A DNA stretch of 64,000 bases from an uncultured bacterium (lineage in GTDB: Bacteria > Verrucomicrobiota > Kiritimatiellia > RFP12 > UBA1067). Shown here piece after piece: positions 1-64,000 of this stretch. Within the stretch, counting starts at the first letter, position 1. Every line of letters starts with the position of its first letter. The notes beneath the pieces are model-generated. The model worked only from the letters and a program-made list of their open reading frames with translations, did not search any database and was not told where the DNA came from. The stretch covers positions 1,586 through 65,585 of the forward strand of contig CACWIW010000015.1 in NCBI GenBank assembly GCA_902761035.1, written 5' to 3'. A program made the position numbers and the translations under genes.

Positions 1-1352
1 GCAACAGCTACATTGGCGTGCCCTATTTCTCGTCGCCCGGACACACTTTCGCGGGAGTCCCTGTAGGCGACGCATCGCATGACAACACAAAAACCCTCCG
101 CCAGACGTTCGCTCTCGTCTCCTCATTCAGGAAGGCGCCGGTCAAAAATCCTGACATCGGCCTTGGCGTCGGCACCGAAGGGTATTTGTGGACGACATCC
201 GGGACATACCCCTGGTCCATCGATTACGGGACGTCAAACGGGGACGGCGACTCCGCCCGGAGCTGCGAGATGACGGGCGGGACAACGTCGTGGGCCAGCA
301 CTACCGTGCGCGGGCCCGCCGAGCTGGAGTTTTCGTACATGCTTCGCACATACGGAGGAACATTCTCCGTGACCTGCGACGGCGAGACGCTTCTGGAACA
401 TTCGGGCGAGGCCCACTACGGCGGGTCCTGGCAGCAGGCGAGCCTTCAGATTCCGGACGGGGTCCACACAGTCCGGTTTGCATACACGCATTCGTCACAG
501 AGTTTTACGACCGGAGGCAATGGCGTGTGGGTGGATTCGCTCGCGTTTGTCGGCGGGACGCCGGCTTCCTGGTATACTGTCGCTTTTCACCGCAACGACG
601 GGAGCAATGAGGCAGTTTCGACGCAGGACATTGAATTCGGCGACGAGGTGCGTCTGCCGTCTATTGCCAACGGCCTGGGCTGGGCACGGCGCGGCTACAC
701 ATTCAAGGGCTGGGGGCGAAGCGCTAACGCGAAGGTTGTGTGGAAGAAGGACTGGGCGGTGGTCAAAGACCTTGCGGCCCCCGGCGAGAACATCGACCTG
801 TACGCGATCTGGGACGTCTCGCCCGGATGCTACGCGCTGCAGTACATCCGCAACGACGGCGCGGGGACGTGGCGGACGGTCGGGTTCAAGCATGGCGAGA
901 AGACGCGCATGCCGTCGTTGGCGAACGGCCTTAAGTGGGCGCGGCGCGGATACGATTTCATGGGCTGGGAACTGACGACCGCGGCGGCGAACGACAACAC
1001 GCGCGCGGCGCCATGGAAGGGAGACTGGGCGTATGTCGCCGAGCCGACGAAGCCCCAGAGCACATTGCCCGTCTATGCGCGCTGGTCGCTGAAGCCGGGG
1101 TATTATCAGATCCGCTTCAACAAGAACGACGGCACTGGCAAATGGCGGACGCTCGGCTTCCAGCTCGATGCGTCGACGAAGCTCTCGACGATCGCCGGTC
1201 TCGGCTGGGAGCGTCCGGGCTATTCGTTCAAGGGCTGGGCGTCGAACAAGGCCAACGCCGACGCCGGCAAGGTGTGGAAGGCCGACGGCGAGTGGATCAA
1301 GAACGTCGCCGCCGAGGGCAAGACGCTCAGCATCTACGCCATCTGGGATTGA
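1..1352 (+). CDS. Secreted surface protein, 5'-truncated by the window edge: beta-sandwich head followed by four Listeria-Bacteroides (flg_new-type) repeats
   Basis: The frame is open from nt 3, with no stop before the GTG at 18, so the gene probably starts upstream of the window. There are four ~70-aa repeats with the signature F..NDG.G.W.....G......L......W.R.GY.F.GW..........W..DW......G..L..YA.W. Stop TGA is at 1350-1352 and is followed by a terminator. Confidence 0.8.
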   Translation, partial: NSYIGVPYFSSPGHTFAGVPVGDASHDNTKTLRQTFALVSSFRKAPVKNPDIGLGVGTEGYLWTTSGTYPWSIDYGTSNGDGDSARSCEMTGGTTSWASTTVRGPAELEFSYMLRTYGGTFSVTCDGETLLEHSGEAHYGGSWQQASLQIPDGVHTVRFAYTHSSQSFTTGGNGVWVDSLAFVGGTPASWYTVAFHRNDGSNEAVSTQDIEFGDEVRLPSIANGLGWARRGYTFKGWGRSANAKVVWKKDWAVVKDLAAPGENIDLYAIWDVSPGCYALQYIRNDGAGTWRTVGFKHGEKTRMPSLANGLKWARRGYDFMGWELTTAAANDNTRAAPWKGDWAYVAEPTKPQSTLPVYARWSLKPGYYQIRFNKNDGTGKWRTLGFQLDASTKLSTIAGLGWERPGYSFKGWASNKANADAGKVWKADGEWIKNVAAEGKTLSIYAIWD

Positions 1353-1374
1353 TCCGGTCCTGAAACGCAGGAAG

Positions 1375-1403
1375 GGGCGCGGCAATTCTGCCGCGCCCTT
1401 TTT
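1375..1403 (+). terminator. Rho-independent terminator
   Basis: A 10-bp GC stem, GGGCGCGGCA (1375-1384) pairing with TGCCGCGCCC (1389-1398), has loop ATTC and is followed by TTTTT (1399-1403). It lies 23 nt after the stop codon. Confidence 0.75.
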
Positions 1404-1431
1404 CGCCTGCGCAAAAAAAAGATTTTCTCAC

Positions 1432-1460
1432 TTGATTCGGCATGGGCGATTTGATAAAAT
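1432..1460 (+). promoter_or_regulatory. Sigma70-like promoter candidate with extended -10
   Basis: TTGATT (1432-1437), a 17-nt spacer, then TGaTAAAAT (1452-1460). It sits in the intergenic region upstream of the C10 protease gene. Confidence 0.35.
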
Positions 1461-1604
1461 CACCCCGCACCTTAAAAGGTCATGCATGTGAATAGTATAA
1501 GTCTAGTATGGGCAGAAATGCGCAGAAACACGGTAGAACGCCGTGTAAGGTGTTCGTTTAATCCTATTCCACACCCTATTCCTAACCGCACAGAGAAGCG
1601 CCCC

Positions 1605-4442
1605 ATGCGAATTATTAGAACATTGTTAATGGCAATTGCGGCTGCGTCATGCTCAGTCGCATTGGCTGTTGAGGTTTCGCAGGCAGATGCCCGTATCGCA
1701 GCACAATCGTGGATTGCGCGTGGCGGAAAGCGTCTTACGGCATCCTTTGAAGGGCAAGGCGAATTTCGCAGCACCAAGACATTGTTCGATGATGTGGGAA
1801 AGCCTGTTTGCCATGCATTTGAAACGGCAGAAGGAGGATTCGTCGTCATGTCTGCGGACACGATGCTTCCCCCTGTGATTGCTTTTTCGTCCAAGAGAGG
1901 CGTTGGACTGGGTGATAGGGGGACTCCATTCGTCGAATTCCTGATTGAGGATATGAGGCGGCGCATGTCTAGCCTTGGCGCGAACAGCAGAAAACATGCG
2001 TCCGCCAGCACAGTAGCCGCGAATTCGGGTGCTAGATTTGTTGAAGACAGAGGATTCCGCGACGAATGGGATGCATTGAGAGCGCCTAAAGCCGAGCGTG
2101 ACGGGCAAGCAGCTCCGAAAATGGCCAGGGCCGAAATCTCAGAAGTACGGGTAGCGCCGATAGTGGAAGCGCGGTGGGGGCAGGATGCGTGGAATAGACT
2201 GCCTACATTCAACTATTATACACCGAACAACTACGTGTGCGGGTGTGTAGCAACGGCGGTTGCTCAGGTCATGCGCCATTGGAGAGAGCCATCGCAGCCT
2301 GTTTCGCGCGATGTATATAGGTGCTGGATTGACGGTGAAGAGACCGAGATGACGATGTTGGGCGGGGTCTACCAATGGGAACAAATGCCATTGACCGAAG
2401 ACGAGTGTACAAGCGAAGACGAACGCAAGGCCCTGGGGCATCTGCTGTATGATGTCGGGGTGGCCTCGCAGATGCAGTGGTCGAGCGATGGATCTGGCAC
2501 CTGGGGAGCCGTAGCCGCGAAAGGCTTGCGCGAGAGTTTTGGGTATGCCTCCGCCTCTTCCTATATTCTTGCGAAGCCGCTTAAGCGTAACATCTCGACA
2601 AATGACGGGATCCGAAGTGCGATCCTTGGCAGTCTGGACGCGGGGATGCCAGTGGTTATCGGAGTCACTTCGAATCGTGCCGGGGGGCATGAAGTGGTTG
2701 TTGACGGATATGGTTTCTGTGGTGATTCACTTGTCTACTGCCATGTGAACTGCGGGTGGGACGGCAGTAGCCAGGATGCCTGGTACAATCTCATTGGAGA
2801 GCCGTTGACGCAGTCGTACGGGTTTTCGGAATTGGATGACGTTGTCTACAACATTCATCCGAGCGAGACGGGCTCTGTTGTTTCTGGAAGAGTGTTGGAC
2901 AAGAGCGGGAACCCCGTTGCCGGGGCAGTTGTCACAATCGTGTCTGAGGCGGGGGATTCGCAGGAAACGCTTTCAAATGACAAAGGCATATATGTATTCC
3001 GTACTGGAGAAGAAGGGACGTTTAAGGTGTCGGCCGAGAATGGAAACCTGGTCTCGAATCTGCGGGAGATAACGGTCGGGCAGTGCGTAGATACACAGTG
3101 GAGCATAACTGACGATGCTTACCTGACATATTCGACAAGCGGCAAAGCCGCTGGGGCGATTGGTAATGTATGGGGTGTGGATTTGACCCTGAATCCAAAG
3201 AAAACCGTGTATTGCATCGTCAGATTCGATGCTAACGGCGGCTATGTGTCGGAGTCGATCCGTTATGTCGCAAAGGGGACCGCTATCGGGGCGTTGCCTG
3301 TTCCCAATTCGGCGGACAACGTTTTTAACGGATGGATGACTGCGCGCGAAGGGGGGAGCATTGTCCAATCCGAAGATACTGTCGAAAATGATGTCACGCT
3401 CTATGCATGTTGGAGTGAGAGCCAGGTTGAATGGGACTTTGTGGTTGATGGAGATTCCGCCACTGTTACAGGCGTGACGGGCGCCAAAGGCGATTTGATT
3501 GTTCCAAGTTCATTGGGCGGCTTTCCGGTGCGGTCAATCGGGAATCGGGCGTTTGAATGCTGTGATGCGTTGCGGAAAGTCAAGTTGGCGGACAGCATTA
3601 CGAACATAGGGGAACGTGCTTTTTTCTTCTGCCGAGGGATGTCGAACGTAGAGATTCCAGCTTCAATCCTGAATATAGACGTTGCCGCATTTGAGGGGTG
3701 CGTGGCGTTGACAAAACTGTGGATCCCCTCTGGGATCGAGCAAGTGTCGCCGCGTGCCTTCAAGGGATGTCGGCGGCTCAATGCGGCCTATCTGCCCAAT
3801 GTACTAAGAAATATGATTTGCGAGGGCACCCCAGATTACGTCTTTGATGACTGCGATGATGCATTGAATATAGTTTTCTATGATCCCGACGGTCTGTATT
3901 CAATACGATTCCACCGTAACGATGGAACGGGTTTGAGTCAGGAGACGCTTTTTGTCTATGGGGAGAAGACCCGGATGCCCGCGCTCAGGAATGGGTTGGA
4001 TTGGGTTAGGCCGAATTATGAGTTCTTGGGATGGGCTACCAGCGTTGCAAACGTGACTGCGCGAAAGATATGGAAGCAGGACTGGGCTTATGTTGCCAAG
4101 CCGGTTGACCCTGGCAAGACATTGAATGCGTATGCCGTGTGGGATGTAGCATCGCCTTACGCATATACAATCGTGTTCAACAAGAATGACGGGTCCGGGC
4201 AGAGCCAATCCGTGCGATTCTTGTATGGAGAAAAGACTAGGTTGCCGTCCGTGGCTAACGGGCTCGGCTGGCATAGACCTGGATATCGGTTTGTTGGATG
4301 GGCGACGGGGACCAAGATATGGAAGCCGGACTGGGCTTATGTCGAGCGCCCCGTAGGAATAGGCCAGACGCTGACGGTGTATGCAGTTTGGGGGAAATCA
4401 GCAAGTGTGACAAACACAAACACAAACCAAAGAAAGGAATGA
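1605..4442 (+). CDS. Secreted peptidase C10 (streptopain family) fused to CarboxypepD_reg-like, BspA-LRR and Listeria-Bacteroides repeat domains
   Basis: The ORF spans 1482-4442. ATG 1605 is preferred because it gives the signal peptide MRIIRTLLMAIAAASCSVALA. The C10 catalytic Cys context is NYVCGCVATAVAQVMRHW and the His context is GGHEVVVDGYG. Downstream come SGRVLDKSGNPVAGAVVTIV...GIYVF, LRR units (IP.S....G..AF..C..L) and three flg_new repeats. Confidence 0.9.
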   Translation: MRIIRTLLMAIAAASCSVALAVEVSQADARIAAQSWIARGGKRLTASFEGQGEFRSTKTLFDDVGKPVCHAFETAEGGFVVMSADTMLPPVIAFSSKRGVGLGDRGTPFVEFLIEDMRRRMSSLGANSRKHASASTVAANSGARFVEDRGFRDEWDALRAPKAERDGQAAPKMARAEISEVRVAPIVEARWGQDAWNRLPTFNYYTPNNYVCGCVATAVAQVMRHWREPSQPVSRDVYRCWIDGEETEMTMLGGVYQWEQMPLTEDECTSEDERKALGHLLYDVGVASQMQWSSDGSGTWGAVAAKGLRESFGYASASSYILAKPLKRNISTNDGIRSAILGSLDAGMPVVIGVTSNRAGGHEVVVDGYGFCGDSLVYCHVNCGWDGSSQDAWYNLIGEPLTQSYGFSELDDVVYNIHPSETGSVVSGRVLDKSGNPVAGAVVTIVSEAGDSQETLSNDKGIYVFRTGEEGTFKVSAENGNLVSNLREITVGQCVDTQWSITDDAYLTYSTSGKAAGAIGNVWGVDLTLNPKKTVYCIVRFDANGGYVSESIRYVAKGTAIGALPVPNSADNVFNGWMTAREGGSIVQSEDTVENDVTLYACWSESQVEWDFVVDGDSATVTGVTGAKGDLIVPSSLGGFPVRSIGNRAFECCDALRKVKLADSITNIGERAFFFCRGMSNVEIPASILNIDVAAFEGCVALTKLWIPSGIEQVSPRAFKGCRRLNAAYLPNVLRNMICEGTPDYVFDDCDDALNIVFYDPDGLYSIRFHRNDGTGLSQETLFVYGEKTRMPALRNGLDWVRPNYEFLGWATSVANVTARKIWKQDWAYVAKPVDPGKTLNAYAVWDVASPYAYTIVFNKNDGSGQSQSVRFLYGEKTRLPSVANGLGWHRPGYRFVGWATGTKIWKPDWAYVERPVGIGQTLTVYAVWGKSASVTNTNTNQRKE

Positions 4443-4446
4443 CACG

Positions 4447-7400
4447 ATGAAAAAAACAGTTCACGTGCCAGAATCATGCGCGAGCAATTCTGGCGGAACT
4501 TTCAAAGGAGCGCGGCCTGTGCAAGGCAAAGGCGCACGCAGACAATCCATCTGGGCGAGTTTCAAGTCGCTTGCAATTGGAATCTTTGCGGCGGCGGTTT
4601 TGCTTTTGCATCAAGCCGCATACGGGGTGGTGGTTACAGACAAGACTGGGATGTGGCGGTACGAACTCGTTGGCATGAATGCGACATTGGTCGGAATCGT
4701 GAAAAATGCGAGCGGCTACATAACCATCCCGGCCAAAGTTGATGGCTATAGGGTCGTTGTATTGGGTGAAAGCCTTTTTGAAGACTGTGCGTACATTACA
4801 GGCGTATCCATTCCTTATGGGGTGCGCGAGATTGGCAATTATGCGTTTTGTAACTGTTCCAGCCTTCAAGAAGTCATCCTGCCGTACGGCGTTTCTAGTC
4901 TTGGACATCAGGTTTTTTTAAACTGTTTTGGGCTCACCGAAATAACGTTGCCTGCCACATTGGAAAGCATTGGTCTTGCACCGTTTGGACTTACAGGGAT
5001 AAAGAAATTCAAGGTTGATTCGCAGAATCAGTTCTATGCGGTCAAAGACAACTTGCTGTGCGATAAAAAAGGCAAGGTCGTCGTCGCGTGTCCAAACGCA
5101 CTCGACGCCACTACTGTGACCGTGCCGTCTGGCGTCGAAGAAATCGGCGACGGCGCTTTTTATGGATGCGACCGGCTTTCGCGCGTCACCCTGCCAGCAT
5201 CGGTGAAAACAATTGGGCACTATGCGTTTAGGTGGTGTACTGATCTTCAGAGCATTGAATTAACGTCTGGATTGAAAACTATCGGTGACTTTGCTTTTGA
5301 ATTCTGCAGTGGACTTTCAAAGGTGACAATTCCTTCAGGTGTGACGAAGATTGGCGATGGAGCATTTGAAAACTGTACGGGACTTACCTCTGTATCGATA
5401 CCCGGTAGTGTCGTGGAGATTGGGTCTGGGGTGTTTTACGAATGCAATCCTGCATTGTTCGATCTCAAGACAATTCCCAATTTGCGCTTGGTGGACGGCT
5501 GGATTGTGGGACCTCAAAAGGATGAACTGCCCGGTAACCTCGTGTTGGACAAAGGGCGCGGTATCGCGGCATTCGCTTTGTGTGACACGGAATTGACAGA
5601 GATTACTATCAATGTGCCGTACAAGGGTATCGGAGCAGGGGCGTTCGCCTCGTGCGAAGATCTGCTTTCCGTGGATGTGAAGTCTACGCTCAACTTCCTT
5701 GGAGACGGGGCATTTTATGGATGCACGAGCCTGGACACCGCGTTATTGCCGCCTGACGTAACGTATATGGGTAAGGAAGCTTTTGGCGGATGCTGGGATC
5801 TCAAGAATGATAAAGGGTTCATCATCGTTAACAATGTTCTCTATGGATATGAGGCTGACGATCCATATCCCGACAAAGGCTACAAGGTCACTATTCCAAG
5901 CGGTGTTACGCGCATCAGCAAAGGTGCTTTTTATGGTGACCCATGGTTGTTGTCCGTAGTTGTCCCGGACAGCGTTAAGACGATTGACGTTGGGGCGTTT
6001 GCCGAGTGCCCCGAACTGGCGAAAGTCACGATAGGGAAAGGCGTGACGGACATTACGTGGTTTGACATCTCGGCCGACACGTCGTGGTGCGACGACTGGT
6101 TTTACAATGGAGGTGGGCGGAAAAGAGAACCACGTTCGTTTTGCGACTGCGATAAACTAGGGTCGGTTAATATTTCTCCGGAAAATCCCATGTACAAGAC
6201 GGTTAACTCCTATGTCTGTGACAAGGCGGGCGGCACTCTGCTTTACTGCCCGCCGAATATGCTGAATGTAGTCACGCCCAAGAGCGTTAGAAACATTGCA
6301 CCGGGTGCATTCTACCGTTCATCCAACATCAGAGGACTGTCGTTTGAGGGAAGCGTGACAAATATTAGTAGCTTTGCGTTCCAGGAATGCAGTCATCTTG
6401 AGACGGTTGAACTTCCCGTCGGTTTGACCAGTATCGGTCAGTATGCATTCAACTGGTGTGGATCCATCGAGTATGATTCGAACGGTACTCTTGTCACCAA
6501 TGGCTTGAAGCTTATCCGTATCCCGCATACGGTTAAAAGCATCGGCTACGCGGCGTTCAGGGGATGTATAGGGCTTAAAAAAGTACAGGTAGCGGAAACC
6601 ATTGACGAGGACGTGATCGATCTCGGCGCTGCCTTCCTAGACTTCGACGTGGATGACATCGAATACTACAAATTGACATACAAGATCGTGTTTCACCGTT
6701 ACGACGGCAGTGCGGACACAACAGAGACGATTGAGGTGAACGCCGATGAGACAATCCGGCTGACTTCTCTTAGCAGACTAGGCTGGGCTAGGAGAGGATA
6801 TGATTTCAAGGGGTGGGCGACGAGCCGTGCCAAAGCCGACAGCGGCACGATTTGGAAACTGGACTGGGCGAAGGTCACAAACGCCATAGCCATTGGAAAG
6901 ACGCTTCATATATATGCCGTGTGGGCGGTCGCCAGCGACTCTTATGCATTATATTTAGTTCGAAATGACGGTGCCGGCACATGGCGTACGATAGGTTTCA
7001 AGCATGGGGTCAGTACTGCCATCCCGACTATTAAAGCCCTTGGATGGGCTCGGCGTGGATATGTTTTCAAGGGCTGGTCCCTTACGACGGCAGATGCACG
7101 CAACAACAAGATATGGAAAGCAGATGGTGAGAAGATCGCTACTGCCGCAGCAAAAGGCAAGACCCTGACCGTGTATGCTTCCTGGGCCATAGCGCCGGAT
7201 TATTATGCCATCCAGTTCAACAAGAACGATGGTTCGGGCAAGTGGCGGTCGGTTGGATTCAAATGGGGCGAGAATACGAAGTTGCCGACCCTCGATAAAG
7301 GACTTGGCTGGGATCGTTCGGCTACGGGATATGCCTTTGTCGGCTGGTCTACAAATCCTAAAGGTAGTATCTGGAAGGGTGACGGTGCCGTGGTTGCGTC

Positions 7401-7866
7401 GCCTGTCGCAAAAGGCAAAGTCTTGCAGGTATATGCGCTATGGACATACGTAGGGGTGTACCAAGTCGCGGCTGCAAAGACCGAGGACGGAGGGAATGTC
7501 TCCGGGGAATCTAATCAGGTCCAATCTGAACCAACGCAAACAGCGACACAGCAGGTGGTTGCAGATGGGGCGGGGCACTCGGCTGTCGCGGCCGGATGCG
7601 TGGCCTTGGCGGGTGCGCCAGCCGCCGACGAGGATAGTCTAACCTATCTGTACGGCGCACTCGAGGATGGAACTGGGCAGTATTGGCTGTGCCTCTGGGA
7701 CCTGTCCGATGCGACGACCGGACTTCTGCGTGTCGTCATAGAGGACGGCGAGGCGCTCACGACGACGTGGTGCGACGTCGATAGGGTCGGCGAGATGCTG
7801 CTCCTCTCGACGGAGGATGGTGACGTCGCCGTCATCAGCTCAGACGGGACGGCGCGTCTGCTGTAG
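4447..7866 (+). CDS. BspA-type leucine-rich-repeat surface protein with three Listeria-Bacteroides repeats
   Basis: ATG 4447 lies 4 nt after the upstream stop. The N-terminal hydrophobic segment is SLAIGIFAAAVLLLHQAAYG. Many LRR_5-like units follow (V.IP..V..IG..AF..C..L..V), then flg_new repeats at ~6690-7440 and a unique acidic C-terminal ~140 aa. A terminator follows the gene. Confidence 0.9.
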   Translation: MKKTVHVPESCASNSGGTFKGARPVQGKGARRQSIWASFKSLAIGIFAAAVLLLHQAAYGVVVTDKTGMWRYELVGMNATLVGIVKNASGYITIPAKVDGYRVVVLGESLFEDCAYITGVSIPYGVREIGNYAFCNCSSLQEVILPYGVSSLGHQVFLNCFGLTEITLPATLESIGLAPFGLTGIKKFKVDSQNQFYAVKDNLLCDKKGKVVVACPNALDATTVTVPSGVEEIGDGAFYGCDRLSRVTLPASVKTIGHYAFRWCTDLQSIELTSGLKTIGDFAFEFCSGLSKVTIPSGVTKIGDGAFENCTGLTSVSIPGSVVEIGSGVFYECNPALFDLKTIPNLRLVDGWIVGPQKDELPGNLVLDKGRGIAAFALCDTELTEITINVPYKGIGAGAFASCEDLLSVDVKSTLNFLGDGAFYGCTSLDTALLPPDVTYMGKEAFGGCWDLKNDKGFIIVNNVLYGYEADDPYPDKGYKVTIPSGVTRISKGAFYGDPWLLSVVVPDSVKTIDVGAFAECPELAKVTIGKGVTDITWFDISADTSWCDDWFYNGGGRKREPRSFCDCDKLGSVNISPENPMYKTVNSYVCDKAGGTLLYCPPNMLNVVTPKSVRNIAPGAFYRSSNIRGLSFEGSVTNISSFAFQECSHLETVELPVGLTSIGQYAFNWCGSIEYDSNGTLVTNGLKLIRIPHTVKSIGYAAFRGCIGLKKVQVAETIDEDVIDLGAAFLDFDVDDIEYYKLTYKIVFHRYDGSADTTETIEVNADETIRLTSLSRLGWARRGYDFKGWATSRAKADSGTIWKLDWAKVTNAIAIGKTLHIYAVWAVASDSYALYLVRNDGAGTWRTIGFKHGVSTAIPTIKALGWARRGYVFKGWSLTTADARNNKIWKADGEKIATAAAKGKTLTVYASWAIAPDYYAIQFNKNDGSGKWRSVGFKWGENTKLPTLDKGLGWDRSATGYAFVGWSTNPKGSIWKGDGAVVASPVAKGKVLQVYALWTYVGVYQVAAAKTEDGGNVSGESNQVQSEPTQTATQQVVADGAGHSAVAAGCVALAGAPAADEDSLTYLYGALEDGTGQYWLCLWDLSDATTGLLRVVIEDGEALTTTWCDVDRVGEMLLLSTEDGDVAVISSDGTARLL

Positions 7867-7902
7867 TTTTCCCCGAACGGCCGGTTCTTCCGGCACTCAG
7901 TG

Positions 7903-7938
7903 CATGTGCGCGGCGGTTTCGCCGCGCACATGGCTTTT
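7903..7938 (+). terminator. Rho-independent terminator
   Basis: A 12-bp stem, CATGTGCGCGGC (7903-7914) pairing with GCCGCGCACATG (7921-7932), has loop GGTTTC and is followed by GCTTTTC. The stem core and the trailing CTTTTCGCCTGCGC match the terminator at 1375. Confidence 0.75.
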
Positions 7939-7965
7939 CGCCTGCGCGAAGGCCTGTAGAGTTAG

Positions 7966-7995
7966 TTGACTTATGCCAAAAAATTATGGTATAAT
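7966..7995 (+). promoter_or_regulatory. Near-consensus sigma70-like promoter (extended -10) of the glycan export/assembly operon
   Basis: TTGACT (7966-7971), an 18-nt spacer, then TGgTATAAT (7987-7995). ATG 8003 lies 7 nt after the -10 element and there is no Shine-Dalgarno sequence between them. Confidence 0.55.
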
Positions 7996-8002
7996 TACAG
8001 CG

Positions 8003-8770
8003 ATGTTCAAGAAATTGAAGAGGCAGCGATTCCTGTTCGAGGAACTAGTAAAACGCGATTTCAAGAAAAAGTACAAACGTACTATCCTTGGGATGGGGTG
8101 GAGCATGCTTTCACCCCTTTTAATGCTTCTCGTGATGAAGATCGTGTTTGAGCAGTTTTTCGGGCGCACGATGAATCACTACACCACTTACCTGTTTTGC
8201 GGGCTTCTCACGTTCAACTGGTTTTCTGAATCAACTAATGGCGGAATGAGGTGCCTGTTCGGCAATGCGAGCATTTTCACGAAGGTGAATGTGCCTAAAT
8301 ATATGTTCCTTTTTTCGATAAACGTCCAGGTCCTGTTGAACTTCGCGTTGACGCTTCTGGTTTTCTTCGTGTTCTGCGCGATAGACCACGTGCAGTTCAC
8401 ATGGCGGTTCATTTGCCTTGCCTATCCCATCATGACCATGTTGCTGTTCAATTTGGGCATTGGCATGGTTCTTTCCGCGCTTTTCATCTTTTTCCGTGAC
8501 ATCGACTATCTATGGTCGGTCGCGCTTCAGCTTCTCATGTACGGTTCGGCCATCTTCTATACCGTGGGCAATTTCCCGCCGAATGTCCATTTGGTCTTTT
8601 CCTTGAACCCCGTCTATCGACACATAGCATATATCCGCGAGATTGTCCTGAAGGGGACCGTCCCCTCGCTTGAAACGCACTTGACGCTTTTGGGGTTCGC
8701 CGTCGCCGCTTTTCTTGCCGGCGCGTTTATGTACAAACACTACAACACGAAGTTCCTTTACTATGTCTAA
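8003..8770 (+). CDS. wzm: ABC-2 type polysaccharide/teichoic-acid exporter permease (Wzm/TagG-like)
   Basis: A multi-TM protein with the N-terminal motif ELVKRDFKKKYKRTILGMGWSMLSPLL, typical of ABC-2 permeases. The ORF opens at ATG 7973, but that codon lies inside the promoter spacer, so ATG 8003 is preferred. The stop overlaps the next gene's start (ATGTCTAA). Confidence 0.85.
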   Translation: MFKKLKRQRFLFEELVKRDFKKKYKRTILGMGWSMLSPLLMLLVMKIVFEQFFGRTMNHYTTYLFCGLLTFNWFSESTNGGMRCLFGNASIFTKVNVPKYMFLFSINVQVLLNFALTLLVFFVFCAIDHVQFTWRFICLAYPIMTMLLFNLGIGMVLSALFIFFRDIDYLWSVALQLLMYGSAIFYTVGNFPPNVHLVFSLNPVYRHIAYIREIVLKGTVPSLETHLTLLGFAVAAFLAGAFMYKHYNTKFLYYV

Positions 8771-10217
8771 TGCGAAGGTCATGCTCTCCTGCCAGAAAGT
8801 CTCCATCCTCTACCAGGTTGGGGACTTCAAGAACATTGGCCTGAAGGAGTGGGTGATGCGCCGTCTTACCGGCCGGTACGAGGTCATTAACTTCTGGGCA
8901 GACAAGGACGTGACCTTCTCGCTTAACAAGGGGGACATGTTGGGGATAATCGGCCTCAACGGGGCTGGAAAGTCAACGTTGCTCAAAGCGGTTTCGGGCA
9001 TAATGGAGCCTACGTCGGGCACGATTTCGCGCAGGGGAAACGTGGTGGCGCTTTTGGAGCTTGCGAGTGGATTTGACGGTGATCTCAATGTGAAGGAAAA
9101 TGCGTATCTGCGCGGGGCCATGCTCGGCTACACGCGCGCGTTCATGGACAAGACGTATCCCGACATAATCGAATTCGCGGAGCTGAAGGAGTTTGAGGAT
9201 CGTCCGTTCAAGCAGCTTTCGTCTGGCATGAAGTCGCGCCTGGCTTTTGCAATCGCCTCGCTTGTCAAGCCCGAGATACTGATTCTGGACGAGGTGCTTG
9301 CCGTGGGCGACGGGGCATTCCGCAAGAAGAGCGAGGCAAAGATGCGCGAGATCATCAAAGGAGGCGCGACCACGATCCTTGTTTCGCATTCCACATCGCA
9401 AGTGCGTTCGCTTTGCAATAAGGTTCTGTGGTTGGACAAGGGGCGTCAAGTCGTTTGCACGGACGATGTGGGAGGTGCTTGCGACTGTTATGACAAGTTT
9501 CTGCGCGGTGCTTCGCCTGCAGTCTATATCCCTCACGCACCGAAGGCTCGTATCGATATGCATGTGGCGGAGAACATAACTCCCCCTGTTGCCAAGTCGC
9601 AGGTGGCGACCACGCAGAGCCGTCCGAATGTCGCTGTTGGGACGGGCAAGGGGCCGGGGCAGAAAGCCAGCGTGCCCAGAACGCCGATCATGCCATTCCG
9701 CCGTGATGTCAATTTTGCGAAGCGAGTGACAGAGAGGAAGGGGACCGGAGAGATTAAGTATACGGCAGCAGATTTCTACGATCAGTTCGGGAGGCCGATT
9801 CGCGTGGCCAAGTGCGGGCAGCTTGTTCGCTTCGTCGTTTCGTTTTCAGTGGTAAAAGGAGTTCCTGCTGGAACCGTTGTTGGATTTGATTGCTGCGACC
9901 AATCTGGCAAGCAGTTGATCAGCCTGAATCTGCACACTTTTAGTTGTTCTCTGCCTGCTCTCAAAGCGGGTGCCAACCGGACGGTGGAATTCTCTATTCA
10001 CATCCCGCTTAACACGGGTAAGTATTCTTGGTCTGTGAACTTACGGCCCAATCCGGACAAACCCAATTTTTATGATTACTGCCATAATGCGGCGATATTG
10101 ACAGTTGTGAAAGGCAGCACGCGCTACTCCCAGTACCAGGGGGGGGCTTTTCTCGCATGTCCAGCCAGCATATCTTTTGTCGGAGAAGGACGCTCCAGCG
10201 TCTTGTTCAGGAAATGA
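8763..10217 (+). CDS. wzt: Polysaccharide ABC exporter ATP-binding protein with extra C-terminal domain (Wzt/TagH-like)
   Basis: The ORF opens at 8715; ATG 8763 is preferred because it is coupled to the permease stop. Motifs: Walker A GLNGAGKST, signature LSSGMKSRL, Walker B ILILDEVLAVGD, H-loop VSHS. A low-complexity linker and a beta-rich ~170-aa C-terminal domain (~9700-10214) follow. Confidence 0.9.
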   Translation: MSNAKVMLSCQKVSILYQVGDFKNIGLKEWVMRRLTGRYEVINFWADKDVTFSLNKGDMLGIIGLNGAGKSTLLKAVSGIMEPTSGTISRRGNVVALLELASGFDGDLNVKENAYLRGAMLGYTRAFMDKTYPDIIEFAELKEFEDRPFKQLSSGMKSRLAFAIASLVKPEILILDEVLAVGDGAFRKKSEAKMREIIKGGATTILVSHSTSQVRSLCNKVLWLDKGRQVVCTDDVGGACDCYDKFLRGASPAVYIPHAPKARIDMHVAENITPPVAKSQVATTQSRPNVAVGTGKGPGQKASVPRTPIMPFRRDVNFAKRVTERKGTGEIKYTAADFYDQFGRPIRVAKCGQLVRFVVSFSVVKGVPAGTVVGFDCCDQSGKQLISLNLHTFSCSLPALKAGANRTVEFSIHIPLNTGKYSWSVNLRPNPDKPNFYDYCHNAAILTVVKGSTRYSQYQGGAFLACPASISFVGEGRSSVLFRK

Positions 10218-10284
10218 ATAGTTGCATCTACAATCCATCGGCAGCCTTAGAAATGAGGCTTCGCAAAGAATAAGGAGGAGATTT

Positions 10285-13200
10285 ATGTGTAAGGTGTCCA
10301 TCGTAGTTCCTGTCTATAATCGCGAGAGCGTGCTTCGGACGTGTCTTGAGTCGCTTGTCGGCCAGACTCTGAAGGAGATTGAGATTATATGCATTGACGA
10401 CGGATCGTCGGATGGATCGGGGGTCGTCCTTGACGAATTTGCCGCACGCGATTCGCGCATCCGTGTGATCAAAAAGGAGAACGGGGGCGCAGCCTCTGCG
10501 AAAAACGCGGGACTTGCCGCCGTGAGCGGCAAGTATGTGGTGTTTGTTGAACCAGATGACTGGTGCGACTTAGACATGATGAGGGGATTGTATGAGACTG
10601 CGGAGCGGACTGGGGCGGACGTGACCATCTGCGGGTTCAAGACATACGACGACCAGATCGGAAAGTTTGTTTCGGAGAAAACGTATCCGCACGACATTGC
10701 TGGACGGGAGCAGCCCTTTTCTGCAAAGAGCATTGCCGATAACGCATTCATCTGGTTTGGACAGGGGCTTGGGGACAAGTTTATCAACAGTGCCTATCTT
10801 TCGCAGTTGGGGGTGAAGTTCCTTGATCTCCCTCATGCGGAGGATTTGTGTGTTGTCGAAACGTGCATCGCCTGTGCGGACAAAATCTCCGTGGCGAATT
10901 TCCCGTACTACAACTACAGAATTCGGAGCAAAAGCTCGCAAAATCAGAATGACAAGTCACCGCTTGCGTTTTGCGAGGGATATGTGGAGCTTCGTCACCA
11001 GCTTGAGAAGCGCGGCTTATGGGATTTGTTTAGGTCAAGTTTCCGCCAGTCCGTCCTTGCTTCTATCGTATATGCTCTGAAGTCTCTTTCGGATGATAAA
11101 GCCCTTCGGCGCGTCTATCGCGAAGTTCGCGAGAAGTGGGTGTCTAGATTCGGGCTAAACCACCTGGAAAAATCAGAGTTGAAGGTTCCGGAGCATCTGT
11201 ATGATTCGCTTAATATCATCCGCGAAAACTCCGATCCTGTCAGGTTCATGTTGCACGCGCTACGTGTCGATGCCGAGTCGGCCAATAAGGTCGGTGCTGA
11301 ACTGCGGTCTGCGAAAGCCCAGGCTTTTGACATTGGAGACAGCGCTCCCCTCGTTTCTGTAATCATTGCCGTCAGGAACGGACAGGATACAATCGAGAAT
11401 TGCGTGCGGTCGGTTCTTGGACAGACGCTTCGCCAGATCGAAGTGATCTGCGTTGACGACGGGTCGACGGACGGGACTGTTTCGGCACTTAATTCACTAG
11501 CCATTGGCGATGTGCGCTTGCGAGTGATTCGGCAGGGGAAGCTTGGTGTCAGCGCTGCCCGGAATGCGGGGCTTGAGGCCGCTTGCGGAAAATATGTCGC
11601 CTTTCTGGATGCCGATGACGAGTACGTTGCGACCCATCTTTGGAATCTCGTTGCAAAGGCGGAAGCCGGGATGTGTGATGTCGTTCAGGCCGCACACTGC
11701 GAGGTCGTCGACGGGCAGGTGTCTCGCACTTCCCTGCCGCACGAGAAATGCACGGCGACCGACCTCCGGTCATGTCCGCAAATTGTTCGTTTTCAGACGA
11801 AGTACATCTGGGACAAGCTTTTCCGCCGTGAAATGCTAGAGCGAAACAACATCCGCTTTGCACCATACGGATATCACGAAGACCACCTGTTCCTTTTCGA
11901 CGTTGATCTTGTCGCCAGGAATTTTGCAACAGTGCCCGAGGTGGGATATCGTTATTCGAAGTCCAGCGTGGGTGCGGCAACGCGCTCTTACGATGAGCGG
12001 CTTCTTGACTGCCCCAAAGCGTATTGGGACATCTGCCGCAAGGCGCGTGAAGCCGGGCTGTTCGATGAACTTGCCGATTCTATTTGGGCCAACTGCTCCA
12101 TGAGTTATGCATGGCGGATATGGGCGTTCCCAAAATACGACAACCCCGATCTCAAGAGCAAAATCGTCAACGGGTGGTATGAGTTCTTCCAGGCGACTTT
12201 CCCGCACTGGCAGAAGGACATGCATCTCCTCGGCTACCCGGTCGCCCTTCCCCCGCATGATTACCGAAAGGTTTTGTTGCTTGGCGGCACGGGCGCACTT
12301 GGTGCGCACCTTGCGGAAATCCTCGCGGAGCAGGGTTGCCAAGTCTACGTGACGAGCCGCAGCGAGCATGACGATGTGCCGGGCATCTGCTATCTGAAGG
12401 GTGATGCACAGGACATAGGCTTCTTCCGTAAATTGACGCAGTCTAGATGGGATGCAATCGTTGATTTCATGGTTTATGGGCCAATCGCGTTCCAGCAACG
12501 CCTGACCAAGTTCCTGGAGATGACGGACCAGTACGTTTTTCTCAGTTCCTCCCGCGTATATGCCGACGCCCATGGTCAGTTGATAACGGAAAACTCGCCG
12601 CGGCTTCTGGACACGGTGACTGACGACGCCTATCTCAAGACGAGCGAATATGCGTTGGCGAAGGCGCGTGCAGAGAATGCGCTGAGGGCCAGCGGAAGTA
12701 CGAATTGGACAATTATACGCCCTTATGTGACGTTTAGCGAGCAGCGCCTTCAGTTGGGTACGCTCGAGAAGGAACACTGGCTAAAGAGAGTCCTTGAAGG
12801 CAAGCCCATCGTCTTTTCGGACGATGTAGCCGCCAGGACTACGACTTTGACGTATGGCCGCGATGTCGCGCGAGGGATGGCGTCGCTTATTGGACGAAAA
12901 GAAGCGCTTGGCGAGTGTTTCCATATCACGTCCTCCAAAAGTCTGGTCTGGAGGGACGTGCTTGAAATTTACGTCAGGGTCATCCGCGAGGTTACGGGGC
13001 GGGCCTGCCCTGTGGTAATGACGAGAAATTCCTGTCAGCTAAATACGCCGGGCAAATACCAAGTCTTGTATGACCGTCTCTTTGACCGCAGGTTTGACAA
13101 TACGAAGATCGGGAGGTTCATCGACGTATCCACGTTCCGTGATCCCGTCGAGGCATTGGAGAGCTGCCTGAGGGCGTTTTTGGCCGCTCCCAAGTTCCTC

Positions 13201-16200
13201 AAGGTCAATGAATTACTTGAATCTCTGCATGACAAGGCCTGTGGCGCACTGCCTACGGTTTCTGGAGGCTATACCGTTGAACGTAACGTGCAGATTCTCA
13301 TTGCGGCCTTGAAAGCACACGGCATAAGGCAGGTGATTGCATCTCCAGGCACTACGAACCTGACGTTTGTTGCCAGCATACAGCACGATTCATTTTTCAC
13401 CGTCAAGTCAGCTCCAGACGAACGTTCCGCGGCGTACATGGCCTGTGGCTGGGCTGCGGAGTCGGGGGCTCCGGTGGTCATCAGCTGCACTGGAGCCACT
13501 GCGAGCCGCAACTACCTGCCAGGCCTCACTGAGGCGTATTACCGCAAATTGCCGATCCTGGCCGTTACGGGGACGTTATACGAGCCAAGGGGCGGACATC
13601 TCACTCCGCAGTTTATTGTACGCACGCAGGCACCTACGGACACAGTCCGCCTTCAGGTGTCGATGCCGTTCGTGCGCGACAAGAACGACGAATGGGCAAA
13701 TACGGTTGCCGCCAATCATGCGATACTTGAGTTGGTACGGCATGGTGGCGGCCCTGTACACATCAATCTCGAAACGATGCACAGCCGTGACTATTCCGTG
13801 GCACGGCTTCCACCGGTTCGCGTAATTCACCGTCACTTCCCCGGTGAAGGGATGCCGCCGATTCCAGACGGTCGTGTTGCCGTGTTCATCGGCGCCCATG
13901 TGCCTTGGTCTGAGGCGCTGACCCTGGAGGTGGAGAAGTTCTCCGAGAAGTTCGACGCGCCGGTGTTTTGCGACCACGGCTCGAACTATCGCGGGAAAGG
14001 CGAGATGAACTTCACGCTTGCCTGCTACCAGCAGAGCGCGACATACAAGGAATACCTGCCTGACGTTCTCATCCACATCGGCGAAGTCTCGGCAGACTAT
14101 CCTTCGTTGAAAATCGTAGGAATGTCGAAAGTCTGGCGAGTGAGTGCCGATGGCGAGATCCGCGACCAGTTCCGCAGGCTTGTTGATGTGTTCGAGATGG
14201 ACGAACTGTCTTTTTTCCGGTTTTACAATAATGATTCGGAGAGTTCCCGCGCTTCTGGATATCGTACGGCTTGTGAACGAAAGCTCGCAAGCCTTCGCTC
14301 TCGGTTCCCGGATGTCCCGTTCTCGAACATCTGGGTAGCAAGTGTGTCGTCTCCCAAGGTTCCGGAAGGGGCATTCCTCCACCTAGGCATACTTAATTCA
14401 TTCAGGGCATGGAGCCTGTTCCAGTTGCCGAAGACGGTTCTAGCATCCTGCAATGCGGGCGGCTTCGGAATAGACGGTTGCCTTTCGACTTTGCTTGGCG
14501 CTTCATTCGCCCATCCCGACCGGATTCATTTTGCGGTGCTTGGAGACCTCGCTTTCTTCTACGATCTTAACTCGCTGGGGAATCGTCATGTAGGGGCCAA
14601 TCTGCGTATTCTGCTTATCAACAACGGCAAGGGAATGGAATTCCGTAATTTTAACCATCCTGCCTATCAATTCGGAAAGGCGGCCGACGAGTTTGTGGCA
14701 GCTGGCGGACACTACGGGAACAAGTCCCGTGAACTCGTGCGCCACTATGCGCAAGACTTGGGTTTTGACTATCTTTCCGCAGCTGACAAGCATGAATACA
14801 TGAAGGTGGCGGAGTCGTTCTGGTCGCCAGTGAAGCGGTCGAAGCCGCTCATACTCGAGGTTTTTACCGATGAGGAGTGCGAAAACGGGGCGCTTGAAAC
14901 TGTCACGTTGATGGAGGGAGCACCACCGCCCCCCAAACCCGTGGCGGCGCCTCCGCCCGCCAAACCCGCGTCGGCGCCTCCGCCCCCCAAAAAACCTGCG
15001 TCGGCGCCTCCGCCCACCAAGCCCGCGCCCCCAGCCCCTAAGGCCGCCCCCGCAAAGGCCCCCGCCGCGAAGGCGGTGCAGCCTATTAAGGTGGAGAGGG
15101 CAACTGTGGCGTCTCGGAAAATCGCCATCTTGACCTTCCACTGTGCCTACAATTGCGGTGCGTATCTGCAGGGATGGGCTCTTCAGACAATTCTTCGGCG
15201 CATTGGCTTCGAACCAGAGTTTCCGGATTGCACGCGCGTTGGTTATTTCCCGCGTTTCGGGGATGTCTGGTACAAGCAAAAGCCTAGCCCGGAGGCGGGC
15301 TGGTTCTCGCGTATGCTCTTCCGTCTTAAGACGGAGATTTGTGCCCTTGGACATGAGGATGTGAAACGGCATCGCTTTCGCATGTTTGCAAAGCATTGCC
15401 TCGCCATAAAGGTAATGAAACCTAAAGAAATCGAACGTCGATATCCGGCTGTAATAGTCGGCAGCGATCAAGTCTGGAACCCCGCCATAACGAGAAAAGA
15501 GACGGAATATTTCCGTACGACGATTTTCAAGAACCCGGCGCTGAAACGGTATTCCTACGCGATTAGCGTTGGCGATGCAATGCCAAAGAAGGAGAGCATC
15601 TCCTATTTGACGGCTGCGGCGAAGCTATTTGAGAACCTTTCGTTTAGAGAGAATCTATTGCCTCAGCTAGTGGATAAACATGGTCGTCATCCGACCGTTG
15701 ACCTAGATCCGACGTTGTTGCTGTCGAAGGCAGACTTCAACCGTATTGCCTATCCCAAGCGTTTGGAACGGAAGCCGTATCTTCTTGTCTATTCGCTCAT
15801 GTACAACGAGAAGACGTGGAACGCTGCGCGGACAGTGGCTAAACGGCTGGGGCTCAAGCCAGTGTTCATTCTGGTCTATCAGTACGGTCACAGTCAGATG
15901 GTCGATCCCGATGGTGTGCAAATCTCTGTTTCGCCTGATCGTTTTCTTGCTTACATTCGTGACGCCGAGGTGGTGATTACATCGTCTTTCCATGGCACGG
16001 CATTTTCCCTCATCTATCAGAAGAAGTTCGCTACCCTGCCATTTGTTCATGGGAAGGTGTCGCTTCGCTGTCAGAAGCTTCTCAAGTCGGTACACGAGGA
16101 GATTCACCAGATCGACAACCCTGATGATATTGAGGCGATTACCGCCGCGCTTACTTACACTCCGAGGCCTGAGACCATGCAGGCGCTTTCCAGGCTTTCG

Positions 16201-16410
16201 AACATGACGATTCGCAAACTGCGCGCGACGCTGCCTAATGTCGATGGTGTGCCGCGTTCACCAGCGCGTCCTGTCTATAGTACGCTCACTTGGCCGTTCC
16301 ATAAGATGTGGGGCGGGATAAAGTGTATCAAAGAGAACGGCGTTGGCTACACAGTCAAGCATGCCTGGGGTAAGGTCCTCCGGTTTGCAGGCGTCAGAAG
16401 CCCGCTTTAA
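10285..16410 (+). CDS. Five-domain glycan assembly enzyme (2,041 aa): GT2 - GT2 - extended SDR - MenD-like ThDP enzyme - Pro-rich linker - polysaccharide pyruvyl transferase
   Basis: ATG 10285 follows AAGGAGGAG (10272-10280). GT2 #1: VSIVVPVYN..QTLKEIEIICIDDGSSDGS. GT2 #2 from ~11350: VSVIIAVRN..QTLRQIEVICVDDGSTDGT. SDR from ~12262: LLLGGTGALGAHL and YALAK. ThDP domain at ~13270-14900: DERSAAYMACG and GDLAFFYDLNSLG..LLINNGKG. Pyruvyltransferase at ~15115-16130: AILTFHCAYNCGAYLQ and ITSSFHGTAFS. Confidence 0.9.
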   Translation: MCKVSIVVPVYNRESVLRTCLESLVGQTLKEIEIICIDDGSSDGSGVVLDEFAARDSRIRVIKKENGGAASAKNAGLAAVSGKYVVFVEPDDWCDLDMMRGLYETAERTGADVTICGFKTYDDQIGKFVSEKTYPHDIAGREQPFSAKSIADNAFIWFGQGLGDKFINSAYLSQLGVKFLDLPHAEDLCVVETCIACADKISVANFPYYNYRIRSKSSQNQNDKSPLAFCEGYVELRHQLEKRGLWDLFRSSFRQSVLASIVYALKSLSDDKALRRVYREVREKWVSRFGLNHLEKSELKVPEHLYDSLNIIRENSDPVRFMLHALRVDAESANKVGAELRSAKAQAFDIGDSAPLVSVIIAVRNGQDTIENCVRSVLGQTLRQIEVICVDDGSTDGTVSALNSLAIGDVRLRVIRQGKLGVSAARNAGLEAACGKYVAFLDADDEYVATHLWNLVAKAEAGMCDVVQAAHCEVVDGQVSRTSLPHEKCTATDLRSCPQIVRFQTKYIWDKLFRREMLERNNIRFAPYGYHEDHLFLFDVDLVARNFATVPEVGYRYSKSSVGAATRSYDERLLDCPKAYWDICRKAREAGLFDELADSIWANCSMSYAWRIWAFPKYDNPDLKSKIVNGWYEFFQATFPHWQKDMHLLGYPVALPPHDYRKVLLLGGTGALGAHLAEILAEQGCQVYVTSRSEHDDVPGICYLKGDAQDIGFFRKLTQSRWDAIVDFMVYGPIAFQQRLTKFLEMTDQYVFLSSSRVYADAHGQLITENSPRLLDTVTDDAYLKTSEYALAKARAENALRASGSTNWTIIRPYVTFSEQRLQLGTLEKEHWLKRVLEGKPIVFSDDVAARTTTLTYGRDVARGMASLIGRKEALGECFHITSSKSLVWRDVLEIYVRVIREVTGRACPVVMTRNSCQLNTPGKYQVLYDRLFDRRFDNTKIGRFIDVSTFRDPVEALESCLRAFLAAPKFLKVNELLESLHDKACGALPTVSGGYTVERNVQILIAALKAHGIRQVIASPGTTNLTFVASIQHDSFFTVKSAPDERSAAYMACGWAAESGAPVVISCTGATASRNYLPGLTEAYYRKLPILAVTGTLYEPRGGHLTPQFIVRTQAPTDTVRLQVSMPFVRDKNDEWANTVAANHAILELVRHGGGPVHINLETMHSRDYSVARLPPVRVIHRHFPGEGMPPIPDGRVAVFIGAHVPWSEALTLEVEKFSEKFDAPVFCDHGSNYRGKGEMNFTLACYQQSATYKEYLPDVLIHIGEVSADYPSLKIVGMSKVWRVSADGEIRDQFRRLVDVFEMDELSFFRFYNNDSESSRASGYRTACERKLASLRSRFPDVPFSNIWVASVSSPKVPEGAFLHLGILNSFRAWSLFQLPKTVLASCNAGGFGIDGCLSTLLGASFAHPDRIHFAVLGDLAFFYDLNSLGNRHVGANLRILLINNGKGMEFRNFNHPAYQFGKAADEFVAAGGHYGNKSRELVRHYAQDLGFDYLSAADKHEYMKVAESFWSPVKRSKPLILEVFTDEECENGALETVTLMEGAPPPPKPVAAPPPAKPASAPPPPKKPASAPPPTKPAPPAPKAAPAKAPAAKAVQPIKVERATVASRKIAILTFHCAYNCGAYLQGWALQTILRRIGFEPEFPDCTRVGYFPRFGDVWYKQKPSPEAGWFSRMLFRLKTEICALGHEDVKRHRFRMFAKHCLAIKVMKPKEIERRYPAVIVGSDQVWNPAITRKETEYFRTTIFKNPALKRYSYAISVGDAMPKKESISYLTAAAKLFENLSFRENLLPQLVDKHGRHPTVDLDPTLLLSKADFNRIAYPKRLERKPYLLVYSLMYNEKTWNAARTVAKRLGLKPVFILVYQYGHSQMVDPDGVQISVSPDRFLAYIRDAEVVITSSFHGTAFSLIYQKKFATLPFVHGKVSLRCQKLLKSVHEEIHQIDNPDDIEAITAALTYTPRPETMQALSRLSNMTIRKLRATLPNVDGVPRSPARPVYSTLTWPFHKMWGGIKCIKENGVGYTVKHAWGKVLRFAGVRSPL
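14920..15075 (+). repeat. Pro/Ala/Lys-rich interdomain linker encoded by three imperfect 27-30-nt tandem units
   Basis: The protein reads APPPPKPVAAPPPAKPASAPPPPKKPASAPPPTKPAPPAPKAAPAKAPAAKA. The unit GCGCCTCCGCCC..AA.CC.GCG recurs three times. The linker contains a C6A6 tract at 14983-14994. Confidence 0.8.
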
Positions 16411-16420
16411 TCAGCGGCCC

Positions 16421-17725
16421 ATGAAATTGTCGGTCATAATTCCGGCCTTTAATGCCGCCCAGTGGATAAAGGACGCCGTTGATTCGGTGTTGGTGCAGGA
16501 TTTTAGGGATTTTGAGCTTATTGTCGTTGATGACGGGTCTACGGATGAAACTTTAGCCATAATTGATCGGATTGCCGCATCGGATGGCAGGGTGTCCGTC
16601 ATCCATCAACGGAATGCGGGGCCCGGCGTTGCACGGAACGCAGGGCTCGACCATGCCAGTGGTGAATATGTGGCATTCGTTGATTCGGACGATAAGTTGG
16701 CATCGCCAAACGCGCTGTCGTCAATGATGCAAAGGGCTGTCGAGACCGGATGTGATGTGCTGCTGGCGCGCGCGCGCAAGATCGGTCTTCGAGGTGAGCT
16801 TGGAAATGAACTTGACTGGTGCCTGAGGAAAAACCTTATTCCAGCGCGGGATGTGTTCTCACCCGAAGAAGTCGGGGTCTCGTTGTTTTTTGTCGCCGGC
16901 CCGGTGCCTTGGGGAAAGCTCTATCGCCGCGAGTTCGTTAACGGCGAAAAGCTGCGATTCCCGCCATTGCCAAGATCCGAAGATTTCCCATTTGTTCAGA
17001 CGGCGATGGCATGTGCGGGGAAGATTGCGGTTTATGATGACATTGTGATTTTGCATAGAGTGGCGCGTGTCGATTCCCTTGAAAGCACGAAGGATGCGAC
17101 CCCCTTGATTTTTGCGGAAGCCGAAAGCATCTTTGCAAAAATGCTTGGCGAACGGGGGCTTTGGGAAAAATTCGCTTTGGCTGCAAAGGCGCGTGCCATG
17201 CTGAGGTTGGCTTATAACCTGACGGCGGTTCAATCCTTCGACGGTATCCGGAAGGTGTTCGCATTCGCGTATGAGGAACGAAAGAATTTGTGCATTGATG
17301 ATGTTGCCGACTCCTTCCGTGACTATGCTTTGGCGAAGAGGAATGTAGACGGTATTCTCGCACATGAATCTGCGGAAGCGTGGATGTACGCAAGAATGGT
17401 GGCTGCGGAAAAGAACTTACGGGCGAAGGTTGTGGAACTACGGAGGTACGACAGGGATCATAAGGCGCTGGCGGCGTTGAAGGCTGCTCAGGACGCATCA
17501 CTGGTTCAATCGCAGCGGGAGGTGTCGCGGCTCAAGCAAAAGGTCATGTCGCTGGAAGAGAAGTCGTTGGCGCTTGAATGTTCCGAGGCGTACCGCGTCG
17601 GAATGGCCGTCACATGGCCGGCGCGGAGGGCGTGGGGCGGCGTGAAGTGCCTGCGCGAGAACGGCTTGAAGTACACCATAGAACACGCCATTGGAAAGGT
17701 GTTTAGCAGACGCGGCAGGCAATGA
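16421..17725 (+). CDS. GT2 glycosyltransferase with C-terminal coiled coil and conserved tail
   Basis: ATG 16421 lies 10 nt after the upstream stop (the ORF opens at 16343). The GT2 head reads MKLSVIIPAFN...DFELIVVDDGSTDET. A C-terminal heptad-rich segment (~17390-17570) is followed by SEAYRVGMAVTWPARRAWGGVKCLRENGLKYTIEHAIGKV. Confidence 0.9.
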   Translation: MKLSVIIPAFNAAQWIKDAVDSVLVQDFRDFELIVVDDGSTDETLAIIDRIAASDGRVSVIHQRNAGPGVARNAGLDHASGEYVAFVDSDDKLASPNALSSMMQRAVETGCDVLLARARKIGLRGELGNELDWCLRKNLIPARDVFSPEEVGVSLFFVAGPVPWGKLYRREFVNGEKLRFPPLPRSEDFPFVQTAMACAGKIAVYDDIVILHRVARVDSLESTKDATPLIFAEAESIFAKMLGERGLWEKFALAAKARAMLRLAYNLTAVQSFDGIRKVFAFAYEERKNLCIDDVADSFRDYALAKRNVDGILAHESAEAWMYARMVAAEKNLRAKVVELRRYDRDHKALAALKAAQDASLVQSQREVSRLKQKVMSLEEKSLALECSEAYRVGMAVTWPARRAWGGVKCLRENGLKYTIEHAIGKVFSRRGRQ

Positions 17726-17766
17726 GTTGCCCGTGTAAAACCCATAAAAAGGACAGGAGAGACGCT

Positions 17767-20700
17767 ATGCCCAAAATATCATTTGTCGTTCCCGTATGCA
17801 ACACCGCGCAGTTTCTGTCCGCGACGCTCGACAGCATCCTCGCGCAGACGTACAGAAACATCGAAGTCATCTGTTCCAACGACTGTTCGACAGACTCGTC
17901 ATCGCAGATGCTCGACGAGTATGCAAAGAAAGACTCCCGCGTCAAAGTAGTGACGGCCGAGAAAAACGGCGGGGTTTCGTGCGCGCGAAATCAGGGGTTG
18001 GAACATGTGACCGGCGAATACGTTTGGTTCTTTGATTCGGACAACCTCCTTCATCCCCAGGCGGCGGAGATCATGCTCCGCGCCTGTGAGGGCAACAAAG
18101 CCGATTTCGCCTATACGCCGGTCGAGCGCGTCCAAGAGGAGGCTGCGCTTGCCGATTGCGTCAAGCCTGTTGCCTGCACGGTGGAATGCATGGCCAGCCC
18201 GACCGATCCCTACAGATTGTACGGCAACGACTATGGGATGCAGCACATATTGGCGAAGGCGGAGCTTGTAAGGGATAACAGATTCGAGCGGGGGGTGACT
18301 TATGGCGAGGATGTCCTTTTTGTGTATCGATTCCTCATCAAGAACCCCAAAGGCGTGTATATCCACGAACCGCTTGTTTACTACCGCCAGAGGGAGTCTT
18401 TGGCCGTTCAAGGCCAGGGAGGTGTGCGCATACAAAGAAGTGTAGACCGCGTGGTAGAATGCCTCAAACCGCTTCTGATGCTTGACATGCCATCCGAGAC
18501 AAGGACGGTTTTGACACGATGGCTTAAAGCCAATAACGCTGGTAGCCTGCCGCAGCTGGAAAGCGAAAGCTCTTGCTACGCCGTCATGGCATCTGACGAT
18601 ATCCGGGCGAAATCGACATCCGGCGGCGTGTTCACCGTCTTGGCGGAGGATGTCATCGCGCACGGCGGTTGCGTGGCCGGCGCGGTCTATGCGAACGACT
18701 GGTCGGTTAAACACGAATTGGTCGAAACCGTTGAGGGCATAGCGGCCATGCGTGGCTCCAAATATGTTCGCGGCGTCATAGACAAGAACTTTCTTGCCCG
18801 TCTTGACGAGGCGGTCGCATTGGGGAGAACCGTGCTTTTCACCGGACTGCCGTGCCAGGTCGCCGCGATGCGTAAGCGTTACGGCAATCGACAGAACGTC
18901 ATTTTTCTGGATATCATCTGCCACGGCGCGCCGGATGCCAGGTTGTGGCGGAAGCGTGTGGAGGAGCTTTCGTCGGGAAGTAGGAGAATAACCGGCATCA
19001 ACTTCAGGGACAAGCGCAACGGATGGGGTGGATTGACGAGTACGTTCGCCGTGAACTATGACGACGGCTCCGAGTATGCAGTAGATCTTTACAAAGACCC
19101 TTACGGTGTGGCGTTCGGAATCGATCTGCTTCTTCCCGAAGAATGCACCCGCTGTCCGTTCTCTTGCGAAAAACGCGTAGGTGACATTACGATTGGCGAC
19201 TTCTGGGACTTGGCAAATAGTTCACTTAATGATCGCAAGGGCCTTTCATGCGTGGTCGTGAACACGCTAAGAGGCTTGGAATTGTTTGAGCGCGTCCGCA
19301 ATCGCTTTTGTCAAGCCCTGCCGTACCCTGTATCTTATGTTAAACAACCGAATTTCCACATGCCATCGCGACCGCATCCGTTCAGCAGGGAATTCCAGAA
19401 AGATGTCCTTGCTGGGATGCCGTTTGACGCGGCGGTAGCGAAGTACGCAGAGCACCCAAAAAGCGTCGCCGTGCTGAATTTCCATTGGGAACAGACGAAT
19501 TTCGGGGCGATACTCACGTCTTTTGCACTTTCACGGCATCTCACGGATATCGGGTGGCAGCCACAGAACATCGATTACTCCCCGCTGGATTCCGACCTCG
19601 CCGCCATGCGCGAAAATGTTGGTTTCGAGTCGTTCAGATACCGTCATCTGCCGCGGACGCGGAAAATTACGGACGGCAGATCGTTGTGGAATTATACGAA
19701 GAGGTTTAAGACGTTTATCGTCGGCAGCGATCAGGTCTGGTCTAAGAAATTGACCGAAGGCAAGGAAGATGCCTTCTACCTCTCTTTCGTCGGGCCTGGT
19801 AGGAGGCTGATTGCGGCTGCGGCGAGTTTTGGGATGGTACCGGCTGCCGAACGGGACGAGGAAGCTCTGACGGCGCGGCTCAGGGTCTTCAGTGCCATCA
19901 GCGTGCGGGAAATGCAAGACGCACAAACAGTCAGGAATCTTGTGGGTAAAGGCGAGTGCGTCCCGGATCCAGTATTTTGGGTCGATCGGTCGGTCTGGGA
20001 CGAGCTTGCCGACAAGGCGAAGCGCAAAACCGTTGGAAAGGTCGTCGTCTATAGCGTAAACATGTCGGAGACTGCGGGGATTCTGAAGTTTCTTGAGATG
20101 AGCGGCCTTACGACCCCGAAAAAGCCTGCAAGGATGCTTTCCAGTTCCATGAGCCCCGAGGAATGGCTCTCGGCCATCCGTGCAGCGAAGCTTGTTGTGA
20201 CCGATTCATTTCATGGCGCATGTTTCTCGGTTTTGTTCCACACGCCTTTCATCTGCATCCAAGCGGATGAAAACCGCTCTGCACGGCACCGCACGATGTT
20301 GGAGGGACTTGGCCTTTCGGGGCATCTTTTCAAAGATGGCGAGAGTGCCTTTCAGGCTTACAGCGTCGGGATGAACGTCGACTGGGCCAAGGTGGACGAT
20401 GGGATTGCGCAGTATCGCAGCAAGGGGCGGGATTTCATAGAGTCCGCCCTCGCGACAGATGACATGGCGTCCCCGGAAATGGCGGCAGCTTGGACGCAGC
20501 TTGAAGATTACCGCAAGGAGCACCCCTGTTTGTGGACTAGAGGCCAATCTGCAATGCGGTCTGCCATGATGGCAGACGCTAAGATTTGGGCGCAGCGATG
20601 TCGGTTCAAGGAGGAGCGCGACGCACTGCGCGTGCGGGTCGAGGAACAGAAGGCTAAAGAGGCTGCGCTGTGGGCGGAACGCAGCAAGTTCTTGGAGGAG

Positions 20701-22377
20701 CGCGACGCGCTGCGCGGGCGGGTCGAGGAACAGAAGGCGAAGGAGACCGCGCTGTGGGCGGAGCGCTGCAAGTTCTTGGAGGAACGCGACGCGCTGCGCG
20801 GGCGGGTCGAGGAACAGAAGGCAAAGGAGACCGCGCTGTGGGCGGAACGCAGCAAGTTCTTGGAGGAGCGCGACGCATTGCGCGAGCGGGTAGAGGAACA
20901 GAAGGCGAAGGAGACCGCTCTGTGGGCGGAACGCTGCAAGTTCTTGGAGGAGCGCGACGCATTGCGCGAGCGGGTAGAGGAACAGAAGGCGAAAGAGACC
21001 GCGCTGTGGGCTGAGCGCTGCAAGTTCTTGGAAGAGCGCGACGCACTGCGCGGGCGGGTCGAGGAGCAGAAGGCGAAAGAGACCGCGCTGTGGGCGGAGC
21101 GCTGCAAGTTCTTGGAAGAGCGCGACGCGCTGCGCGGGCGGGTCGAGGAACAGAAGGCGAAGGAGACCGTGCTGTGGGCGGAACGCTGCAAGTTCTTGGA
21201 GGAACGCGACGCACTGCGCGGACGGATCGAGGAGCAGAAGGCGAAAGAGGCTGCGCTGTGGGCGGAGCGCAGCAAGTTCTTGGAGGAGCGTGACGCGCTG
21301 CGCGGGCGGGTCGAGGAACAGAAGGCAAAGGAGACCGCTCTGTGGGCGGAACGCTGCAAGTTCTTGAAGGAACGCGACGCACTTCGCGGGCGGGTCGAGG
21401 AACAGAAGGCGAAGGAGACCGCTCTGTGGGCGGAACGCTGCAAGTTCTTGGAGGAACGCGACGCACTTCGTGGGCGGGCCGAGGAGCAGAAGGCGAAGGA
21501 GGCTGCACTGTGGGCGGAACGGTGCAAGTTCTTGGAGGAGCGTGACGCATTGCGCGGGCGGGTCGAGGAACAGAAGGCAAAGGAGACTTCGCTGTGGGCG
21601 GAACGCTGCAAGTTCTTGGAGGAGCGTGACGCATTGCGCGGGCGGGTTGAGGAGCAGAAGGCGAAGGAGGCCGCACTGTGGGCGGAACGGTGCAAGTTCT
21701 TGGAGGAGCGTGACGCATTGCGCGGTCGGGTCGAGGAGCAGAAGGCGAAGGAGGCCTCGCTGTGGGCGGAACGCTGCAAGTTCATGGAGGAACGTGACGC
21801 ATTGCGTGGACGGGTCGAGGAACAGAAGGCGAAGGAGACCGCGCTATGGGCGGAACGGTGCAAGTTCTTGGAGGAGCGTGACGCGCTGAGCGGTAGGGTC
21901 GAGGAGCAGAGGGCGAAGGAGGCCGCGCTGTGGGCTGAGCGCGGAAAAATCATGGCCCAGCGCGATGCGCTGCGCGAACGGAATGAGGCGCAGAAGGCGA
22001 AAGAGGCAAAACTGTGGGCTGAACGCGGCAAATTCAAGGACGAGCGCGATGCGCTACTCGAACGGATTGAGGTACAGAAGGTTAAGGAGTCCAAGCTCTG
22101 GGCTGATCGCTGCAAGTTCCTGGGTGAGCGCAACGAACTTCGAATGGTGGTTGCCGAGAAGGATGCGTCACTGGCTGCGGATGCCGGCTGGATAGCGGAA
22201 CTTTGCGACGCGCTTATGGTCGCCGAAAAAGAGGTGTCGGCCCTCCGGGAGTCCGCTTCCTATAAGTTGGGGCGTGCGCTCACCAAGCCGTTCCGTGCCA
22301 TCCGTGATAGGTTCAACCAAAAAACGGCAATTAGAAATGATATAAGCCACAAAGAACAGGATAAAACAGGAGAATGA
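17767..22377 (+). CDS. Multidomain enzyme: GT2 - FrhB-like (coenzyme F420 hydrogenase beta-type Fe-S/flavin) - polysaccharide pyruvyl transferase - 19 x 28-aa helical repeat stalk - conserved tail
   Basis: ATG 17767 (MPKISFVVPVCN) follows AGGAGA; ATG 17722, which overlaps the upstream stop, is an alternative start. GT2: QTYRNIEVICSNDCSTDSS. FrhB-like at ~18570-19330: STSGGVFTVLAE, LPCQVAAMRK, CTRCPFSC. Pyruvyltransferase at ~19460-20320: VAVLNFHWEQTNFGAIL and VTDSFHGACFS. Repeats occupy 20578-22173. The tail reads SASYKLGRALTKPFRAIRDRF. Confidence 0.9.
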   Translation: MPKISFVVPVCNTAQFLSATLDSILAQTYRNIEVICSNDCSTDSSSQMLDEYAKKDSRVKVVTAEKNGGVSCARNQGLEHVTGEYVWFFDSDNLLHPQAAEIMLRACEGNKADFAYTPVERVQEEAALADCVKPVACTVECMASPTDPYRLYGNDYGMQHILAKAELVRDNRFERGVTYGEDVLFVYRFLIKNPKGVYIHEPLVYYRQRESLAVQGQGGVRIQRSVDRVVECLKPLLMLDMPSETRTVLTRWLKANNAGSLPQLESESSCYAVMASDDIRAKSTSGGVFTVLAEDVIAHGGCVAGAVYANDWSVKHELVETVEGIAAMRGSKYVRGVIDKNFLARLDEAVALGRTVLFTGLPCQVAAMRKRYGNRQNVIFLDIICHGAPDARLWRKRVEELSSGSRRITGINFRDKRNGWGGLTSTFAVNYDDGSEYAVDLYKDPYGVAFGIDLLLPEECTRCPFSCEKRVGDITIGDFWDLANSSLNDRKGLSCVVVNTLRGLELFERVRNRFCQALPYPVSYVKQPNFHMPSRPHPFSREFQKDVLAGMPFDAAVAKYAEHPKSVAVLNFHWEQTNFGAILTSFALSRHLTDIGWQPQNIDYSPLDSDLAAMRENVGFESFRYRHLPRTRKITDGRSLWNYTKRFKTFIVGSDQVWSKKLTEGKEDAFYLSFVGPGRRLIAAAASFGMVPAAERDEEALTARLRVFSAISVREMQDAQTVRNLVGKGECVPDPVFWVDRSVWDELADKAKRKTVGKVVVYSVNMSETAGILKFLEMSGLTTPKKPARMLSSSMSPEEWLSAIRAAKLVVTDSFHGACFSVLFHTPFICIQADENRSARHRTMLEGLGLSGHLFKDGESAFQAYSVGMNVDWAKVDDGIAQYRSKGRDFIESALATDDMASPEMAAAWTQLEDYRKEHPCLWTRGQSAMRSAMMADAKIWAQRCRFKEERDALRVRVEEQKAKEAALWAERSKFLEERDALRGRVEEQKAKETALWAERCKFLEERDALRGRVEEQKAKETALWAERSKFLEERDALRERVEEQKAKETALWAERCKFLEERDALRERVEEQKAKETALWAERCKFLEERDALRGRVEEQKAKETALWAERCKFLEERDALRGRVEEQKAKETVLWAERCKFLEERDALRGRIEEQKAKEAALWAERSKFLEERDALRGRVEEQKAKETALWAERCKFLKERDALRGRVEEQKAKETALWAERCKFLEERDALRGRAEEQKAKEAALWAERCKFLEERDALRGRVEEQKAKETSLWAERCKFLEERDALRGRVEEQKAKEAALWAERCKFLEERDALRGRVEEQKAKEASLWAERCKFMEERDALRGRVEEQKAKETALWAERCKFLEERDALSGRVEEQRAKEAALWAERGKIMAQRDALRERNEAQKAKEAKLWAERGKFKDERDALLERIEVQKVKESKLWADRCKFLGERNELRMVVAEKDASLAADAGWIAELCDALMVAEKEVSALRESASYKLGRALTKPFRAIRDRFNQKTAIRNDISHKEQDKTGE
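20578..22173 (+). repeat. In-frame tandem repeat, 19 x 84 bp (28 aa), inside the CDS at 17767-22377
   Basis: The unit is x-x-LWAER(C/S)KFLEERDALRGRVEEQKAKE. Unit k starts at 20578+84(k-1) and there are no indels across all 19 copies. Copy 1 and copies 17-19 are degenerate; the central copies differ at only a few positions. Confidence 0.95.
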
Positions 22378-22413
22378 GAACGCCGTGTTTTCCGTTGCGT
22401 TTTCCATAGTGTA

Positions 22414-22442
22414 TTTACAAGCCGAATGATTTTTGCTATGAT
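22414..22442 (+). promoter_or_regulatory. Sigma70-like promoter candidate with extended -10
   Basis: TTTACA (22414-22419), a 17-nt spacer, then TGcTATGAT (22434-22442). It lies in the 273-nt AT-richer gap between two GT genes. Confidence 0.4.
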
Positions 22443-22510
22443 ATACGCCGCTACATGGGTTAGGTAGAGTGTGCCCGCCCATAAAAGGCAACTGGAATGA
22501 GGCGACAATC

Positions 22511-22639
22511 GTGAAAAAAGTAATTAAACTTTGTGCAGTGAAGGCGTTAGCCATTGGCATCGCTTTCGTGCTCGCGCTCTTGTCCGAGGCGGCGACGCAG
22601 AAGGTCGGCGACGATACTGGGTGTTGCGGTGTAGCGTAG
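22511..22639 (+). CDS. Candidate 42-codon small ORF with signal-peptide-like N-terminus (MKKVIKLCAVKALAIGIAFVLALLSEAATQKVGDDTGCCGVA)
   Basis: GTG 22511 lies 8 nt after GAGG. The stop TAG (22637-22639) is embedded in the TAGGAGGGG ribosome-binding site of the next gene. The ORF lies downstream of the candidate promoter. I recognise no homology, so it is a low-confidence call. Confidence 0.3.
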   Translation: MKKVIKLCAVKALAIGIAFVLALLSEAATQKVGDDTGCCGVA

Positions 22640-22650
22640 GAGGGGCATTT

Positions 22651-24072
22651 ATGCCAAGAGTTTCAATTATAATACCTGTATATAATGTAGAAAAGTATCT
22701 TCGGCAGTGCCTTGAGTCAGTCCTCAACCAGACGCTGCGCGACATTGAGATAATATGTGTGGACGACGGTTCGACCGACGCCAGCGCGGCGATACTTAGG
22801 GAATATGCGGACAAAGACAGCCGCGTGAAGGAGCTGTTCCACGAACACACGAATGCTGGGGCGGCGCGCAACGCCGGTATGGCAGTTGCAACGGGGGAGT
22901 ATCTGGGTTTTGTCGATTCTGACGACTGGTGCGATTCGACGCTCTTCGAAAAGGCGTATGCCAAGGCCAAAGCCGATGATGCAGATGTGGTTTCGTGGCG
23001 ATTTCATCAATATGATGAACGGACGAAGAAGACGGGTACTCCGCGTGTTTTCCCTCCGTCTGTGGTGAAATCTGAAACGCCGTTTACTGCAGAGGTGCTG
23101 GGGGATGGCATTTTTGTGCCCATTACATACGCGCCGTGGGGAAGAATTGTGCGGCGTACATTCGTCATGGCGGAAGACCTTCGGTTTCAGGAGATTGTGC
23201 GGACGAACGATGTCTACTTTTGCTGCCTGGTTCGGGCTCTTGCGCCACGGCAGACGATTGTTGACGAAGTCCTTTACACCTACCGCGTAGGGACGGGGAC
23301 GAATTTGCAGGCCAACAACGCGGCGTCTCCTGCATCGGCTTTTGAAGCGTGGAAGGCTGTTGCTGAAGCGCTTGGACGGCGCGGATTGCGCGATCACATG
23401 AGAAAGGCGTTGATTTCAGCATCGGCGAATTCGTTTTTCTATACGTTGAACACGATGTCGGCAGCGTCATCATGGTGCGATTTTCATGAGCGATTGCGAA
23501 AGTTGTATGGCATGGATGCCTTTTATTCCTCAATAAATGTGGATGAAATCGATAATCCGCAGACGGCAGCCTATTTCCGCATTCTGAAGGAGACCGACGC
23601 GCCGTTGGAGTTTCTGGTTCGCCAAGAGAACTATTATCGGGAACGTTTGGCGATGGAATACTGGACGCGCATAGGTTCGCAGAAATTCAATCGCGAGTTG
23701 CAGGAATGTGAAGTTCGGATGCGTAAAGAACTTGCGGAGCAGACTATGCGTATCGACGCGCTTGGGGACGAAAAGGCGCGATTAGCTGCAGATGTCGAGT
23801 GTTTGAAAGATGAGAAGACCAAATCAGAAGCCGTTATCGGGCGACTGATGGCAGAGAAGGAGCTTATAGAAAACGCAAGAGACGAATTGCAAAAGGATAA
23901 CGTAGAGCTTTCGAAAAGAGTCGCCGAGCAGATCGAAATCAACGCTGCACTGCAGAACCGGATTGCGCAAGAGCGCATTGACAAGGAGACGTTGAAACGT
24001 TCTCTGTCATATCGCATTGGCCGCGCTGTAACATGGTTGCCAAGGTATATCTTGGGCAGCTTTCGAAGATAA
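22651..24072 (+). CDS. GT2 glycosyltransferase with ~125-aa C-terminal coiled coil and conserved tail
   Basis: ATG 22651 follows TAGGAGGGG (the ORF opens at 22531). The GT2 head reads MPRVSIIIPVYNVEKYLRQCLESVLNQTLRDIEIICVDDGSTDAS. The coiled coil spans ~23690-23990. The tail reads SLSYRIGRAVTWLPRYILGSFRR. Confidence 0.9.
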   Translation: MPRVSIIIPVYNVEKYLRQCLESVLNQTLRDIEIICVDDGSTDASAAILREYADKDSRVKELFHEHTNAGAARNAGMAVATGEYLGFVDSDDWCDSTLFEKAYAKAKADDADVVSWRFHQYDERTKKTGTPRVFPPSVVKSETPFTAEVLGDGIFVPITYAPWGRIVRRTFVMAEDLRFQEIVRTNDVYFCCLVRALAPRQTIVDEVLYTYRVGTGTNLQANNAASPASAFEAWKAVAEALGRRGLRDHMRKALISASANSFFYTLNTMSAASSWCDFHERLRKLYGMDAFYSSINVDEIDNPQTAAYFRILKETDAPLEFLVRQENYYRERLAMEYWTRIGSQKFNRELQECEVRMRKELAEQTMRIDALGDEKARLAADVECLKDEKTKSEAVIGRLMAEKELIENARDELQKDNVELSKRVAEQIEINAALQNRIAQERIDKETLKRSLSYRIGRAVTWLPRYILGSFRR

Positions 24073-24123
24073 AATTGTTGAATGATGTGGAAGAATGAGT
24101 CTAAATTGCCTGAGGAGAAGCCA

Positions 24124-27030
24124 ATGAAGTCCATCAATGTAAGCATAATCATTACTGGCCCCGATAAGTTCGCTGTTGCGGCGGCTGAAGCGGGACTTTC
24201 GGCTCAGACGCTTCGCCCCTGTCAGGTTCAATCGTTTGTGGCTCCCATGCCAGATGAGTTGCGAAATGCCATTTCCAGTCTTGCAGGGGACTATGTGTAT
24301 GTAATGAGATCTTCAAGCAAATTTCTAACCGACTATTCGCTTGAAAGAAAGGTGCTTGAGAAAGTTCTCCATCCTGTGGAGCCGAGGAAGCAGAGGTTGG
24401 TGCCGTCTGGCTTCTGGGATGTTGTTCTCACACGGGAGGAACTTCCGATAGATGCCGCAGAAATTCTGGCGTGGCCTGAGGATGTCCCGTCAGAGGTACA
24501 ACCGACACCGCTTGATGACAGAATGAAGCGGCGACTTGCTGGTGTCGCTAAAAGCTTGTGGGCATTGGATATGCTACCAGAGTCAGGGCGTTTCTTCCAA
24601 CTCGTCGGGCGCCTTTCCGAACTGTATCGTGATGACGAATCCCGCCGTTTTCTATGTGCGATGCTTCATGTTGCAGATTATTTCAATCGGCGGGAATTCT
24701 TGAATGACAAGGATTGGCTGTCGATGCGCGAATCATTGGATGAGTTGCATAACCTTGCATGGGAGAATGTACAGGTGCCGGAGATACGCGTTTCTGAAAC
24801 ACGTGTCAAGTGTCCATCCGAATCTCCAGACATCACGTATATCGTGCCAGTTCACGATGTGGCTCAGTATTTGCCTAGATGTCTTGAGTCGTTGCGGCGG
24901 CAGATATTGTCCAATCTTGAGATAATCTGCATAGATGACGGCTCTACAGATGCGTCGCCGATGATCTTGGACGCATTTGCGGCGAGAGATGAGCGTATTC
25001 GTGTTGTTCATAAGGAGAATGAAGGTGTAGGTGCAGCGCGAAATCTAGCCTTGAGCATGGCGAGGGGCAAGTTTGTGTCATTTGTCGATGGAGACGATTG
25101 GATTTCCGTTGAAACGGCTGCCACCGCAGTTGCGGTTGCAGAATGCAATAGGCTTGATTTCTGCTCATACGATATTGCCGCTTTCAATCACAAGACGAGG
25201 GCTAACATCCCGATCTACTGGTCGTTGGCGAATCAGGCGAGACGGATGTCTGTGGGCAAGGTATTGGACATGTCGGCTCTTCAGTATCTTATGATTCATG
25301 CGTCGGCGTGTTTGGCAGTTTACCGCAAATCGTTTTTGGATTCGGTCGGGTTTCGTTTCGCTAATCTCAAACTGGGAGAAGACCTAACATTTACAATGAC
25401 AATTTGGCCGCAGGCCAGGCAGTTCATGCTGCTCAACCGTCCTTTTTATCATTACCGTCGAGGTCAACCAGGGTCTGCCGTGTCCAGATTGACTGCCGGT
25501 GTGGCATCGAGATCGGCGGATGATGCGCAGATTGCAATGATGGAAGCGCTGCTTAGGCTTTATCGTGAAGTCTATAAGAAAAACTATTCTGACAAAGTTC
25601 AGGAGCTCTTTCGAGGCCGCATTCTTGCCGACATCTTGTTTTACGCTGAAAAAAACCCAGCGGTTCGCAAATGGTTGGCGGATGGTGGTTGGGCCGGTTT
25701 CGATTTTGATCTTGTAGAGGAACCGAATCTAGGAGAGAAGGGGTTCTATGTCCGATGGGAGAAGATGCGAAACCGGATCTTCAGCAACGAGCGCGAATAT
25801 GATGTTGTCTGTGAGGACGTATTCCCGCATGCCTTGAAAGTCGCCGTTGCTAAGATCGAGCGCCGCCGCAAGACCTCTACTAAAGATCTTTATATCGTCA
25901 CAGGACAGTTAAATTCTCGGACTAATGAACCTATTGATTCGTGGACATTTTTCAAGTGGCTTCAGAAGCAAGGGGTGCCCTCGCGCTATGTCATCTGGAA
26001 AGAACATGCTTGGTATGCCAAGATGCGTGACGCAGGCGAGTTGAAGGATGTCATCGTGATGAATGGCGATGGAGTTGGAGACTATGAGTTTGTGGCCAAA
26101 TGTTCTGAGCCGCTGATCCGGGCGCGGGCCGTTGTACAAGAAAATGCGGCACTGAACAGCTGTGTGAGGAGTTGGCTAAAAGAGTTGCCTGATTGCAGTT
26201 ATGTTTTCTTGCAACACGGAGTGTTTTACACTTGGTTTACGTCTGTGGTGGCAAAAACACTTTCGCTTTTCAACTTCACCAATGTGGCATCTGAGCGCGA
26301 ACGCGAATTCATTCTTGAACGTACGCCTAAAGAGATAGAATTGACCAATGATAATTTCATCATTGCAGGTTTGCCGCGTTGGGATCTGTTGGAGGATTTG
26401 TCGCGTGCAGATCAATCGGCGAACGTCATCTTTGTGATGTTGACTTGGCGCATGTCATTGGGGTTGGGCGTTGATCGTTTGGAGAGATCTGCCTACTATC
26501 ATCGTCTCAAGGATTTTCTGTCTGCCGATAATGTGAAACGGCTTGCGGATCTTGGAGTTCGCATAGTGCTGGCACCGCACCACCATTTGGCCAACAAGGT
26601 GAAAGATCTCGATTTTGGATTGCCGGTTGAAATCGCTCCCCCGGAAAATGTTTCGTACTGGATCAGACATGCGAAAATGCTAGTGACGGATTTCTCTAGC
26701 GTGTCAATTGATTTTCTGTTTCAGGGGAAGCCAACCGTCTATTGGATGCTTGATCATGACGACTTGTTACTTGATCGGGCCAACACTAACGATGGCGCGA
26801 AGGTTGTCAGTGCATTGAAGGAAGTGCGAGGGCTGTTCAATCAAGTGTTCAAGGTGTCTGAAGTAATGGGGTTGATTGAGCATTATGCGAAGAATGGATT
26901 TGTGCTTGAGCCGGAAAAGAAGGCTATCGCAGAGACGTTTTTTGCCCACAAAACGGATGTTTGCAGACATCTATACGAGGGGTTAGAGGCTGTTGCCGCA
27001 AAGAGTGAGGCGAAGGAGGTGCAGGTGTGA
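24124..27030 (+). CDS. Fusion of a degenerate N-terminal domain, a GT2 domain, and a CDP-glycerol/ribitol-type glycerophosphotransferase (TagB/TagF family)
   Basis: ATG 24124 follows GAGGAGA (the ORF opens at 24082). GT2 from ~24832: ITYIVPVHDVAQYLPRCLESLRRQILSNLEIICIDDGSTDAS. TagF-like C-terminal part at ~25880-26950: IVLAPHHHL and MLVTDFSSVSIDFLFQGKPTVYWMLD. Confidence 0.85.
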   Translation: MKSINVSIIITGPDKFAVAAAEAGLSAQTLRPCQVQSFVAPMPDELRNAISSLAGDYVYVMRSSSKFLTDYSLERKVLEKVLHPVEPRKQRLVPSGFWDVVLTREELPIDAAEILAWPEDVPSEVQPTPLDDRMKRRLAGVAKSLWALDMLPESGRFFQLVGRLSELYRDDESRRFLCAMLHVADYFNRREFLNDKDWLSMRESLDELHNLAWENVQVPEIRVSETRVKCPSESPDITYIVPVHDVAQYLPRCLESLRRQILSNLEIICIDDGSTDASPMILDAFAARDERIRVVHKENEGVGAARNLALSMARGKFVSFVDGDDWISVETAATAVAVAECNRLDFCSYDIAAFNHKTRANIPIYWSLANQARRMSVGKVLDMSALQYLMIHASACLAVYRKSFLDSVGFRFANLKLGEDLTFTMTIWPQARQFMLLNRPFYHYRRGQPGSAVSRLTAGVASRSADDAQIAMMEALLRLYREVYKKNYSDKVQELFRGRILADILFYAEKNPAVRKWLADGGWAGFDFDLVEEPNLGEKGFYVRWEKMRNRIFSNEREYDVVCEDVFPHALKVAVAKIERRRKTSTKDLYIVTGQLNSRTNEPIDSWTFFKWLQKQGVPSRYVIWKEHAWYAKMRDAGELKDVIVMNGDGVGDYEFVAKCSEPLIRARAVVQENAALNSCVRSWLKELPDCSYVFLQHGVFYTWFTSVVAKTLSLFNFTNVASEREREFILERTPKEIELTNDNFIIAGLPRWDLLEDLSRADQSANVIFVMLTWRMSLGLGVDRLERSAYYHRLKDFLSADNVKRLADLGVRIVLAPHHHLANKVKDLDFGLPVEIAPPENVSYWIRHAKMLVTDFSSVSIDFLFQGKPTVYWMLDHDDLLLDRANTNDGAKVVSALKEVRGLFNQVFKVSEVMGLIEHYAKNGFVLEPEKKAIAETFFAHKTDVCRHLYEGLEAVAAKSEAKEVQV

Positions 27031-27449
27031 CGTTCATCAAGTTCAGGAAAGATGACAGGCACAGGTTTAAGTATCTGTTGCCTTATGGTTATATGCGTCG
27101 GCATCTTGCCAAGGCCTATGGATTCAAGGTGGAGAATGGCGATTTTGTCAAGGCAAGGATACTGGAGGCCGACGTAAAAGGCTTCCATCTGATTGACCTC
27201 CTGCCACTGGGGATCGTCATGGCTTTGCAAAGATGTTCTGGGGGCAGCCCACATCGGACAGGTCCTTTAGAGGCGAAGATGGATATGCTTCGCAAAGATG
27301 TTGAACTTCTGAGGCGGCAGTTCGCGGCGTATAGGGCGAATTCAGAGCGCGAGATTGAACGGCTCAGTGTGGAATGCATGAGGCTGCAGTTGTTTAATGA
27401 GCAGAAGTGCCTGAATGAATGCCATACGAGTGGCGAAGAGAAGGATTAA
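27027..27449 (+). CDS. Hypothetical 140-aa protein with C-terminal coiled-coil segment
   Basis: GTG 27027 lies 7 nt after AGGAGG (27014-27019) and overlaps the upstream stop (GTGTGA). I recognise no domain. The C-terminal part is heptad-like (KMDMLRKDVELLRRQFAAYRANSEREIERL). Confidence 0.55.
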   Translation: MTFIKFRKDDRHRFKYLLPYGYMRRHLAKAYGFKVENGDFVKARILEADVKGFHLIDLLPLGIVMALQRCSGGSPHRTGPLEAKMDMLRKDVELLRRQFAAYRANSEREIERLSVECMRLQLFNEQKCLNECHTSGEEKD

Positions 27450-27462
27450 AAACAGGATTATT

Positions 27463-28992
27463 ATGATTGGGAAAAGCATCTCAATGTTTCTTGTGAATGC
27501 AGTCCTGTGTGTTGCGGTTGCATTCTCTGTTGCAATGTTGGCGGCTACTGTTTGCACCACGAGCGGGGCATCGTTCGCAGACGGTGCGCTGCCGTTCTCG
27601 CTCTTGATTGCCACCCTGTGGATGGCATTTGAATATTCAGGTCGTGCGAATAGTTTCGTTTATCGGAATGAGATATGGATTTTGATGGTCATTGTACTTC
27701 TCTCTTTTCTCTTTTGTATATCCATCCTGCCGGCGTTGGGACAGAGTTGTTTATATGCTCCATGGGATCCTAAAACCGCGCTTGAGTGTATGGGCAAGGG
27801 GAAGATAGTCATAACTCATGAATTGCGTAATCAGGCATGGGCGAATTACGAGGTTTTTTTGTCGTTGCTTTCAATTGTCTTTGGAGGTACGTTGTCGGTC
27901 GCTCAGACGGCAAATGCGATTGCCCATACTGTCGTTTTGTATCCGATTTTCGTTTTGTCAGAACGAATTTGCGGGAGGCGGATGGCGCGGTTGGTAGTAC
28001 TGCTTGCGGCATTCTTGCCTTCTGTGTATTTCTATGCCTTTGTTTTGAACAGTGAGAACATCTCATCTTGCCTTATCATGTTTGCGGGATATTTCGTTTT
28101 GACGGCTTTCAGGGGGGAATCAACGTTAGGGCCTGCTTTGTCGCAAGCCTTCTTCGCGGGGTTCTTTCTTGGCGTGTCTCATTTGTTCAAGGGAATCACT
28201 GTGGTTTTTGTGACAGCGCTGTTCGGGATTGCAGCCATCGCATGTTTTCGATTGACGGCCAAGGCGTTTGTCGTGAAAGTTGTGTTTTTTGTCCTGTTGA
28301 TGATCCCCATGTACATGGGAACCAAATATGTTGCTCAGAAGACGGTCTCACTTCTTGCCGACAAGTCCGAATTGTGTACGGCAGTAGCCGAATCGTCCCC
28401 TCTTCTTTATGAGCTTACGCTTGGTTTTAACATTGCGAGTATGGGGCATTACAATCATCGTTTGTGCCAGCAGTTCCTGAAGTTGTCGGAAGAAGAGCGA
28501 TGGTCGTTCTTCAAGAATAGAGTAAAAAATGATTGGCGCAAATATCCTGAGTTTATGGTGGGTAAGTTTACACGAATACATGGCGCCCCCACGCAACAAG
28601 CTGGGAGCAGTACCTATTTCTCCTGGACGTTCATTGATTCTAATGGGAAAAATCGAACACCGGCGTTCTTGCTTGAATGGGGGGATGCCGGGTCCCTTGT
28701 CTTCAAATTCCTGTTCATAATGGCGGTATTGGGGACATGTCTTTGCCGATGGCGCTCACTCGAATATCTAATTCCCGGACTTTTCTCTCTTATAGTCATT
28801 CTGTTGTTTGCTGGGATACAGCAGTTGATTGAAAGCAATGGGCGGTATAAAATCAGCATCTATCCTTTTTACTTCATGGTACTCCCATACATGTGCGTGT
28901 GGTTTGAAAGAGACAATCCAGTATATGTTCGCCTGTCGAGATGGGTTGGAGCATTGAAGTTCAGGCCGAGAAGGGTTGAAAATGTGTGCTAA
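27463..28992 (+). CDS. Polytopic inner-membrane protein (~12 TM); candidate GT-C-fold glycosyltransferase or polymerase
   Basis: ATG 27463 lies 14 nt after the upstream stop (the ORF opens at 27415). Hydrophobic segments run throughout the protein. It sits in an Und-P-sugar module, in the position of ArnT/GtrC-type enzymes. The functional call rests on context only. Confidence 0.8.
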   Translation: MIGKSISMFLVNAVLCVAVAFSVAMLAATVCTTSGASFADGALPFSLLIATLWMAFEYSGRANSFVYRNEIWILMVIVLLSFLFCISILPALGQSCLYAPWDPKTALECMGKGKIVITHELRNQAWANYEVFLSLLSIVFGGTLSVAQTANAIAHTVVLYPIFVLSERICGRRMARLVVLLAAFLPSVYFYAFVLNSENISSCLIMFAGYFVLTAFRGESTLGPALSQAFFAGFFLGVSHLFKGITVVFVTALFGIAAIACFRLTAKAFVVKVVFFVLLMIPMYMGTKYVAQKTVSLLADKSELCTAVAESSPLLYELTLGFNIASMGHYNHRLCQQFLKLSEEERWSFFKNRVKNDWRKYPEFMVGKFTRIHGAPTQQAGSSTYFSWTFIDSNGKNRTPAFLLEWGDAGSLVFKFLFIMAVLGTCLCRWRSLEYLIPGLFSLIVILLFAGIQQLIESNGRYKISIYPFYFMVLPYMCVWFERDNPVYVRLSRWVGALKFRPRRVENVC

Positions 28993-29191
28993 AGACATTG
29001 CTCACCTTTATCTTGTGGCGAAAGATGCGCTGCGGGTCAAGAATTGGGCGCACGAGACGGTCTTGCGTAATCAGCTGATATCTGCTAAAGATGTGCGGAT
29101 TTACGGATACATCATGGAGTTGGCGGATCTACAGAGTTCTGAGACGTATCGTCTGGGCTGGATGCTGCCCTGGTCGGCTAGAAAACCATAA
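28982..29191 (+). CDS. Small 69-aa protein carrying the coiled-coil/S-x-x-Y-R-L-G tail motif of the neighbouring GT2 enzymes
   Basis: ATG 28982 (TTG 28976 is an alternative start) overlaps the upstream stop by 11 nt. The C-terminus LQSSETYRLGWMLPWSARKP matches the tails at 17573, 22243 and 23992. Confidence 0.5.
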   Translation: MCAKDIAHLYLVAKDALRVKNWAHETVLRNQLISAKDVRIYGYIMELADLQSSETYRLGWMLPWSARKP

Positions 29192-29205
29192 GAGATCATC
29201 TGGGG

Positions 29206-30507
29206 GTGTTGATGAGTGCACAAACAACCTGTGAAATATCAGGAGAATCGGAGGTTACCATCGTGAAAACTAGTGAAGACATGCAAGATGTCATTAAAAA
29301 TAACTGGCAAGGAAGGATTTGTTCGGTTCTTACCTGGTTTGCCATAGGCACACTGCTGTTTTTTGTATCAGTTGCCGCAGTATTGAAGATGGTTGATGTA
29401 AGGATTGACTATCCCACGCATATAAGAATCGCGTCTAGAATTACATGGGAGGGCTTATGTCATCCGATTGCGTTTTTTAAAGGGAACTGTTATCCTGTAT
29501 GGCACATCCTGACATGGGGGACAATGCGCGTGTTCAATTGTGGCGGACGGTTGGCGGCTGCCATTGTGACGGGAGGATGCGTGGTTGGAGTCTGGTCCTG
29601 TGCAGTCTGGTATTTTTTTAGGAAACATCGAGATGTCGAGAAAAGCGTCCTGTGGGCGGCAAGTGTGCTCTTGATGCTGGTCATGCCGATATGGCTTCCA
29701 TTCTTCAATCCGAGCATCGTTGTTGGGCAGGGTGGCCCTAACGTGCTTCACAATCCAACCAATATTATGGTTAGACTTCTGGCCTTTCCCTGTTTTTTGT
29801 GGTATGTGGCGATCATGGATGGGATCGGGAAGGGCTCTGTTTCGCGGATGGGTGCCCTCAAAATTGCCGCGCTGTCTTTATTTGTTCTTTTGACAGCTTT
29901 TGCAAAGCCGAGTTTCGTGCAGATGTTTCTCCCGGCGATGCTTATTCTGTCGATACTCAAGTTAATCGAGTACAAGAAAGCCGCGATTAGGTCCGTTGCC
30001 GACGTTATTCTTTCGTTCGTTCCAGTTTTTTCCCTCATGGCCTTGCAGATGTGGATTTCGTTCTATCACGGCAGAGGTTCGGGGTGCTCAGTAGCTTTCC
30101 TTAAAGTGTGGCGGCATTATAGCCCCAATGTTTTCGTGTCGATGGTTGTGTCGATTCTTTTCCCGGCGATTGTCCTGTTGTGGAGCATTCGGGCCCGGAA
30201 GGTTTCCACTGCTGATGTTCTTACGTGGATCATGTACGGTGTGGCAACCGCACAATATATTCTCCTGATTGAGAAAGGGGGGCGGTGGAGTCATGGGAAT
30301 TTTTCTTGGGCGATGCTTCTAGCGCAGTTCTTCCTGTTCTTCACTTCAATCGATAGGTTTGTATCCTTGGTAAGGGAGGGCGTCAACAAGATCGCCGGGA
30401 CCGAAAGAAAATTATGGTTGGGGTGTGCCTCTGTCGCATGTACTCTTCATCTAGCGTCTGGGCTTTGCTATCTTTGGCGAGTGATAGTTCTGGACATTTG
30501 GCGTTGA
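29206..30507 (+). CDS. Polytopic inner-membrane protein (~10-11 TM); candidate GT-C-fold glycosyltransferase or polymerase
   Basis: The start is GTG 29206 or ATG 29212. The protein is hydrophobic throughout (for example FAIGTLLFFVSVAAVL and LLMLVMPIWLPFF). No soluble domain is apparent. Confidence 0.8.
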   Translation: MLMSAQTTCEISGESEVTIVKTSEDMQDVIKNNWQGRICSVLTWFAIGTLLFFVSVAAVLKMVDVRIDYPTHIRIASRITWEGLCHPIAFFKGNCYPVWHILTWGTMRVFNCGGRLAAAIVTGGCVVGVWSCAVWYFFRKHRDVEKSVLWAASVLLMLVMPIWLPFFNPSIVVGQGGPNVLHNPTNIMVRLLAFPCFLWYVAIMDGIGKGSVSRMGALKIAALSLFVLLTAFAKPSFVQMFLPAMLILSILKLIEYKKAAIRSVADVILSFVPVFSLMALQMWISFYHGRGSGCSVAFLKVWRHYSPNVFVSMVVSILFPAIVLLWSIRARKVSTADVLTWIMYGVATAQYILLIEKGGRWSHGNFSWAMLLAQFFLFFTSIDRFVSLVREGVNKIAGTERKLWLGCASVACTLHLASGLCYLWRVIVLDIWR

Positions 30508-30532
30508 TGTCGCCAGTAAAATATGGTATACT
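30504..30532 (+). promoter_or_regulatory. Sigma70-like promoter candidate with extended -10 (leaderless geometry)
   Basis: TTGATG (30504-30509), a 17-nt spacer, then TGgTATACT (30524-30532). ATG 30539 lies 6 nt after the -10 element, with no Shine-Dalgarno sequence. Confidence 0.45.
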
Positions 30533-30538
30533 ACCGAC

Positions 30539-30931
30539 ATGAATGCAAAAATCATAGCTCATTTTTACTTGGCGGCTACGATTGTGACGTCGGTCTACTC
30601 GCAGATGATAATGAAGTGGCGGATCAGCGGAAGGTTCGCCGGGCTGAAGATACCTGAAGGCATCTGGCCGAAAGTTGTCACGCTTTTCACAGTCCTTTTC
30701 GATCCGTTCGTTTTCAGCGGACTCGTTGCGACGTTCGTGTCGGGACTTTGCTGGATGGCGACGATGAGCAAACTGGAGATCAGTTACGCCTATCCGTTCA
30801 CCAGCTTGGGTTTTGTGCTGGTCGTGATGCTTTCCGGTTTCTTCTTTGGAGAGTCGCTGAACGCTTGGCGCATCTGGGGCGTTCTCCTGATCGTAGCAGG
30901 GATAACCATAGCTAGTCAAGGAGCAAAGTGA
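30539..30931 (+). CDS. Small 4-TM EamA/SMR-like protein; ArnE/ArnF-like Und-P-sugar flippase subunit candidate
   Basis: The 130-aa protein has four hydrophobic helices and ends ...WRIWGVLLIVAGITIASQ, typical of EamA-type half-transporters. It lies immediately upstream of a GtrB/ArnC-like gene. Confidence 0.8.
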   Translation: MNAKIIAHFYLAATIVTSVYSQMIMKWRISGRFAGLKIPEGIWPKVVTLFTVLFDPFVFSGLVATFVSGLCWMATMSKLEISYAYPFTSLGFVLVVMLSGFFFGESLNAWRIWGVLLIVAGITIASQGAK

Positions 30932-31872
30932 TGAAAATATCTTTTGTAATACCATGTTATCGTTCCGAGAAGACGATTGAAGGCGTTGTCTCGGAGATAA
31001 AATCTGTCGTTTCCCAGCGTCCAGAGGTGGAATACGAGATTATAATGGTGAGCGACCATTCGCCGGATGACGTTTATAGCGTTATAGAGCGGTTGTGCCG
31101 CGAAGACCCTGTGCATCTGAAGGGATTGAAGCTGGCGAAAAATTTCGGGCAGCCTGCGGCGCAAATGGCTGGATTCTCTCGGACCACAGGCGACATCGTG
31201 TTTTCAGTGGACGATGACGGACAGGCACCAGTCGATGCTATTTATGATGTGGTGGATTGTCTGCTTAACAATGATAATGACATAGTGTATGGCGTTTACC
31301 AACACAAGAAACACAGTCTCTTTAGGAATTTTGGCAGTTGGGTGAACCATTTGATGGCTGTAGTGCTGATCGGTATTCCCCATGGATTGCATCCCACTAG
31401 TTTTTTTGCCATTAGGCGGTTCGTTGCATCAGAAGTGTTACATTATGATGGGCCATTTCCATATATAAGTGGATTGGTGTTTCGGGTGACACGCAATTTC
31501 GGCACAGTAGTAGTTCAGCACAGAGTGCGGAAAGACGGGGAAAGCGGATATACATTCACAAAATTGATCAAGTTGTGGGTAAATGGATTTACGGCCTTTT
31601 CTGTCAAGCCGCTTCGATTGGCTACAATTTTAGGTCTGCTCTGTGCGGTTGCTGGATTCTCTTTCGGTTTTTGGATTGCGCTTAGAAAGTTGTTACTGAA
31701 TCCTAATGCGCCTGTCGGGTATAGTTCAATCATGAGTGTAGTGCTTTTTATCGGTGGTGTACTCATGTTGATTCTCGGTCTTATTGGCGAATACATTGGT
31801 CGCATATACATAAGCATAAATCGTTCTCCTCAGTTTGTGATATCACAAGAGACCTCAAGGATGGACAAATGA
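30931..31872 (+). CDS. Polyisoprenyl-phosphate glycosyltransferase (GT2, GtrB/ArnC-like, two C-terminal TM helices)
   Basis: ATG 30931 (TGATG overlap with the upstream stop) follows AAGGAG at 30918-30923. Motifs: MKISFVIPCYRSEKTI, FSVDDDGQ, and the C-terminal TM pair with GLIGEYIGRIYISINRSPQFVI. Confidence 0.9.
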   Translation: MKISFVIPCYRSEKTIEGVVSEIKSVVSQRPEVEYEIIMVSDHSPDDVYSVIERLCREDPVHLKGLKLAKNFGQPAAQMAGFSRTTGDIVFSVDDDGQAPVDAIYDVVDCLLNNDNDIVYGVYQHKKHSLFRNFGSWVNHLMAVVLIGIPHGLHPTSFFAIRRFVASEVLHYDGPFPYISGLVFRVTRNFGTVVVQHRVRKDGESGYTFTKLIKLWVNGFTAFSVKPLRLATILGLLCAVAGFSFGFWIALRKLLLNPNAPVGYSSIMSVVLFIGGVLMLILGLIGEYIGRIYISINRSPQFVISQETSRMDK

Positions 31873-33014
31873 AGACTTTGGCAGTGATAGGGGCGGGGTA
31901 TTTACAGTTGCCGCTTGTTACAAAGGCGAAGCAAATGGGTTTACGTGTAATCTGTTTCGCTTGGCCGGAGGGTGCTGTTTGTGCCGAAGTGTGCGATGTT
32001 TTCTATCCAATTTCGATTGTTGACAGGGAAAAGATACTTGAAATCTGTAGGAGCGAGCGAGTGGATGGCGTTACCTCCATTGCATCGGATGTCGCAGTTC
32101 CTACTATATCTTATGTTGCGCAGAAGATGGGATTGGTTGGTAACAGTGTCGAGTCGGCAGCGAAGAGTACTAATAAATATCTGATGCGTCAGGCACTTTG
32201 GGATGCTGGCGTTCCGTGCCCAAAATTCGTTGTCGTCAGTGAAGGTGAGAATGTGTCGTCATGTGTTGACAAGATGTCGTTTCCGCTTGTCGTAAAGCCT
32301 ACCGACCGTTCTGGCAGCATGGGTGTAACAAGAGTCGATCATAATGATGAACTCGGTACGGCAGTTACTACGGCTATATCAGATTCATTCTGCCATAAGG
32401 CAATTGTGGAGGAATGCATTACGGACATGCGTGAGATCAGTGTCGAGGGTATCTCGTGGAATGGTCAGTATCATCTTCTTCAGATTACCGACAAGGTGAC
32501 AACTGGAGCACCCCATTATGTGGAGTTGGCGCATCATCAACCGGGATGCATCTCTGAAGAATTGCGAAATCGTATTGCTGAAATCGTCAGTAGGGGCATT
32601 TCCGCGTTAGACATCCGTTACGGTGCCTCTCATGCCGAACTCATGATTACATCTGATGACCGGGTGTTTGTCACTGAAATCGGCGCACGCATGGGCGGTG
32701 ATTTCATTGGTTCGGATCTTGTTCATCTTTCAACGGGATATGACTTTCTGGAAGGGGTTATCAAATGTGCGCTGGGCGAGTTTGACGGAATACGGTTTGG
32801 TGCGCATTCTCGATTCTCGGGTGTGTGGTTCTATGCTCCGCAAACGCGGTGGGTTCGCGATGTGATCAATGGTCGTACGGCAATGCAGAATGTTGATCTT
32901 GTAAGCTGCGAGTTACAGAGTGAAGATGTTGTGCCATTGACCCGCAGTGCAGACCGTTCGGGATATTTCATTTACAAAAGCGACATTGAGCGCTTTAATC
33001 CAAAAGGAGTCTGA
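31869..33014 (+). CDS. ATP-grasp domain protein (carboxylate-amine ligase type)
   Basis: ATGA overlap with the upstream stop. Motifs: LAVIGAGYLQLPLV, PLVVKPTDRSGSMGV and HAELMITSDDRVFVTEIGARMGGDFI. Confidence 0.85.
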   Translation: MKTLAVIGAGYLQLPLVTKAKQMGLRVICFAWPEGAVCAEVCDVFYPISIVDREKILEICRSERVDGVTSIASDVAVPTISYVAQKMGLVGNSVESAAKSTNKYLMRQALWDAGVPCPKFVVVSEGENVSSCVDKMSFPLVVKPTDRSGSMGVTRVDHNDELGTAVTTAISDSFCHKAIVEECITDMREISVEGISWNGQYHLLQITDKVTTGAPHYVELAHHQPGCISEELRNRIAEIVSRGISALDIRYGASHAELMITSDDRVFVTEIGARMGGDFIGSDLVHLSTGYDFLEGVIKCALGEFDGIRFGAHSRFSGVWFYAPQTRWVRDVINGRTAMQNVDLVSCELQSEDVVPLTRSADRSGYFIYKSDIERFNPKGV

Positions 33015-33015
33015 A

Positions 33016-34038
33016 ATGAGTAAAAGAAGGTTATTGGTTTTCGGGGCTACAGGGTATGTCGGAAGGTACCTGTGTTGCCGTTTGAAAGAGTTAGGGCATG
33101 ATTTCCTTGCAATAGGAAGATCGCCGAAGGTGGCGGAGTTCTTTGCCGAGAATGGAATACCGTTTGTCAAATTTGACTTAAATGGTAATGTGCCAATCCA
33201 CGATGTCATAGAGGGGAAGAGTAGTGATGTAATTGTAAACTTGGCTGCATGTCTTGCCGAGCATGAGACGCCAGTTGAACGTTTTTTTGAAGTAAATACA
33301 ATAGGTACATATAGACTTCTCGAGTTTGCTCGGTACATTGGTACCTCCAAATATGTCATGACGACCTCCCATAAGGTGTACAATGATGTGGATGTTCCCG
33401 CAGGGACTCTGATTTCGGAAGATGTGCCGCTTAAGTATCGTGGAGATCACACGCCTTACATTATTTCAAAGGTTGCGGCGGAGAACTTTGTGGAATATTA
33501 TAACCGAGATTTTGGCATGGATGGGATTTGTTTGCGGTTGACAGGCGTACATGGTTACGGGGAGATATTAGGACATCTTACCGCAGATGGACATTACAAG
33601 AAAAGTACTTTTGAGATTTTCTTTGAAAAGGCATTGCATGGCGATACTATTGAAGTTTGGGGCGACCAGAGTGTTAAGCGTGATCATGTTTATATAAAAG
33701 ATGTGGTTTCGGCAATTATCGCAGCGGCTGGAGCAGACAATGCCCGTGGAATATTCAACATCGCCTCAGGAGTCGGTTATTCTCAATATGAAGAGGCGTG
33801 TGTTTTGGCCAAGGTGTTTTCAAAGGACAAAGTGTCTTCGGTTGTATGTGTGCCTGAAAAACCTGGACTAAAGCATGGATATGTTTATGACATATCAAAG
33901 GCGAAATCTATGCTGGGATGGGCACCCGCGTATGCTGACTTGCAGGTTGCCTACGAAGACTATAAGCAAGAATGGAAATCCAAAAAATTCCACAACTATC
34001 ATAAAATAAAATCCGATGAGGCTCCGTTGTCGCTGTGA
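33016..34038 (+). CDS. NAD-dependent sugar epimerase/dehydratase (extended SDR)
   Basis: ATG 33016 follows AAGGAG (33003-33008); the ORF opens at 32947. It has the Rossmann motif LLVFGATGYVGRYL and the catalytic YIISK (YxxxK). Confidence 0.9.
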   Translation: MSKRRLLVFGATGYVGRYLCCRLKELGHDFLAIGRSPKVAEFFAENGIPFVKFDLNGNVPIHDVIEGKSSDVIVNLAACLAEHETPVERFFEVNTIGTYRLLEFARYIGTSKYVMTTSHKVYNDVDVPAGTLISEDVPLKYRGDHTPYIISKVAAENFVEYYNRDFGMDGICLRLTGVHGYGEILGHLTADGHYKKSTFEIFFEKALHGDTIEVWGDQSVKRDHVYIKDVVSAIIAAAGADNARGIFNIASGVGYSQYEEACVLAKVFSKDKVSSVVCVPEKPGLKHGYVYDISKAKSMLGWAPAYADLQVAYEDYKQEWKSKKFHNYHKIKSDEAPLSL

Positions 34039-35078
34039 GAAACAGGTCTATATTTTCTCTTAGGAAGCATTCCGCCGTAGTGGGGAGGGCTGCTGCTGGC
34101 ATTTACGCTATCTTAAAGGTGAATTTCAGTCACGGAGAAGTCGTCGTTCCCGCCAACATTTGTCCAATGGCGGTCTACCCTATTGTTTATGCTGGACTTC
34201 AGCCTCGGTTTTGCGATGTTGATGTGTTGTCTGGCAATGTAACGTTGAATATCATCAAGGATAAGGTTTCAGATAGCACAAAAGCCGTTGTTGTCCCGCA
34301 TATGTATGGCAATCCGGTCAAAGATATTGTGCAGATGAAGGAATTTTGTAAGTTGAAGGGTGTCTTGCTTATAGAAGATTGCGCTTCTGCTATGGGGGCA
34401 TCTTTTGACGGATTGCCGTTGGGGACATGGGGAGATTATGCTATTTTCAGCACAGGTCATGCAAAGACACTTGATTTGGGAGGCGGTGGTGTTGTTGTTT
34501 CCGACAGGGATTTGTCGGACATTGAACATGTTCTTAACGACATCACATCAGACCCACTTGCGTCTGATGAACAGGAAAAAGTGTTCTCCACGACATATAG
34601 ACGATTTCTAAATACCCGGGCTTCGTTGGCTGAGTTTCCAGAAAGGAGTTTTTTTAAAGGTGATTTTCGTGCAATGATTCTTAAACCTATCGATGAGGCC
34701 TTGTCACATACTATCGTGAAAAGAATTTCCGAAGAATTGGAGTCAACTGTTACTTGGAGAAGGAATAGGCAAAAACTGTTTGAGGATATCTTTGATAGAA
34801 CTGTTGACGGTGTATTTCGATATCATTATGCAGATGGCGCAGTCCCTTGGCGCTTTTCGTTTTTTGTTGGGCAGAGTAGTCGACAGCATTTGGCGTGTGC
34901 GATGTTGTCAGAGTCGTTGCCAGTAAGTGACTGGTATCCTGTTGCCACGGAACTGTTTGGTGATAGTTCTCATTATCCACAGGCATCACAACATGGAAAG
35001 GCGATCCTGAATCTGCCGCTGTCGCTTGCTGTGACGGATTTCGAGAAAGCTTGTCAGTTGATTTCGAGGCATTCATAA
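34035..35078 (+). CDS. DegT/DnrJ/EryC1/StrS-family PLP aminotransferase-like protein (N-terminally short)
   Basis: GTG 34035 overlaps the upstream stop (GTGA). Motifs: VVPANICPMAVYPIVYAG, LLIEDCASAMGA and FSTGHAKTLDLGGGGVVV (putative PLP lysine). Confidence 0.8.
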   Translation: MRNRSIFSLRKHSAVVGRAAAGIYAILKVNFSHGEVVVPANICPMAVYPIVYAGLQPRFCDVDVLSGNVTLNIIKDKVSDSTKAVVVPHMYGNPVKDIVQMKEFCKLKGVLLIEDCASAMGASFDGLPLGTWGDYAIFSTGHAKTLDLGGGGVVVSDRDLSDIEHVLNDITSDPLASDEQEKVFSTTYRRFLNTRASLAEFPERSFFKGDFRAMILKPIDEALSHTIVKRISEELESTVTWRRNRQKLFEDIFDRTVDGVFRYHYADGAVPWRFSFFVGQSSRQHLACAMLSESLPVSDWYPVATELFGDSSHYPQASQHGKAILNLPLSLAVTDFEKACQLISRHS

Positions 35079-35112
35079 ATAATGTTTTAAAACACATTCC
35101 TGAAAGAAGATT

Positions 35113-36246
35113 ATGATGACAACATTCAACAAACCATACATGACAGGCCGGGAGACGGAGTACATTCGTCTGGCCGTCGAGTCGGGAAAGATTTCCGGAA
35201 ATGGCATCTTCACCAAGAGATGTCAGGCGTTCTTTGAGGAGCGTTACGGTTTCAGGAAGTGCCTCCTGACGACCAGCTGCACGGACGCGCTAGAGATGGC
35301 TGCGATCTTGACGGGCGTAGGCCCTGGCGACGAGGTAATCGTCCCCTCCTACACGTTCGTCTCGTCCGCGCTCGCGTTCGTGCGGCAAGGCGCGAAGATT
35401 GTCTTTTGCGACAGCTTCCGCGACAACCCGAACATCGACCCCGTGGAGATCGAGAAGCTGGTCTCGTCACGCACGAAGGTTATCGTGCCGGTTCATTACG
35501 CGGGCGTCGCGTGTGACATGGACGCCATCATGGACATCGCCCGTCGGCACGATCTTCTTGTGGTGGAAGACGCCGCACAGGCGATTGATTCGTTCTACAC
35601 GGGAAAAGACGGCGTACGGCGTCCGCTTGGTTCAATTGGGCATCTGGCGGCGTTCTCCTTCCACGAGACGAAGAACATCATCTCCGGCGAGGGCGGCATG
35701 TTGGTCGTAAACGATCCCAGATTCATCCGCCGCGCCGAGATCATCTGGGAGAAGGGCACGAACCGCGCCGAGTTCTTCCGGGGCGAGGTCAACAAGTACG
35801 GGTGGGTCGATACGGGCAGCTCGTTTCTGCCGTCGGAGATCGTCGCGGCGTTCCTCTGGGCGCAGCTGGAAAATCTGGACCGGATCCAGGCGAGGCGCCG
35901 CCAGATATGGGATTCCTATCACGCGCAGTTGTCGCCATTTGCCGCACGGGGCGAGTTCTCCCTGCCGGACATCCCCGGATACGCGACCAACAATGCCCAC
36001 ATGTTCTACCTTGTGTTCCCGGACCTGGAGAAACGTACGAAGTTCATCGGAGATATGAAAGCGCAAGATGTTCAGTGCGTCTTCCATTATCTTGCGTTAC
36101 ATGCTTCTGCATTCTACGCTGGGAAACACGATGGGCGTGCGTTGCCCAATTGCGACCGTTTTGCCGATTGCCTCGTTAGGATGCCGCTGTTTTACGAACT
36201 AGATCCGGAAATTGTCGTGCGGGCTATTTCAAAGGTCTGTTCATAG
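35113..36246 (+). CDS. wecE: dTDP-4-amino-4,6-dideoxyhexose transaminase (WecE/RffA type, DegT family)
   Basis: Blocks match E. coli WecE as I recall it: PSYTFVSSALAFVRQGAKIVF, RTKVIVPVHYAGVACDMDAIM, VVEDAAQ, FSFHETKN, EKGTNRAEFFRGEVNKYGW, AHMFY and RMPLFYEL. There is an abrupt rise in GC relative to the upstream genes. Confidence 0.9.
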   Translation: MMTTFNKPYMTGRETEYIRLAVESGKISGNGIFTKRCQAFFEERYGFRKCLLTTSCTDALEMAAILTGVGPGDEVIVPSYTFVSSALAFVRQGAKIVFCDSFRDNPNIDPVEIEKLVSSRTKVIVPVHYAGVACDMDAIMDIARRHDLLVVEDAAQAIDSFYTGKDGVRRPLGSIGHLAAFSFHETKNIISGEGGMLVVNDPRFIRRAEIIWEKGTNRAEFFRGEVNKYGWVDTGSSFLPSEIVAAFLWAQLENLDRIQARRRQIWDSYHAQLSPFAARGEFSLPDIPGYATNNAHMFYLVFPDLEKRTKFIGDMKAQDVQCVFHYLALHASAFYAGKHDGRALPNCDRFADCLVRMPLFYELDPEIVVRAISKVCS

Positions 36247-36256
36247 AGCAGTATCG

Positions 36257-37261
36257 ATGCGTATTTCCGTCATAATTCCTGTCTATAATGCCGCGCCGTG
36301 GCTTGGCGCATGCCTGGATTCGGTCCTTGGCCAGACATTGCGCGACATCGAGGTCGTGTGCGTGGACGACGGTTCGACGGATGGTTCCGCCGTCATTCTT
36401 GCGGAGCGTGCCCAAGGGGATTCGCGCGTCAAGGTGCTGACGCAGGTGAACTGCGGGCAGGGCGCGGCGCGGAACCGGGGACTGGAGATCGCACAGGGCG
36501 AATACGTCTACTTCATGGACGCCGACGACGAACTCGCGGATCTCTGCGCGCTTGAGCGACTGGCAGATGAGGCCCAACGCGAATGGTTGGACGCGCTTTT
36601 CTTTGACGCCGAGACGCGCGTGGACGAGGAACTTGACGTTCCGCCGTCGGTGGTCCGGGCCGAAGAATATGTCAGGCGGCACGACTATTCAGGCCTGCGG
36701 TCGGGCCTGACGCTGTTCATGGATTTCCTCAAGAACCGCGAATACACTGTGAGTCCCTGCCTTGTCTTGCTGCGCCGCGGTTTTCTGGAAAGATGCACTG
36801 TCCGGTTCCCCGATGAGCGTATTTTTTACGAAGACAACATCTTCATGACGCGCGTGTTGCTGGCGGCGCCCCGGGTAAGTCACCGTCCGTGGAGGTTGTA
36901 TCGCCGCAGGGTGCGCGTTGGCAGCACGATGACTTCCAGTCCGACGATGCGGCATTTGCGTGGAAGCCTGGCTTGCTACGAGAACTGCCTGGCGTTAATG
37001 GCGATGGCGGGCTGGGATAGAAAGACGCGGCGCGCACTTGCCGATCAGCTTGCCATGTTCAAGTTGCGCGTGCGGCGAATTGTAGATTCCTGCCCTGAAC
37101 TGTCGGCGGCGGCCGCGTGTGAACTGTCTCCTTCTGAACTGAGCCTCTTGCAGGCGATTCGAGTCTATCCATTAAGCGAGAAGATTGCCAACGCCTGGCG
37201 TTGCCTGCGCGACAACGGCCTGATGTACACGCTTCGTCGTATTTTTATGGGGCGGCAGTAG
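36257..37261 (+). CDS. GT2 glycosyltransferase
   Basis: ATG 36257 (the ORF opens at 36212). The head reads MRISVIIPVYNAAPWLGACLDSVLGQTLRDIEVVCVDDGSTDGS. The tail reads ANAWRCLRDNGLMYTLRRIFMGRQ. Confidence 0.9.
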   Translation: MRISVIIPVYNAAPWLGACLDSVLGQTLRDIEVVCVDDGSTDGSAVILAERAQGDSRVKVLTQVNCGQGAARNRGLEIAQGEYVYFMDADDELADLCALERLADEAQREWLDALFFDAETRVDEELDVPPSVVRAEEYVRRHDYSGLRSGLTLFMDFLKNREYTVSPCLVLLRRGFLERCTVRFPDERIFYEDNIFMTRVLLAAPRVSHRPWRLYRRRVRVGSTMTSSPTMRHLRGSLACYENCLALMAMAGWDRKTRRALADQLAMFKLRVRRIVDSCPELSAAAACELSPSELSLLQAIRVYPLSEKIANAWRCLRDNGLMYTLRRIFMGRQ

Positions 37262-37277
37262 GTGTGAATGTTAAATG

Positions 37278-37286
37278 TGGTATAAT
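37278..37286 (+). promoter_or_regulatory. Extended -10 promoter element (leaderless geometry)
   Basis: TGgTATAAT (37278-37286). ATG 37294 lies 7 nt downstream with no Shine-Dalgarno sequence. No convincing -35 element is present. Confidence 0.35.
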
Positions 37287-37293
37287 ACATCTC

Positions 37294-38328
37294 ATGCCCT
37301 TGATTTCCATCATCATACCAGTTTACAATGCCGAAACTTACCTTCGGCAGTGCATTGATTCGGTGTTGGGGCAGACGTTTCACAACATAGAAGTCATTTG
37401 TGTCAACGACGGATCGACTGACGGAAGTGCGGCGCTTCTGGACGAGTTCGCCGTCAGGGATGCGCGCGTTAGGGTATTGTCGCAGGCGAATGCGGGACAG
37501 GGTGCCGCCCGCAACGCGGGGTTGACCGCCGCACATGGCGAGTTCGTCGCGTTCCTAGACGCGGATGATCTCTATCCCGACAGCTCAGTCCTTGCCGACC
37601 TGGCCGCCGCCGCCGCACGCAGCGGTGCAGACGTGTGTGGCGGTAGTCTGGAGGAACTTCTTCCAAACGGTGCCGTCAATACGAAATTCACGGGGCTGGC
37701 GGCGGCATGCACCTTCGAGAAAGAGGGCCACATCGATTTCCGTGACTATGCCTACGATTATGGGTTCTACCGTTTCATCTACCGACTCGACTTCTTGAGG
37801 AGACATGGAATCGTATTTCCGTCTTACCGTAGGTTTCAGGATCCGCCGTTCATGGTGGAGGCTCTTGCGGCTGCTGGATCATTCCATGCAATCCCGCGAG
37901 CCACTTACCGTTACCGTGTGGAGATGCGAAAAACGGATTGGCGGGCGGACGGAATGCGCAAGGCTCGCGATTTGTTCATGGGGCTTGCCGACGTTGCGGC
38001 GGCGGCAGTACGACTTAAGTTGCCGCATCTGGCGGAAACCGTACTCTTCCAGGCGTGCGAACAGCATGCCGAGGTCTTGTTGGACGAAGAGGTAACGCAT
38101 GTATGTGCCGGTGAGGTCGCTGGATTGTGCAAAGCCTTTGACGAAAAGGATTTGCACCATTTGCTCAGCCGTGACTATCAGGGTCGAACGCCGCTTCTGT
38201 ACCGGCGAGCGAAATGCTGTTTCAGACAACATGGTGGAGCCGTGTTCCGTTGTTGCCGTTTTGCCTTAGATGTGTTCAGGCACGGCATGCCGTATGCTAT
38301 CGGGCGTTTTAAGGGGCATGCATTATGA
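37294..38328 (+). CDS. GT2 glycosyltransferase
   Basis: ATG 37294 (the ORF opens at 37201). The head reads MPLISIIIPVYNAETYLRQCIDSVLGQTFHNIEVICVNDGSTDGS, with FLDADD further on. Confidence 0.9.
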   Translation: MPLISIIIPVYNAETYLRQCIDSVLGQTFHNIEVICVNDGSTDGSAALLDEFAVRDARVRVLSQANAGQGAARNAGLTAAHGEFVAFLDADDLYPDSSVLADLAAAAARSGADVCGGSLEELLPNGAVNTKFTGLAAACTFEKEGHIDFRDYAYDYGFYRFIYRLDFLRRHGIVFPSYRRFQDPPFMVEALAAAGSFHAIPRATYRYRVEMRKTDWRADGMRKARDLFMGLADVAAAAVRLKLPHLAETVLFQACEQHAEVLLDEEVTHVCAGEVAGLCKAFDEKDLHHLLSRDYQGRTPLLYRRAKCCFRQHGGAVFRCCRFALDVFRHGMPYAIGRFKGHAL

Positions 38329-39209
38329 GATCGATCTGCATAGTGGTAGTTACATGGAACCGCCTCGATATGCTGAAGGCGTGCGTTGCGGCGGCAAAAA
38401 AGAATGCGCGCGAGGCCGATCTACTTGTGGTGGACAACGCATCGACCGACGGAACTGGCGAATGGCTATCGGGGCAAATTGGCCTGCATGTCCTTTCCCT
38501 TGCCGAGAATATGGGCGGTGCCGGTGGCTTTGCGGCGGGAATGAAATGGGCGAATGAGCGCGGATACGATTGGATGTGGATAATGGATGATGACGTCGTC
38601 CCTCTTGAAGGGGCTTTGGATGTAATTGCCGAGAATGCAGCGCGGGCCGATGTTATACAAGCTGCCAAGTATGGTGCGGATGGGGGCGAATGCGTGTTTG
38701 AAGGTTTGCTTAACCCGCGAACGATGCATCGTCGCAGGATTCCCGTCTCGTCTGTGCCGGCGTGTGGGTTCGTTTCGTGCAATGTGGCTACTTTTGAAGG
38801 GCTTTTCGTGAGTCGGCGCGCTGTGGATCGCATTGGACTCCCAGATGCGTCGTTCTTTTACGGGTTGGACGACCTTCTGTACGGTTACCGCGCGTCCGAG
38901 GCGGCGCGGTTCATCTTCGTCCCGAAGTTTGTCCTCAGGAAACAGGTCGACAAAAGTCGTGCAAAGTTATGCGGCCGACATTTCTATTCGTCTTCTCCGC
39001 AAAGCCGTTACTACCATGTGCGTAACTACTGGAAGGTTATGCGCTATCTTAGGGCTACGGGCAAGGGATCGTGGCGCATGTACTTGACTTACGCATACGA
39101 GGCGGCGAAGGCGCTTGCCATTACACTTCTGGTCGAGTTTGACGTAAGGGGATTTGCGCGTGTGTTGCGCGGAATCGTGGATGGCGTGCGTGGAAAGGGT
39201 GGCAGATGA
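38325..39209 (+). CDS. GT2 glycosyltransferase (rhamnosyltransferase-like subgroup)
   Basis: ATGA overlap with the upstream stop. Motifs: ICIVVVTWNRLDMLKACV, LLVVDNASTDGT and WIMDDDV. Confidence 0.85.
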   Translation: MRSICIVVVTWNRLDMLKACVAAAKKNAREADLLVVDNASTDGTGEWLSGQIGLHVLSLAENMGGAGGFAAGMKWANERGYDWMWIMDDDVVPLEGALDVIAENAARADVIQAAKYGADGGECVFEGLLNPRTMHRRRIPVSSVPACGFVSCNVATFEGLFVSRRAVDRIGLPDASFFYGLDDLLYGYRASEAARFIFVPKFVLRKQVDKSRAKLCGRHFYSSSPQSRYYHVRNYWKVMRYLRATGKGSWRMYLTYAYEAAKALAITLLVEFDVRGFARVLRGIVDGVRGKGGR

Positions 39210-40123
39210 AGATTGCCTATTTGCTTGACCGGCAATCCGTCGGCGGCGGAACGGAATACGTCCGGCATCAGATGGCGGCGCATCCGCATGATGAGTGCCG
39301 GGTGTTTGCGTCGGTTCGCGGCGAATGCACTGCCGCCTGTATGAACGAATGGGGGGCGGATGTCGTTCACGTCAACCACTTGAAGGCGCTCATACAGCTC
39401 TTCCGAAACCCTTTCAGGAAGCCCCGGGGAAAGGTTGTGTTCACCGTTCACGGCATACATCTGAGGAAATACGATTTTCTCCCAAAGACGATTATGAACC
39501 GCCTGAAGCGTTTCCTGCGCCTTTTACTTGAACGTTGGCTCTACCGCAGATGCGACGAGTTGATCGCTCTTACGGAAACGGACGCGGCGGATATCCAGCG
39601 ACTTTACGGCCCCGCGCTTCCTGTAGTAGTAGAACCTAATTCGGTGAACGTAGATGAACTGGCGCAGCCGATGGATACGCTCCGCTACCCGCTCGGCGAG
39701 TTCGCGTTCGTCTGCATCGCACGGTTCGACTTCCCCAAGGGGCAGGATATCCTCCTTCGCGCGATTGCCCAGGTCCAGGACCGCCTGCGGGCGAGCAGGC
39801 GGCGGACGCTTCTCATCGGCGGTGGTCAGATGCTGGACTCGATGAAGCGTTTTGCGGAGGCGTCTGGAATCTCTGACCTCGTTGAGTTCGCCGGAGAAAT
39901 CCCGGATGCAGGCGTCTACATGTTGTGCGGTGAAAAACTTGTTGCGCCAAGCCGTTGGGAGGGAATGCCGTACCTTCTTCTGGAGGCTGTTGCGCGCGGA
40001 CGCTCCGTCATTGCCAGCGACTGCCCCGGCAACCGTGACGTCCTGAAGGACTACGCCTCTGCACGGCTTTTCAAGGTTGAGGACGCGGAAGGGCTTGCCG
40101 CGTTGATGGAGGAGGGCGCTTGA
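39206..40123 (+). CDS. GT4 glycosyltransferase (Glycos_transf_1)
   Basis: ATGA overlap with the upstream stop. The EX7E motif is intact: SRWEGMPYLLLEAVARGRSVIASDCPGNRDVL. Confidence 0.85.
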   Translation: MKIAYLLDRQSVGGGTEYVRHQMAAHPHDECRVFASVRGECTAACMNEWGADVVHVNHLKALIQLFRNPFRKPRGKVVFTVHGIHLRKYDFLPKTIMNRLKRFLRLLLERWLYRRCDELIALTETDAADIQRLYGPALPVVVEPNSVNVDELAQPMDTLRYPLGEFAFVCIARFDFPKGQDILLRAIAQVQDRLRASRRRTLLIGGGQMLDSMKRFAEASGISDLVEFAGEIPDAGVYMLCGEKLVAPSRWEGMPYLLLEAVARGRSVIASDCPGNRDVLKDYASARLFKVEDAEGLAALMEEGA

Positions 40124-41114
40124 TGAAGACGGCGTTGCTGCATTACTGGTTGACCAACCGTCGCGGGGGCGAGCAGGTCTTGTCCGCACTGGGGCGCCTG
40201 TTGCCGGACGCCGACATCTACACGCATGCGTTCGGGCATAAAATACGCACGCCTGGCGAGGACGGCGTGTGGGAAGGGCATCGCGTCTGGGAGACTTTCA
40301 TCGCCCGCCTGCCTTTGGGACGACGGAAACCGCAGGCGTATCTGCCGTTAATGCCCGTTGCGACGCGCAGGATCGCGCTCGACGGATACGATCTCATCGT
40401 TTCCAGCGAGTCTGGGCCGATCAAGGGTATACGTAAGCCGAAGGGCGCGCGACATATCTGCTACTGCCATACGCCCATGCGCTATCTTTGGGATCTGCAC
40501 GATGAGTACTACCGCGACGCAGGTCCGTTGGGGAAGCTTGCAATGCGTCTCTTCACGCCGTATCTCCGGCGCGAGGATTTAAAGAGCGCGGAGTGTGTCG
40601 ATACGTTTGTCGCCAACAGCGCGTTCGTCGCGGATCGTATAAAGCGTATTTATGGTCGTGATTCTACGGTCGTCTATCCCCCTGTGGACGTGGATTTCTT
40701 CGGTGACTGCGAGCGTACCCCCGGCGACTATTACCTATTCGCCGGTGCGCCCGTGAAGTACAAGCGGCTAGACCTCGCACGCGCGGCCTGCGCACGGCTT
40801 GGCAGACGCCTCGTCGTGGCTGGCGGCGGGGAATTCACGCGCGAGGACATGCGCGCGGCATACGCGGGCGCGCGGGCGCTGCTTTTCCCGGGCGAACGCC
40901 CGTCATCGCCTACGGCTTTGGCGGGGCGCGCGAAACGGTCGTATCAGGCGAGACGGGACTTTTCTTCGCGGAGCAGACGGTTGATTCGCTCTGTGCCGCC
41001 ATGGAAGAGTTCGAGAGCCGCACATGGGCTCCCGAACGCTGCCGTGCTCAGGCCGCACGTTTCGCCCCGGCAGTTTTCAGCCGGAGCATGAATACTGTGC
41101 TGTATGGCCAATAA
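40123..41114 (+). pseudogene. GT4 glycosyltransferase disrupted by an internal deletion/frameshift that removes the EX7E block
   Basis: The start is ATG 40123 (TGATG overlap with the upstream stop). The frame reads ...ARALLFPGE (to ~40896) and then turns into Arg/Ser-rich nonsense ending at 41091. The conserved GT4 continuation PVIAYGFGGARETVVSGETGLFFAEQTVDSLCAAMEEFE is found in the shifted frame from 40899 to TAA 41112-41114. The expected E-D-F-G...E-A-x-A-x-G segment is absent. Confidence 0.6.
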
Positions 41115-41151
41115 GTCATCACTCAAAAGTAACTCGAACACTCCATCTAGT

Positions 41152-41297
41152 ATTGTTCACAAATCTTCATTGCCACCATTGTTCACAAATCACAAATATC
41201 AATAGTGGAGGGGGAAGGTCCCTCCTATTTGTATTGGTGGCAATGGTGACATTTGTGAACAATTGAGATTTGTGAACAATCGCAATTGTTCACAAAT
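41152..41297. repeat. Cluster of five copies of the 13-mer ATTGTTCACAAAT (orientation + + - - +) around a GC hairpin
   Basis: Copies lie at 41152-41164 (+), 41178-41190 (+), 41251-41263 (-), 41268-41280 (-) and 41285-41297 (+). Copies 4 and 5 form a perfect 13-bp inverted repeat with spacer CGCA. Extra inverted pairs are CATTGCCACC (41168-77) with GGTGGCAATG (41236-45), and ACAAATA (41192-98) with TATTTGT (41226-32). The central hairpin is GGAGGG (41207-12) pairing with CCCTCC (41220-25). Confidence 0.9.
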
Positions 41298-41337
41298 GTG
41301 CAAGTTATTGTTGAGCAACGACTAAGCCAAGAGAGCC

Positions 41338-42270
41338 TTACGAATTGGCCATGTGTACGCTGAGCTGCGGGAACGGAATCGAGATGCCCTCGCGCTCGAA
41401 CGCCTCCTTGACCGCCTGCTGGGCACCGGAGAATACGGTCCAATAGTCCGCACATGCCGCCCACGGGCGCACGTTGATCGTCACAGAAGATTCGCCGAGC
41501 AATCCGACGGCCACGGTCGGCGCGGGGTCGGGCAGCACGCCGGGGACCTTCGCGAGTGCCGCTCGTGCCGCAGACACGGCCTTCGTGAGGTCGGTGCCGT
41601 AGGCGACGGCTACGACGGTGTCCACACGACGCTTGCCGAGCGCGCTGAAGTTCGTGATCGCGCTGCCCCAGACGGATGCGTTCGGCACCGTGATTTTCTT
41701 GTTGTCCGCCGTTGCAAGTACCGTTGCCATCATGTTGAGTTCAATTACGGAACCCTCCACGCCGCCTGCGATGATGTAGTCGCCCACCTTGAACGGGTGG
41801 TTGAGAGCGATCATCAGTCCACTTGCAAGGCTTCCGAGAGACTCCTTGAACGCGAAACCCAGCACGACTCCGGTTACGCCGAGGCTCGCCACTAGCGGCC
41901 CCACGTCCACCCCGAGGCGGCCCAGCGCGACGACGAACAGGATTGCCCAGCACGTCTTCGAGACGACGCTGCAGATGAACGTGCGCAGAAGCTCGTCCAC
42001 GCGCTTTGCCTTTGAGAGGGATTTCCGTACCGCCGCGACGATGCCTTTCACGACGAGCCCGCCGACGAACAGTATCAGCACGGCTGAAAGCAGGTTGACG
42101 GCCAGGTCAAGACCGTTCTCGGTCAGCCATGTCGTCGCCTGCTTAAAGGCCGCCTGGCCCTCCGCCGCCTGCCGGCTCACGGTATCAACAAGCTTTGCAC
42201 CTGCCGTCTGTGCGGCGCACGTGAGCGCGTTGGTCGTGTTTGCCGCTGCTTCAACTACTTCGTTTGTCAT
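41338..42270 (-). CDS. mscS: Small-conductance mechanosensitive channel (MscS family)
   Basis: 310 aa starting at ATG 42270, with RBS AAGGAG upstream on the minus strand. The 515-aa ORF in the track extends spuriously into the upstream gene. The motif GVTGVVLGFAFKESLGSLASGLMIALNHPFKVGDYI is present. Confidence 0.9.
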   Translation of the reverse strand: MTNEVVEAAANTTNALTCAAQTAGAKLVDTVSRQAAEGQAAFKQATTWLTENGLDLAVNLLSAVLILFVGGLVVKGIVAAVRKSLSKAKRVDELLRTFICSVVSKTCWAILFVVALGRLGVDVGPLVASLGVTGVVLGFAFKESLGSLASGLMIALNHPFKVGDYIIAGGVEGSVIELNMMATVLATADNKKITVPNASVWGSAITNFSALGKRRVDTVVAVAYGTDLTKAVSAARAALAKVPGVLPDPAPTVAVGLLGESSVTINVRPWAACADYWTVFSGAQQAVKEAFEREGISIPFPQLSVHMANS

Positions 42271-44075
42271 TTCTTTTTTCTCCTTTTGTAGACCATCATG
42301 AGGTTGCGGCCCTTGAAGGCCAGACATACCACGAGAAGCGCGAATACGGAGAGCAGTATCTCCGAGCCGTCGACGAGCCCGTTGATCGGCGTCGGAAGAT
42401 TGCTCTTTAGAGACGGGAAGACAAGGCTCGCGAGGTTGAACAGTAGTACCGTCGCAGATACGAACAGCACAGACCAGAAAAGCCATGTGCGCAGTGATGC
42501 GTTGAACGACGGCAATTGCGCGGGCTTCGGTGCGGGCAGCGTGGGCAGCGGCGGCAGAAGGGCCCCATCCTGCTGTTTCGGCATTGTGCGCTGCACTTGG
42601 ATCTTGCCGGACGCCGTGCGAGGGAAAGGCTCTTTGCGCGTGATGGCGTGTTTGATGCGCTTGTGGACAGGAAGTTGTCGGTTCAAGGAGTCGATCTGCC
42701 TCTTTACGGTCTCCTCGGATACTACGGCGTAGACTTCCGCCACGATCTCTCGCGTTGCGCCGTCTCCGTACACTACGGCTTCGTGAATGCCGGGTATTGA
42801 GAGGATTTTCTCCTCCAGTTCCTCCGGTGCCACCTTCTTGCCGGAGGAGAGCACGATCGTGCGAGAGGCGCGCCCCGTGATCCACACGTAGCCGTCTTCG
42901 TCAATGCGTCCGATGTCCCCTGTCCGGAACCATCCGTCCGCATCTAGCACGTCTGCCGTGCGCGTCGGCTCCTTGTAATAGCCCTTCAGTACGGCGGGGC
43001 CGCGCAGGAGGAGCTCGCCCTCCGGGGATACTTTCGCCTCCATGCCGCCGAAGCCGTTACAACACTTGCCCGCGCTGCCGGGGCGGGGATCGTCCACGGG
43101 AGCAAGGGAGTAGAGCGAAGTAGTCTCCGTGAGGCCGTAGCCGCCGAGCGGACGGATGCCGAGCGACAACAGCCTTTCGTATGTGCGGCGCGCGAGCGGT
43201 GCGCCGCCCACGAGGATCCAGTCTATCGGCGTGCCGAGCACGGTTTCCGCCGATGGACCGTGCTGGGCTATCTTGTTGGCAAGGATGTCCGCGAGCGCGG
43301 GCACTAGGAATAGATAGTTCGCGCGGAAGCGTGCCACCGCGTCGTAGATGCGGCGGAAGTCGGGGCACACGCCGAGCGACACGCCGTGCGCGAGCATAGA
43401 GTAGGTGGTGCAGAGTCCGAAGATGTGGTAGAGCGGCAGCAGCATGAGCGAGCGCGAGCCCGGCTGGAAGCCGAAGGCAGTCTGGGCGAACTCCGAGAAC
43501 GTGCGGATGCCACGCAGCGTCAGCTCCGCTCCGCGCGGCTTGGACGTGGTGCCGCTCGTGAACACGATCATCGCCGTCTCGTCCTCGTTACGCGGCGGGA
43601 GGTCGAACACGCTGTCATCGCCCATGTCGAGCGCCGCGCGCGCGAGGGCCATCAGTTCGTCCGCCTTGTGGGAGCCGAATCCGCCCACCACGAGGCCGGG
43701 CAGCAGACGCTCCACTTCGCGCGCCTTCTCCACGTAGAGCGCGCTGTGGACGAGGTACGTGGCGCCGGTGAAGGCGAGGCGGTCCACGATTTCCTGCGCG
43801 GAGAGGTTGACCTCAAGCGGCACCACCGTCACGCCGGCGAACAGCCCTGCCGCGTGCGCCGTAATCCACTCGTATGAGTTTTCGCCGAGAAGCCCCACCA
43901 CCGCGCCGGGGGCATAATGATTCACTATCCAGGCGATCTCCTCGATGTCCTCGGCGAATTCGCGCCAGGTGATGGGTACGGAACGGTCGCCGGCGGCGAT
44001 GAGGAATGCCGGTTCGTCCGGGCGCCCGTCCCGGTTCTGTCGGAATTGCTCCAGTAATGTAGTTGCGCGTGTCAT
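42267..44075 (-). CDS. AMP-dependent synthetase/ligase (long-chain acyl-CoA ligase-like) with two C-terminal TM helices
   Basis: The start is ATG 44075 (MTRATTLLEQ). Motifs: FTSGTTSKPRGA, GGYGLTET and WFRTGDIGRIDEDGYVWITGR. The C-terminal hydrophobic segments are WLFWSVLFVSATVLLFNLASLVF and ILLSVFALLVVCLAF. The stop overlaps the mscS start (ATGA). Confidence 0.9.
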   Translation of the reverse strand: MTRATTLLEQFRQNRDGRPDEPAFLIAAGDRSVPITWREFAEDIEEIAWIVNHYAPGAVVGLLGENSYEWITAHAAGLFAGVTVVPLEVNLSAQEIVDRLAFTGATYLVHSALYVEKAREVERLLPGLVVGGFGSHKADELMALARAALDMGDDSVFDLPPRNEDETAMIVFTSGTTSKPRGAELTLRGIRTFSEFAQTAFGFQPGSRSLMLLPLYHIFGLCTTYSMLAHGVSLGVCPDFRRIYDAVARFRANYLFLVPALADILANKIAQHGPSAETVLGTPIDWILVGGAPLARRTYERLLSLGIRPLGGYGLTETTSLYSLAPVDDPRPGSAGKCCNGFGGMEAKVSPEGELLLRGPAVLKGYYKEPTRTADVLDADGWFRTGDIGRIDEDGYVWITGRASRTIVLSSGKKVAPEELEEKILSIPGIHEAVVYGDGATREIVAEVYAVVSEETVKRQIDSLNRQLPVHKRIKHAITRKEPFPRTASGKIQVQRTMPKQQDGALLPPLPTLPAPKPAQLPSFNASLRTWLFWSVLFVSATVLLFNLASLVFPSLKSNLPTPINGLVDGSEILLSVFALLVVCLAFKGRNLMMVYKRRKKK

Positions 44076-44110
44076 ATATACTTTCGTTGGCCTAAAGGCG
44101 GCATGTGGAT

Positions 44111-44119
44111 AGTATACCA
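44111..44119 (-). promoter_or_regulatory. Extended -10 element for the minus-strand ligase-mscS operon
   Basis: The minus strand reads TGGTATACT (plus-strand AGTATACCA at 44111-44119), 35 nt upstream of ATG 44075. Confidence 0.35.
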
Positions 44120-44188
44120 TACTTCCCACGCTTCTACACGGCCAAACATGACCATGGTAGAGTGGCTGGTCACGCAAAATAAGAAATA

Positions 44189-44197
44189 TGGTACACT
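44189..44197 (+). promoter_or_regulatory. Extended -10 element for the FAD-oxidoreductase gene (divergent from the previous one)
   Basis: TGgTACACT (44189-44197). An AAGGAGAG Shine-Dalgarno sequence and ATG 44227 lie downstream. Confidence 0.35.
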
Positions 44198-44226
44198 ATT
44201 GGTCAAACAACCCGTAAGGAGAGTCG

Positions 44227-45570
44227 ATGGAAAAGAAGATGGGCGTGGTTTTCGATGGTAGGATGCGTGTGTTCTGCCTTGTGTTGACGGCATTTGCGGC
44301 AACTGCCTCGTGGGCGGAGGTCCAGATCGGCCGGTTGTACGACGTCGTGGTCGTCGGCGGCGGGCCGGCCGGAATCGGCGCGGCGCTCGCCGCGGCCAAG
44401 ACCGGCGCGAAGACCGCGCTTGTCGAGCGCGATTCCGTGGTCGGCGGGACGACGGTCCAGGCCAAGGTGTGCGACATGGGGCTCTTCAGCGCGTGGAAGC
44501 GGCCGATCATCGCGGGCCCGGCGTGGGATCTCGTGACGAACGCCGTGGCCGCCGCGCACGGGACGCTCCCCGACATCGCCGCGCAGCGTCCCGACAAGTG
44601 GATGGAAAGCTGCGTGCGCGTGGATCCGGACATCTATTCGCGCCTCGCGGAGGAGGCGCTGCGGAAGGCGGGGGTGACGATTTTCATGAACGCGGAGGTT
44701 TCTGCGGTCACGAGGACGGCGGATGGCTGGGACACGGGATTCGCCGTCGGACGGCAGGTCGTCGATGCGACGGGAAACGCCACGGTCGCCGCGCTCGCAG
44801 GGGCGAGGCGCGAGAAGTCGCCTGACGACCAGCGGCAGCCGGGATCGTTCTTCTTCTGGATTTCCTCGAAGGGCGCGAAGTTCGACTCGGCCGCGGTTGA
44901 CCGCGCGTTCAAGAAGGCCGTCGCGGCTGGCGAGCTTCTCCCGACGGACGTCCATGTGGGGATGGCGTACTTCATCCGCAAGGGCGGAGGTTCGGGGTGC
45001 TATATCCCGCTCGCGGACAATTCGACGCCCGGGGCGCGCGCGGCCACCAACAGGCGCGGAATCGAGGCGAGGGATCGCGTCCTCGCGTTCATCCGTCGCC
45101 AACCCGGACTTGAGAACGTGTCGCTCGTGTCGTCCGCGCGGGAAGTCGGCGTGCGCGAGACGTATCGCGTCGTCGGCGAGAAGACGGTCTCCGAACGCGC
45201 CTATCTTGACGGTATCGTCGAGGAAGACGCGCTGTGCTGGTCCTACTGGATGGTCGATGCGCACAGCGCGAAGAGGTCCCATGCGCGTCTCGTGTTCCAC
45301 ACGGATGGCAAGGTCGGCTCGGTACCGCTTGGCGCGATGATCCCGAAGGGCGTGGGCGACATGCTGGTGGCAGGCCGTGCGGTCTCAAGCGACCAGGGGG
45401 CGAACTCCGCCCTGCGCGTCCAGGCGTCGTGCATGGCGATGGGGCAGGCCGCCGGCGTCGTCGCGGCACTCGCCGCGGCAAGGCGCTGCGACCCGCGCGA
45501 AGTCCCGCTCGCGGACATAAAGGCCAGCCTTTCCAAGATCGGGCATATCGTCCCCGTCCCCGATTCGTAG
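44227..45570 (+). CDS. Secreted FAD-dependent oxidoreductase (FAD_oxidored/GlcG-type family)
   Basis: The signal peptide ends ...VFCLVLTAFAATASWA. The dinucleotide-binding motif is YDVVVVGGGPAGIGAALAAAKTGAKTALVERD. The region is very GC-rich, so the antisense ORFs there are judged spurious. Confidence 0.9.
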   Translation: MEKKMGVVFDGRMRVFCLVLTAFAATASWAEVQIGRLYDVVVVGGGPAGIGAALAAAKTGAKTALVERDSVVGGTTVQAKVCDMGLFSAWKRPIIAGPAWDLVTNAVAAAHGTLPDIAAQRPDKWMESCVRVDPDIYSRLAEEALRKAGVTIFMNAEVSAVTRTADGWDTGFAVGRQVVDATGNATVAALAGARREKSPDDQRQPGSFFFWISSKGAKFDSAAVDRAFKKAVAAGELLPTDVHVGMAYFIRKGGGSGCYIPLADNSTPGARAATNRRGIEARDRVLAFIRRQPGLENVSLVSSAREVGVRETYRVVGEKTVSERAYLDGIVEEDALCWSYWMVDAHSAKRSHARLVFHTDGKVGSVPLGAMIPKGVGDMLVAGRAVSSDQGANSALRVQASCMAMGQAAGVVAALAAARRCDPREVPLADIKASLSKIGHIVPVPDS

Positions 45571-45595
45571 TTGGATGACGAAAGAACTTTTGTTG

Positions 45596-45638
45596 AAAAT
45601 ATCTCCTAAATCATGTTTTAGGGTTTAGGAGATATTTT
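45596..45638 (+). terminator. Stem-loop terminator candidate
   Basis: A perfect 15-bp inverted repeat, AAAATATCTCCTAAA (45596-45610) pairing with TTTAGGAGATATTTT (45624-45638), has a 13-nt loop and ends in TTTT. It begins 26 nt after the stop. Confidence 0.6.
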
Positions 45639-45642
45639 GCTG

Positions 45643-45672
45643 TGGACTATAACCATCTATTTGTGGTACAAT
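45643..45672 (+). promoter_or_regulatory. Sigma70-like promoter candidate with extended -10
   Basis: TGGACT (45643-45648), an 18-nt spacer, then TGgTACAAT (45664-45672). ATG 45695 follows after AAAGGAAAAA. Confidence 0.4.
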
Positions 45673-45694
45673 ATGTGCGCAAAGGAAAAATAGC

Positions 45695-47140
45695 ATGAAA
45701 TATGCATTTTATGGACGTGAAGAGCAAATCGCCGATTTGGAGAGGTTGTGGAACAAGCGAACCTCTTCATTCGTCACATGCAGAGGTCGTCGGCGCATTG
45801 GCAAATCAACGTTGATTGAACGATTTGCCGAGGTGTCTGGTGCCAGGTTCATCATGATTGAAGGCTTGCGTCCGACGAAAAGCCTTTCAAATGCTGCGGA
45901 ACTGGCGCACTTCGCGGCGCAGTTGTCTGAAACTATCGGTGAGGACGTTGAAGTTCCGGCAAATTGGTGGAAGGCCTTTCTTGATCTTGATTCCGCGATC
46001 AGAGACGGCAAGCGTACCGTCGTGTTGCTTGACGAGATATCGTGGATGGCCCATTATGACCCGTCGTTCGCGGGAACGCTCAAGACCGCATGGGATCGGT
46101 ATTTGAAGAAACATCCAAAGCTGATTCTGGTCGTCTGCGGCAGCGTGTCTAGTTGGATAAGGGAAAACATAATCGACGACGGCGCGTTCTTCGGACGTCG
46201 TTCGCTGGACATCGTGGTTCCTGAACTGCCCCTCTCTGAGTGTGTGAAGTTCTGGGGCAAGTCGATCGAGCGCCTTGATCTGAGTGAAGTGATTGACATC
46301 CTTTCCGTGGTTGGAGGCATCCCAAGGTATTTGGAGGAACTTACGACGGCAAACAGCGCCAACGAGAACATACGCGCGATGGCGTTCCGTCCAAAGTCGA
46401 TCCTGCGGACGGATTTCGACGAGATGTTTCAGGATGCCATCACGAGACAGCCGACGATGTGCGCACGAATAATCCGTCTGCTTGTCGCGGATTCGATGAG
46501 CGCGTCCGAGATAGCGGCAAAGCTTGACATCGACCGTAACGGCAATGTCAACAAGGCGCTGTCGCAATTGGAGGAGGCTGGACTTGTCGCCTGCGATGAA
46601 GGCAAGAATCCAGAGACGGGTGAGGACCTTCGCGAGAAACGCTATCGCCTCAAGGACAACTACTGCAGATTCTACCTCAAGTACATCGAGCCTGAAAAGA
46701 ACGTCATCGACAAAGGACAGTATGAGCTTGGATCTTTGGATCAGCTGGAGGGATGGGATGGCGTGAAGGGTCTTGCGTTCGAGAATCTCGTGGTGAACAA
46801 CTGCGCGGCGCTTCGTCCATTGCTCGGAATCGGTAAGGCGACGATCACCTCCATCGCCCCATACCGGCGCGCTGGATCGAGGGACGGAACGAGAAGCGGA
46901 CTGCAGGTGGATCTGCTTCTCCAGACGCGCAGGGCGGTCTATCTCATAGAGGTCAAGCGCAAGCGTGAAATCGGAAGGGAAGTGATACGGGAAATGGAGG
47001 AGAAAGTTCGCCTTCTGCCGAAACGCCCCGGGGTGTCGGTGCGTACCGCACTCGTGTACGAGGGAAATCTCGCACCAATTGTCGAGGCGGATGGCTATTT
47101 TGATGCGATTATTCCGTTCCGCCGTTTGCTTGGAGTGTGA
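45695..47140 (+). CDS. ATP-binding protein: archaeal-type ATPase (ATPase_2-like) with C-terminal DUF234/PD-(D/E)XK-like domain
   Basis: Motifs: Walker A CRGRRRIGKST, Walker B VVLLDEISW, and the C-terminal QVDLLLQTRRAVYLIEVKRKRE (a D...E.K nuclease-fold motif). Confidence 0.85.
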   Translation: MKYAFYGREEQIADLERLWNKRTSSFVTCRGRRRIGKSTLIERFAEVSGARFIMIEGLRPTKSLSNAAELAHFAAQLSETIGEDVEVPANWWKAFLDLDSAIRDGKRTVVLLDEISWMAHYDPSFAGTLKTAWDRYLKKHPKLILVVCGSVSSWIRENIIDDGAFFGRRSLDIVVPELPLSECVKFWGKSIERLDLSEVIDILSVVGGIPRYLEELTTANSANENIRAMAFRPKSILRTDFDEMFQDAITRQPTMCARIIRLLVADSMSASEIAAKLDIDRNGNVNKALSQLEEAGLVACDEGKNPETGEDLREKRYRLKDNYCRFYLKYIEPEKNVIDKGQYELGSLDQLEGWDGVKGLAFENLVVNNCAALRPLLGIGKATITSIAPYRRAGSRDGTRSGLQVDLLLQTRRAVYLIEVKRKREIGREVIREMEEKVRLLPKRPGVSVRTALVYEGNLAPIVEADGYFDAIIPFRRLLGV

Positions 47141-47242
47141 CTACAGCGATCCCTGTCCTTCGGTGACTGTCATGTAGGCAGCCCACAGAGGGAATTATCT
47201 AGCCCAAAAGTGCAGAAATGTAAAATTTTTATGCCGAGGGGG

Positions 47243-47272
47243 TTGCGCGGGCGGCGGCTTCTTTGATATACT
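47243..47272 (+). promoter_or_regulatory. Promoter candidate with extended -10 upstream of giant beta-helix gene A
   Basis: TTGCGC (47243-47248), an 18-nt spacer, then TGaTATACT (47264-47272). This would give a ~170-nt 5' UTR before ATG 47442. Confidence 0.3.
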
Positions 47273-47441
47273 TACCCGCGATGCGGCGTAGTGTCACTAC
47301 AGGGTTGACAAGAGGTGATGAATATATTGCCAAAAGCCCGTGTAAATAAAAGGGGGTCGACGAATGCTCGATCTGGCGCACCGACTGCCACCCGCGTACG
47401 CTTCGCACACGAAGAATTTGAAACCCAAAAAGGAACAGGCA

Positions 47442-49814
47442 ATGAAGACACGAACCAGTCAAAACGGGGTAGCCGGGCTCATGTCCAGGCTCATCCACAA
47501 CATCAAGTCCGCGGCGCTCGCCCTCGCCGCGCTCGCCCTCGCCGCGCCGTCGGCGTGGGGAGCGTACACCTCCGGCATGCAATGGAAGGACGGAGTCAGC
47601 GGGAACTTGAACGCCGCCGTCAACTGGACGGGTGGGAAGGCTCCGGCGTCCGGCAATATCTTGGGATTCGTCAATTCGGGCGCCGGCGTTTCGTATGTCA
47701 CGAACAGCGCCGCCGCTTCATATCAGCCGCGGTTTGACAAGGGCAATTTCGTTCTTGTTGCAAGCAAGACACTCACGGCCAACAACGCCTTCCATCTTGC
47801 CAGTGGTGACGGCAATTATACAGGTCCGGCTTCCGTGACTAAATATGGCGATGTCGTGGCGAAGGGTTATCTGCATCTGGCGCAAGTAGCCAACTCTCAC
47901 GCCTACTTCACCAACATGACGGGAAGGCTCGTGGCAAATGACACCACGACTGGCGCACACCAGAACGGCCTTCGTCTTGCGACCGGTCAAGGCGCGGAGG
48001 CGGAATTCGTCATCCAAGGCGGATATGCGGTGTCGTCGAACGGCGTCACGATTGCGCATGGCAGCGACTCAACTGGGCGCATGATCATCAATGGTGGTTA
48101 TTTCTTCTCGTATGGAAACGGAAACGGCAAGAAGGTCGGCACGAACACGGTTGCCCATGCGTCGAACTCGACGGGACTGATCGAAATCAACGGCGGCGCG
48201 TACACGAACGAGAACTGGCTGTTCGTCGGCAATACGGCGGGGGCAACTGGAACGATACACGTGAAGAACGGCACCTTCAACCAGAAATGCACGACCGCGA
48301 ATTCGTTCGTCGTCGGCGGCGCACGCAGCACGGCATCGCATGGTTATTACATTCAGGAGGGCGGCACGGCCACGGCGGCGGCCGCAATGATCGTCGGCTT
48401 TGCGAATGGCGCGGACGGCCATGTGTTCATGAAGGGCGGAACTCTGAATCTCAACGGACAGAACCTCCATGTCGGCCCGACAAATGGCGGCTCTGGCGAG
48501 TTCGTCCAGAGCGGCGGCTCGGTCAACGTCAACATGGACTTCAAGCTCGGCAGGGCCGGTGCCGGTACGCTGACCGTCAGCAACGGCACGTTCACGGTCG
48601 CGAGCGGCAAGCAGATCTACATGTGCGAGGTCAACACCGGCAATGCGACCGTCAATCTCTGCGGCGGCACGCTTGTGACGAAGCACATGAGCATGGGCCC
48701 AGGCACTGCCGTTGTCAACTTCGACGGCGGCACGCTCAAGTCCAACAACACCAGCAACGATGGTCTGATTCAAGCCACCGTGCCGGTCAACGTCGGCCCC
48801 AAGGGCGGCACGATTGATACGGGCAACCGCGCCATCACGGTTCCGGCGGTTCTCGCGAGCGGCGTGAGCGGCGAGACCGACGGCGGCATGACGTTCAAGG
48901 GCGGCGGCACGGTCACGCTTACCGGCGTGAACACCTACACGGGCGCGACGGTGATCGACGCGGGCACGACGCTCCAGATGCCGGCGGCGAACAACCTTGC
49001 GGGCAATATCGTCGTCACGAACGCGACGTTTGCCGACTGTCCGCTTACAGTCCTCACGCTCACAGGCGGGAGCGACGTCGACGCCGCGCTTCTCGCGCGT
49101 TGCAGCCTCGCGGCGGACGCGCCCGATACGGTTGAGCTGACGGCTGACGGCGCGTCGGTGGTGGTTACAGCCAAAGCGTCCGTTCCTGTGACCGCCCGCA
49201 AGGTTTACGATTCGGGTGCGTATGTCTGGCGGTTCTACGACGTCAACGGCAACCTGATAACAGGAGCGGTCGATGAAAGCACTCTCGAAGCGGATTCCGT
49301 CACGGTGATCTTCGGATCGACCGCCGAACTGGCGGCGATTGGCACCGCCCCGGCGTGGGTTGGCGGCTGGCAGATGGCCTCGACGTTCGCGTTCGATCCT
49401 TCCTCTTCCGCCTCGCTTCCTGCGGGGTACACGTTTGACGCGGGGACGGTCATCGACCTGAGGGGCAGCAGCTGGACGCTTCCTGATGAGTGGAAGTCCG
49501 CCACGGTCGATTTCACCGTCACGAACAGCGTTGACGCGACGAAGGCCGTGCTGACGGTTGATGTTGCATCCGGCGCAACGTTCACCGAGACGCATCTCAC
49601 GCTTGGCGGCAACATTGAGCTGCGCAAGACCGGCGCGGGGACGTATGCCATGACGAAGGACCAGCAGCACACCGGCGGCTCGGTCGTCACGGCGGGCCCG
49701 CTGACCAGGGCTGGCACAGTGACGGTCGGCGTCGTAGCGGGTTCGTCGCAGAGCCTTTCCGTCGAGGGCGGGAGTTTCACCATGTCCGACAACGGAAGTC
49801 TGGTTGTCGGTTGA
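47442..49814 (+). CDS. Giant beta-helix surface protein A, N-terminal fragment (signal peptide plus autotransporter-associated beta-strand repeats); the gene is split by a frameshift
   Basis: ATG 47442 (the ORF opens at 47364) gives MKTRTSQNGVAGLMSRLIHNIKSAALALAALALAAPSAWGA, near-identical to the start of paralogue B. Repeated G-G-T-L/G-x-G-x-L beta-helix units follow. The fragment ends at TGA 49812-49814, where paralogue B reads on. Confidence 0.8.
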   Translation: MKTRTSQNGVAGLMSRLIHNIKSAALALAALALAAPSAWGAYTSGMQWKDGVSGNLNAAVNWTGGKAPASGNILGFVNSGAGVSYVTNSAAASYQPRFDKGNFVLVASKTLTANNAFHLASGDGNYTGPASVTKYGDVVAKGYLHLAQVANSHAYFTNMTGRLVANDTTTGAHQNGLRLATGQGAEAEFVIQGGYAVSSNGVTIAHGSDSTGRMIINGGYFFSYGNGNGKKVGTNTVAHASNSTGLIEINGGAYTNENWLFVGNTAGATGTIHVKNGTFNQKCTTANSFVVGGARSTASHGYYIQEGGTATAAAAMIVGFANGADGHVFMKGGTLNLNGQNLHVGPTNGGSGEFVQSGGSVNVNMDFKLGRAGAGTLTVSNGTFTVASGKQIYMCEVNTGNATVNLCGGTLVTKHMSMGPGTAVVNFDGGTLKSNNTSNDGLIQATVPVNVGPKGGTIDTGNRAITVPAVLASGVSGETDGGMTFKGGGTVTLTGVNTYTGATVIDAGTTLQMPAANNLAGNIVVTNATFADCPLTVLTLTGGSDVDAALLARCSLAADAPDTVELTADGASVVVTAKASVPVTARKVYDSGAYVWRFYDVNGNLITGAVDESTLEADSVTVIFGSTAELAAIGTAPAWVGGWQMASTFAFDPSSSASLPAGYTFDAGTVIDLRGSSWTLPDEWKSATVDFTVTNSVDATKAVLTVDVASGATFTETHLTLGGNIELRKTGAGTYAMTKDQQHTGGSVVTAGPLTRAGTVTVGVVAGSSQSLSVEGGSFTMSDNGSLVVG

Positions 49815-52800
49815 ACATCAACGGCGGCCAGGTGACAGTCAGCGGCTGGTCCTACCTTGCCAACAGCGCCACTTCCGGCGGTGCCGTGCTCAACCTGAAC
49901 GGCGGCACGCTTGCAACCAGGCGCATAAACGTCGGCACGACGGCAGACTCGCTGATTCTCTTCAACGGCGGCACTCTGTACATCAATGGGCTTACGAACG
50001 ACGGCTTCACCCTTGGCACCTCCGGCGGTGCGACCCCTGAACACCTGACCATCGCCGTCGCTGAAAAGGGCGGTACGATCAAGACGACAAACAACGATGA
50101 CCGGGTCAAGGTCTGCGCTGGCGTCGTCAAGGCTGACGGCGTAGCGGCTGACGGAGGACTGAAGATTGTCGGCGGCGGCAAGCTGACCTTCACGGGTTCG
50201 CTCGCCTACACGGGCGGCACGACGGTCGAGATCGGCACGACGCTCGTCGTCCCCGACACGTCGCTTGGCGGCGGACTTGCCGCGTCGCTCCCCGCGACGC
50301 AGTTTGCCGTCGGCACGACGAACACTCTCGTGACGACGACGGGCGCAGGTACGTTTACTGCTTCCGACCTCCCGGACGTTTCGGCGTGCCCGTTCTACCG
50401 GGCGATGCTTTCCGACGACGCGAAGAGCATCCTGGTCGTGCGCGTCGCCCCGGCGATGTCCGTGACGGGCTTCGATCCCGTGACAGGCGAGATAACGCTT
50501 GGGTTCGAGAACATGGACGGTGCGCTTGATGTCGTTGTCGCATGGGATTCGAGCGACCACGGCGCGACTCTCGCAAGCTGGCCTTCCGGCAAGAGCGTCA
50601 TCCTCGGCACGGTTGCGGCAGGCGCGACGACTGGCACGTTCACGCTTCCTGCGGAAGTCCTTAATGTAGGCACGCACTACCGCCTCTTCCTCGGCGGCGG
50701 CGCGGACACCGTTTACGATCAAGAGGTCAGATGGATCCGTCCCACCGCCCTTGGAGCCTACATCAAGACGGACTACAAGCCGACGGCAGGTTCCACGATG
50801 TACGCGAGGATTAATCTCAACAGTCGGACGTATTCCGCCGAGCCGGACTTCTATCAGGCATCGGGGAACTACCGCATCGGCATAAGCACGGCCGGCACGA
50901 GCTTCCACGTGTATATGCCTGGCAACGGCAATGACACGTTCGGAACGTATTCGGCATCATCCGACTTGAAGATATCGATGCATTATGTGAAAGGCACCTC
51001 GAATGTATTCTTTGTCAACGGTGCCGGCAAGGCCAGCAATAATTTTAACTGGGGTGGCAGCAACTATAACGTGACCGACTCGTCCAACCCGCTCTACATC
51101 TTCTCGAACTACGGCGGCACAGACCGTTATTCCCGTCCGATACTCTACAGTATGTCGTGGACGAATTCGTCGAACAAGGTTGCGGCGGACTTCATTCCCG
51201 TGAAGAAGGGTAGCGAATACGGCCTGTACGACAAGGTCGCCAAGAAGCTTTACCGCAACGCAGGTACGCAGGCGTTTGAATGCACCGATTCGACGGTTGT
51301 CTCCCTTGGCCCCGTCACCTTCGCCGACGGGCAGATGACGGCATCGGACGCGCAGCAGTATCATGGCGCGACGGTTCTCGACACGGCGAACTGCTCGATA
51401 ACCCAAAGCGGCTCGACGGCGACCATCAACTGGTCTTTGACCCAGCCGGGAGGCGCGTCGGCGGAGATCGTGGCCGTGTACCAGACCGGAAGCTCGTATG
51501 TCACGAACGTCATCGCGAGCGGCGCGGTTGCCGGAGATACCGGCAGCTACACGCAGAACGACCTCTGGGCCACGGGCGCCTTCACGATCACCCTGTTCGC
51601 AAGAAGCGGACAATACGAATCCGAGAAGGTCGTGAAGAACTGCTCCGCGACCACCGTGGCGAGCGTGCCGTCCGCGCCGGCGCTTTCTGCCGACGAGACG
51701 CTGCACCAGATCGCGGCGAGCGGCACGGTCGCGCTGGGCAGCGGCACGACGGTTGCGTGGCTCGACTACGGCGCGACCACGTCCTACGGCAAGAAGATCG
51801 ACCTGACGCTCAACGAGGGCGCGTGGGCGGCGACGATCCCCTACGACGACGTGCTCTGGAATGCGGGCGTGGTCCATGTGCGCGTGACGGCGTCGAACGA
51901 AGTGACGGGCGTGTTCGGTTCTTCCAAGTGTCAGAACTCCGCGACGGCAAACACCACATTTGCCACGGCCGGGCGCACGGTCACGCAGGGCAAGCTTAAT
52001 TCAAAGACTGGCGAAGTGCCGCTCACCTTCGGCGGCGGCGCGATGGCGGCGCAGGTTCTCGTCGTCGCGTGGGGCGACCACGACTACGGCGACGACCTTG
52101 CGTCCTGGCCGAGCGCAAACCGCAAGGTGATCGACACGGTTGCGGCAGACGCGACGACCGGCACGTTTACGCTTCCTGCCGAAGCGCGGGCTCTCGGCAC
52201 GTACTACCGCTTCTTCCTCGGCGACAGCGCGATTGTGCCCTACGACGAGGAAGTCGCGTGGATCCAGCCCAACGGCGTAGGCGCCTGCATCACGACAAGC
52301 TTTAAGCCCACGCAACAGCCAACTTTCGAAACAAAGATAAACCTTACGGATAATGCTATCGAAAGTGGATGCGACTATGGCAGTGTGTTCGATGCCGGCA
52401 CGGCCTATGCGTATGGCGTATGGGCGTTCTGCAACGCCTCCGGTAAAATTGGCGCAAGGCGTTGCGGTTTCGCTTATTCCTCCAAGACATACTCGGGCGA
52501 TGTAACGTTGTATGGAATATGGAGCGTTATCAAAAGCTCGGCACCGAATGCGACGTTCATGGTGAACAGCGATGTGGTGTACGCGTCGGGTTTCAACAAC
52601 ACCATGAGCGGCAATCCTTCGGTCGTCCGCTTCTGGGCGGGATTCAAGGGAGAGGCAGACGACAAGCAGTTCGGTGCTTCCGCCTACCGTTTCATCTATT
52701 CAAAGTGGTGGAATTCTGGGAAGACCACGCTGGAGGCCGACTTCATTCCCGTAAAGAAAGGCAACGAATACGGCCTGTACGACAAGATCGGCAAGAAACT

Positions 52801-52945
52801 TTACCTGAACGCGGGAGCGGAAGGGACGTCATTCAAGGGCGGCGAGAAGGTCGGCTACTCGCCTGTCACGTTCACCACGGTGCAGACGGCGGCGTCGGGC
52901 TCGAATCGTGTGCTGAAGCGCGGATCGGTCATTGCGGTGTACTAA
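49811..52945 (+). pseudogene. Giant beta-helix surface protein A, C-terminal fragment (-1 frame relative to the N-terminal fragment)
   Basis: TTG 49811 overlaps TGA 49812-49814 (TTGA). From MNINGG onward the product is collinear with paralogue B residues encoded from 60199. It has no signal peptide of its own. It contains two copies of a beta-sandwich plus FIPVKKG.EYGLYDK module and the tail LKRGSVIAVY. Confidence 0.7.
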
Positions 52946-52960
52946 GCTGAGGCTGAGAAA

Positions 52961-55738
52961 ATGAAGACGTACGGTAAAATGCTTAAAATCGCAACCATCG
53001 CACTGGTTGCTGCGGCTGGTTCCGCGCTGGCGGAACCGGTTGACGCCGACGAAGCCAGGGCTGCTGTTGAAAACTGGCTTAAGTCCGGACGCGCCATGGG
53101 ATGCACGGGCATGGGGGATGTGTCCGACGTACAGGCGTACGACGGCAGGGAGGGCGTGGGCAAGTTCTACGTCATCTCGCTTAGGAACGGCGCGGGCGAG
53201 GCGGCGGGCTACGTCGTGACCTCCGCAGACCGCAAGCTGAATCCGGTGCTTGCCTACTCCGACGACGGCATATTTGGGGCGACTGACGAAAACCCGCTCT
53301 GGACGATGCTCACAATCGACGTGTCCGCCGTTACGAAGGGTCTGGCGGCAGAGGAGGCGGCGCAGCCGGCCGCGTCGTCCGGCAAGCGTCTTAGTGCGGC
53401 GGCGCCGACCGAAAACGAGAGGAAGTGGGCGGAGCTTCTGGGCGGCGCGTCGGCGGGCGGCTCCGGCACCCGCCTTCGCGGTAGTGCGTATTCAAGCATA
53501 TCCGACGTGCGTGTCACGCCGCTTCTCAGCACCAAGTGGGATCAGGACTACGACAAGCACTACAACGATACGTGGAACCTGATGACGCCGAGCAACTACG
53601 TATGCGGATGCGTGGCTACTGCGGCCGCCCAGATCATGAAATACTGGGCGTGGCCTGGCGCATCGACGAACATAACCGCCAAGACCGACTATACGGGAAA
53701 GGTGATCGTTGGCAGCGTCACAAATACCTGGAGGCTCTCCGACTTCACGACCGGCGCGAACAAGTACAGGCCCGCTTTCGGCGGCACCTACCAGTGGAGC
53801 GAAATGGCCGACGAATACAGCAATAGCAGCTCGGAAGCGTCCAGACTGGCCGTTGCCAAGCTCGTGCGCGACCTCGGCATGTCCGTACACATGTCCTACA
53901 AGTCCGGCGCCAGCAGCTCGATGAACCCGATCATGGCGGTGCGTTTCACCGACCAGTTCGCCTACGCCAACGCCATGTGCCGCTACCCGAACAACGAGAA
54001 CTGGGATGCGGAGAGGGACAACACGATTCGCGCGAACCTCGACGCCGGTCTTCCGCTTGGCGTGTCGGTTCCCGGACACGCAATCATCGCGGATGGCTAT
54101 GGCTACGAAAGCGGGACCCTTTACGTCCATTTCAACATGGGATGGGGCGGCTCCAAGAACTACTGGTACAATCCTCCCGACCTCACGGCCGCGGGTTACA
54201 CGGACTTCAACTCCATATCGTGCCTGATATTCAACGTCTATCCGCCGACGAAATGTGCCGAAGCCGGACGTTCGGTCGTGAGCGGTCGCATTTTCGATGA
54301 CTCAGGAAGACCGCTCGCCGGCGTCACGGTGGAGGCGCGGAAGGGAACGACGACATTCGCCACGACGACCTCGAACGACAAGGGCATCTACGCATTCCTG
54401 CTCCCGAAGGCGCAATACACTTTCCGCGCCGCGACAGACGAAGCCTACGCAACGACGAACATCACCGTCAAGGCCTGTACGTCTAACAGCATAAAGGCGG
54501 ACGAAACGGCTTTTTACGCCGGAGGCGACTCGACGGGCAACATCTACGGTGCGGATATTGTCGTAGACATCCCGGTTGTGCCGGTCGCCACGCCGGCGTT
54601 CTCGCCGAAATCTGGAACCAAGTTCTTCCGGGACGGGCAACTCGTCTCCATCACGTGCGGCACGAGCGGCGCGGAGATCCGTTATACGCTTGACGGTACG
54701 GAGCCAACGTCCGAAAGCGCTCTCTACAAGGGGGCCTTCAGCATTTCGTCGAGCGTGACAGTCAAGGCCCGGGCGTTCAAGATGGATTTCCCGGATAGCG
54801 AAATCGCCACGGCCACGTATGTGCGCAGTCCGATCGTCGGCGCGAACTTCGTACAGGACGCCGCCCCGGCGGCGGGGACGTCCCAGACCGTCAGCCTGCC
54901 CGTCGTCGGCGACTACTCCGTTTCGTTCTCGTACGCCGGCACGGCAGGACACTACGGCGAGAGCGTGGAGCTGCGCCTCGTCCGGGAAGGCGTCACGAAC
55001 GTCGTCGCGACGGTCGCGGCCTCCGGCGCGGGAACGTTCTCCACGAACCTCACGTGGATGGCGGACGCGGCGGGCGACTGGGAGCTTTACCTGTACGACG
55101 CCAACGGCTCATCGTCGGTCGCGCTCTCCGGCCTCAGCATCTCGATTCCCGCGACCGATGACAACCTGAAGCGCTACTGGGTCTATGAGACCCCGTTCAC
55201 GTTCGGCGCGACGGGCACGTGGGCGGAGGCCCCGGCGACGGCGGATGGACTTCTCAACCAAGATGGCGACAATGAGTTTACGCCGACGGCCTCTCCGGCG
55301 GGACGGACTGTCATCTACACGGCGCAGGTGAGCCTTGACGCGGGCGAGGACCTGCACGAGGATGCGAACGCGAAGGCGGCGGTGGGAATGCGTACCGTGA
55401 ACAATGCGCCCACGTTCGCGCTGCTCACGAAGTCCGCAGGCACGAACGCGTGGGTGGACGTCTCCGCCAATGGGCTTGGCGCGCCCCAGGCGAGTGTGGA
55501 ATACACCATCGTGTTCTACCTCGACTGCACGAGCCGCACCTACAAGGCGTCTGTTGTCGTGGACGGCAAGCCACGGACGCTGTTCGCCGCCGACGGGAGG
55601 AAACGCTTTGCGTTTGCCGGCACTGCCACGCCCGTTGCCGGCAAAGTGGAGTTCTCGGACTGCAAAGGCGCGACGAAACTCACCGGCGAGTATTCAGATG
55701 AAAGGATCAAGGATGGCGTAATCATTGTGGTCCATTGA
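52961..55738 (+). CDS. Secreted peptidase C10 (streptopain family) with CarboxypepD_reg-like and chitobiase/hexosaminidase-C-like (CHB_HEX_C_1) domains
   Basis: The signal peptide is MKTYGKMLKIATIALVAAAGSALA. The Cys context is NYVCGCVATAAAQIMKYW and the His context is PGHAIIADGYGY. Downstream come SGRIFDDSGRPLAGVTVEA..GIYAF and FSPKSGTKFFRDGQLVSITCGTSGAEIRYTLDGTEPT. The tail reads IKDGVIIVVH. Confidence 0.9.
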   Translation: MKTYGKMLKIATIALVAAAGSALAEPVDADEARAAVENWLKSGRAMGCTGMGDVSDVQAYDGREGVGKFYVISLRNGAGEAAGYVVTSADRKLNPVLAYSDDGIFGATDENPLWTMLTIDVSAVTKGLAAEEAAQPAASSGKRLSAAAPTENERKWAELLGGASAGGSGTRLRGSAYSSISDVRVTPLLSTKWDQDYDKHYNDTWNLMTPSNYVCGCVATAAAQIMKYWAWPGASTNITAKTDYTGKVIVGSVTNTWRLSDFTTGANKYRPAFGGTYQWSEMADEYSNSSSEASRLAVAKLVRDLGMSVHMSYKSGASSSMNPIMAVRFTDQFAYANAMCRYPNNENWDAERDNTIRANLDAGLPLGVSVPGHAIIADGYGYESGTLYVHFNMGWGGSKNYWYNPPDLTAAGYTDFNSISCLIFNVYPPTKCAEAGRSVVSGRIFDDSGRPLAGVTVEARKGTTTFATTTSNDKGIYAFLLPKAQYTFRAATDEAYATTNITVKACTSNSIKADETAFYAGGDSTGNIYGADIVVDIPVVPVATPAFSPKSGTKFFRDGQLVSITCGTSGAEIRYTLDGTEPTSESALYKGAFSISSSVTVKARAFKMDFPDSEIATATYVRSPIVGANFVQDAAPAAGTSQTVSLPVVGDYSVSFSYAGTAGHYGESVELRLVREGVTNVVATVAASGAGTFSTNLTWMADAAGDWELYLYDANGSSSVALSGLSISIPATDDNLKRYWVYETPFTFGATGTWAEAPATADGLLNQDGDNEFTPTASPAGRTVIYTAQVSLDAGEDLHEDANAKAAVGMRTVNNAPTFALLTKSAGTNAWVDVSANGLGAPQASVEYTIVFYLDCTSRTYKASVVVDGKPRTLFAADGRKRFAFAGTATPVAGKVEFSDCKGATKLTGEYSDERIKDGVIIVVH

Positions 55739-55792
55739 TATGCGGCAGCACACCCCTTTCGCAAAAATTACCACAGGTTCAGCACAAATTTA

Positions 55793-55801
55793 TGCTATAC
55801 T
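55793..55801 (+). promoter_or_regulatory. Extended -10 element
   Basis: TGcTATACT (55793-55801), 50 nt upstream of the TTG 55851 start. AGGAG at 55839-55843 serves as the Shine-Dalgarno sequence. Confidence 0.3.
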
Positions 55802-55850
55802 ATGCGCTGATAAGGAAAATTAGGTAAAGGTTTCACACAGGAGCACAGAG

Positions 55851-57629
55851 TTGGAGAAAAAACGCAAGATACCATACGGCGTCATCAACTGGGCCAAACT
55901 GGTCCGGGAATGCCTGTTTGTTGACAACACGGCCTACATCCGCAAGCTGGAGGATGTGGACACTCCCGTGTTCCTGCGTCCAAAGCGGTTTGGCAAGTCG
56001 ATCGTCTGTTCCATGCTCGCGCACTACTACGACGTCAACCTCAAGGATCGTTTCGACGAACTCTTCGGAAAGACCGACATCGGACGCAACCCGACGCCGC
56101 TCCGCAACTCGTTTCTCGTCCTCCAGTTCGACTTCTCGACCATACAGGTGGGGACTCTCGCGGAGATCGAGCGGAACTTCGTTGAACACGTCCGGGGACG
56201 TGTGGAGCGTTTTGCGACGCAATACGCCTCGTTAGCCGACTGGTCGAGGGCTTTGGAACCAGATGGCCCAGCAGCCATGATTGACAAGGTGCGTGACATC
56301 ATCAAGAACGCTGAGCTGCCCCCCCTCTACGTCATCATCGACGAGTACGACAACTTCACGAACGAGCTGGTGGTCTCGGGGCGCGACTTGGAGTACAACG
56401 CCGTCTGCGGGCACGATTCGAAGGGCGACGTGACGAGAGAATCGTTCTTCAAGGCGTTCTTCAAGTCGTTCAAGGCGGGCCTTGCGGACGGCACGGTTGG
56501 GCGCACGTACTTCACGGGCGTGTTGCCAATCACGCTCGACGATCTCTCCAGCGGCTTCAACGTTGGAACGGTCGTGAGTCTGGACAAGTCGCTGCTGGGG
56601 CTTGCTGGCTTCTCGAAGGCCCAGGTGAAGCGGTACGTCGACGAAGTCTTCGTCGAACATGGACTCGACCCCTCGATCAAGCCTGCTGTGCTGGCCGACC
56701 TCAAGGCGTTCTACGACGGCTACCGCTTCCTGCCGGACGCGGAGTCGTTGTACAACTCGACCATCTGCAACTGGTATCTGCGCAACCTCGTGAGTTCACG
56801 CAAACTGCCGACGGACGTCATAGATGCAAACGTCAGGACTGACATCGGCTGGTTCCGGCGGTTGGCGGGAAGCTCGGCGAACGCGCTTGCGAAAGTTCGC
56901 CAATATGTCGAAAGCGGCGAGGGGGAGAAGGTGTTCAGGGCGTCTCTTTCCTCCAAGTTCGGACGTGCGAAGTTCTTCACCGAGGAGTTCTTCCCCTACG
57001 CGATGTACTATCTCGGCCTTCTGACTTTTGAGAATCCGTTCAGGCTCAACATCCCGAACCTGACGATCAAGAACATGTTTGTCGATTACTACGACGAGCT
57101 TTCCGAGTTCACGAACGTCGATGAGGCGCGCACGGCGTTCAGCGACGCGGCCGAAGCGCTCGCCCTGGGAGATGGTTTGTGGAAAGCCCTCTTCGACGCC
57201 TACTGGCGGCACTACGTGAAGGCCCGCATCCCCGCGCAGGCATTCGACAAGATGAACGAGAACTTCTTCCGCACCACGTTCACCTCGCGCTGCATGGACG
57301 TTCTGCCGATGTTCTACTCCTTCGAGACGGAGTACAACTCGTCCGAGGGACGCTGCGACTTCCTCGCGATACCGAAGCCCGGCGTCGCCAAGCCCGCGCA
57401 GCTTGTCGAGTTCAAGTACTTCACGAACGCGGCGGCGGAGAAGGGGAACGCCCTCGGCCGCGCCGAACCGGACGCGGAGACGGTCGAGCAGGCGCTCGCC
57501 TACCGCAAGGCCCTCGCGCGGCGTCCCGACTGGAACCACCCGATCGCGGCGACGGTCGTCGAGGTCTGCGGCAACACGGGCTACAACTGGTTCGACTTGC
57601 CGGAGAGCAAACCCTTGCCTATAAGTTGA
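55851..57629 (+). CDS. Predicted AAA-ATPase (AAA-ATPase_like family) with C-terminal PD-(D/E)XK nuclease-fold domain (PDDEXK_9-like)
   Basis: The start is TTG 55851. Motifs: KIPYGVINWAKLVRECLFVDNTAYIRKL, Walker A-like RPKRFGKS, Walker B YVIIDEYDN, and the C-terminal GRCDFLAIPK...LVEFKY. Confidence 0.85.
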   Translation: MEKKRKIPYGVINWAKLVRECLFVDNTAYIRKLEDVDTPVFLRPKRFGKSIVCSMLAHYYDVNLKDRFDELFGKTDIGRNPTPLRNSFLVLQFDFSTIQVGTLAEIERNFVEHVRGRVERFATQYASLADWSRALEPDGPAAMIDKVRDIIKNAELPPLYVIIDEYDNFTNELVVSGRDLEYNAVCGHDSKGDVTRESFFKAFFKSFKAGLADGTVGRTYFTGVLPITLDDLSSGFNVGTVVSLDKSLLGLAGFSKAQVKRYVDEVFVEHGLDPSIKPAVLADLKAFYDGYRFLPDAESLYNSTICNWYLRNLVSSRKLPTDVIDANVRTDIGWFRRLAGSSANALAKVRQYVESGEGEKVFRASLSSKFGRAKFFTEEFFPYAMYYLGLLTFENPFRLNIPNLTIKNMFVDYYDELSEFTNVDEARTAFSDAAEALALGDGLWKALFDAYWRHYVKARIPAQAFDKMNENFFRTTFTSRCMDVLPMFYSFETEYNSSEGRCDFLAIPKPGVAKPAQLVEFKYFTNAAAEKGNALGRAEPDAETVEQALAYRKALARRPDWNHPIAATVVEVCGNTGYNWFDLPESKPLPIS

Positions 57630-57655
57630 AAGGTTGAAAAGTTGAAGGTTGAAAG
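57625..57655 (+). repeat. Tandem octamer GTTGAAAG x4 (GTTGAAAG GTTGAAAA GTTGAAG GTTGAAAG)
   Basis: Read directly from the sequence. The first unit contains the ATPase stop codon (TGA 57627-57629). Each unit contains a -35-like TTGAA(A/G). The repeat lies 62 nt upstream of ATG 57717. Confidence 0.85.
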
Positions 57656-57716
57656 GTTTCTCTACTTATCCTCATTTACATTCAAAAAAAGAGCAAACAC
57701 AAAAAGGAACAAAACC

Positions 57717-60700
57717 ATGAAGACACGAACCAGCCAAAACGGGGTAGCCGGGCTCATGTTCAGGCTCATCCTCAACATCAAGTCCGCGGCGCTCGCCCTC
57801 GCGGCGCTCGCCCTCGCCGCGCCGTCGGCGTGGGGGGCTGACTACACCTGGAAAGACGGCGCGAGTGGCAATACCAATGTCGGCTCGAACTGGACGGGGG
57901 GAACTGCTCCCACAAGCGGGGTGAACAAGCCGATCTTCAACAATACCGGGACTGCGCTTTCGACGGTGAACAACAACATCACAATGTCGAATAGCACGCG
58001 TTTCGACGATGGGACAGTAAAAAACGGTGTTTTCAGTTTCACAGGCAATTGGTATTTCAAGACCTTCAGCATGGCGGATACGGAAAACAGCCAGGCGACT
58101 GTGACAAAGACCGGTACATGGACTTGCAACAACGGAGGGGGCTCTACATACCAGTTCAGATATGGCATAGGCAAGAACTCCAAAGCATCGTTCACGAACG
58201 TATCTGGCGACATCGGCGATATCGCCACGGGGCGTGCGACCCGCGACATGGATTTTACAGTTGGACATGGCGAAGGTTCCGACGCGGAGTTCATTCTCAA
58301 GGCGGGTACGGTGACGTCCAGCACGGCGCTTGTCCTCGGGTACGGCACATCCTCAAAGGGATTGCTCGTGATGGACGGCGGCGCGATGAACTGCAAGACC
58401 ACGAACGTCGTTGCCCGTGGGACGGGATCAACTGGCATAGCGAGAATCAACGGCGGAACCTTTACCGGCAACAGCAAGCCGTTTTATGTCGCCAAGGGTG
58501 CGAACTCGACCGGCACGGTTGTCGTCAACGGCGGCACGCTCAAAACAGCAGATGTCTTTCTTGGCAACGATACTGGCGCAAATGCCTCTGTCATCGTCAG
58601 CAACGGCACCGTATCGGCGAGCGGACACACCCATATCGGGTACAAGTCAGGCGGCGTGACGACCAACTATTTCGAGGTTGCAGGCGGAGACTTTTCGCAG
58701 ACTGCGGCAAACATGCACTTGTACATCGGAAGCGAGGGCGCGACCGGCACGAAGGCGGAAGTCTGCGCGAAGGGCAACGGCAAGATGAACATCTCGCGTT
58801 CCATAATCCTCGGAAACAAGGTCGGCGGGACGCTGACGGTCAAGGACAACGCGCAGGTCACGCTCGGCACGAAGACAGCCGACGGCCATGTCAACATGTG
58901 CTACGCTTCGACATACAACGGCGACCCCAGCTACCTGAATCTCGACGGCGGTACGCTTACAACAAAGATGGTCACCTACGGCAGCGGTACCTCCGGCAAT
59001 GCGTTTGTGACGTTCAACGGTGGCACGCTCAAGGCCAATCAGGCAACAACGACGTTCATCGCGGACAAACCAAGGCTTTTCGCAAAGGTTGGCGCCAAGG
59101 GTGGCACGATCGACTCGGCTGGCTTCGCCATCACGATTCCGAAGGCGATTGAGAGCGGCGTGAGCGGCGAGACCGACGGCGGCATGACGTTCAAGGGCGG
59201 CGGCACGGTCACGCTTACCGGCGCGAATACCTACACTGGCGTGACGGTGATCGACGCGGGAACGACGATTCAGATGCCGGCGGCGAACAACCTTGCGGGC
59301 AATATCGTCGTCACGAACGCGACGTTTGCCGACTGTCCGATTACGGTTCTCACGCTTACCGGCGCGGGCGCGGACGCAAGCGACATCCTCTCGCGTTGCA
59401 GCCTTGCGGCTGATGCGCCCGATACGGTTGAGCTGACGGTCGACGGCGCGTCGGTGAAGGTTGTCCAGAAGGCATCCGCCCCTGCGACCGCCCGGTTGGT
59501 CTATGATCAGGGCACGGACTCCTGGAACTGGGAGTTCCGCGACACAACGGATGCTGTGATTCCCTCTGTCGATCAAAGTGCGCTTGAAGCGTCTTCCATC
59601 ACCGTACGCTTTGGCTCGACCGACGAACTGGCGGCGATTGGCACAGCCCCGGCGTGGGTCGGCGGCTGGCAGATGACTGCGGCGTTCGATCTCGTCTCCG
59701 CCAGCGCCGCAACCGCGCTTCCGGCTGGATTCACCATCGGGGCGGGAACTGTCATCGACTTGAAGGGCTGCAACTGGACGCTTCCCGACGGGCTGAAGTC
59801 CGCCACGGTCGATTTCACCGTCACGAACAGCGTTGACGCGACGAAGTCCGTGCTGACGGTCGATGTCGCGTCCGGCGCAACGTTCACCGAAACATATCTC
59901 ACGCTTGGCGGCAATCTTGAGCTTCGCAAGACCGGCGAGGGTACGTACGCGATGACGAAGGACCAGCCCCATACGGGCGGCACGGTCGTCACGGATGGCC
60001 CGCTGACCAGGTCTGGCACAGTGACGGTTGGCGTCGTAGCGGGTTCGTCGCAGAGCCTCTCCGTCGAGGGTGGGAGTTTCACTACGTCCAACAGCGGGAA
60101 TCTGGTTGTCGGTGCAAACGGCGTCGGCGAGTTCACCATCACGAACGCCACGGCGACGATGAACAGTCTCTACGTCGGCAACGGCACGGGGTCCGGGACG
60201 ATGAACATCAACGGCGGGACGCTGACGGTCGGCGGCTGGTCCTTCCTTGCCAACAGTGCCACTTCCGGCGGAGCCGTGCTCAACCTGAACGGCGGCACGC
60301 TTGCAACCCGGCGCATAAACGTCGGCACGACGGCGGACTCGCTGATTCTCTTCAACGGCGGCACGCTGTACATCAATGGAGTTACGACCGACGGCTTTAC
60401 CCTCGGCACCTCCGCCGGGGCGACCCCCGAACACCTGACCATCGCCGTCGGCGAAAACGGCGGCACGATCAAGACGACATACGACGATGACAAGGTCAAG
60501 GTCTGCGCCGGCATCGTCAAGGCGGACGGCGTGGAGACGGACGGCGGACTTCGCATCGAGGGCGGCGGCAAGCTGACCGTCACGGGTTCGCTCTCCTACA
60601 CGGGCGGCACGACGGTCGAGATCGGCACGACGCTCGTCATCCCCGACACGTCGCTCGGCGGCGGGCTTTCCGCCACCATTCCTGATACTCAGCCTGACGT

Positions 60701-63700
60701 CGGCACGACGAACATTCTCGTGAAGACGGCGGGCGAGGGCGTGTTCACCGACTCCGACCTTCCCGATGTCACGGCGTTCCCGTACTACAGGGCGATGCTT
60801 TCCGAGGACGCGAAGAGCATCCTGGTTGTGCGCGTCGCCCCGGCGATGTTCGTGACGGGATTCAATCTCGAGACGGGCGAGATAACCTTGGGATTCGAGA
60901 ACATGGACGGCGCGCTTGATGTCGTCGTCGCGTGGGACACGACCGACCATGGTGCGCGCTTTGACAACTGGCCAACCGGTAAGAGCACCGTCCTCACCAA
61001 CGAAGTCGCGGCAGGCACGACGACCGCCACGTTTAAGCTTCCTGCGGCAGTCCTTGGCAATGTCGGCATGTACTACAGGATATTCCTCGGTATTGAGGAT
61101 ACAATCTACGATCAACAAGTTGCATGGATTCAGCCCGCAGCCCTCGGTGCCTACATCAAGACGGACTACAAGCCGACGGCGGGTTCATGGATGGCAGCTA
61201 GAATAAACCTCAATGGCCAGACGTATTCCGCAGAGCCGGACTTCTATCAGGCATCGGGGAACTACCGAATCGGCATAAGTACGGCCGGCACGAGTTTCCA
61301 CGTGTACATGCCTAGCATGGGCAATGCCACTTTTGGCACATTCTCACACAACAATGCCTTGAACATATTGATGCATTACGTGAAAAGCGCCCAGAATGTT
61401 TTCTTTGTCGACGGGAGCGGCAAGGCCCACAATAATTTTAACTGGGCTGGCAACTATTCAGTGTCCGACTCGACAAATCCGCTCTACATCTTCTCGAACT
61501 ACGGCGGCACAAGCCGTTATTCCCGTCCGATGCTCTACAGCATGTCGTGGACGAATTCGTCGAACAAGGTTACTGCAGACTTCATTCCCGTGAAGAAGGG
61601 CAGCGAATACGGCCTGTACGACAAGATTGCCAAGAAACTCTACCTGAACTCCGGCGCGGAGGGAACGTCGTTCACGGGCGGCAGTGCGGTGGATGGCGAT
61701 AATCCGCCGATGTCGTTTGGGGCGGGACAGATGGCTGCTACCGACACCCTGCGGTATTACGGCACGACGGTTCTTGACGAGGAGAACTGCTCGATAACCA
61801 TGAACGGCGCCACGGCGAACATCAACTGGGCACTTGAGCAGCCAGGAGGCGAGTCGGCGGATATTGTGGCCGTGTTCAAGACCGGAAGCGCGGCAGTCAC
61901 GAATGTACTTGCGACGGGGGTTGGTGCAGGTAGTAACGATGTCGCCATAGTTGAGAATGTCTATGCCACAGGACAGATCACGGTCACGCTCTTCGCGAGA
62001 AGCGGTGGAAACAAGTCGGTGGATCTCTCGTGGACATTCCCCGGGACTACTGTGGCGAGCGTGCCGTCCGCGCCGGTGCTTTCCGTCGATGAGACGCTGC
62101 ACCAGATCGCGGCGACAGGCATGGTCTCGTTCGGTAGCGGCACGACGTCCGTAAGGCTTGAATACGGCGCGACTACGTCCTACGGCAAGACGATCGATTT
62201 GACGCTTGATGAGGATGCGTGGAGTGCGACGATCCCCTACGATGACGCGCTTTGGAAAGCTGGCAAGGTCTGTGTGTGTGTGAAGGCGGTCAACGAGATT
62301 GTGGGCATCTTTGGCACTTCCAGACAAGAGCGTACCGCAACGGCAAACGCCTCCTTCACAAAAGCCGAAGCGCGCACGATCACGTTGACCGCGTTCAATC
62401 GCGATAATCCCACGCACCCCACGACGGGTACGGCGACGCTCGCATTCGGCGGTGAAGCGGCCGCGGCGCAGGATCTCGTGATCGCGTGGGGCGACCATGA
62501 CTACGGCGAAAACATCGGATCGTGGCCGCGCGCCAACCGCAAGGTCATCGGTTCCGTCGCGGTGGGTGATTTGTCCGGCACTTACACGCTGCCCCCGGAG
62601 GCATTGGTCTCCGGCACGTACTACCGCTTCTTCCTCGGCGACCGCGCGGTCGCGCCCTACGACGAGGAGGTCGAGTGGCTCCAGCCGGAGGTTAGCGGCG
62701 CATACATCAATACGGGCTATACCCCGGCGAGCACTGACAAGGCCGAGTTCAAGTTCAACATGGACAATCAGGTTTACAGTGACGCTGACTACAGGACAAT
62801 CTTTGCCGCCGGCAGCGGATGGCAGAAAACAATGCATACGGCAGTCAATCGGGACGGATGGATGTCCAACGTCCGTGCTGGTACTATTCGCTTCGCGGCG
62901 AAAGGCAGCAACAACATCGTGACAGGATTTGACAGGTTTACCGATCATGTCGTGAAGATTGTCTATCAAGGCGATGTCGACAAGTTCTTCACGATCGATG
63001 GCAAGACCGGAAACAACATCTACCATGAGTATACAGATGGCAGCGCGACCGTGACAAGCACCTGGAACACCTACAACAACACCTTCTACGGGCCGAATTC
63101 CTCGTTGAAGATCTGGGCGAACGGCAGCAGCACGCCGTCGATGGTGAAACTCTACTACATGAAGTGGATGAACTCGTCGGGCACGGTAATACACGAGTAC
63201 ATCCCCGTCGTAAAGAGTGGCGAATATTGCCTGTACGATATAAATACGGCAAAGGTATTGCACAACGTGGGCGCTGAGGGCACGTCGTTCACGGGCGGTT
63301 CGAGGACGGGCTATTCACCGCTCACCTTCGAGGAGGTGCAGACGGCGGTGTCGAGTGTCAGGATGGTGGGCACGGTTGAGATTACCGAGCGCGACTGGGC
63401 GAGACCGAATGAGAACGTGACCTTGGAATGGTCTGCGTCCAGCGTCGCCACAAAGCTGTGGGTCGCGTATTCAACAGAGCCGATTAGTGCCGCTCCGGGC
63501 GAGTTCGCTGATCCAAGCGCATGGAGCTTCTGCACCAATGTTGCCTCCGTCGCGGCGAACGACACGACCGGCACCTACGCGCTTGGCGATCCGCTCGGCG
63601 ACGGCAACAGGTACAAGACAATGCGCTTCATCCTTTCGAAGGACGGGGATACGCTGGTTCCGCTGCTCGTCTCCGAGCCGTACCGCACGCTGAAGCAGGG

Positions 63701-63722
63701 AAGCGTCATCTACATGAGGTAG
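57717..63722 (+). CDS. Giant beta-helix surface protein B (2,001 aa): signal peptide, autotransporter-associated beta-strand repeats, two beta-sandwich/jelly-roll-like modules, an extra C-terminal domain and the conserved tail
   Basis: ATG 57717 (the ORF opens at 57642). The signal peptide ends ...AAPSAWGA. The motif GGTIDSAGFAITIPKAIESGVSGETDGGMTFKGGGTVTLTGANTYTG is typical of PATR-type repeats. The modules end FIPVKKGSEYGLYDKIAKKLYLN and YIPVVKSGEYCLYDINTAKVLHN. The tail reads LKQGSVIYMR. Confidence 0.9.
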   Translation: MKTRTSQNGVAGLMFRLILNIKSAALALAALALAAPSAWGADYTWKDGASGNTNVGSNWTGGTAPTSGVNKPIFNNTGTALSTVNNNITMSNSTRFDDGTVKNGVFSFTGNWYFKTFSMADTENSQATVTKTGTWTCNNGGGSTYQFRYGIGKNSKASFTNVSGDIGDIATGRATRDMDFTVGHGEGSDAEFILKAGTVTSSTALVLGYGTSSKGLLVMDGGAMNCKTTNVVARGTGSTGIARINGGTFTGNSKPFYVAKGANSTGTVVVNGGTLKTADVFLGNDTGANASVIVSNGTVSASGHTHIGYKSGGVTTNYFEVAGGDFSQTAANMHLYIGSEGATGTKAEVCAKGNGKMNISRSIILGNKVGGTLTVKDNAQVTLGTKTADGHVNMCYASTYNGDPSYLNLDGGTLTTKMVTYGSGTSGNAFVTFNGGTLKANQATTTFIADKPRLFAKVGAKGGTIDSAGFAITIPKAIESGVSGETDGGMTFKGGGTVTLTGANTYTGVTVIDAGTTIQMPAANNLAGNIVVTNATFADCPITVLTLTGAGADASDILSRCSLAADAPDTVELTVDGASVKVVQKASAPATARLVYDQGTDSWNWEFRDTTDAVIPSVDQSALEASSITVRFGSTDELAAIGTAPAWVGGWQMTAAFDLVSASAATALPAGFTIGAGTVIDLKGCNWTLPDGLKSATVDFTVTNSVDATKSVLTVDVASGATFTETYLTLGGNLELRKTGEGTYAMTKDQPHTGGTVVTDGPLTRSGTVTVGVVAGSSQSLSVEGGSFTTSNSGNLVVGANGVGEFTITNATATMNSLYVGNGTGSGTMNINGGTLTVGGWSFLANSATSGGAVLNLNGGTLATRRINVGTTADSLILFNGGTLYINGVTTDGFTLGTSAGATPEHLTIAVGENGGTIKTTYDDDKVKVCAGIVKADGVETDGGLRIEGGGKLTVTGSLSYTGGTTVEIGTTLVIPDTSLGGGLSATIPDTQPDVGTTNILVKTAGEGVFTDSDLPDVTAFPYYRAMLSEDAKSILVVRVAPAMFVTGFNLETGEITLGFENMDGALDVVVAWDTTDHGARFDNWPTGKSTVLTNEVAAGTTTATFKLPAAVLGNVGMYYRIFLGIEDTIYDQQVAWIQPAALGAYIKTDYKPTAGSWMAARINLNGQTYSAEPDFYQASGNYRIGISTAGTSFHVYMPSMGNATFGTFSHNNALNILMHYVKSAQNVFFVDGSGKAHNNFNWAGNYSVSDSTNPLYIFSNYGGTSRYSRPMLYSMSWTNSSNKVTADFIPVKKGSEYGLYDKIAKKLYLNSGAEGTSFTGGSAVDGDNPPMSFGAGQMAATDTLRYYGTTVLDEENCSITMNGATANINWALEQPGGESADIVAVFKTGSAAVTNVLATGVGAGSNDVAIVENVYATGQITVTLFARSGGNKSVDLSWTFPGTTVASVPSAPVLSVDETLHQIAATGMVSFGSGTTSVRLEYGATTSYGKTIDLTLDEDAWSATIPYDDALWKAGKVCVCVKAVNEIVGIFGTSRQERTATANASFTKAEARTITLTAFNRDNPTHPTTGTATLAFGGEAAAAQDLVIAWGDHDYGENIGSWPRANRKVIGSVAVGDLSGTYTLPPEALVSGTYYRFFLGDRAVAPYDEEVEWLQPEVSGAYINTGYTPASTDKAEFKFNMDNQVYSDADYRTIFAAGSGWQKTMHTAVNRDGWMSNVRAGTIRFAAKGSNNIVTGFDRFTDHVVKIVYQGDVDKFFTIDGKTGNNIYHEYTDGSATVTSTWNTYNNTFYGPNSSLKIWANGSSTPSMVKLYYMKWMNSSGTVIHEYIPVVKSGEYCLYDINTAKVLHNVGAEGTSFTGGSRTGYSPLTFEEVQTAVSSVRMVGTVEITERDWARPNENVTLEWSASSVATKLWVAYSTEPISAAPGEFADPSAWSFCTNVASVAANDTTGTYALGDPLGDGNRYKTMRFILSKDGDTLVPLLVSEPYRTLKQGSVIYMR

Positions 63723-63749
63723 GCCGCACGACCGGCTGTAATTGGGGCA

Positions 63750-63887
63750 ATGGATGACTTTGACATAAAGGTCGCAGTTGGCGATTCGGATTTCAATTGG
63801 GCCGAGGCGGAAAGGCTCGCCGCGCTGCCCGACTTTGGCGTCCTGGCAGAGCTGCGGAAACTGCGCGAGGAGGTCGAAAATGGCTGA
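63750..63887 (+). CDS. Hypothetical 45-aa ORF (MDDFDIKVAVGDSDFNWAEAERLAALPDFGVLAELRKLREEVENG)
   Basis: ATG 63750 lies 28 nt after the giant gene's stop. The ORF ends at TGA 63885-63887 and overlaps the next ATG (ATGGCTGA). I recognise no homology. Confidence 0.3.
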   Translation: MDDFDIKVAVGDSDFNWAEAERLAALPDFGVLAELRKLREEVENG

Positions 63888-64000
63888 GGAACGCGTGGTG
63901 CGGCTTTCGTGGGATGCATGGCAGGCCGGGAGAGCGGCGAAGCGGGCCGCGCTCGCGGCGCATGGCCTCTCCGGCGAGTCGCGTCGCTCTTCCGCACGAC
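63880..64000 (+). CDS. Hypothetical ORF, 3'-truncated by the window edge (MAEERVVRLSWDAWQAGRAAKRAALAAHG...)
   Basis: ATG 63880 overlaps the previous stop by 8 nt and the frame stays open to the window end. I recognise no domain. Confidence 0.3.
   Translation, partial: MAEERVVRLSWDAWQAGRAAKRAALAAHGLSGESRRSSAR

Follow-up and report, generated by a model that had tools for sequence, protein, structure and literature searches.

The question raised by this locus is whether five closely spaced 13-mers resembling DnaA boxes, at the edge of a glycan locus, serve the control of replication or belong to something else. The cluster lies in a stretch of 64,000 nucleotides (hereafter, the window), which is part of contig C15 of the MAG G000 (6.14 Mb in 315 contigs, 59.7% GC, about 90% complete). 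A first description, made from the letters alone (the sequence-only reading), had favored a DnaA-box cluster of the oriC, datA or DARS type and had listed a MITE/REP-like element among the alternatives. The MITE/REP-like alternative stood, whereas the lead DnaA-box reading did not.

The arrangement described at the outset was confirmed in its details. The 13-mer ATTGTTCACAAAT is present in five exact copies in the order + + - - + (Table 1), and five matches were reached in 0 of 100 dinucleotide shuffles of the window, even when up to two mismatches were allowed. The spacing of the left-arm pair (26 bp) and that of the right-arm pair (17 bp) are the norm for the repeat family described below. 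Between copies 4 and 5, which are separated by 4 nt (CGCA; I7), the palindrome is perfect over 13 bp. The swapped inverted pairs are CATTGCCACCA/TGGTGGCAATG (11 bp, I9; segments X and X' in Table 1) and ACAAATA/TATTTGT (7 bp, I11), which do not keep the same order relative to the 13-mers in the left and the right arm. The arms are out of register because X' sits inward of both right-arm 13-mers. A GC hairpin (GGAGGGG...CCCTCC, 41207-41225) occupies the center of the array, the DNA is AT-rich (GC 0.385 at 41100-41299 vs about 0.6-0.7 in the flanks), and the neighboring genes, one for a GT4-family glycosyltransferase (GT) on the + strand and mscS on the - strand, are convergent. The fold of the whole element is a long hairpin (z of -8.3 as DNA and -7.2 as RNA; -76 kcal/mol as RNA). 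An Rfam scan of 40900-41600 returned just sub-threshold plant and animal miRNA-precursor models (27.6 bits vs a gathering score of 249), and these matches were taken as the reflection of a generic long hairpin and nothing further. The five-copy state is not an assembly artefact, as a public assembly made independently for the same species (RUG068 scaffold, locus L102) has an identical element, copy 5 included. The scaffold in question (OMXR01000144.1, 2.3 kb, labelled 'uncultured Sutterella sp. RUG068') is 99.1% identical to positions 40907-43240 of the window; it evidently comes from Kiritimatiellae and was wrongly binned with a Sutterella MAG.

Table 1 Features of the element, of its neighbors and of the dnaA-dnaN region (positions are those of the window unless a contig is given)
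Feature	Position	Strand	Remarks
GT4-family glycosyltransferase gene	40120..41114	+	Two reading frames; element on its stop codon
Left target duplication TAA	41112..41114	+	Stop codon of the Glycos_transf_1 (C-terminal) frame of the upstream GT4-family gene
Left terminal inverted repeat GTCATCACTCAAAAGTAACTCGAAC	41115..41139	+	Conserved in all long-form copies
13-mer copies 1 and 2	41152-41164, 41178-41190	+	Direct, 26 bp start to start
X segment CATTGCCACCA	Between 13-mer copies 1 and 2	+	
Central GC hairpin, then T-rich run	41207..41235	+	Intrinsic-terminator-like on the + strand only (terminator-like matches 41207-41226)
X' segment TGGTGGCAATG	41235..41245	+	Complementary to X (I9)
13-mer copies 3 and 4	41251-41263, 41268-41280	-	17 bp start to start
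13-mer copy 5	41285..41297	+	Derived site
Right terminal inverted repeat, GTGCAAGTTATTGTTGAGCAACGAC on the + strand	41298..41322	-	Reverse complement is GTCGTTGCTCAACAATAACTTGCAC
Right target duplication TAA	41323..41325	+	
mscS-type mechanosensitive channel gene	41338..42270	-	Convergent; PF00924, PF21082, PF21088
dnaA	C29:9112-10542		
TTATCAACA-type box cluster	C29:10588-10713		dnaA-dnaN spacer
dnaN	C29:10820-11920		
TTATCAACA-type box cluster	C29:13236-13334		AT-rich run of six boxes

The 13-mer is not restricted to this locus. When up to one mismatch was allowed, 176 matches were found in the assembly vs 2 for a reversed control, and these group into 66 clusters on dozens of contigs. The modal layout, ++-- with spacings of 26/74/17, is found at 24 of the 66 clusters, and the ++--+ pattern of the window occurs once among them. 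A profile search of G000 recovered 61 loci, all of them intergenic. Such dispersal, over about 60 intergenic loci, is the outcome that the sequence-only reading had itself named as refuting an oriC-, datA- or DARS-type cluster. The 13-mer array is the core of one copy of an ordinary dispersed repeat rather than a site that controls replication. The repeat family is confined to rumen Kiritimatiellae MAGs, with full-length copies only in G000 and in the sister species G021 and G024 and fragments in a few other genomes; viral contigs gave no match to it.

A role of the window cluster in replication initiation, as a DnaA-binding site of the oriC, datA or DARS kind, is very improbable. The likeness is close, as TTGTTCACA is one position off the DnaA-box consensus TTATNCACA, its reverse strand TTGTGAACA departs from TTATCAACA, the box type of this genome, only at positions 3 and 5, and the dnaA-dnaN spacer holds one TTGTGAACA. 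However, TTGTTCACA occurs 168 times genome-wide, with 26 clusters of at least three, and clusters of at least four TTATCAACA-type boxes (up to one mismatch) number just two in 6.1 Mb, both on contig C29. The window locus is also missing at the orthologous site of G021, unlike what would be expected of an essential replication element. Counting the motif genome-wide and locating dnaA and dnaN had been proposed as checks on the DnaA reading, and both went against it: the copies are many and dispersed, and the two genes lie on another contig, C29. Copies of the TTATCAACA/TGTTGATAA motif lie upstream of dnaA, between dnaA and dnaN, and, tightly clustered, in AT-rich DNA nearby (Table 1). Since clusters of TTATCAACA are found at dnaA-dnaN only, they indicate the organism's DnaA-box type and a likely origin away from the window; the dnaA-dnaN region of C29 is likely the chromosomal origin, and it defines the box type of the lineage. 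As a unique origin-type locus, the window cluster is refuted. For annotation, a false origin or DnaA-site candidate is removed, and the likely true origin is placed on C29 with its TTATCAACA boxes.

The alignment of the family copies gives the extent of the unit to which the 13-mers belong. Conservation reaches well past the 13-mers, out to 25-bp terminal inverted repeats (TIRs) that are kept across copies (left, GTCATCACTCAAAAATAACTTGAAC; the right one reads GTCGTTGCTCAACAATAACTTGCAC as its reverse complement). The interval 41152-41297, in which the feature was first described, is the 13-mer core alone, and the whole conserved unit is 41112-41325. The window element itself measures 208 bp and holds no ORF. 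Seven of the 8 complete copies have TAA..TAA or TTA..TTA as their flanks, the middle base changing at both ends together. More broadly, TAA or TTA adjoins 35 of the 43 recognisable termini, and in eight cases among these termini a long ORF has the flanking TAA as its stop codon.

Insertion polymorphism was tested by joined-flank searches of the genomes of relatives, which showed directly that the element is mobile. The site orthologous to that of the window is contiguous and empty in G021 (C57), where it reads GGCCAATAAACC with a single TAA, and is filled in G024 (C21) by a copy that is 96% identical. Other sites of the family vary as well: that on C16 is empty in both G021 and G024, that on C54 is filled in both, and that on C33 is empty in G013 and G006. 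The element thus has the structural hallmarks of a MITE, namely TIRs, a target site duplication (TSD), a small non-coding multi-copy unit and insertion polymorphism, and the family combines dispersal, terminal repeats, covarying 3-bp target duplications and empty orthologous sites. The 'MITE/REP-like element' that had been listed as an alternative was correct. Positions 41115-41322 are very probably one copy of a non-autonomous DNA transposon, a 208-bp, non-coding, largely palindromic MITE of rumen Kiritimatiellae that would be mobilised in trans.

In the window, this MITE sits on the end of a gene. The Glyco_transf_4 N-domain of the upstream glycosyltransferase gene is encoded in a frame ending at 41091, and the Glycos_transf_1 C-terminus in the frame ending with the TAA at 41112-41114; the latter frame is open over 135 codons and matches profile positions 116-170 of PF00534. 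The C-terminal glycosyltransferase sequence is common to the sister species G021 and G024. The TAA target is the stop codon of this last glycosyltransferase gene and was duplicated, so the gene kept its stop. On the other side, the mscS stop codon lies 13 bp outside the right TSD. The sequence-only reading had placed the feature at the edge of the glycan locus, which is correct as a position, and had suggested a recombination site marking an island boundary, of which there is no sign; the element is at that edge only because the stop codon that it hit on insertion belongs to the final glycosyltransferase gene.

The fifth 13-mer sets the window copy apart. At its position, both the consensus of the family and the G024 orthologue of the window copy have AATTGTGCCTACAAGTG (in the alignment, CGCAATTGTGCCTACAAGTG in the consensus and in G024 vs CGCAATTGT--TCACAAATG in the window). 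A 2-bp deletion and three substitutions separate the window from this sequence, and together they turn an imperfect palindrome with copy 4 into a perfect one. By this comparison, the fifth 13-mer is a secondary change that followed insertion. A deletion plus substitutions that perfect the palindrome of copies 4 and 5 is the signature of hairpin-templated (quasi-palindrome) correction, and copy 5 would have arisen by repair of this kind acting on the imperfect palindrome. This one copy is a clean case of imperfect-to-perfect palindrome conversion. The tip of the central hairpin is hypervariable, the 26 distinct centers being 67% identical pairwise vs 93-97% for the arms, and the mean fold energy of these 26 centers is -8.25 vs -4.41 kcal/mol for shuffles. 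Hairpin-templated repair would also account for a tip that varies in sequence yet always pairs.

The terminal repeats and the 13-mer core can be separated. An element of about 150 bp at C5:24807-24957 has the same TIRs and a TAA duplication around an unrelated interior. Its existence indicates that the termini define a transposable shell from which the 13-mer core is separable, and the 13-mers are unnecessary for transposition of the shell because this MITE with the same termini lacks them. Several non-autonomous families are probably moved by the same transposase. The interior of the C5 element holds a CTCTGCG...CCTCTGCGTGA motif, which is present at other loci too.

The core, for its part, is found without termini and without the GC hairpin at 16 loci, where its ends coincide with the outer 13-mers. 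No recognisable target duplication was detected at these TIR-less copies. The core-only copy at cysS (C120:16783-16907) is limited to G000, apart from a remnant of a single site in G006, and that at thiG (C36:42525-42637) is likewise limited to G000. A core-only pair at ackA is common to G000, G021 and G024. At eda, G000 and G021 carry different core subfamilies, and G024 and G013 carry none. The presence of two subfamilies in one eda spacer (G000:C78:25712-25819 and G021:C10, ~75830-76020) means that either the site was hit more than once or one copy replaced another by recombination. In species with empty core sites, the downstream gene begins about 15 nt past the preceding stop codon, which indicates that the cores landed in operon spacers. 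We rejected the idea that core-only copies are conserved operators, as they are absent from the orthologous spacers of sister species. In the mechanism that we propose, the 13-mers are part of an inner palindromic core that is older than the shell and has a pair of sites in each arm, spaced 26 bp in one and 17 bp in the other; this inner core also occurs and moves without the outer repeats. The 13-mers may be the protein-recognition sites of the core, i.e., end-binding sites of its own putative mobilising enzyme, an assignment that we infer tentatively and hold with somewhat less than even confidence.

One variant of the core carries a gene. At C187:1992-2452, the loop holds an intact 121-codon gene of the PF05635 family between the ++ and -- pairs of 13-mers. 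PF05635 is the 23S rRNA intervening-sequence/four-helix-bundle family, and an ORF in a hairpin loop recalls the rRNA intervening sequences. This 13-mer-flanked arrangement recurs only in another genome (G019:C264), where the copy is decayed and has the same left pair. The PF05635 protein was considered as the cognate binder of the 13-mers and rejected: close homologues are absent from the copy-rich G021 and G024, homologues are present in G001 and G018, which have zero copies of the repeat, and the homologue loci of G004 are without 13-mers.

It should be noted that the core-only copies have a polarity. A gene start lies within 120 nt of the edge with the 17-spaced pair in 15 of the 16 core-only copies, and no copy has a start at the other edge only; among full copies, 8 of 12 have no gene start at either edge. 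The same polarity is repeated upstream of guaA in G023 and upstream of groES in G040, a genome that belongs to a different family. A plain reading of the 13-mers as transposase sites does not predict this polarity, which counts against our best explanation. The array could instead be a cis-regulatory module on a mobile element, an outward promoter and/or an operator for a conserved host DNA-binding protein; copies upstream of genes would drive or control these genes, and the window copy, between convergent genes, would be silent or of a terminator type. We consider this unlikely. It would fit with 15 of 16 core-only copies facing a gene start at the same edge, with the nature of the downstream genes, which are unrelated housekeeping genes (cysS, thiG, eda, ackA, ispA-like), with the like arrangement of the guaA and groES copies and with the TTGTGA-N16-AACAAT that two 17-spaced sites together make. 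MITEs that bear promoters are also known, as in the case of Correia elements (PMC10969869). However, no site passed in a scan of 41000-41450 for sigma-70-like promoters, the promoters of this genome are enriched in TATAAT (4.9x) and TTGACA (2.7x) and not in TTGTGA or AACAAT, and the copies at cysS, thiG and eda, missing in sister species, were inserted recently into spacers of operons rather than being conserved operators. A built-in promoter in the element is possible, if unsupported. Matches to LexA (TGTTC-N4-GAACA), CRP (TGTGA-N6-TCACA), sigma-54 and ECF promoter sites were dismissed by eye, as their spacings do not fit. In the fullest version of the regulatory argument, the inner core would be a self-mobile, strictly polar cis-regulatory cassette (a portable promoter or operator, or a polarity-relieving element) that is read by a conserved host protein and, throughout an order of rumen Kiritimatiellae, has landed repeatedly in the few nucleotides separating a stop codon from the ribosome-binding site of the following gene, with the shell that duplicates TWA (TAA or TTA) as a secondary amplifying vehicle; taken as a whole, we find this rather unlikely. 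If true, the 13-mers would be a dispersed, regulon-like set of sites spread by transposition. The strict polarity of the TIR-less copies is the one aspect of the family that may prove of interest, should they carry promoters.

The window copy might also have been co-opted as a terminator or insulator between the convergent glycosyltransferase and mscS genes, its long RNA hairpin and its GC stem followed by a T-run stopping read-through, a role that we likewise judge doubtful. The GC stem and T-run are indeed present on the + strand (41207-41235), the folding energy of the whole element as RNA is that given above (-76 kcal/mol), 8 of 12 full copies lie at gene 3' ends, frequently between convergent genes, and the hairpin tip keeps its structure despite 67% identity. 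Nevertheless, the orientation of TIR-bearing copies relative to the gene whose stop codon is hit is unbiased (4 vs 4), which argues against selection for a one-strand terminator; the preference for a TAA target by itself accounts for the 3'-end location, and hairpin-templated repair, rather than selection, can maintain the structure of the tip. Another possibility is that the repeat is a REP/REPIN-type element moved as single-stranded hairpin DNA by a RAYT (Y1/HUH) transposase. Short palindromic units in inverted doublets, strong hairpin potential and core-only copies that show strand polarity without detectable target duplications would all be in keeping with it. Full copies, however, have clear TIRs and a 3-bp duplication, and HUH transposition makes no target duplication; moreover, the sole 13-mer-flanked ORF is the PF05635 four-helix-bundle gene and not a RAYT. 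We therefore regard this reading as improbable.

An observation on cysS may be added here. In four element-free genomes (G004, G005, G012 and G017; loci L134, L136, L141 and L139, respectively), cysS is preceded by GTAGTAGAATATCCGCCATGG, in which a -10-like hexamer, TAGAAT, ends 7 nt before the ATG. This short distance suggests that the cysS transcript of these species may be leaderless or have a very short leader.

For the MITE, a DDE cut-and-paste transposase supplied in trans would recognise the TIRs and cut TWA with a 3-bp stagger. Enzymes of the IS5/PIF-Harbinger type duplicate TWA/TNA, and it is the TWA duplication alone that suggests such an enzyme here. The DDE_Tnp_1 (PF01609) ORFs of G000 have inverted repeats unrelated to the ends of the element, and PF13359 (Harbinger-like) genes number zero in G000, G021 and G024. 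No IS-sized pairs of TIRs were found in G000 or in six to seven relatives, whose assemblies are incomplete and have collapsed repeats, and no autonomous element with matching ends was found in the metagenome matches (10 loci) or in viral contigs. With an assembly that is about 90% complete and in 315 contigs, the missing autonomous element is weak evidence. Several candidates were discarded. The transposase on C28 has a 13-mer pair 1.5 kb away, which lies outside that IS; the solo terminal fragments at C133, C58, C12 and C75 proved to be short remnants, with ordinary genes or other repeats beside them, rather than ends of an autonomous element; and a search for a shared unit of ~1.7 kb beside copies near contig starts turned up just unrelated repeat families. 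When metagenomes were probed with the TIR, 9 of 10 matches were ordinary MITE copies. The exception, L228 (RHMF01009373.1), which is from another sample, is not an autonomous element either, as it reflects a ~3-kb deletion that removes the gene of an 853-aa secreted protein and not of a transposase. Compared with G000:C117:16030-19025, one of its breakpoints falls within a half-element, about 32 nt into the terminal repeat, and L228 looks like a repeat-associated structural variant. Other families of short dispersed repeats are abundant in G000 (C20:1-1715, C133:405-1223, C232:410-496 and many other contigs), with dozens of matches of 80-350 bp at 83-97% identity, and tandem units of the GGGGAATGGGGAATGG and CCCTGCGTAGCTCAAAAATCCCC types adjoin MITE copies.

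A literature search returned nothing on such repeats in Kiritimatiellae, and a 2024 review of prokaryotic MITEs lists none from the PVC group, to which the present work adds a MITE family. The features that make this family instructive are the targeting of TAA stop codons, the nested and separable core, and a tip that changes in sequence with its pairing kept. Compared with known systems, it shares with the DnaA-box clusters of oriC, datA and DARS several 9-mer-containing sites that face either way in an AT-rich stretch of about 150 bp, but it is not unique, does not lie by dnaA/dnaN and is absent from the orthologous site of a sister species. Integron attC sites also have two sites per arm and a variable loop; this identity was rejected, as the 13-mer is without GTTRRRY and the copies are dispersed singly and not in tandem cassette arrays. 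Tourist-type MITEs and derivatives of the IS5 family (IS1031 and IS427 groups) and of PIF-Harbinger are similar in being small and non-coding, with TIRs and a 3-bp TWA (TAA/TTA) duplication, in their many copies, in their preference for genic borders and in their mobilisation in trans, which is inferred here. They differ in that no IS5/Harbinger-type element with matching ends was found in our case and in that the Kiritimatiellae element has an inner, separately mobile palindromic core. To our knowledge, the TIR, which begins GTCATCACTC..., is unlike the ends of the IS5 family.

In size, palindromy, gene proximity and size classes, the closest resemblance is to the Correia elements (CREE/NEMIS) of Neisseria, palindromic MITEs of 100-200 bp found at about 100 intergenic sites, often adjoining genes, with internal protein-binding and promoter-like features, co-transcription as hairpin RNA, and full-length as well as internally deleted size classes (PMC10969869). 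Correia elements differ by their TA duplication, their proteobacterial hosts, and their proven promoters and IHF site, whereas the present family duplicates TWA, belongs to the Kiritimatiellae of the PVC group and is known from sequence alone. Finally, the pneumococcal BOX, RUP and SPRITE repeats and the enterobacterial ERIC and BIME repeats are also built of modular short boxes and have nested or composite copies, terminator-like hairpins and a location at gene ends. These repeats are mostly without a clean signature of TIRs plus a TSD, whereas the Kiritimatiellae element has both.

Follow-up and report, generated by a model that had tools for sequence, protein, structure and literature searches.

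The C-terminal signals LPXTG and PEP-CTERM and the C-terminal domain (CTD) of the T9SS each led to the discovery of a dedicated machine of the cell envelope, and all are now routinely employed in the prediction of surface proteomes. The tripartite signals of the exosortase (TIGR02595, PF07589), sortase and rhombosortase systems consist of a signature motif, a transmembrane (TM) helix of about 20 residues and an Arg-rich cluster. The type A CTD of the T9SS (TIGR04183, PF18962), characteristic of Bacteroidota, is a β-sandwich of 70-100 amino acids (aa), the last strand of which, according to the family logo, ends in a basic residue. The β-signal of outer membrane proteins (OMPs; BamA/BamD) is the last strand of a barrel, with alternating hydrophobic positions and an aromatic end. 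A much shorter element is the plug of PilC/PilY1, a 12-residue C-terminal tail that docks an SPI-exported adhesin of about 110 kDa into the minor pilin PilK; modelled alone, this tail shows no order, and it associates with PilK through β-strand augmentation (Denic et al. 2026, bioRxiv 10.64898/2026.09.18.752573).

Here we analyze a stretch of 64,000 nucleotides (hereinafter, the window) from the genome of an uncultured rumen bacterium of the Kiritimatiellia, in which an earlier note, made from the DNA alone, had described a shared 10-residue C-terminal tail on three large secreted proteins as a candidate novel sorting or anchoring signal. The three tails are copies of an autonomous, lineage-specific tag that, within one genus of these bacteria, is present on about 100 large Sec-exported proteins per genome. 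The tail described in the earlier note is real, enriched at the terminus and not covered by any curated family, whereas its extent is 7 residues rather than 10, and one of the three tails, that of a C10 peptidase, is not conserved; the sorting or anchoring function is what we infer for it.

A tag of 7 residues without a membrane segment lies outside all known classes of such signals. Like the PEP-CTERM, LPXTG and GlyGly-CTERM signals, it is found at the extreme C-terminus of many unrelated secreted proteins per genome, is restricted to a lineage and varies in copy number between species; in contrast to the tripartite signals, it contains neither their signature motifs nor a TM helix nor an Arg-rich cluster. 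Assignment to the PEP-CTERM class was rejected given the lack of a PEP motif, a TM segment and a match to TIGR02595 or PF07589, and assignment to the sortase substrates was rejected because the last 40 residues of the members contain no LPXTG-like motif or TM segment. Genuine PEP-CTERM proteins, about six in number, are encoded in the same genome as well, such that it also has a classical set of exosortase-type substrates; these are small proteins, separate from the tagged ones. Four of them (about 225 aa) are encoded in tandem (contig C13, 37190-43429), and two more are encoded on contigs C1 and C33. With the T9SS CTD, the tag shares the C-terminal position on Sec-exported adhesins, glycan-binding proteins and proteases, including C10 peptidases, but only 7 residues are general here and the upstream part is not required; membership in the CTD families was rejected as there is no HMM match and the tag can be located 5 residues past a complete LamG domain. 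A search for SprA (TIGR04189) yielded no match in the tag-rich genomes G000, G219, G223 and G221, a weak negative considering that 14 control genomes were likewise silent.

Like the OMP β-signal, the tag is a β-strand-like C-terminal motif in which a Gly precedes the hydrophobic positions by a few residues, and it is found on Sec-exported proteins of a diderm. The tag differs in its continuous hydrophobic run, its K/R end and its presence on β-helix and LamG proteins that contain no barrel, whereas the organism's own BamA and OMP-like ORFs end in a classical β-signal with F, Y or W (...FSFTIGYDF, ...SYRF, ...QYQF). An OMP β-signal or an autotransporter (T5SS) was rejected because the modelled last 240 aa of a typical member form a β-helix rather than a barrel and no autotransporter β-domain is matched; a type I (T1SS) signal is excluded as well, given that most members have classical Sec signal peptides, and there is no RTX match. 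In an hmmscan of six members against Pfam and NCBIfam (E≤0.1), the tail was not covered by any model, in agreement with the earlier statement that it is unlike the PEP-CTERM and LPXTG types, having no TM segment or basic cluster, and much smaller than the CTD of the T9SS. Literature searches did not turn up a description of such a tag. Being absent from the curated libraries and from the searched literature, the tag looks like an undescribed address or docking label.

The three tails of the window and the terminal heptapeptide

Translation of the window confirmed the presence and the location of the three tails (Table 1). Giant A ends in RVLKRGSVIAVY, with LKRGSVIAVY at 52913-52942 and the stop codon at 52943-52945; the C10 peptidase ends in ERIKDGVIIVVH, with the last residue at 55735; and giant B ends in RTLKQGSVIYMR, with the last residue at 63719. 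By Pfam, the C10 peptidase consists of a signal peptide, an Inhibitor_I69 propeptide, the Peptidase_C10 domain, CarboxypepD_reg, CHB_HEX_C and a C-terminal region without assignment. Giant B contains a signal peptide, a PATR β-helix, repeated LamG-like modules and an extra domain of about 110 aa, followed by the tail. In the protein alignment, giant A corresponds to giant B without this extra domain, and the tail is retained at the extreme end, as the earlier note had maintained. The description of giant A as one protein, however, does not hold: it is represented by two overlapping ORFs (the overlap is TTGA), the frame being broken by a deletion relative to giant B. This deletion, of about 90 nt and not a multiple of three, maps to the region 49640-49960, with the junction at 49811-49814; according to the DNA alignment, it created the stop codon of the 5′ ORF, which as an open frame spans 47364-49814. 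The split could reflect a pseudogene, a coupled split gene or an assembly error.

Table 1. Tail-bearing genes of the window and their terminal heptapeptides (positions in the window)
Feature	Coordinates	Strand	Description and evidence
Giant A, 5′ ORF	47442..49814	+	Sec signal peptide (MKTRTSQNGVAGLMSRL...APSAWGA) and PATR/β-helix region; translation, PATR match
Giant A, 3′ ORF	49811..52945	+	1044 aa from TTG, tail-bearing, without own signal peptide; alignment with giant B
Giant A, heptapeptide	52922..52942	+	G-S-V-I-A-V-Y-COOH; variant with A at -3 and terminal Y
C10 cysteine peptidase	52961..55738	+	925 aa; translation, Pfam
C10 peptidase, heptapeptide	55715..55735	+	G-V-I-I-V-V-H-COOH
Giant B	57717..63722	+	About 2001 aa from ATG
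Giant B, heptapeptide	63699..63719	+	G-S-V-I-Y-M-R-COOH

With G at position -7, all three window tails are in register with the genome-wide tag described below; the terminal Y and H are minority variants that are also present in other clear members. The two other secreted proteins of the window (1482-4442 and 4447-7866) have no tail, as noted previously. The assembly around the window consists of 315 contigs (6.1 Mb, 59.7% G+C), and a 98%-identical copy of the window locus is present in the rumen MAG RUG14821.

The 10-residue pattern originally proposed for the tail proved over-fitted, given that in the entire 6.1-Mb genome it matches the three window ORFs only; its L/I-K-x part is not general. 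Relaxed patterns brought out dozens of large ORFs ending in ...DGLYxxxG[FL][MV]IIV[KR], and the conserved unit consists of the last 7 residues, G-[FLM]-[MVTI]-[IL]-[IL]-V-[KR]-COOH. This core pattern terminates 95 ORFs of at least 300 aa, whereas 0.63 would be expected judging by how often the pattern occurs internally, and is found on 54 of the 307 ORFs of at least 1000 aa. All 95 matches are at offset 0 from the stop codon, whereas any other offset yields 0-3. The tail is enriched approximately 70-150-fold at the exact C-terminus. Under a criterion that is independent of the Gly (four hydrophobic residues followed by K/R and the stop codon, in ORFs of at least 300 aa), 96 ORFs were detected versus 1.35 expected, and 85 of the 96 have G at -7. 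The information content is 2.0-3.1 bits at each position from -7 to -1 and less than 1 bit at every position upstream; because the information is confined to the last 7 residues, the unit is a heptapeptide. In the G-independent set, V occupies position -2 in 80 of the 96 ORFs and I is preferred at -3 and -4. The terminal residue is K or R in 89 of the 95 core members (and in 96 of 96 in the G-independent set, by construction) and occasionally Q, E, Y, H or F; these variants imply that a basic charge is dispensable.

About half of the members comprise one paralogous family with some 240 aa of shared C-terminal sequence, and part of the tag count is therefore due to paralogy. HMMs of the 60-aa and 48-aa tails were rejected as general detectors since they catch the canonical, DDGLY-type family and miss the three window proteins; judging from these sequence comparisons, the heptapeptide alone is the general part of the tail. 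The codons of the tag follow the genome-wide synonymous usage, all three stop codons are used, and the DNA downstream is not conserved. The synonymous codon diversity and the unconserved downstream DNA rule out a DNA-level repeat as the cause of the tag; the constraint is on the peptide. The final sense codon is AAG, CGG or AGG in 69 of 97 tagged ORFs and the stop codon is TAG in 50 of the 97; compared with the Arg codon usage of the genome, CGG and AGG are over-used as the last codon, which may be a stop-context effect.

Modularity, structural context and distribution of the tag

Clustering of the 120-residue segments that precede the tag gave at least 24 clusters that share no BLAST similarity with one another; one canonical family includes 47 ORFs, 23 other clusters include 50, and the three window proteins are singletons. 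In a 344-aa ORF of contig C198, the Laminin_G_3 domain reaches profile position 149 of 151 at residue 330 and is followed by FM-GSTSA-GFMVIFK; as the domain is complete at residue 330, the tag sits on a 5-residue linker outside the complete fold. The commonest upstream element is a 40-residue module (W..P.N..V.F...DDGLY) that is also found in internal copies. Nearly all internal copies (64 of 65) stop at profile position 39-40 and lead into the next module with no heptapeptide in between, in contrast to the terminal copies, all 213 of which reach position 45-48. In genus g7 of a sister family, giant ORFs of 5000-9800 aa (loci L003-L010) contain internal copies of this module that lack the terminal heptapeptide.

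In most members, a strand, DG-turn, strand pattern immediately precedes the tag. The AF2 model of the last 240 aa of one canonical member, for which 39 paralogues served as input (pLDDT 87.7, pTM 0.87), consists of a β-helix and the three strands that precede the tag. In this model, KGFMLIVK has no secondary structure, with confidence decreasing from 96 to 81 at the final block of ten residues, which suggests a tag that is unpaired on a folded protein, with the caveat that missing DSSP structure in a monomer model is no proof of a free tail. A fold search with the canonical C-terminal model returned only weak β-helix matches, none of these at E≤0.001. The AF2 model of the giant B C-terminus (pLDDT 46) is too poor to interpret.

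The orthologues of giant B (42-48% identity) retain both the extra domain and the tag, ending in ...MRAGTAIFFR in G223 and in ...KKEGLSVFIR in G218 and G221. Among the homologues of a canonical 821-aa member, which range from 25% to 98% identity, P0193 is the only one that does not keep the tag at the exact terminus; the hydrophobic residues of the tag swap with one another, and K/R prevails as the last residue, with Q, E or Y in occasional cases. In contrast, the orthologues of the window C10 peptidase in G223, G218 and G220 (about 50% identity) part from the window protein precisely at the start of its tail and carry, in place of the heptapeptide, a module of about 170 aa that ends in ...AKFFRPAI...; on this peptidase, the tag is found only in the window lineage and in the 98%-identical relative G219. 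Thus, the conservation in orthologues that the earlier note had proposed as a check on the signal is seen for giant B and for the canonical member but not for the C10 peptidase. The alternative module recurs on four or five other ORFs of this genome, and given that the tag and the 170-aa module alternate among the C10 orthologues, the tag is able to replace another C-terminal module. The window peptidase gained the tag where the sister species have the longer module, a replacement that fits a portable functional element. The module itself (...AAWLNSM...DAWLLNLD..., ending in ...AKFFRPAI or ...KFYKAVIE) has no Pfam match and may be a second, undescribed C-terminal module; it is encoded at L016 1507-4758 (G223), L040 3-815 (G218) and L041 756-1499, minus strand (G220), and, in the genome analyzed here, on contigs C71, C11 and C168.

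Among 1.84 billion representative proteins, the profile of the canonical 48-residue tail detected 599 clusters (E≤0.001), nearly all of which end at the last residue. The distribution across genomes was assessed with a degenerate DNA pattern for the heptapeptide and stop codon, a strict form that does not reach the looser variants. This pattern has 71 matches in the present genome, compared to 3 for the reversed control. Within the genus, three sister species have 46-66 matches, seven others have 11-15 and the rest have 0-4; the counts are high in G000, G219, G223 and G221 and near zero in G204, G205, G206 and G212. Matches were at the control level in other genera of the family and order and in 300 genomes from 148 genera across the phylum. 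The strict form of the tag thus represents, among the sampled genomes, a genus-level expansion.

Exported cargo and the search for a reader

Clear Sec signal peptides were identified in 72 of the 95 core members, and most of the remaining members are truncated, either at a contig end or by a frame break. When all ORFs were scored with a stricter caller, 79% of the tagged and 40% of the untagged ORFs were positive (odds ratio 5.6, p about 1e-12), which bears out the enrichment among signal-peptide proteins that the earlier note had put forward as a check. The signal peptides are classical, with AxA-type cleavage sites, often ...AAICVAAAxPSYA. A near-identical signal peptide (M.TK.IRAA.AAICVAAA.PSYA) is common to many tagged ORFs despite differing mature parts (for example, on contigs C67, C138, C185 and C11), such that both gene ends of the tagged ORFs look like exchangeable cassettes.

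The tagged cargo includes PATR β-helix proteins, LamG lectin-like proteins, LRR proteins and C10 peptidases, and by its domain content looks like surface adhesins and enzymes; tag carriers that have database names are listed as "hypothetical protein [Kiritimatiellae bacterium]". The family of C10 (streptopain-like) peptidases with an I69 propeptide is expanded, with at least 35 matches here, 29 in G219 and 17-21 in G223 and G221, compared to 1-5 in most species of the genus; the expansion includes the window ORFs at 1482-4442 and 52961-55738. Across the genus, the C10 copy number rises with the tag count, a correlation that is trivial for the most part, given that many of the C10 proteins are themselves tagged.

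Analysis of the neighborhoods of the tag genes revealed neither a recurrent envelope gene nor a linked protease gene. The recurrent neighbors are orphan ATPases and AraC-type regulators. Three orphan ATPase families are scattered through the tag-bearing variable regions (contigs C2, C21, C80, C126 and C134); the PF09820+PF08011 ATPase/PD-(D/E)XK proteins have 22 copies near tag genes (in the window, 55851-57629), and the PF01637 ATPase+HTH proteins have 7 copies (in the window, 45695-47140). The third, a five-copy family of proteins of about 410 aa ending in ...PLWLFGFLY, was considered as a candidate OMP and rejected since these proteins are cytoplasmic ATPases with a Walker A motif. An additional Omp85/TpsB-type transporter was likewise dismissed as a reader given that there is one Omp85 per genome regardless of the tag count. 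The genome contains 11 prepilin-type ORFs, mainly in two clusters; none of the 97 tag genes has one within 5 kb, and none of the prepilin-type ORFs is tagged. A dedicated gene co-occurring with the tag, as envisaged in the earlier note, was not found by the neighborhood, SprA, pilin and Omp85 searches.

Possible functions and comparison with the PilC/PilY1 plug

With the existence of the tag, its location at the exact terminus, modularity, conservation, association with exported proteins and distinctness from known signals shown, the reading of the tag by a partner and the outcome of this reading are what we infer. We lean, with modest confidence, towards an autonomous sorting or docking tag that acts in surface docking or export hand-over via β-strand augmentation, by analogy with described systems. 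After Sec export and removal of the signal peptide, the tag would remain unpaired at the end of the folded protein, where an envelope component would capture it by β-strand augmentation, with the terminal carboxylate and the basic side chain fixing the register. The capture would either dock or retain the protein at the cell surface or pass it to an outer-membrane export step.

A different reading posits an intramolecular structural cap, in which the last hydrophobic strand folds back and shields the edge or core of the terminal β-structure, has no sorting role and is terminal simply because it ends the fold. Given that β-helix proteins generally need end caps, that a third strand would complete a small meander with the strand, DG-turn, strand pattern, and that, in the upstream domain's internal copies, the chain proceeds into a further module at the place of the tag, as expected if the tag substitutes for a module, such a role is conceivable; the mean pLDDT of the last model block, still at 81, is also compatible with it. 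However, the AF2 model pairs the tag with no strand, and a cap would require neither the same 7 residues across unrelated folds nor the strict terminal position (offset 0 in 95 cases). The location of the tag behind a complete LamG fold, on a 5-residue linker, and behind at least 24 unrelated contexts, along with conservation that peaks in the tag and collapses immediately upstream, further argues against a cap, which we consider unlikely. A direct lipid or LPS anchor, with the five hydrophobic residues inserted in the outer-membrane leaflet and the Lys/Arg snorkeling to the head groups, would involve no protein receptor, in line with the neighborhood, pilin and Omp85 searches, in which no reader gene was found; the hydrophobic run that is continuous rather than alternating and has a basic end, and the similarity of the cargo to surface adhesins and enzymes, point in the same direction. 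Nevertheless, judging by hydrophobicity scales, five residues would be too few to hold proteins of 100-250 kDa, the Gly at -7 and the position-specific preferences suggest specific recognition over bulk hydrophobicity, and variants with a terminal E or Q exist, all of which makes such an anchor rather improbable.

PDZ proteases, such as Tsp and DegS, recognize hydrophobic C-termini with a free carboxylate, and the strict terminal position would fit a processing or quality-control tag that is read by a periplasmic PDZ protease (of the Prc/Tsp, CtpA or DegP type) or by a C10 peptidase that trims, matures or degrades the tagged proteins; the expansion of the C10 family in the genus, with its copy number rising with the tag count, would be compatible with the latter. 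The ligands of PDZ domains, however, normally end in a hydrophobic residue rather than in the K/R that is found in 89 of the 95 core members, the correlation is largely accounted for by the C10 proteins that are themselves tagged, and no protease gene is linked to the tag genes; we judge the probability of this scenario to be low. As for a chance resemblance or an ORF-calling artefact, under which the window tails would be unrelated to each other and to the genome-wide pattern, one could point to their atypical residues (S at -6, terminal Y or H, and A at -3 in giant A), to the 60-aa tail HMM that misses them, to the C10 tail that is missing from orthologues and to the broken frame of giant A. 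Yet fewer than 1.4 matches are expected genome-wide, compared to about 96 observed, the tail of giant B is kept in three orthologues, giants A and B can be aligned tail to tail despite the domain indel, and a terminal H or Y is present in other clear members; this explanation is already disfavoured and appears highly improbable.

If the tag is a real address label, it would define the surface or secreted proteome of abundant uncultured glycan degraders of the rumen and gut, with their repertoire of lectin-like, β-helix and C10 peptidase proteins, would point to a reader in the cell envelope of the PVC type, and would provide a very small portable tag for surface display. The range of copy numbers within one genus, from 0 to 71, offers a natural handle for a search for the reader by phyletic profiling. 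A broader and more tentative possibility, which we regard as somewhat doubtful, is an undescribed envelope sorting or display system of this genus, in which a bare 7-residue β-strand, with neither a TM segment nor a folded domain, is captured by a receptor through β-augmentation; about 100 giant proteins per cell, of the adhesin, lectin and protease types, would thereby be displayed or exported. If true, this would extend the principle of the one-protein PilY1 plug to a proteome-wide address label and would make the tag the shortest known bacterial C-terminal sorting signal.

The PilC/PilY1 plug of type IVa pili resembles the heptapeptide in being a short tail at the exact C-terminus, unstructured in the monomer model, of a large Sec/SPI-exported protein that is not a pilin. 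The plug acts by β-augmentation into its partner and displays an adhesin-like protein, which for the heptapeptide is a proposal by analogy only. The differences are substantial: the plug comprises 12 residues and is present on one or two proteins per genome, whereas the tag comprises 7 residues and is present on about 100 proteins with unrelated domains; and the plug always follows the PilY1 β-propeller and is encoded together with minor-pilin genes, whereas the tag shows no linkage to pilin genes and is not accompanied by the PilY1 domain, with no Pfam or NCBIfam match to the β-propeller (IPR008707) in the 16 members scanned. Of the systems compared, the plug is the closest mechanistic precedent for the proposed action of the heptapeptide.
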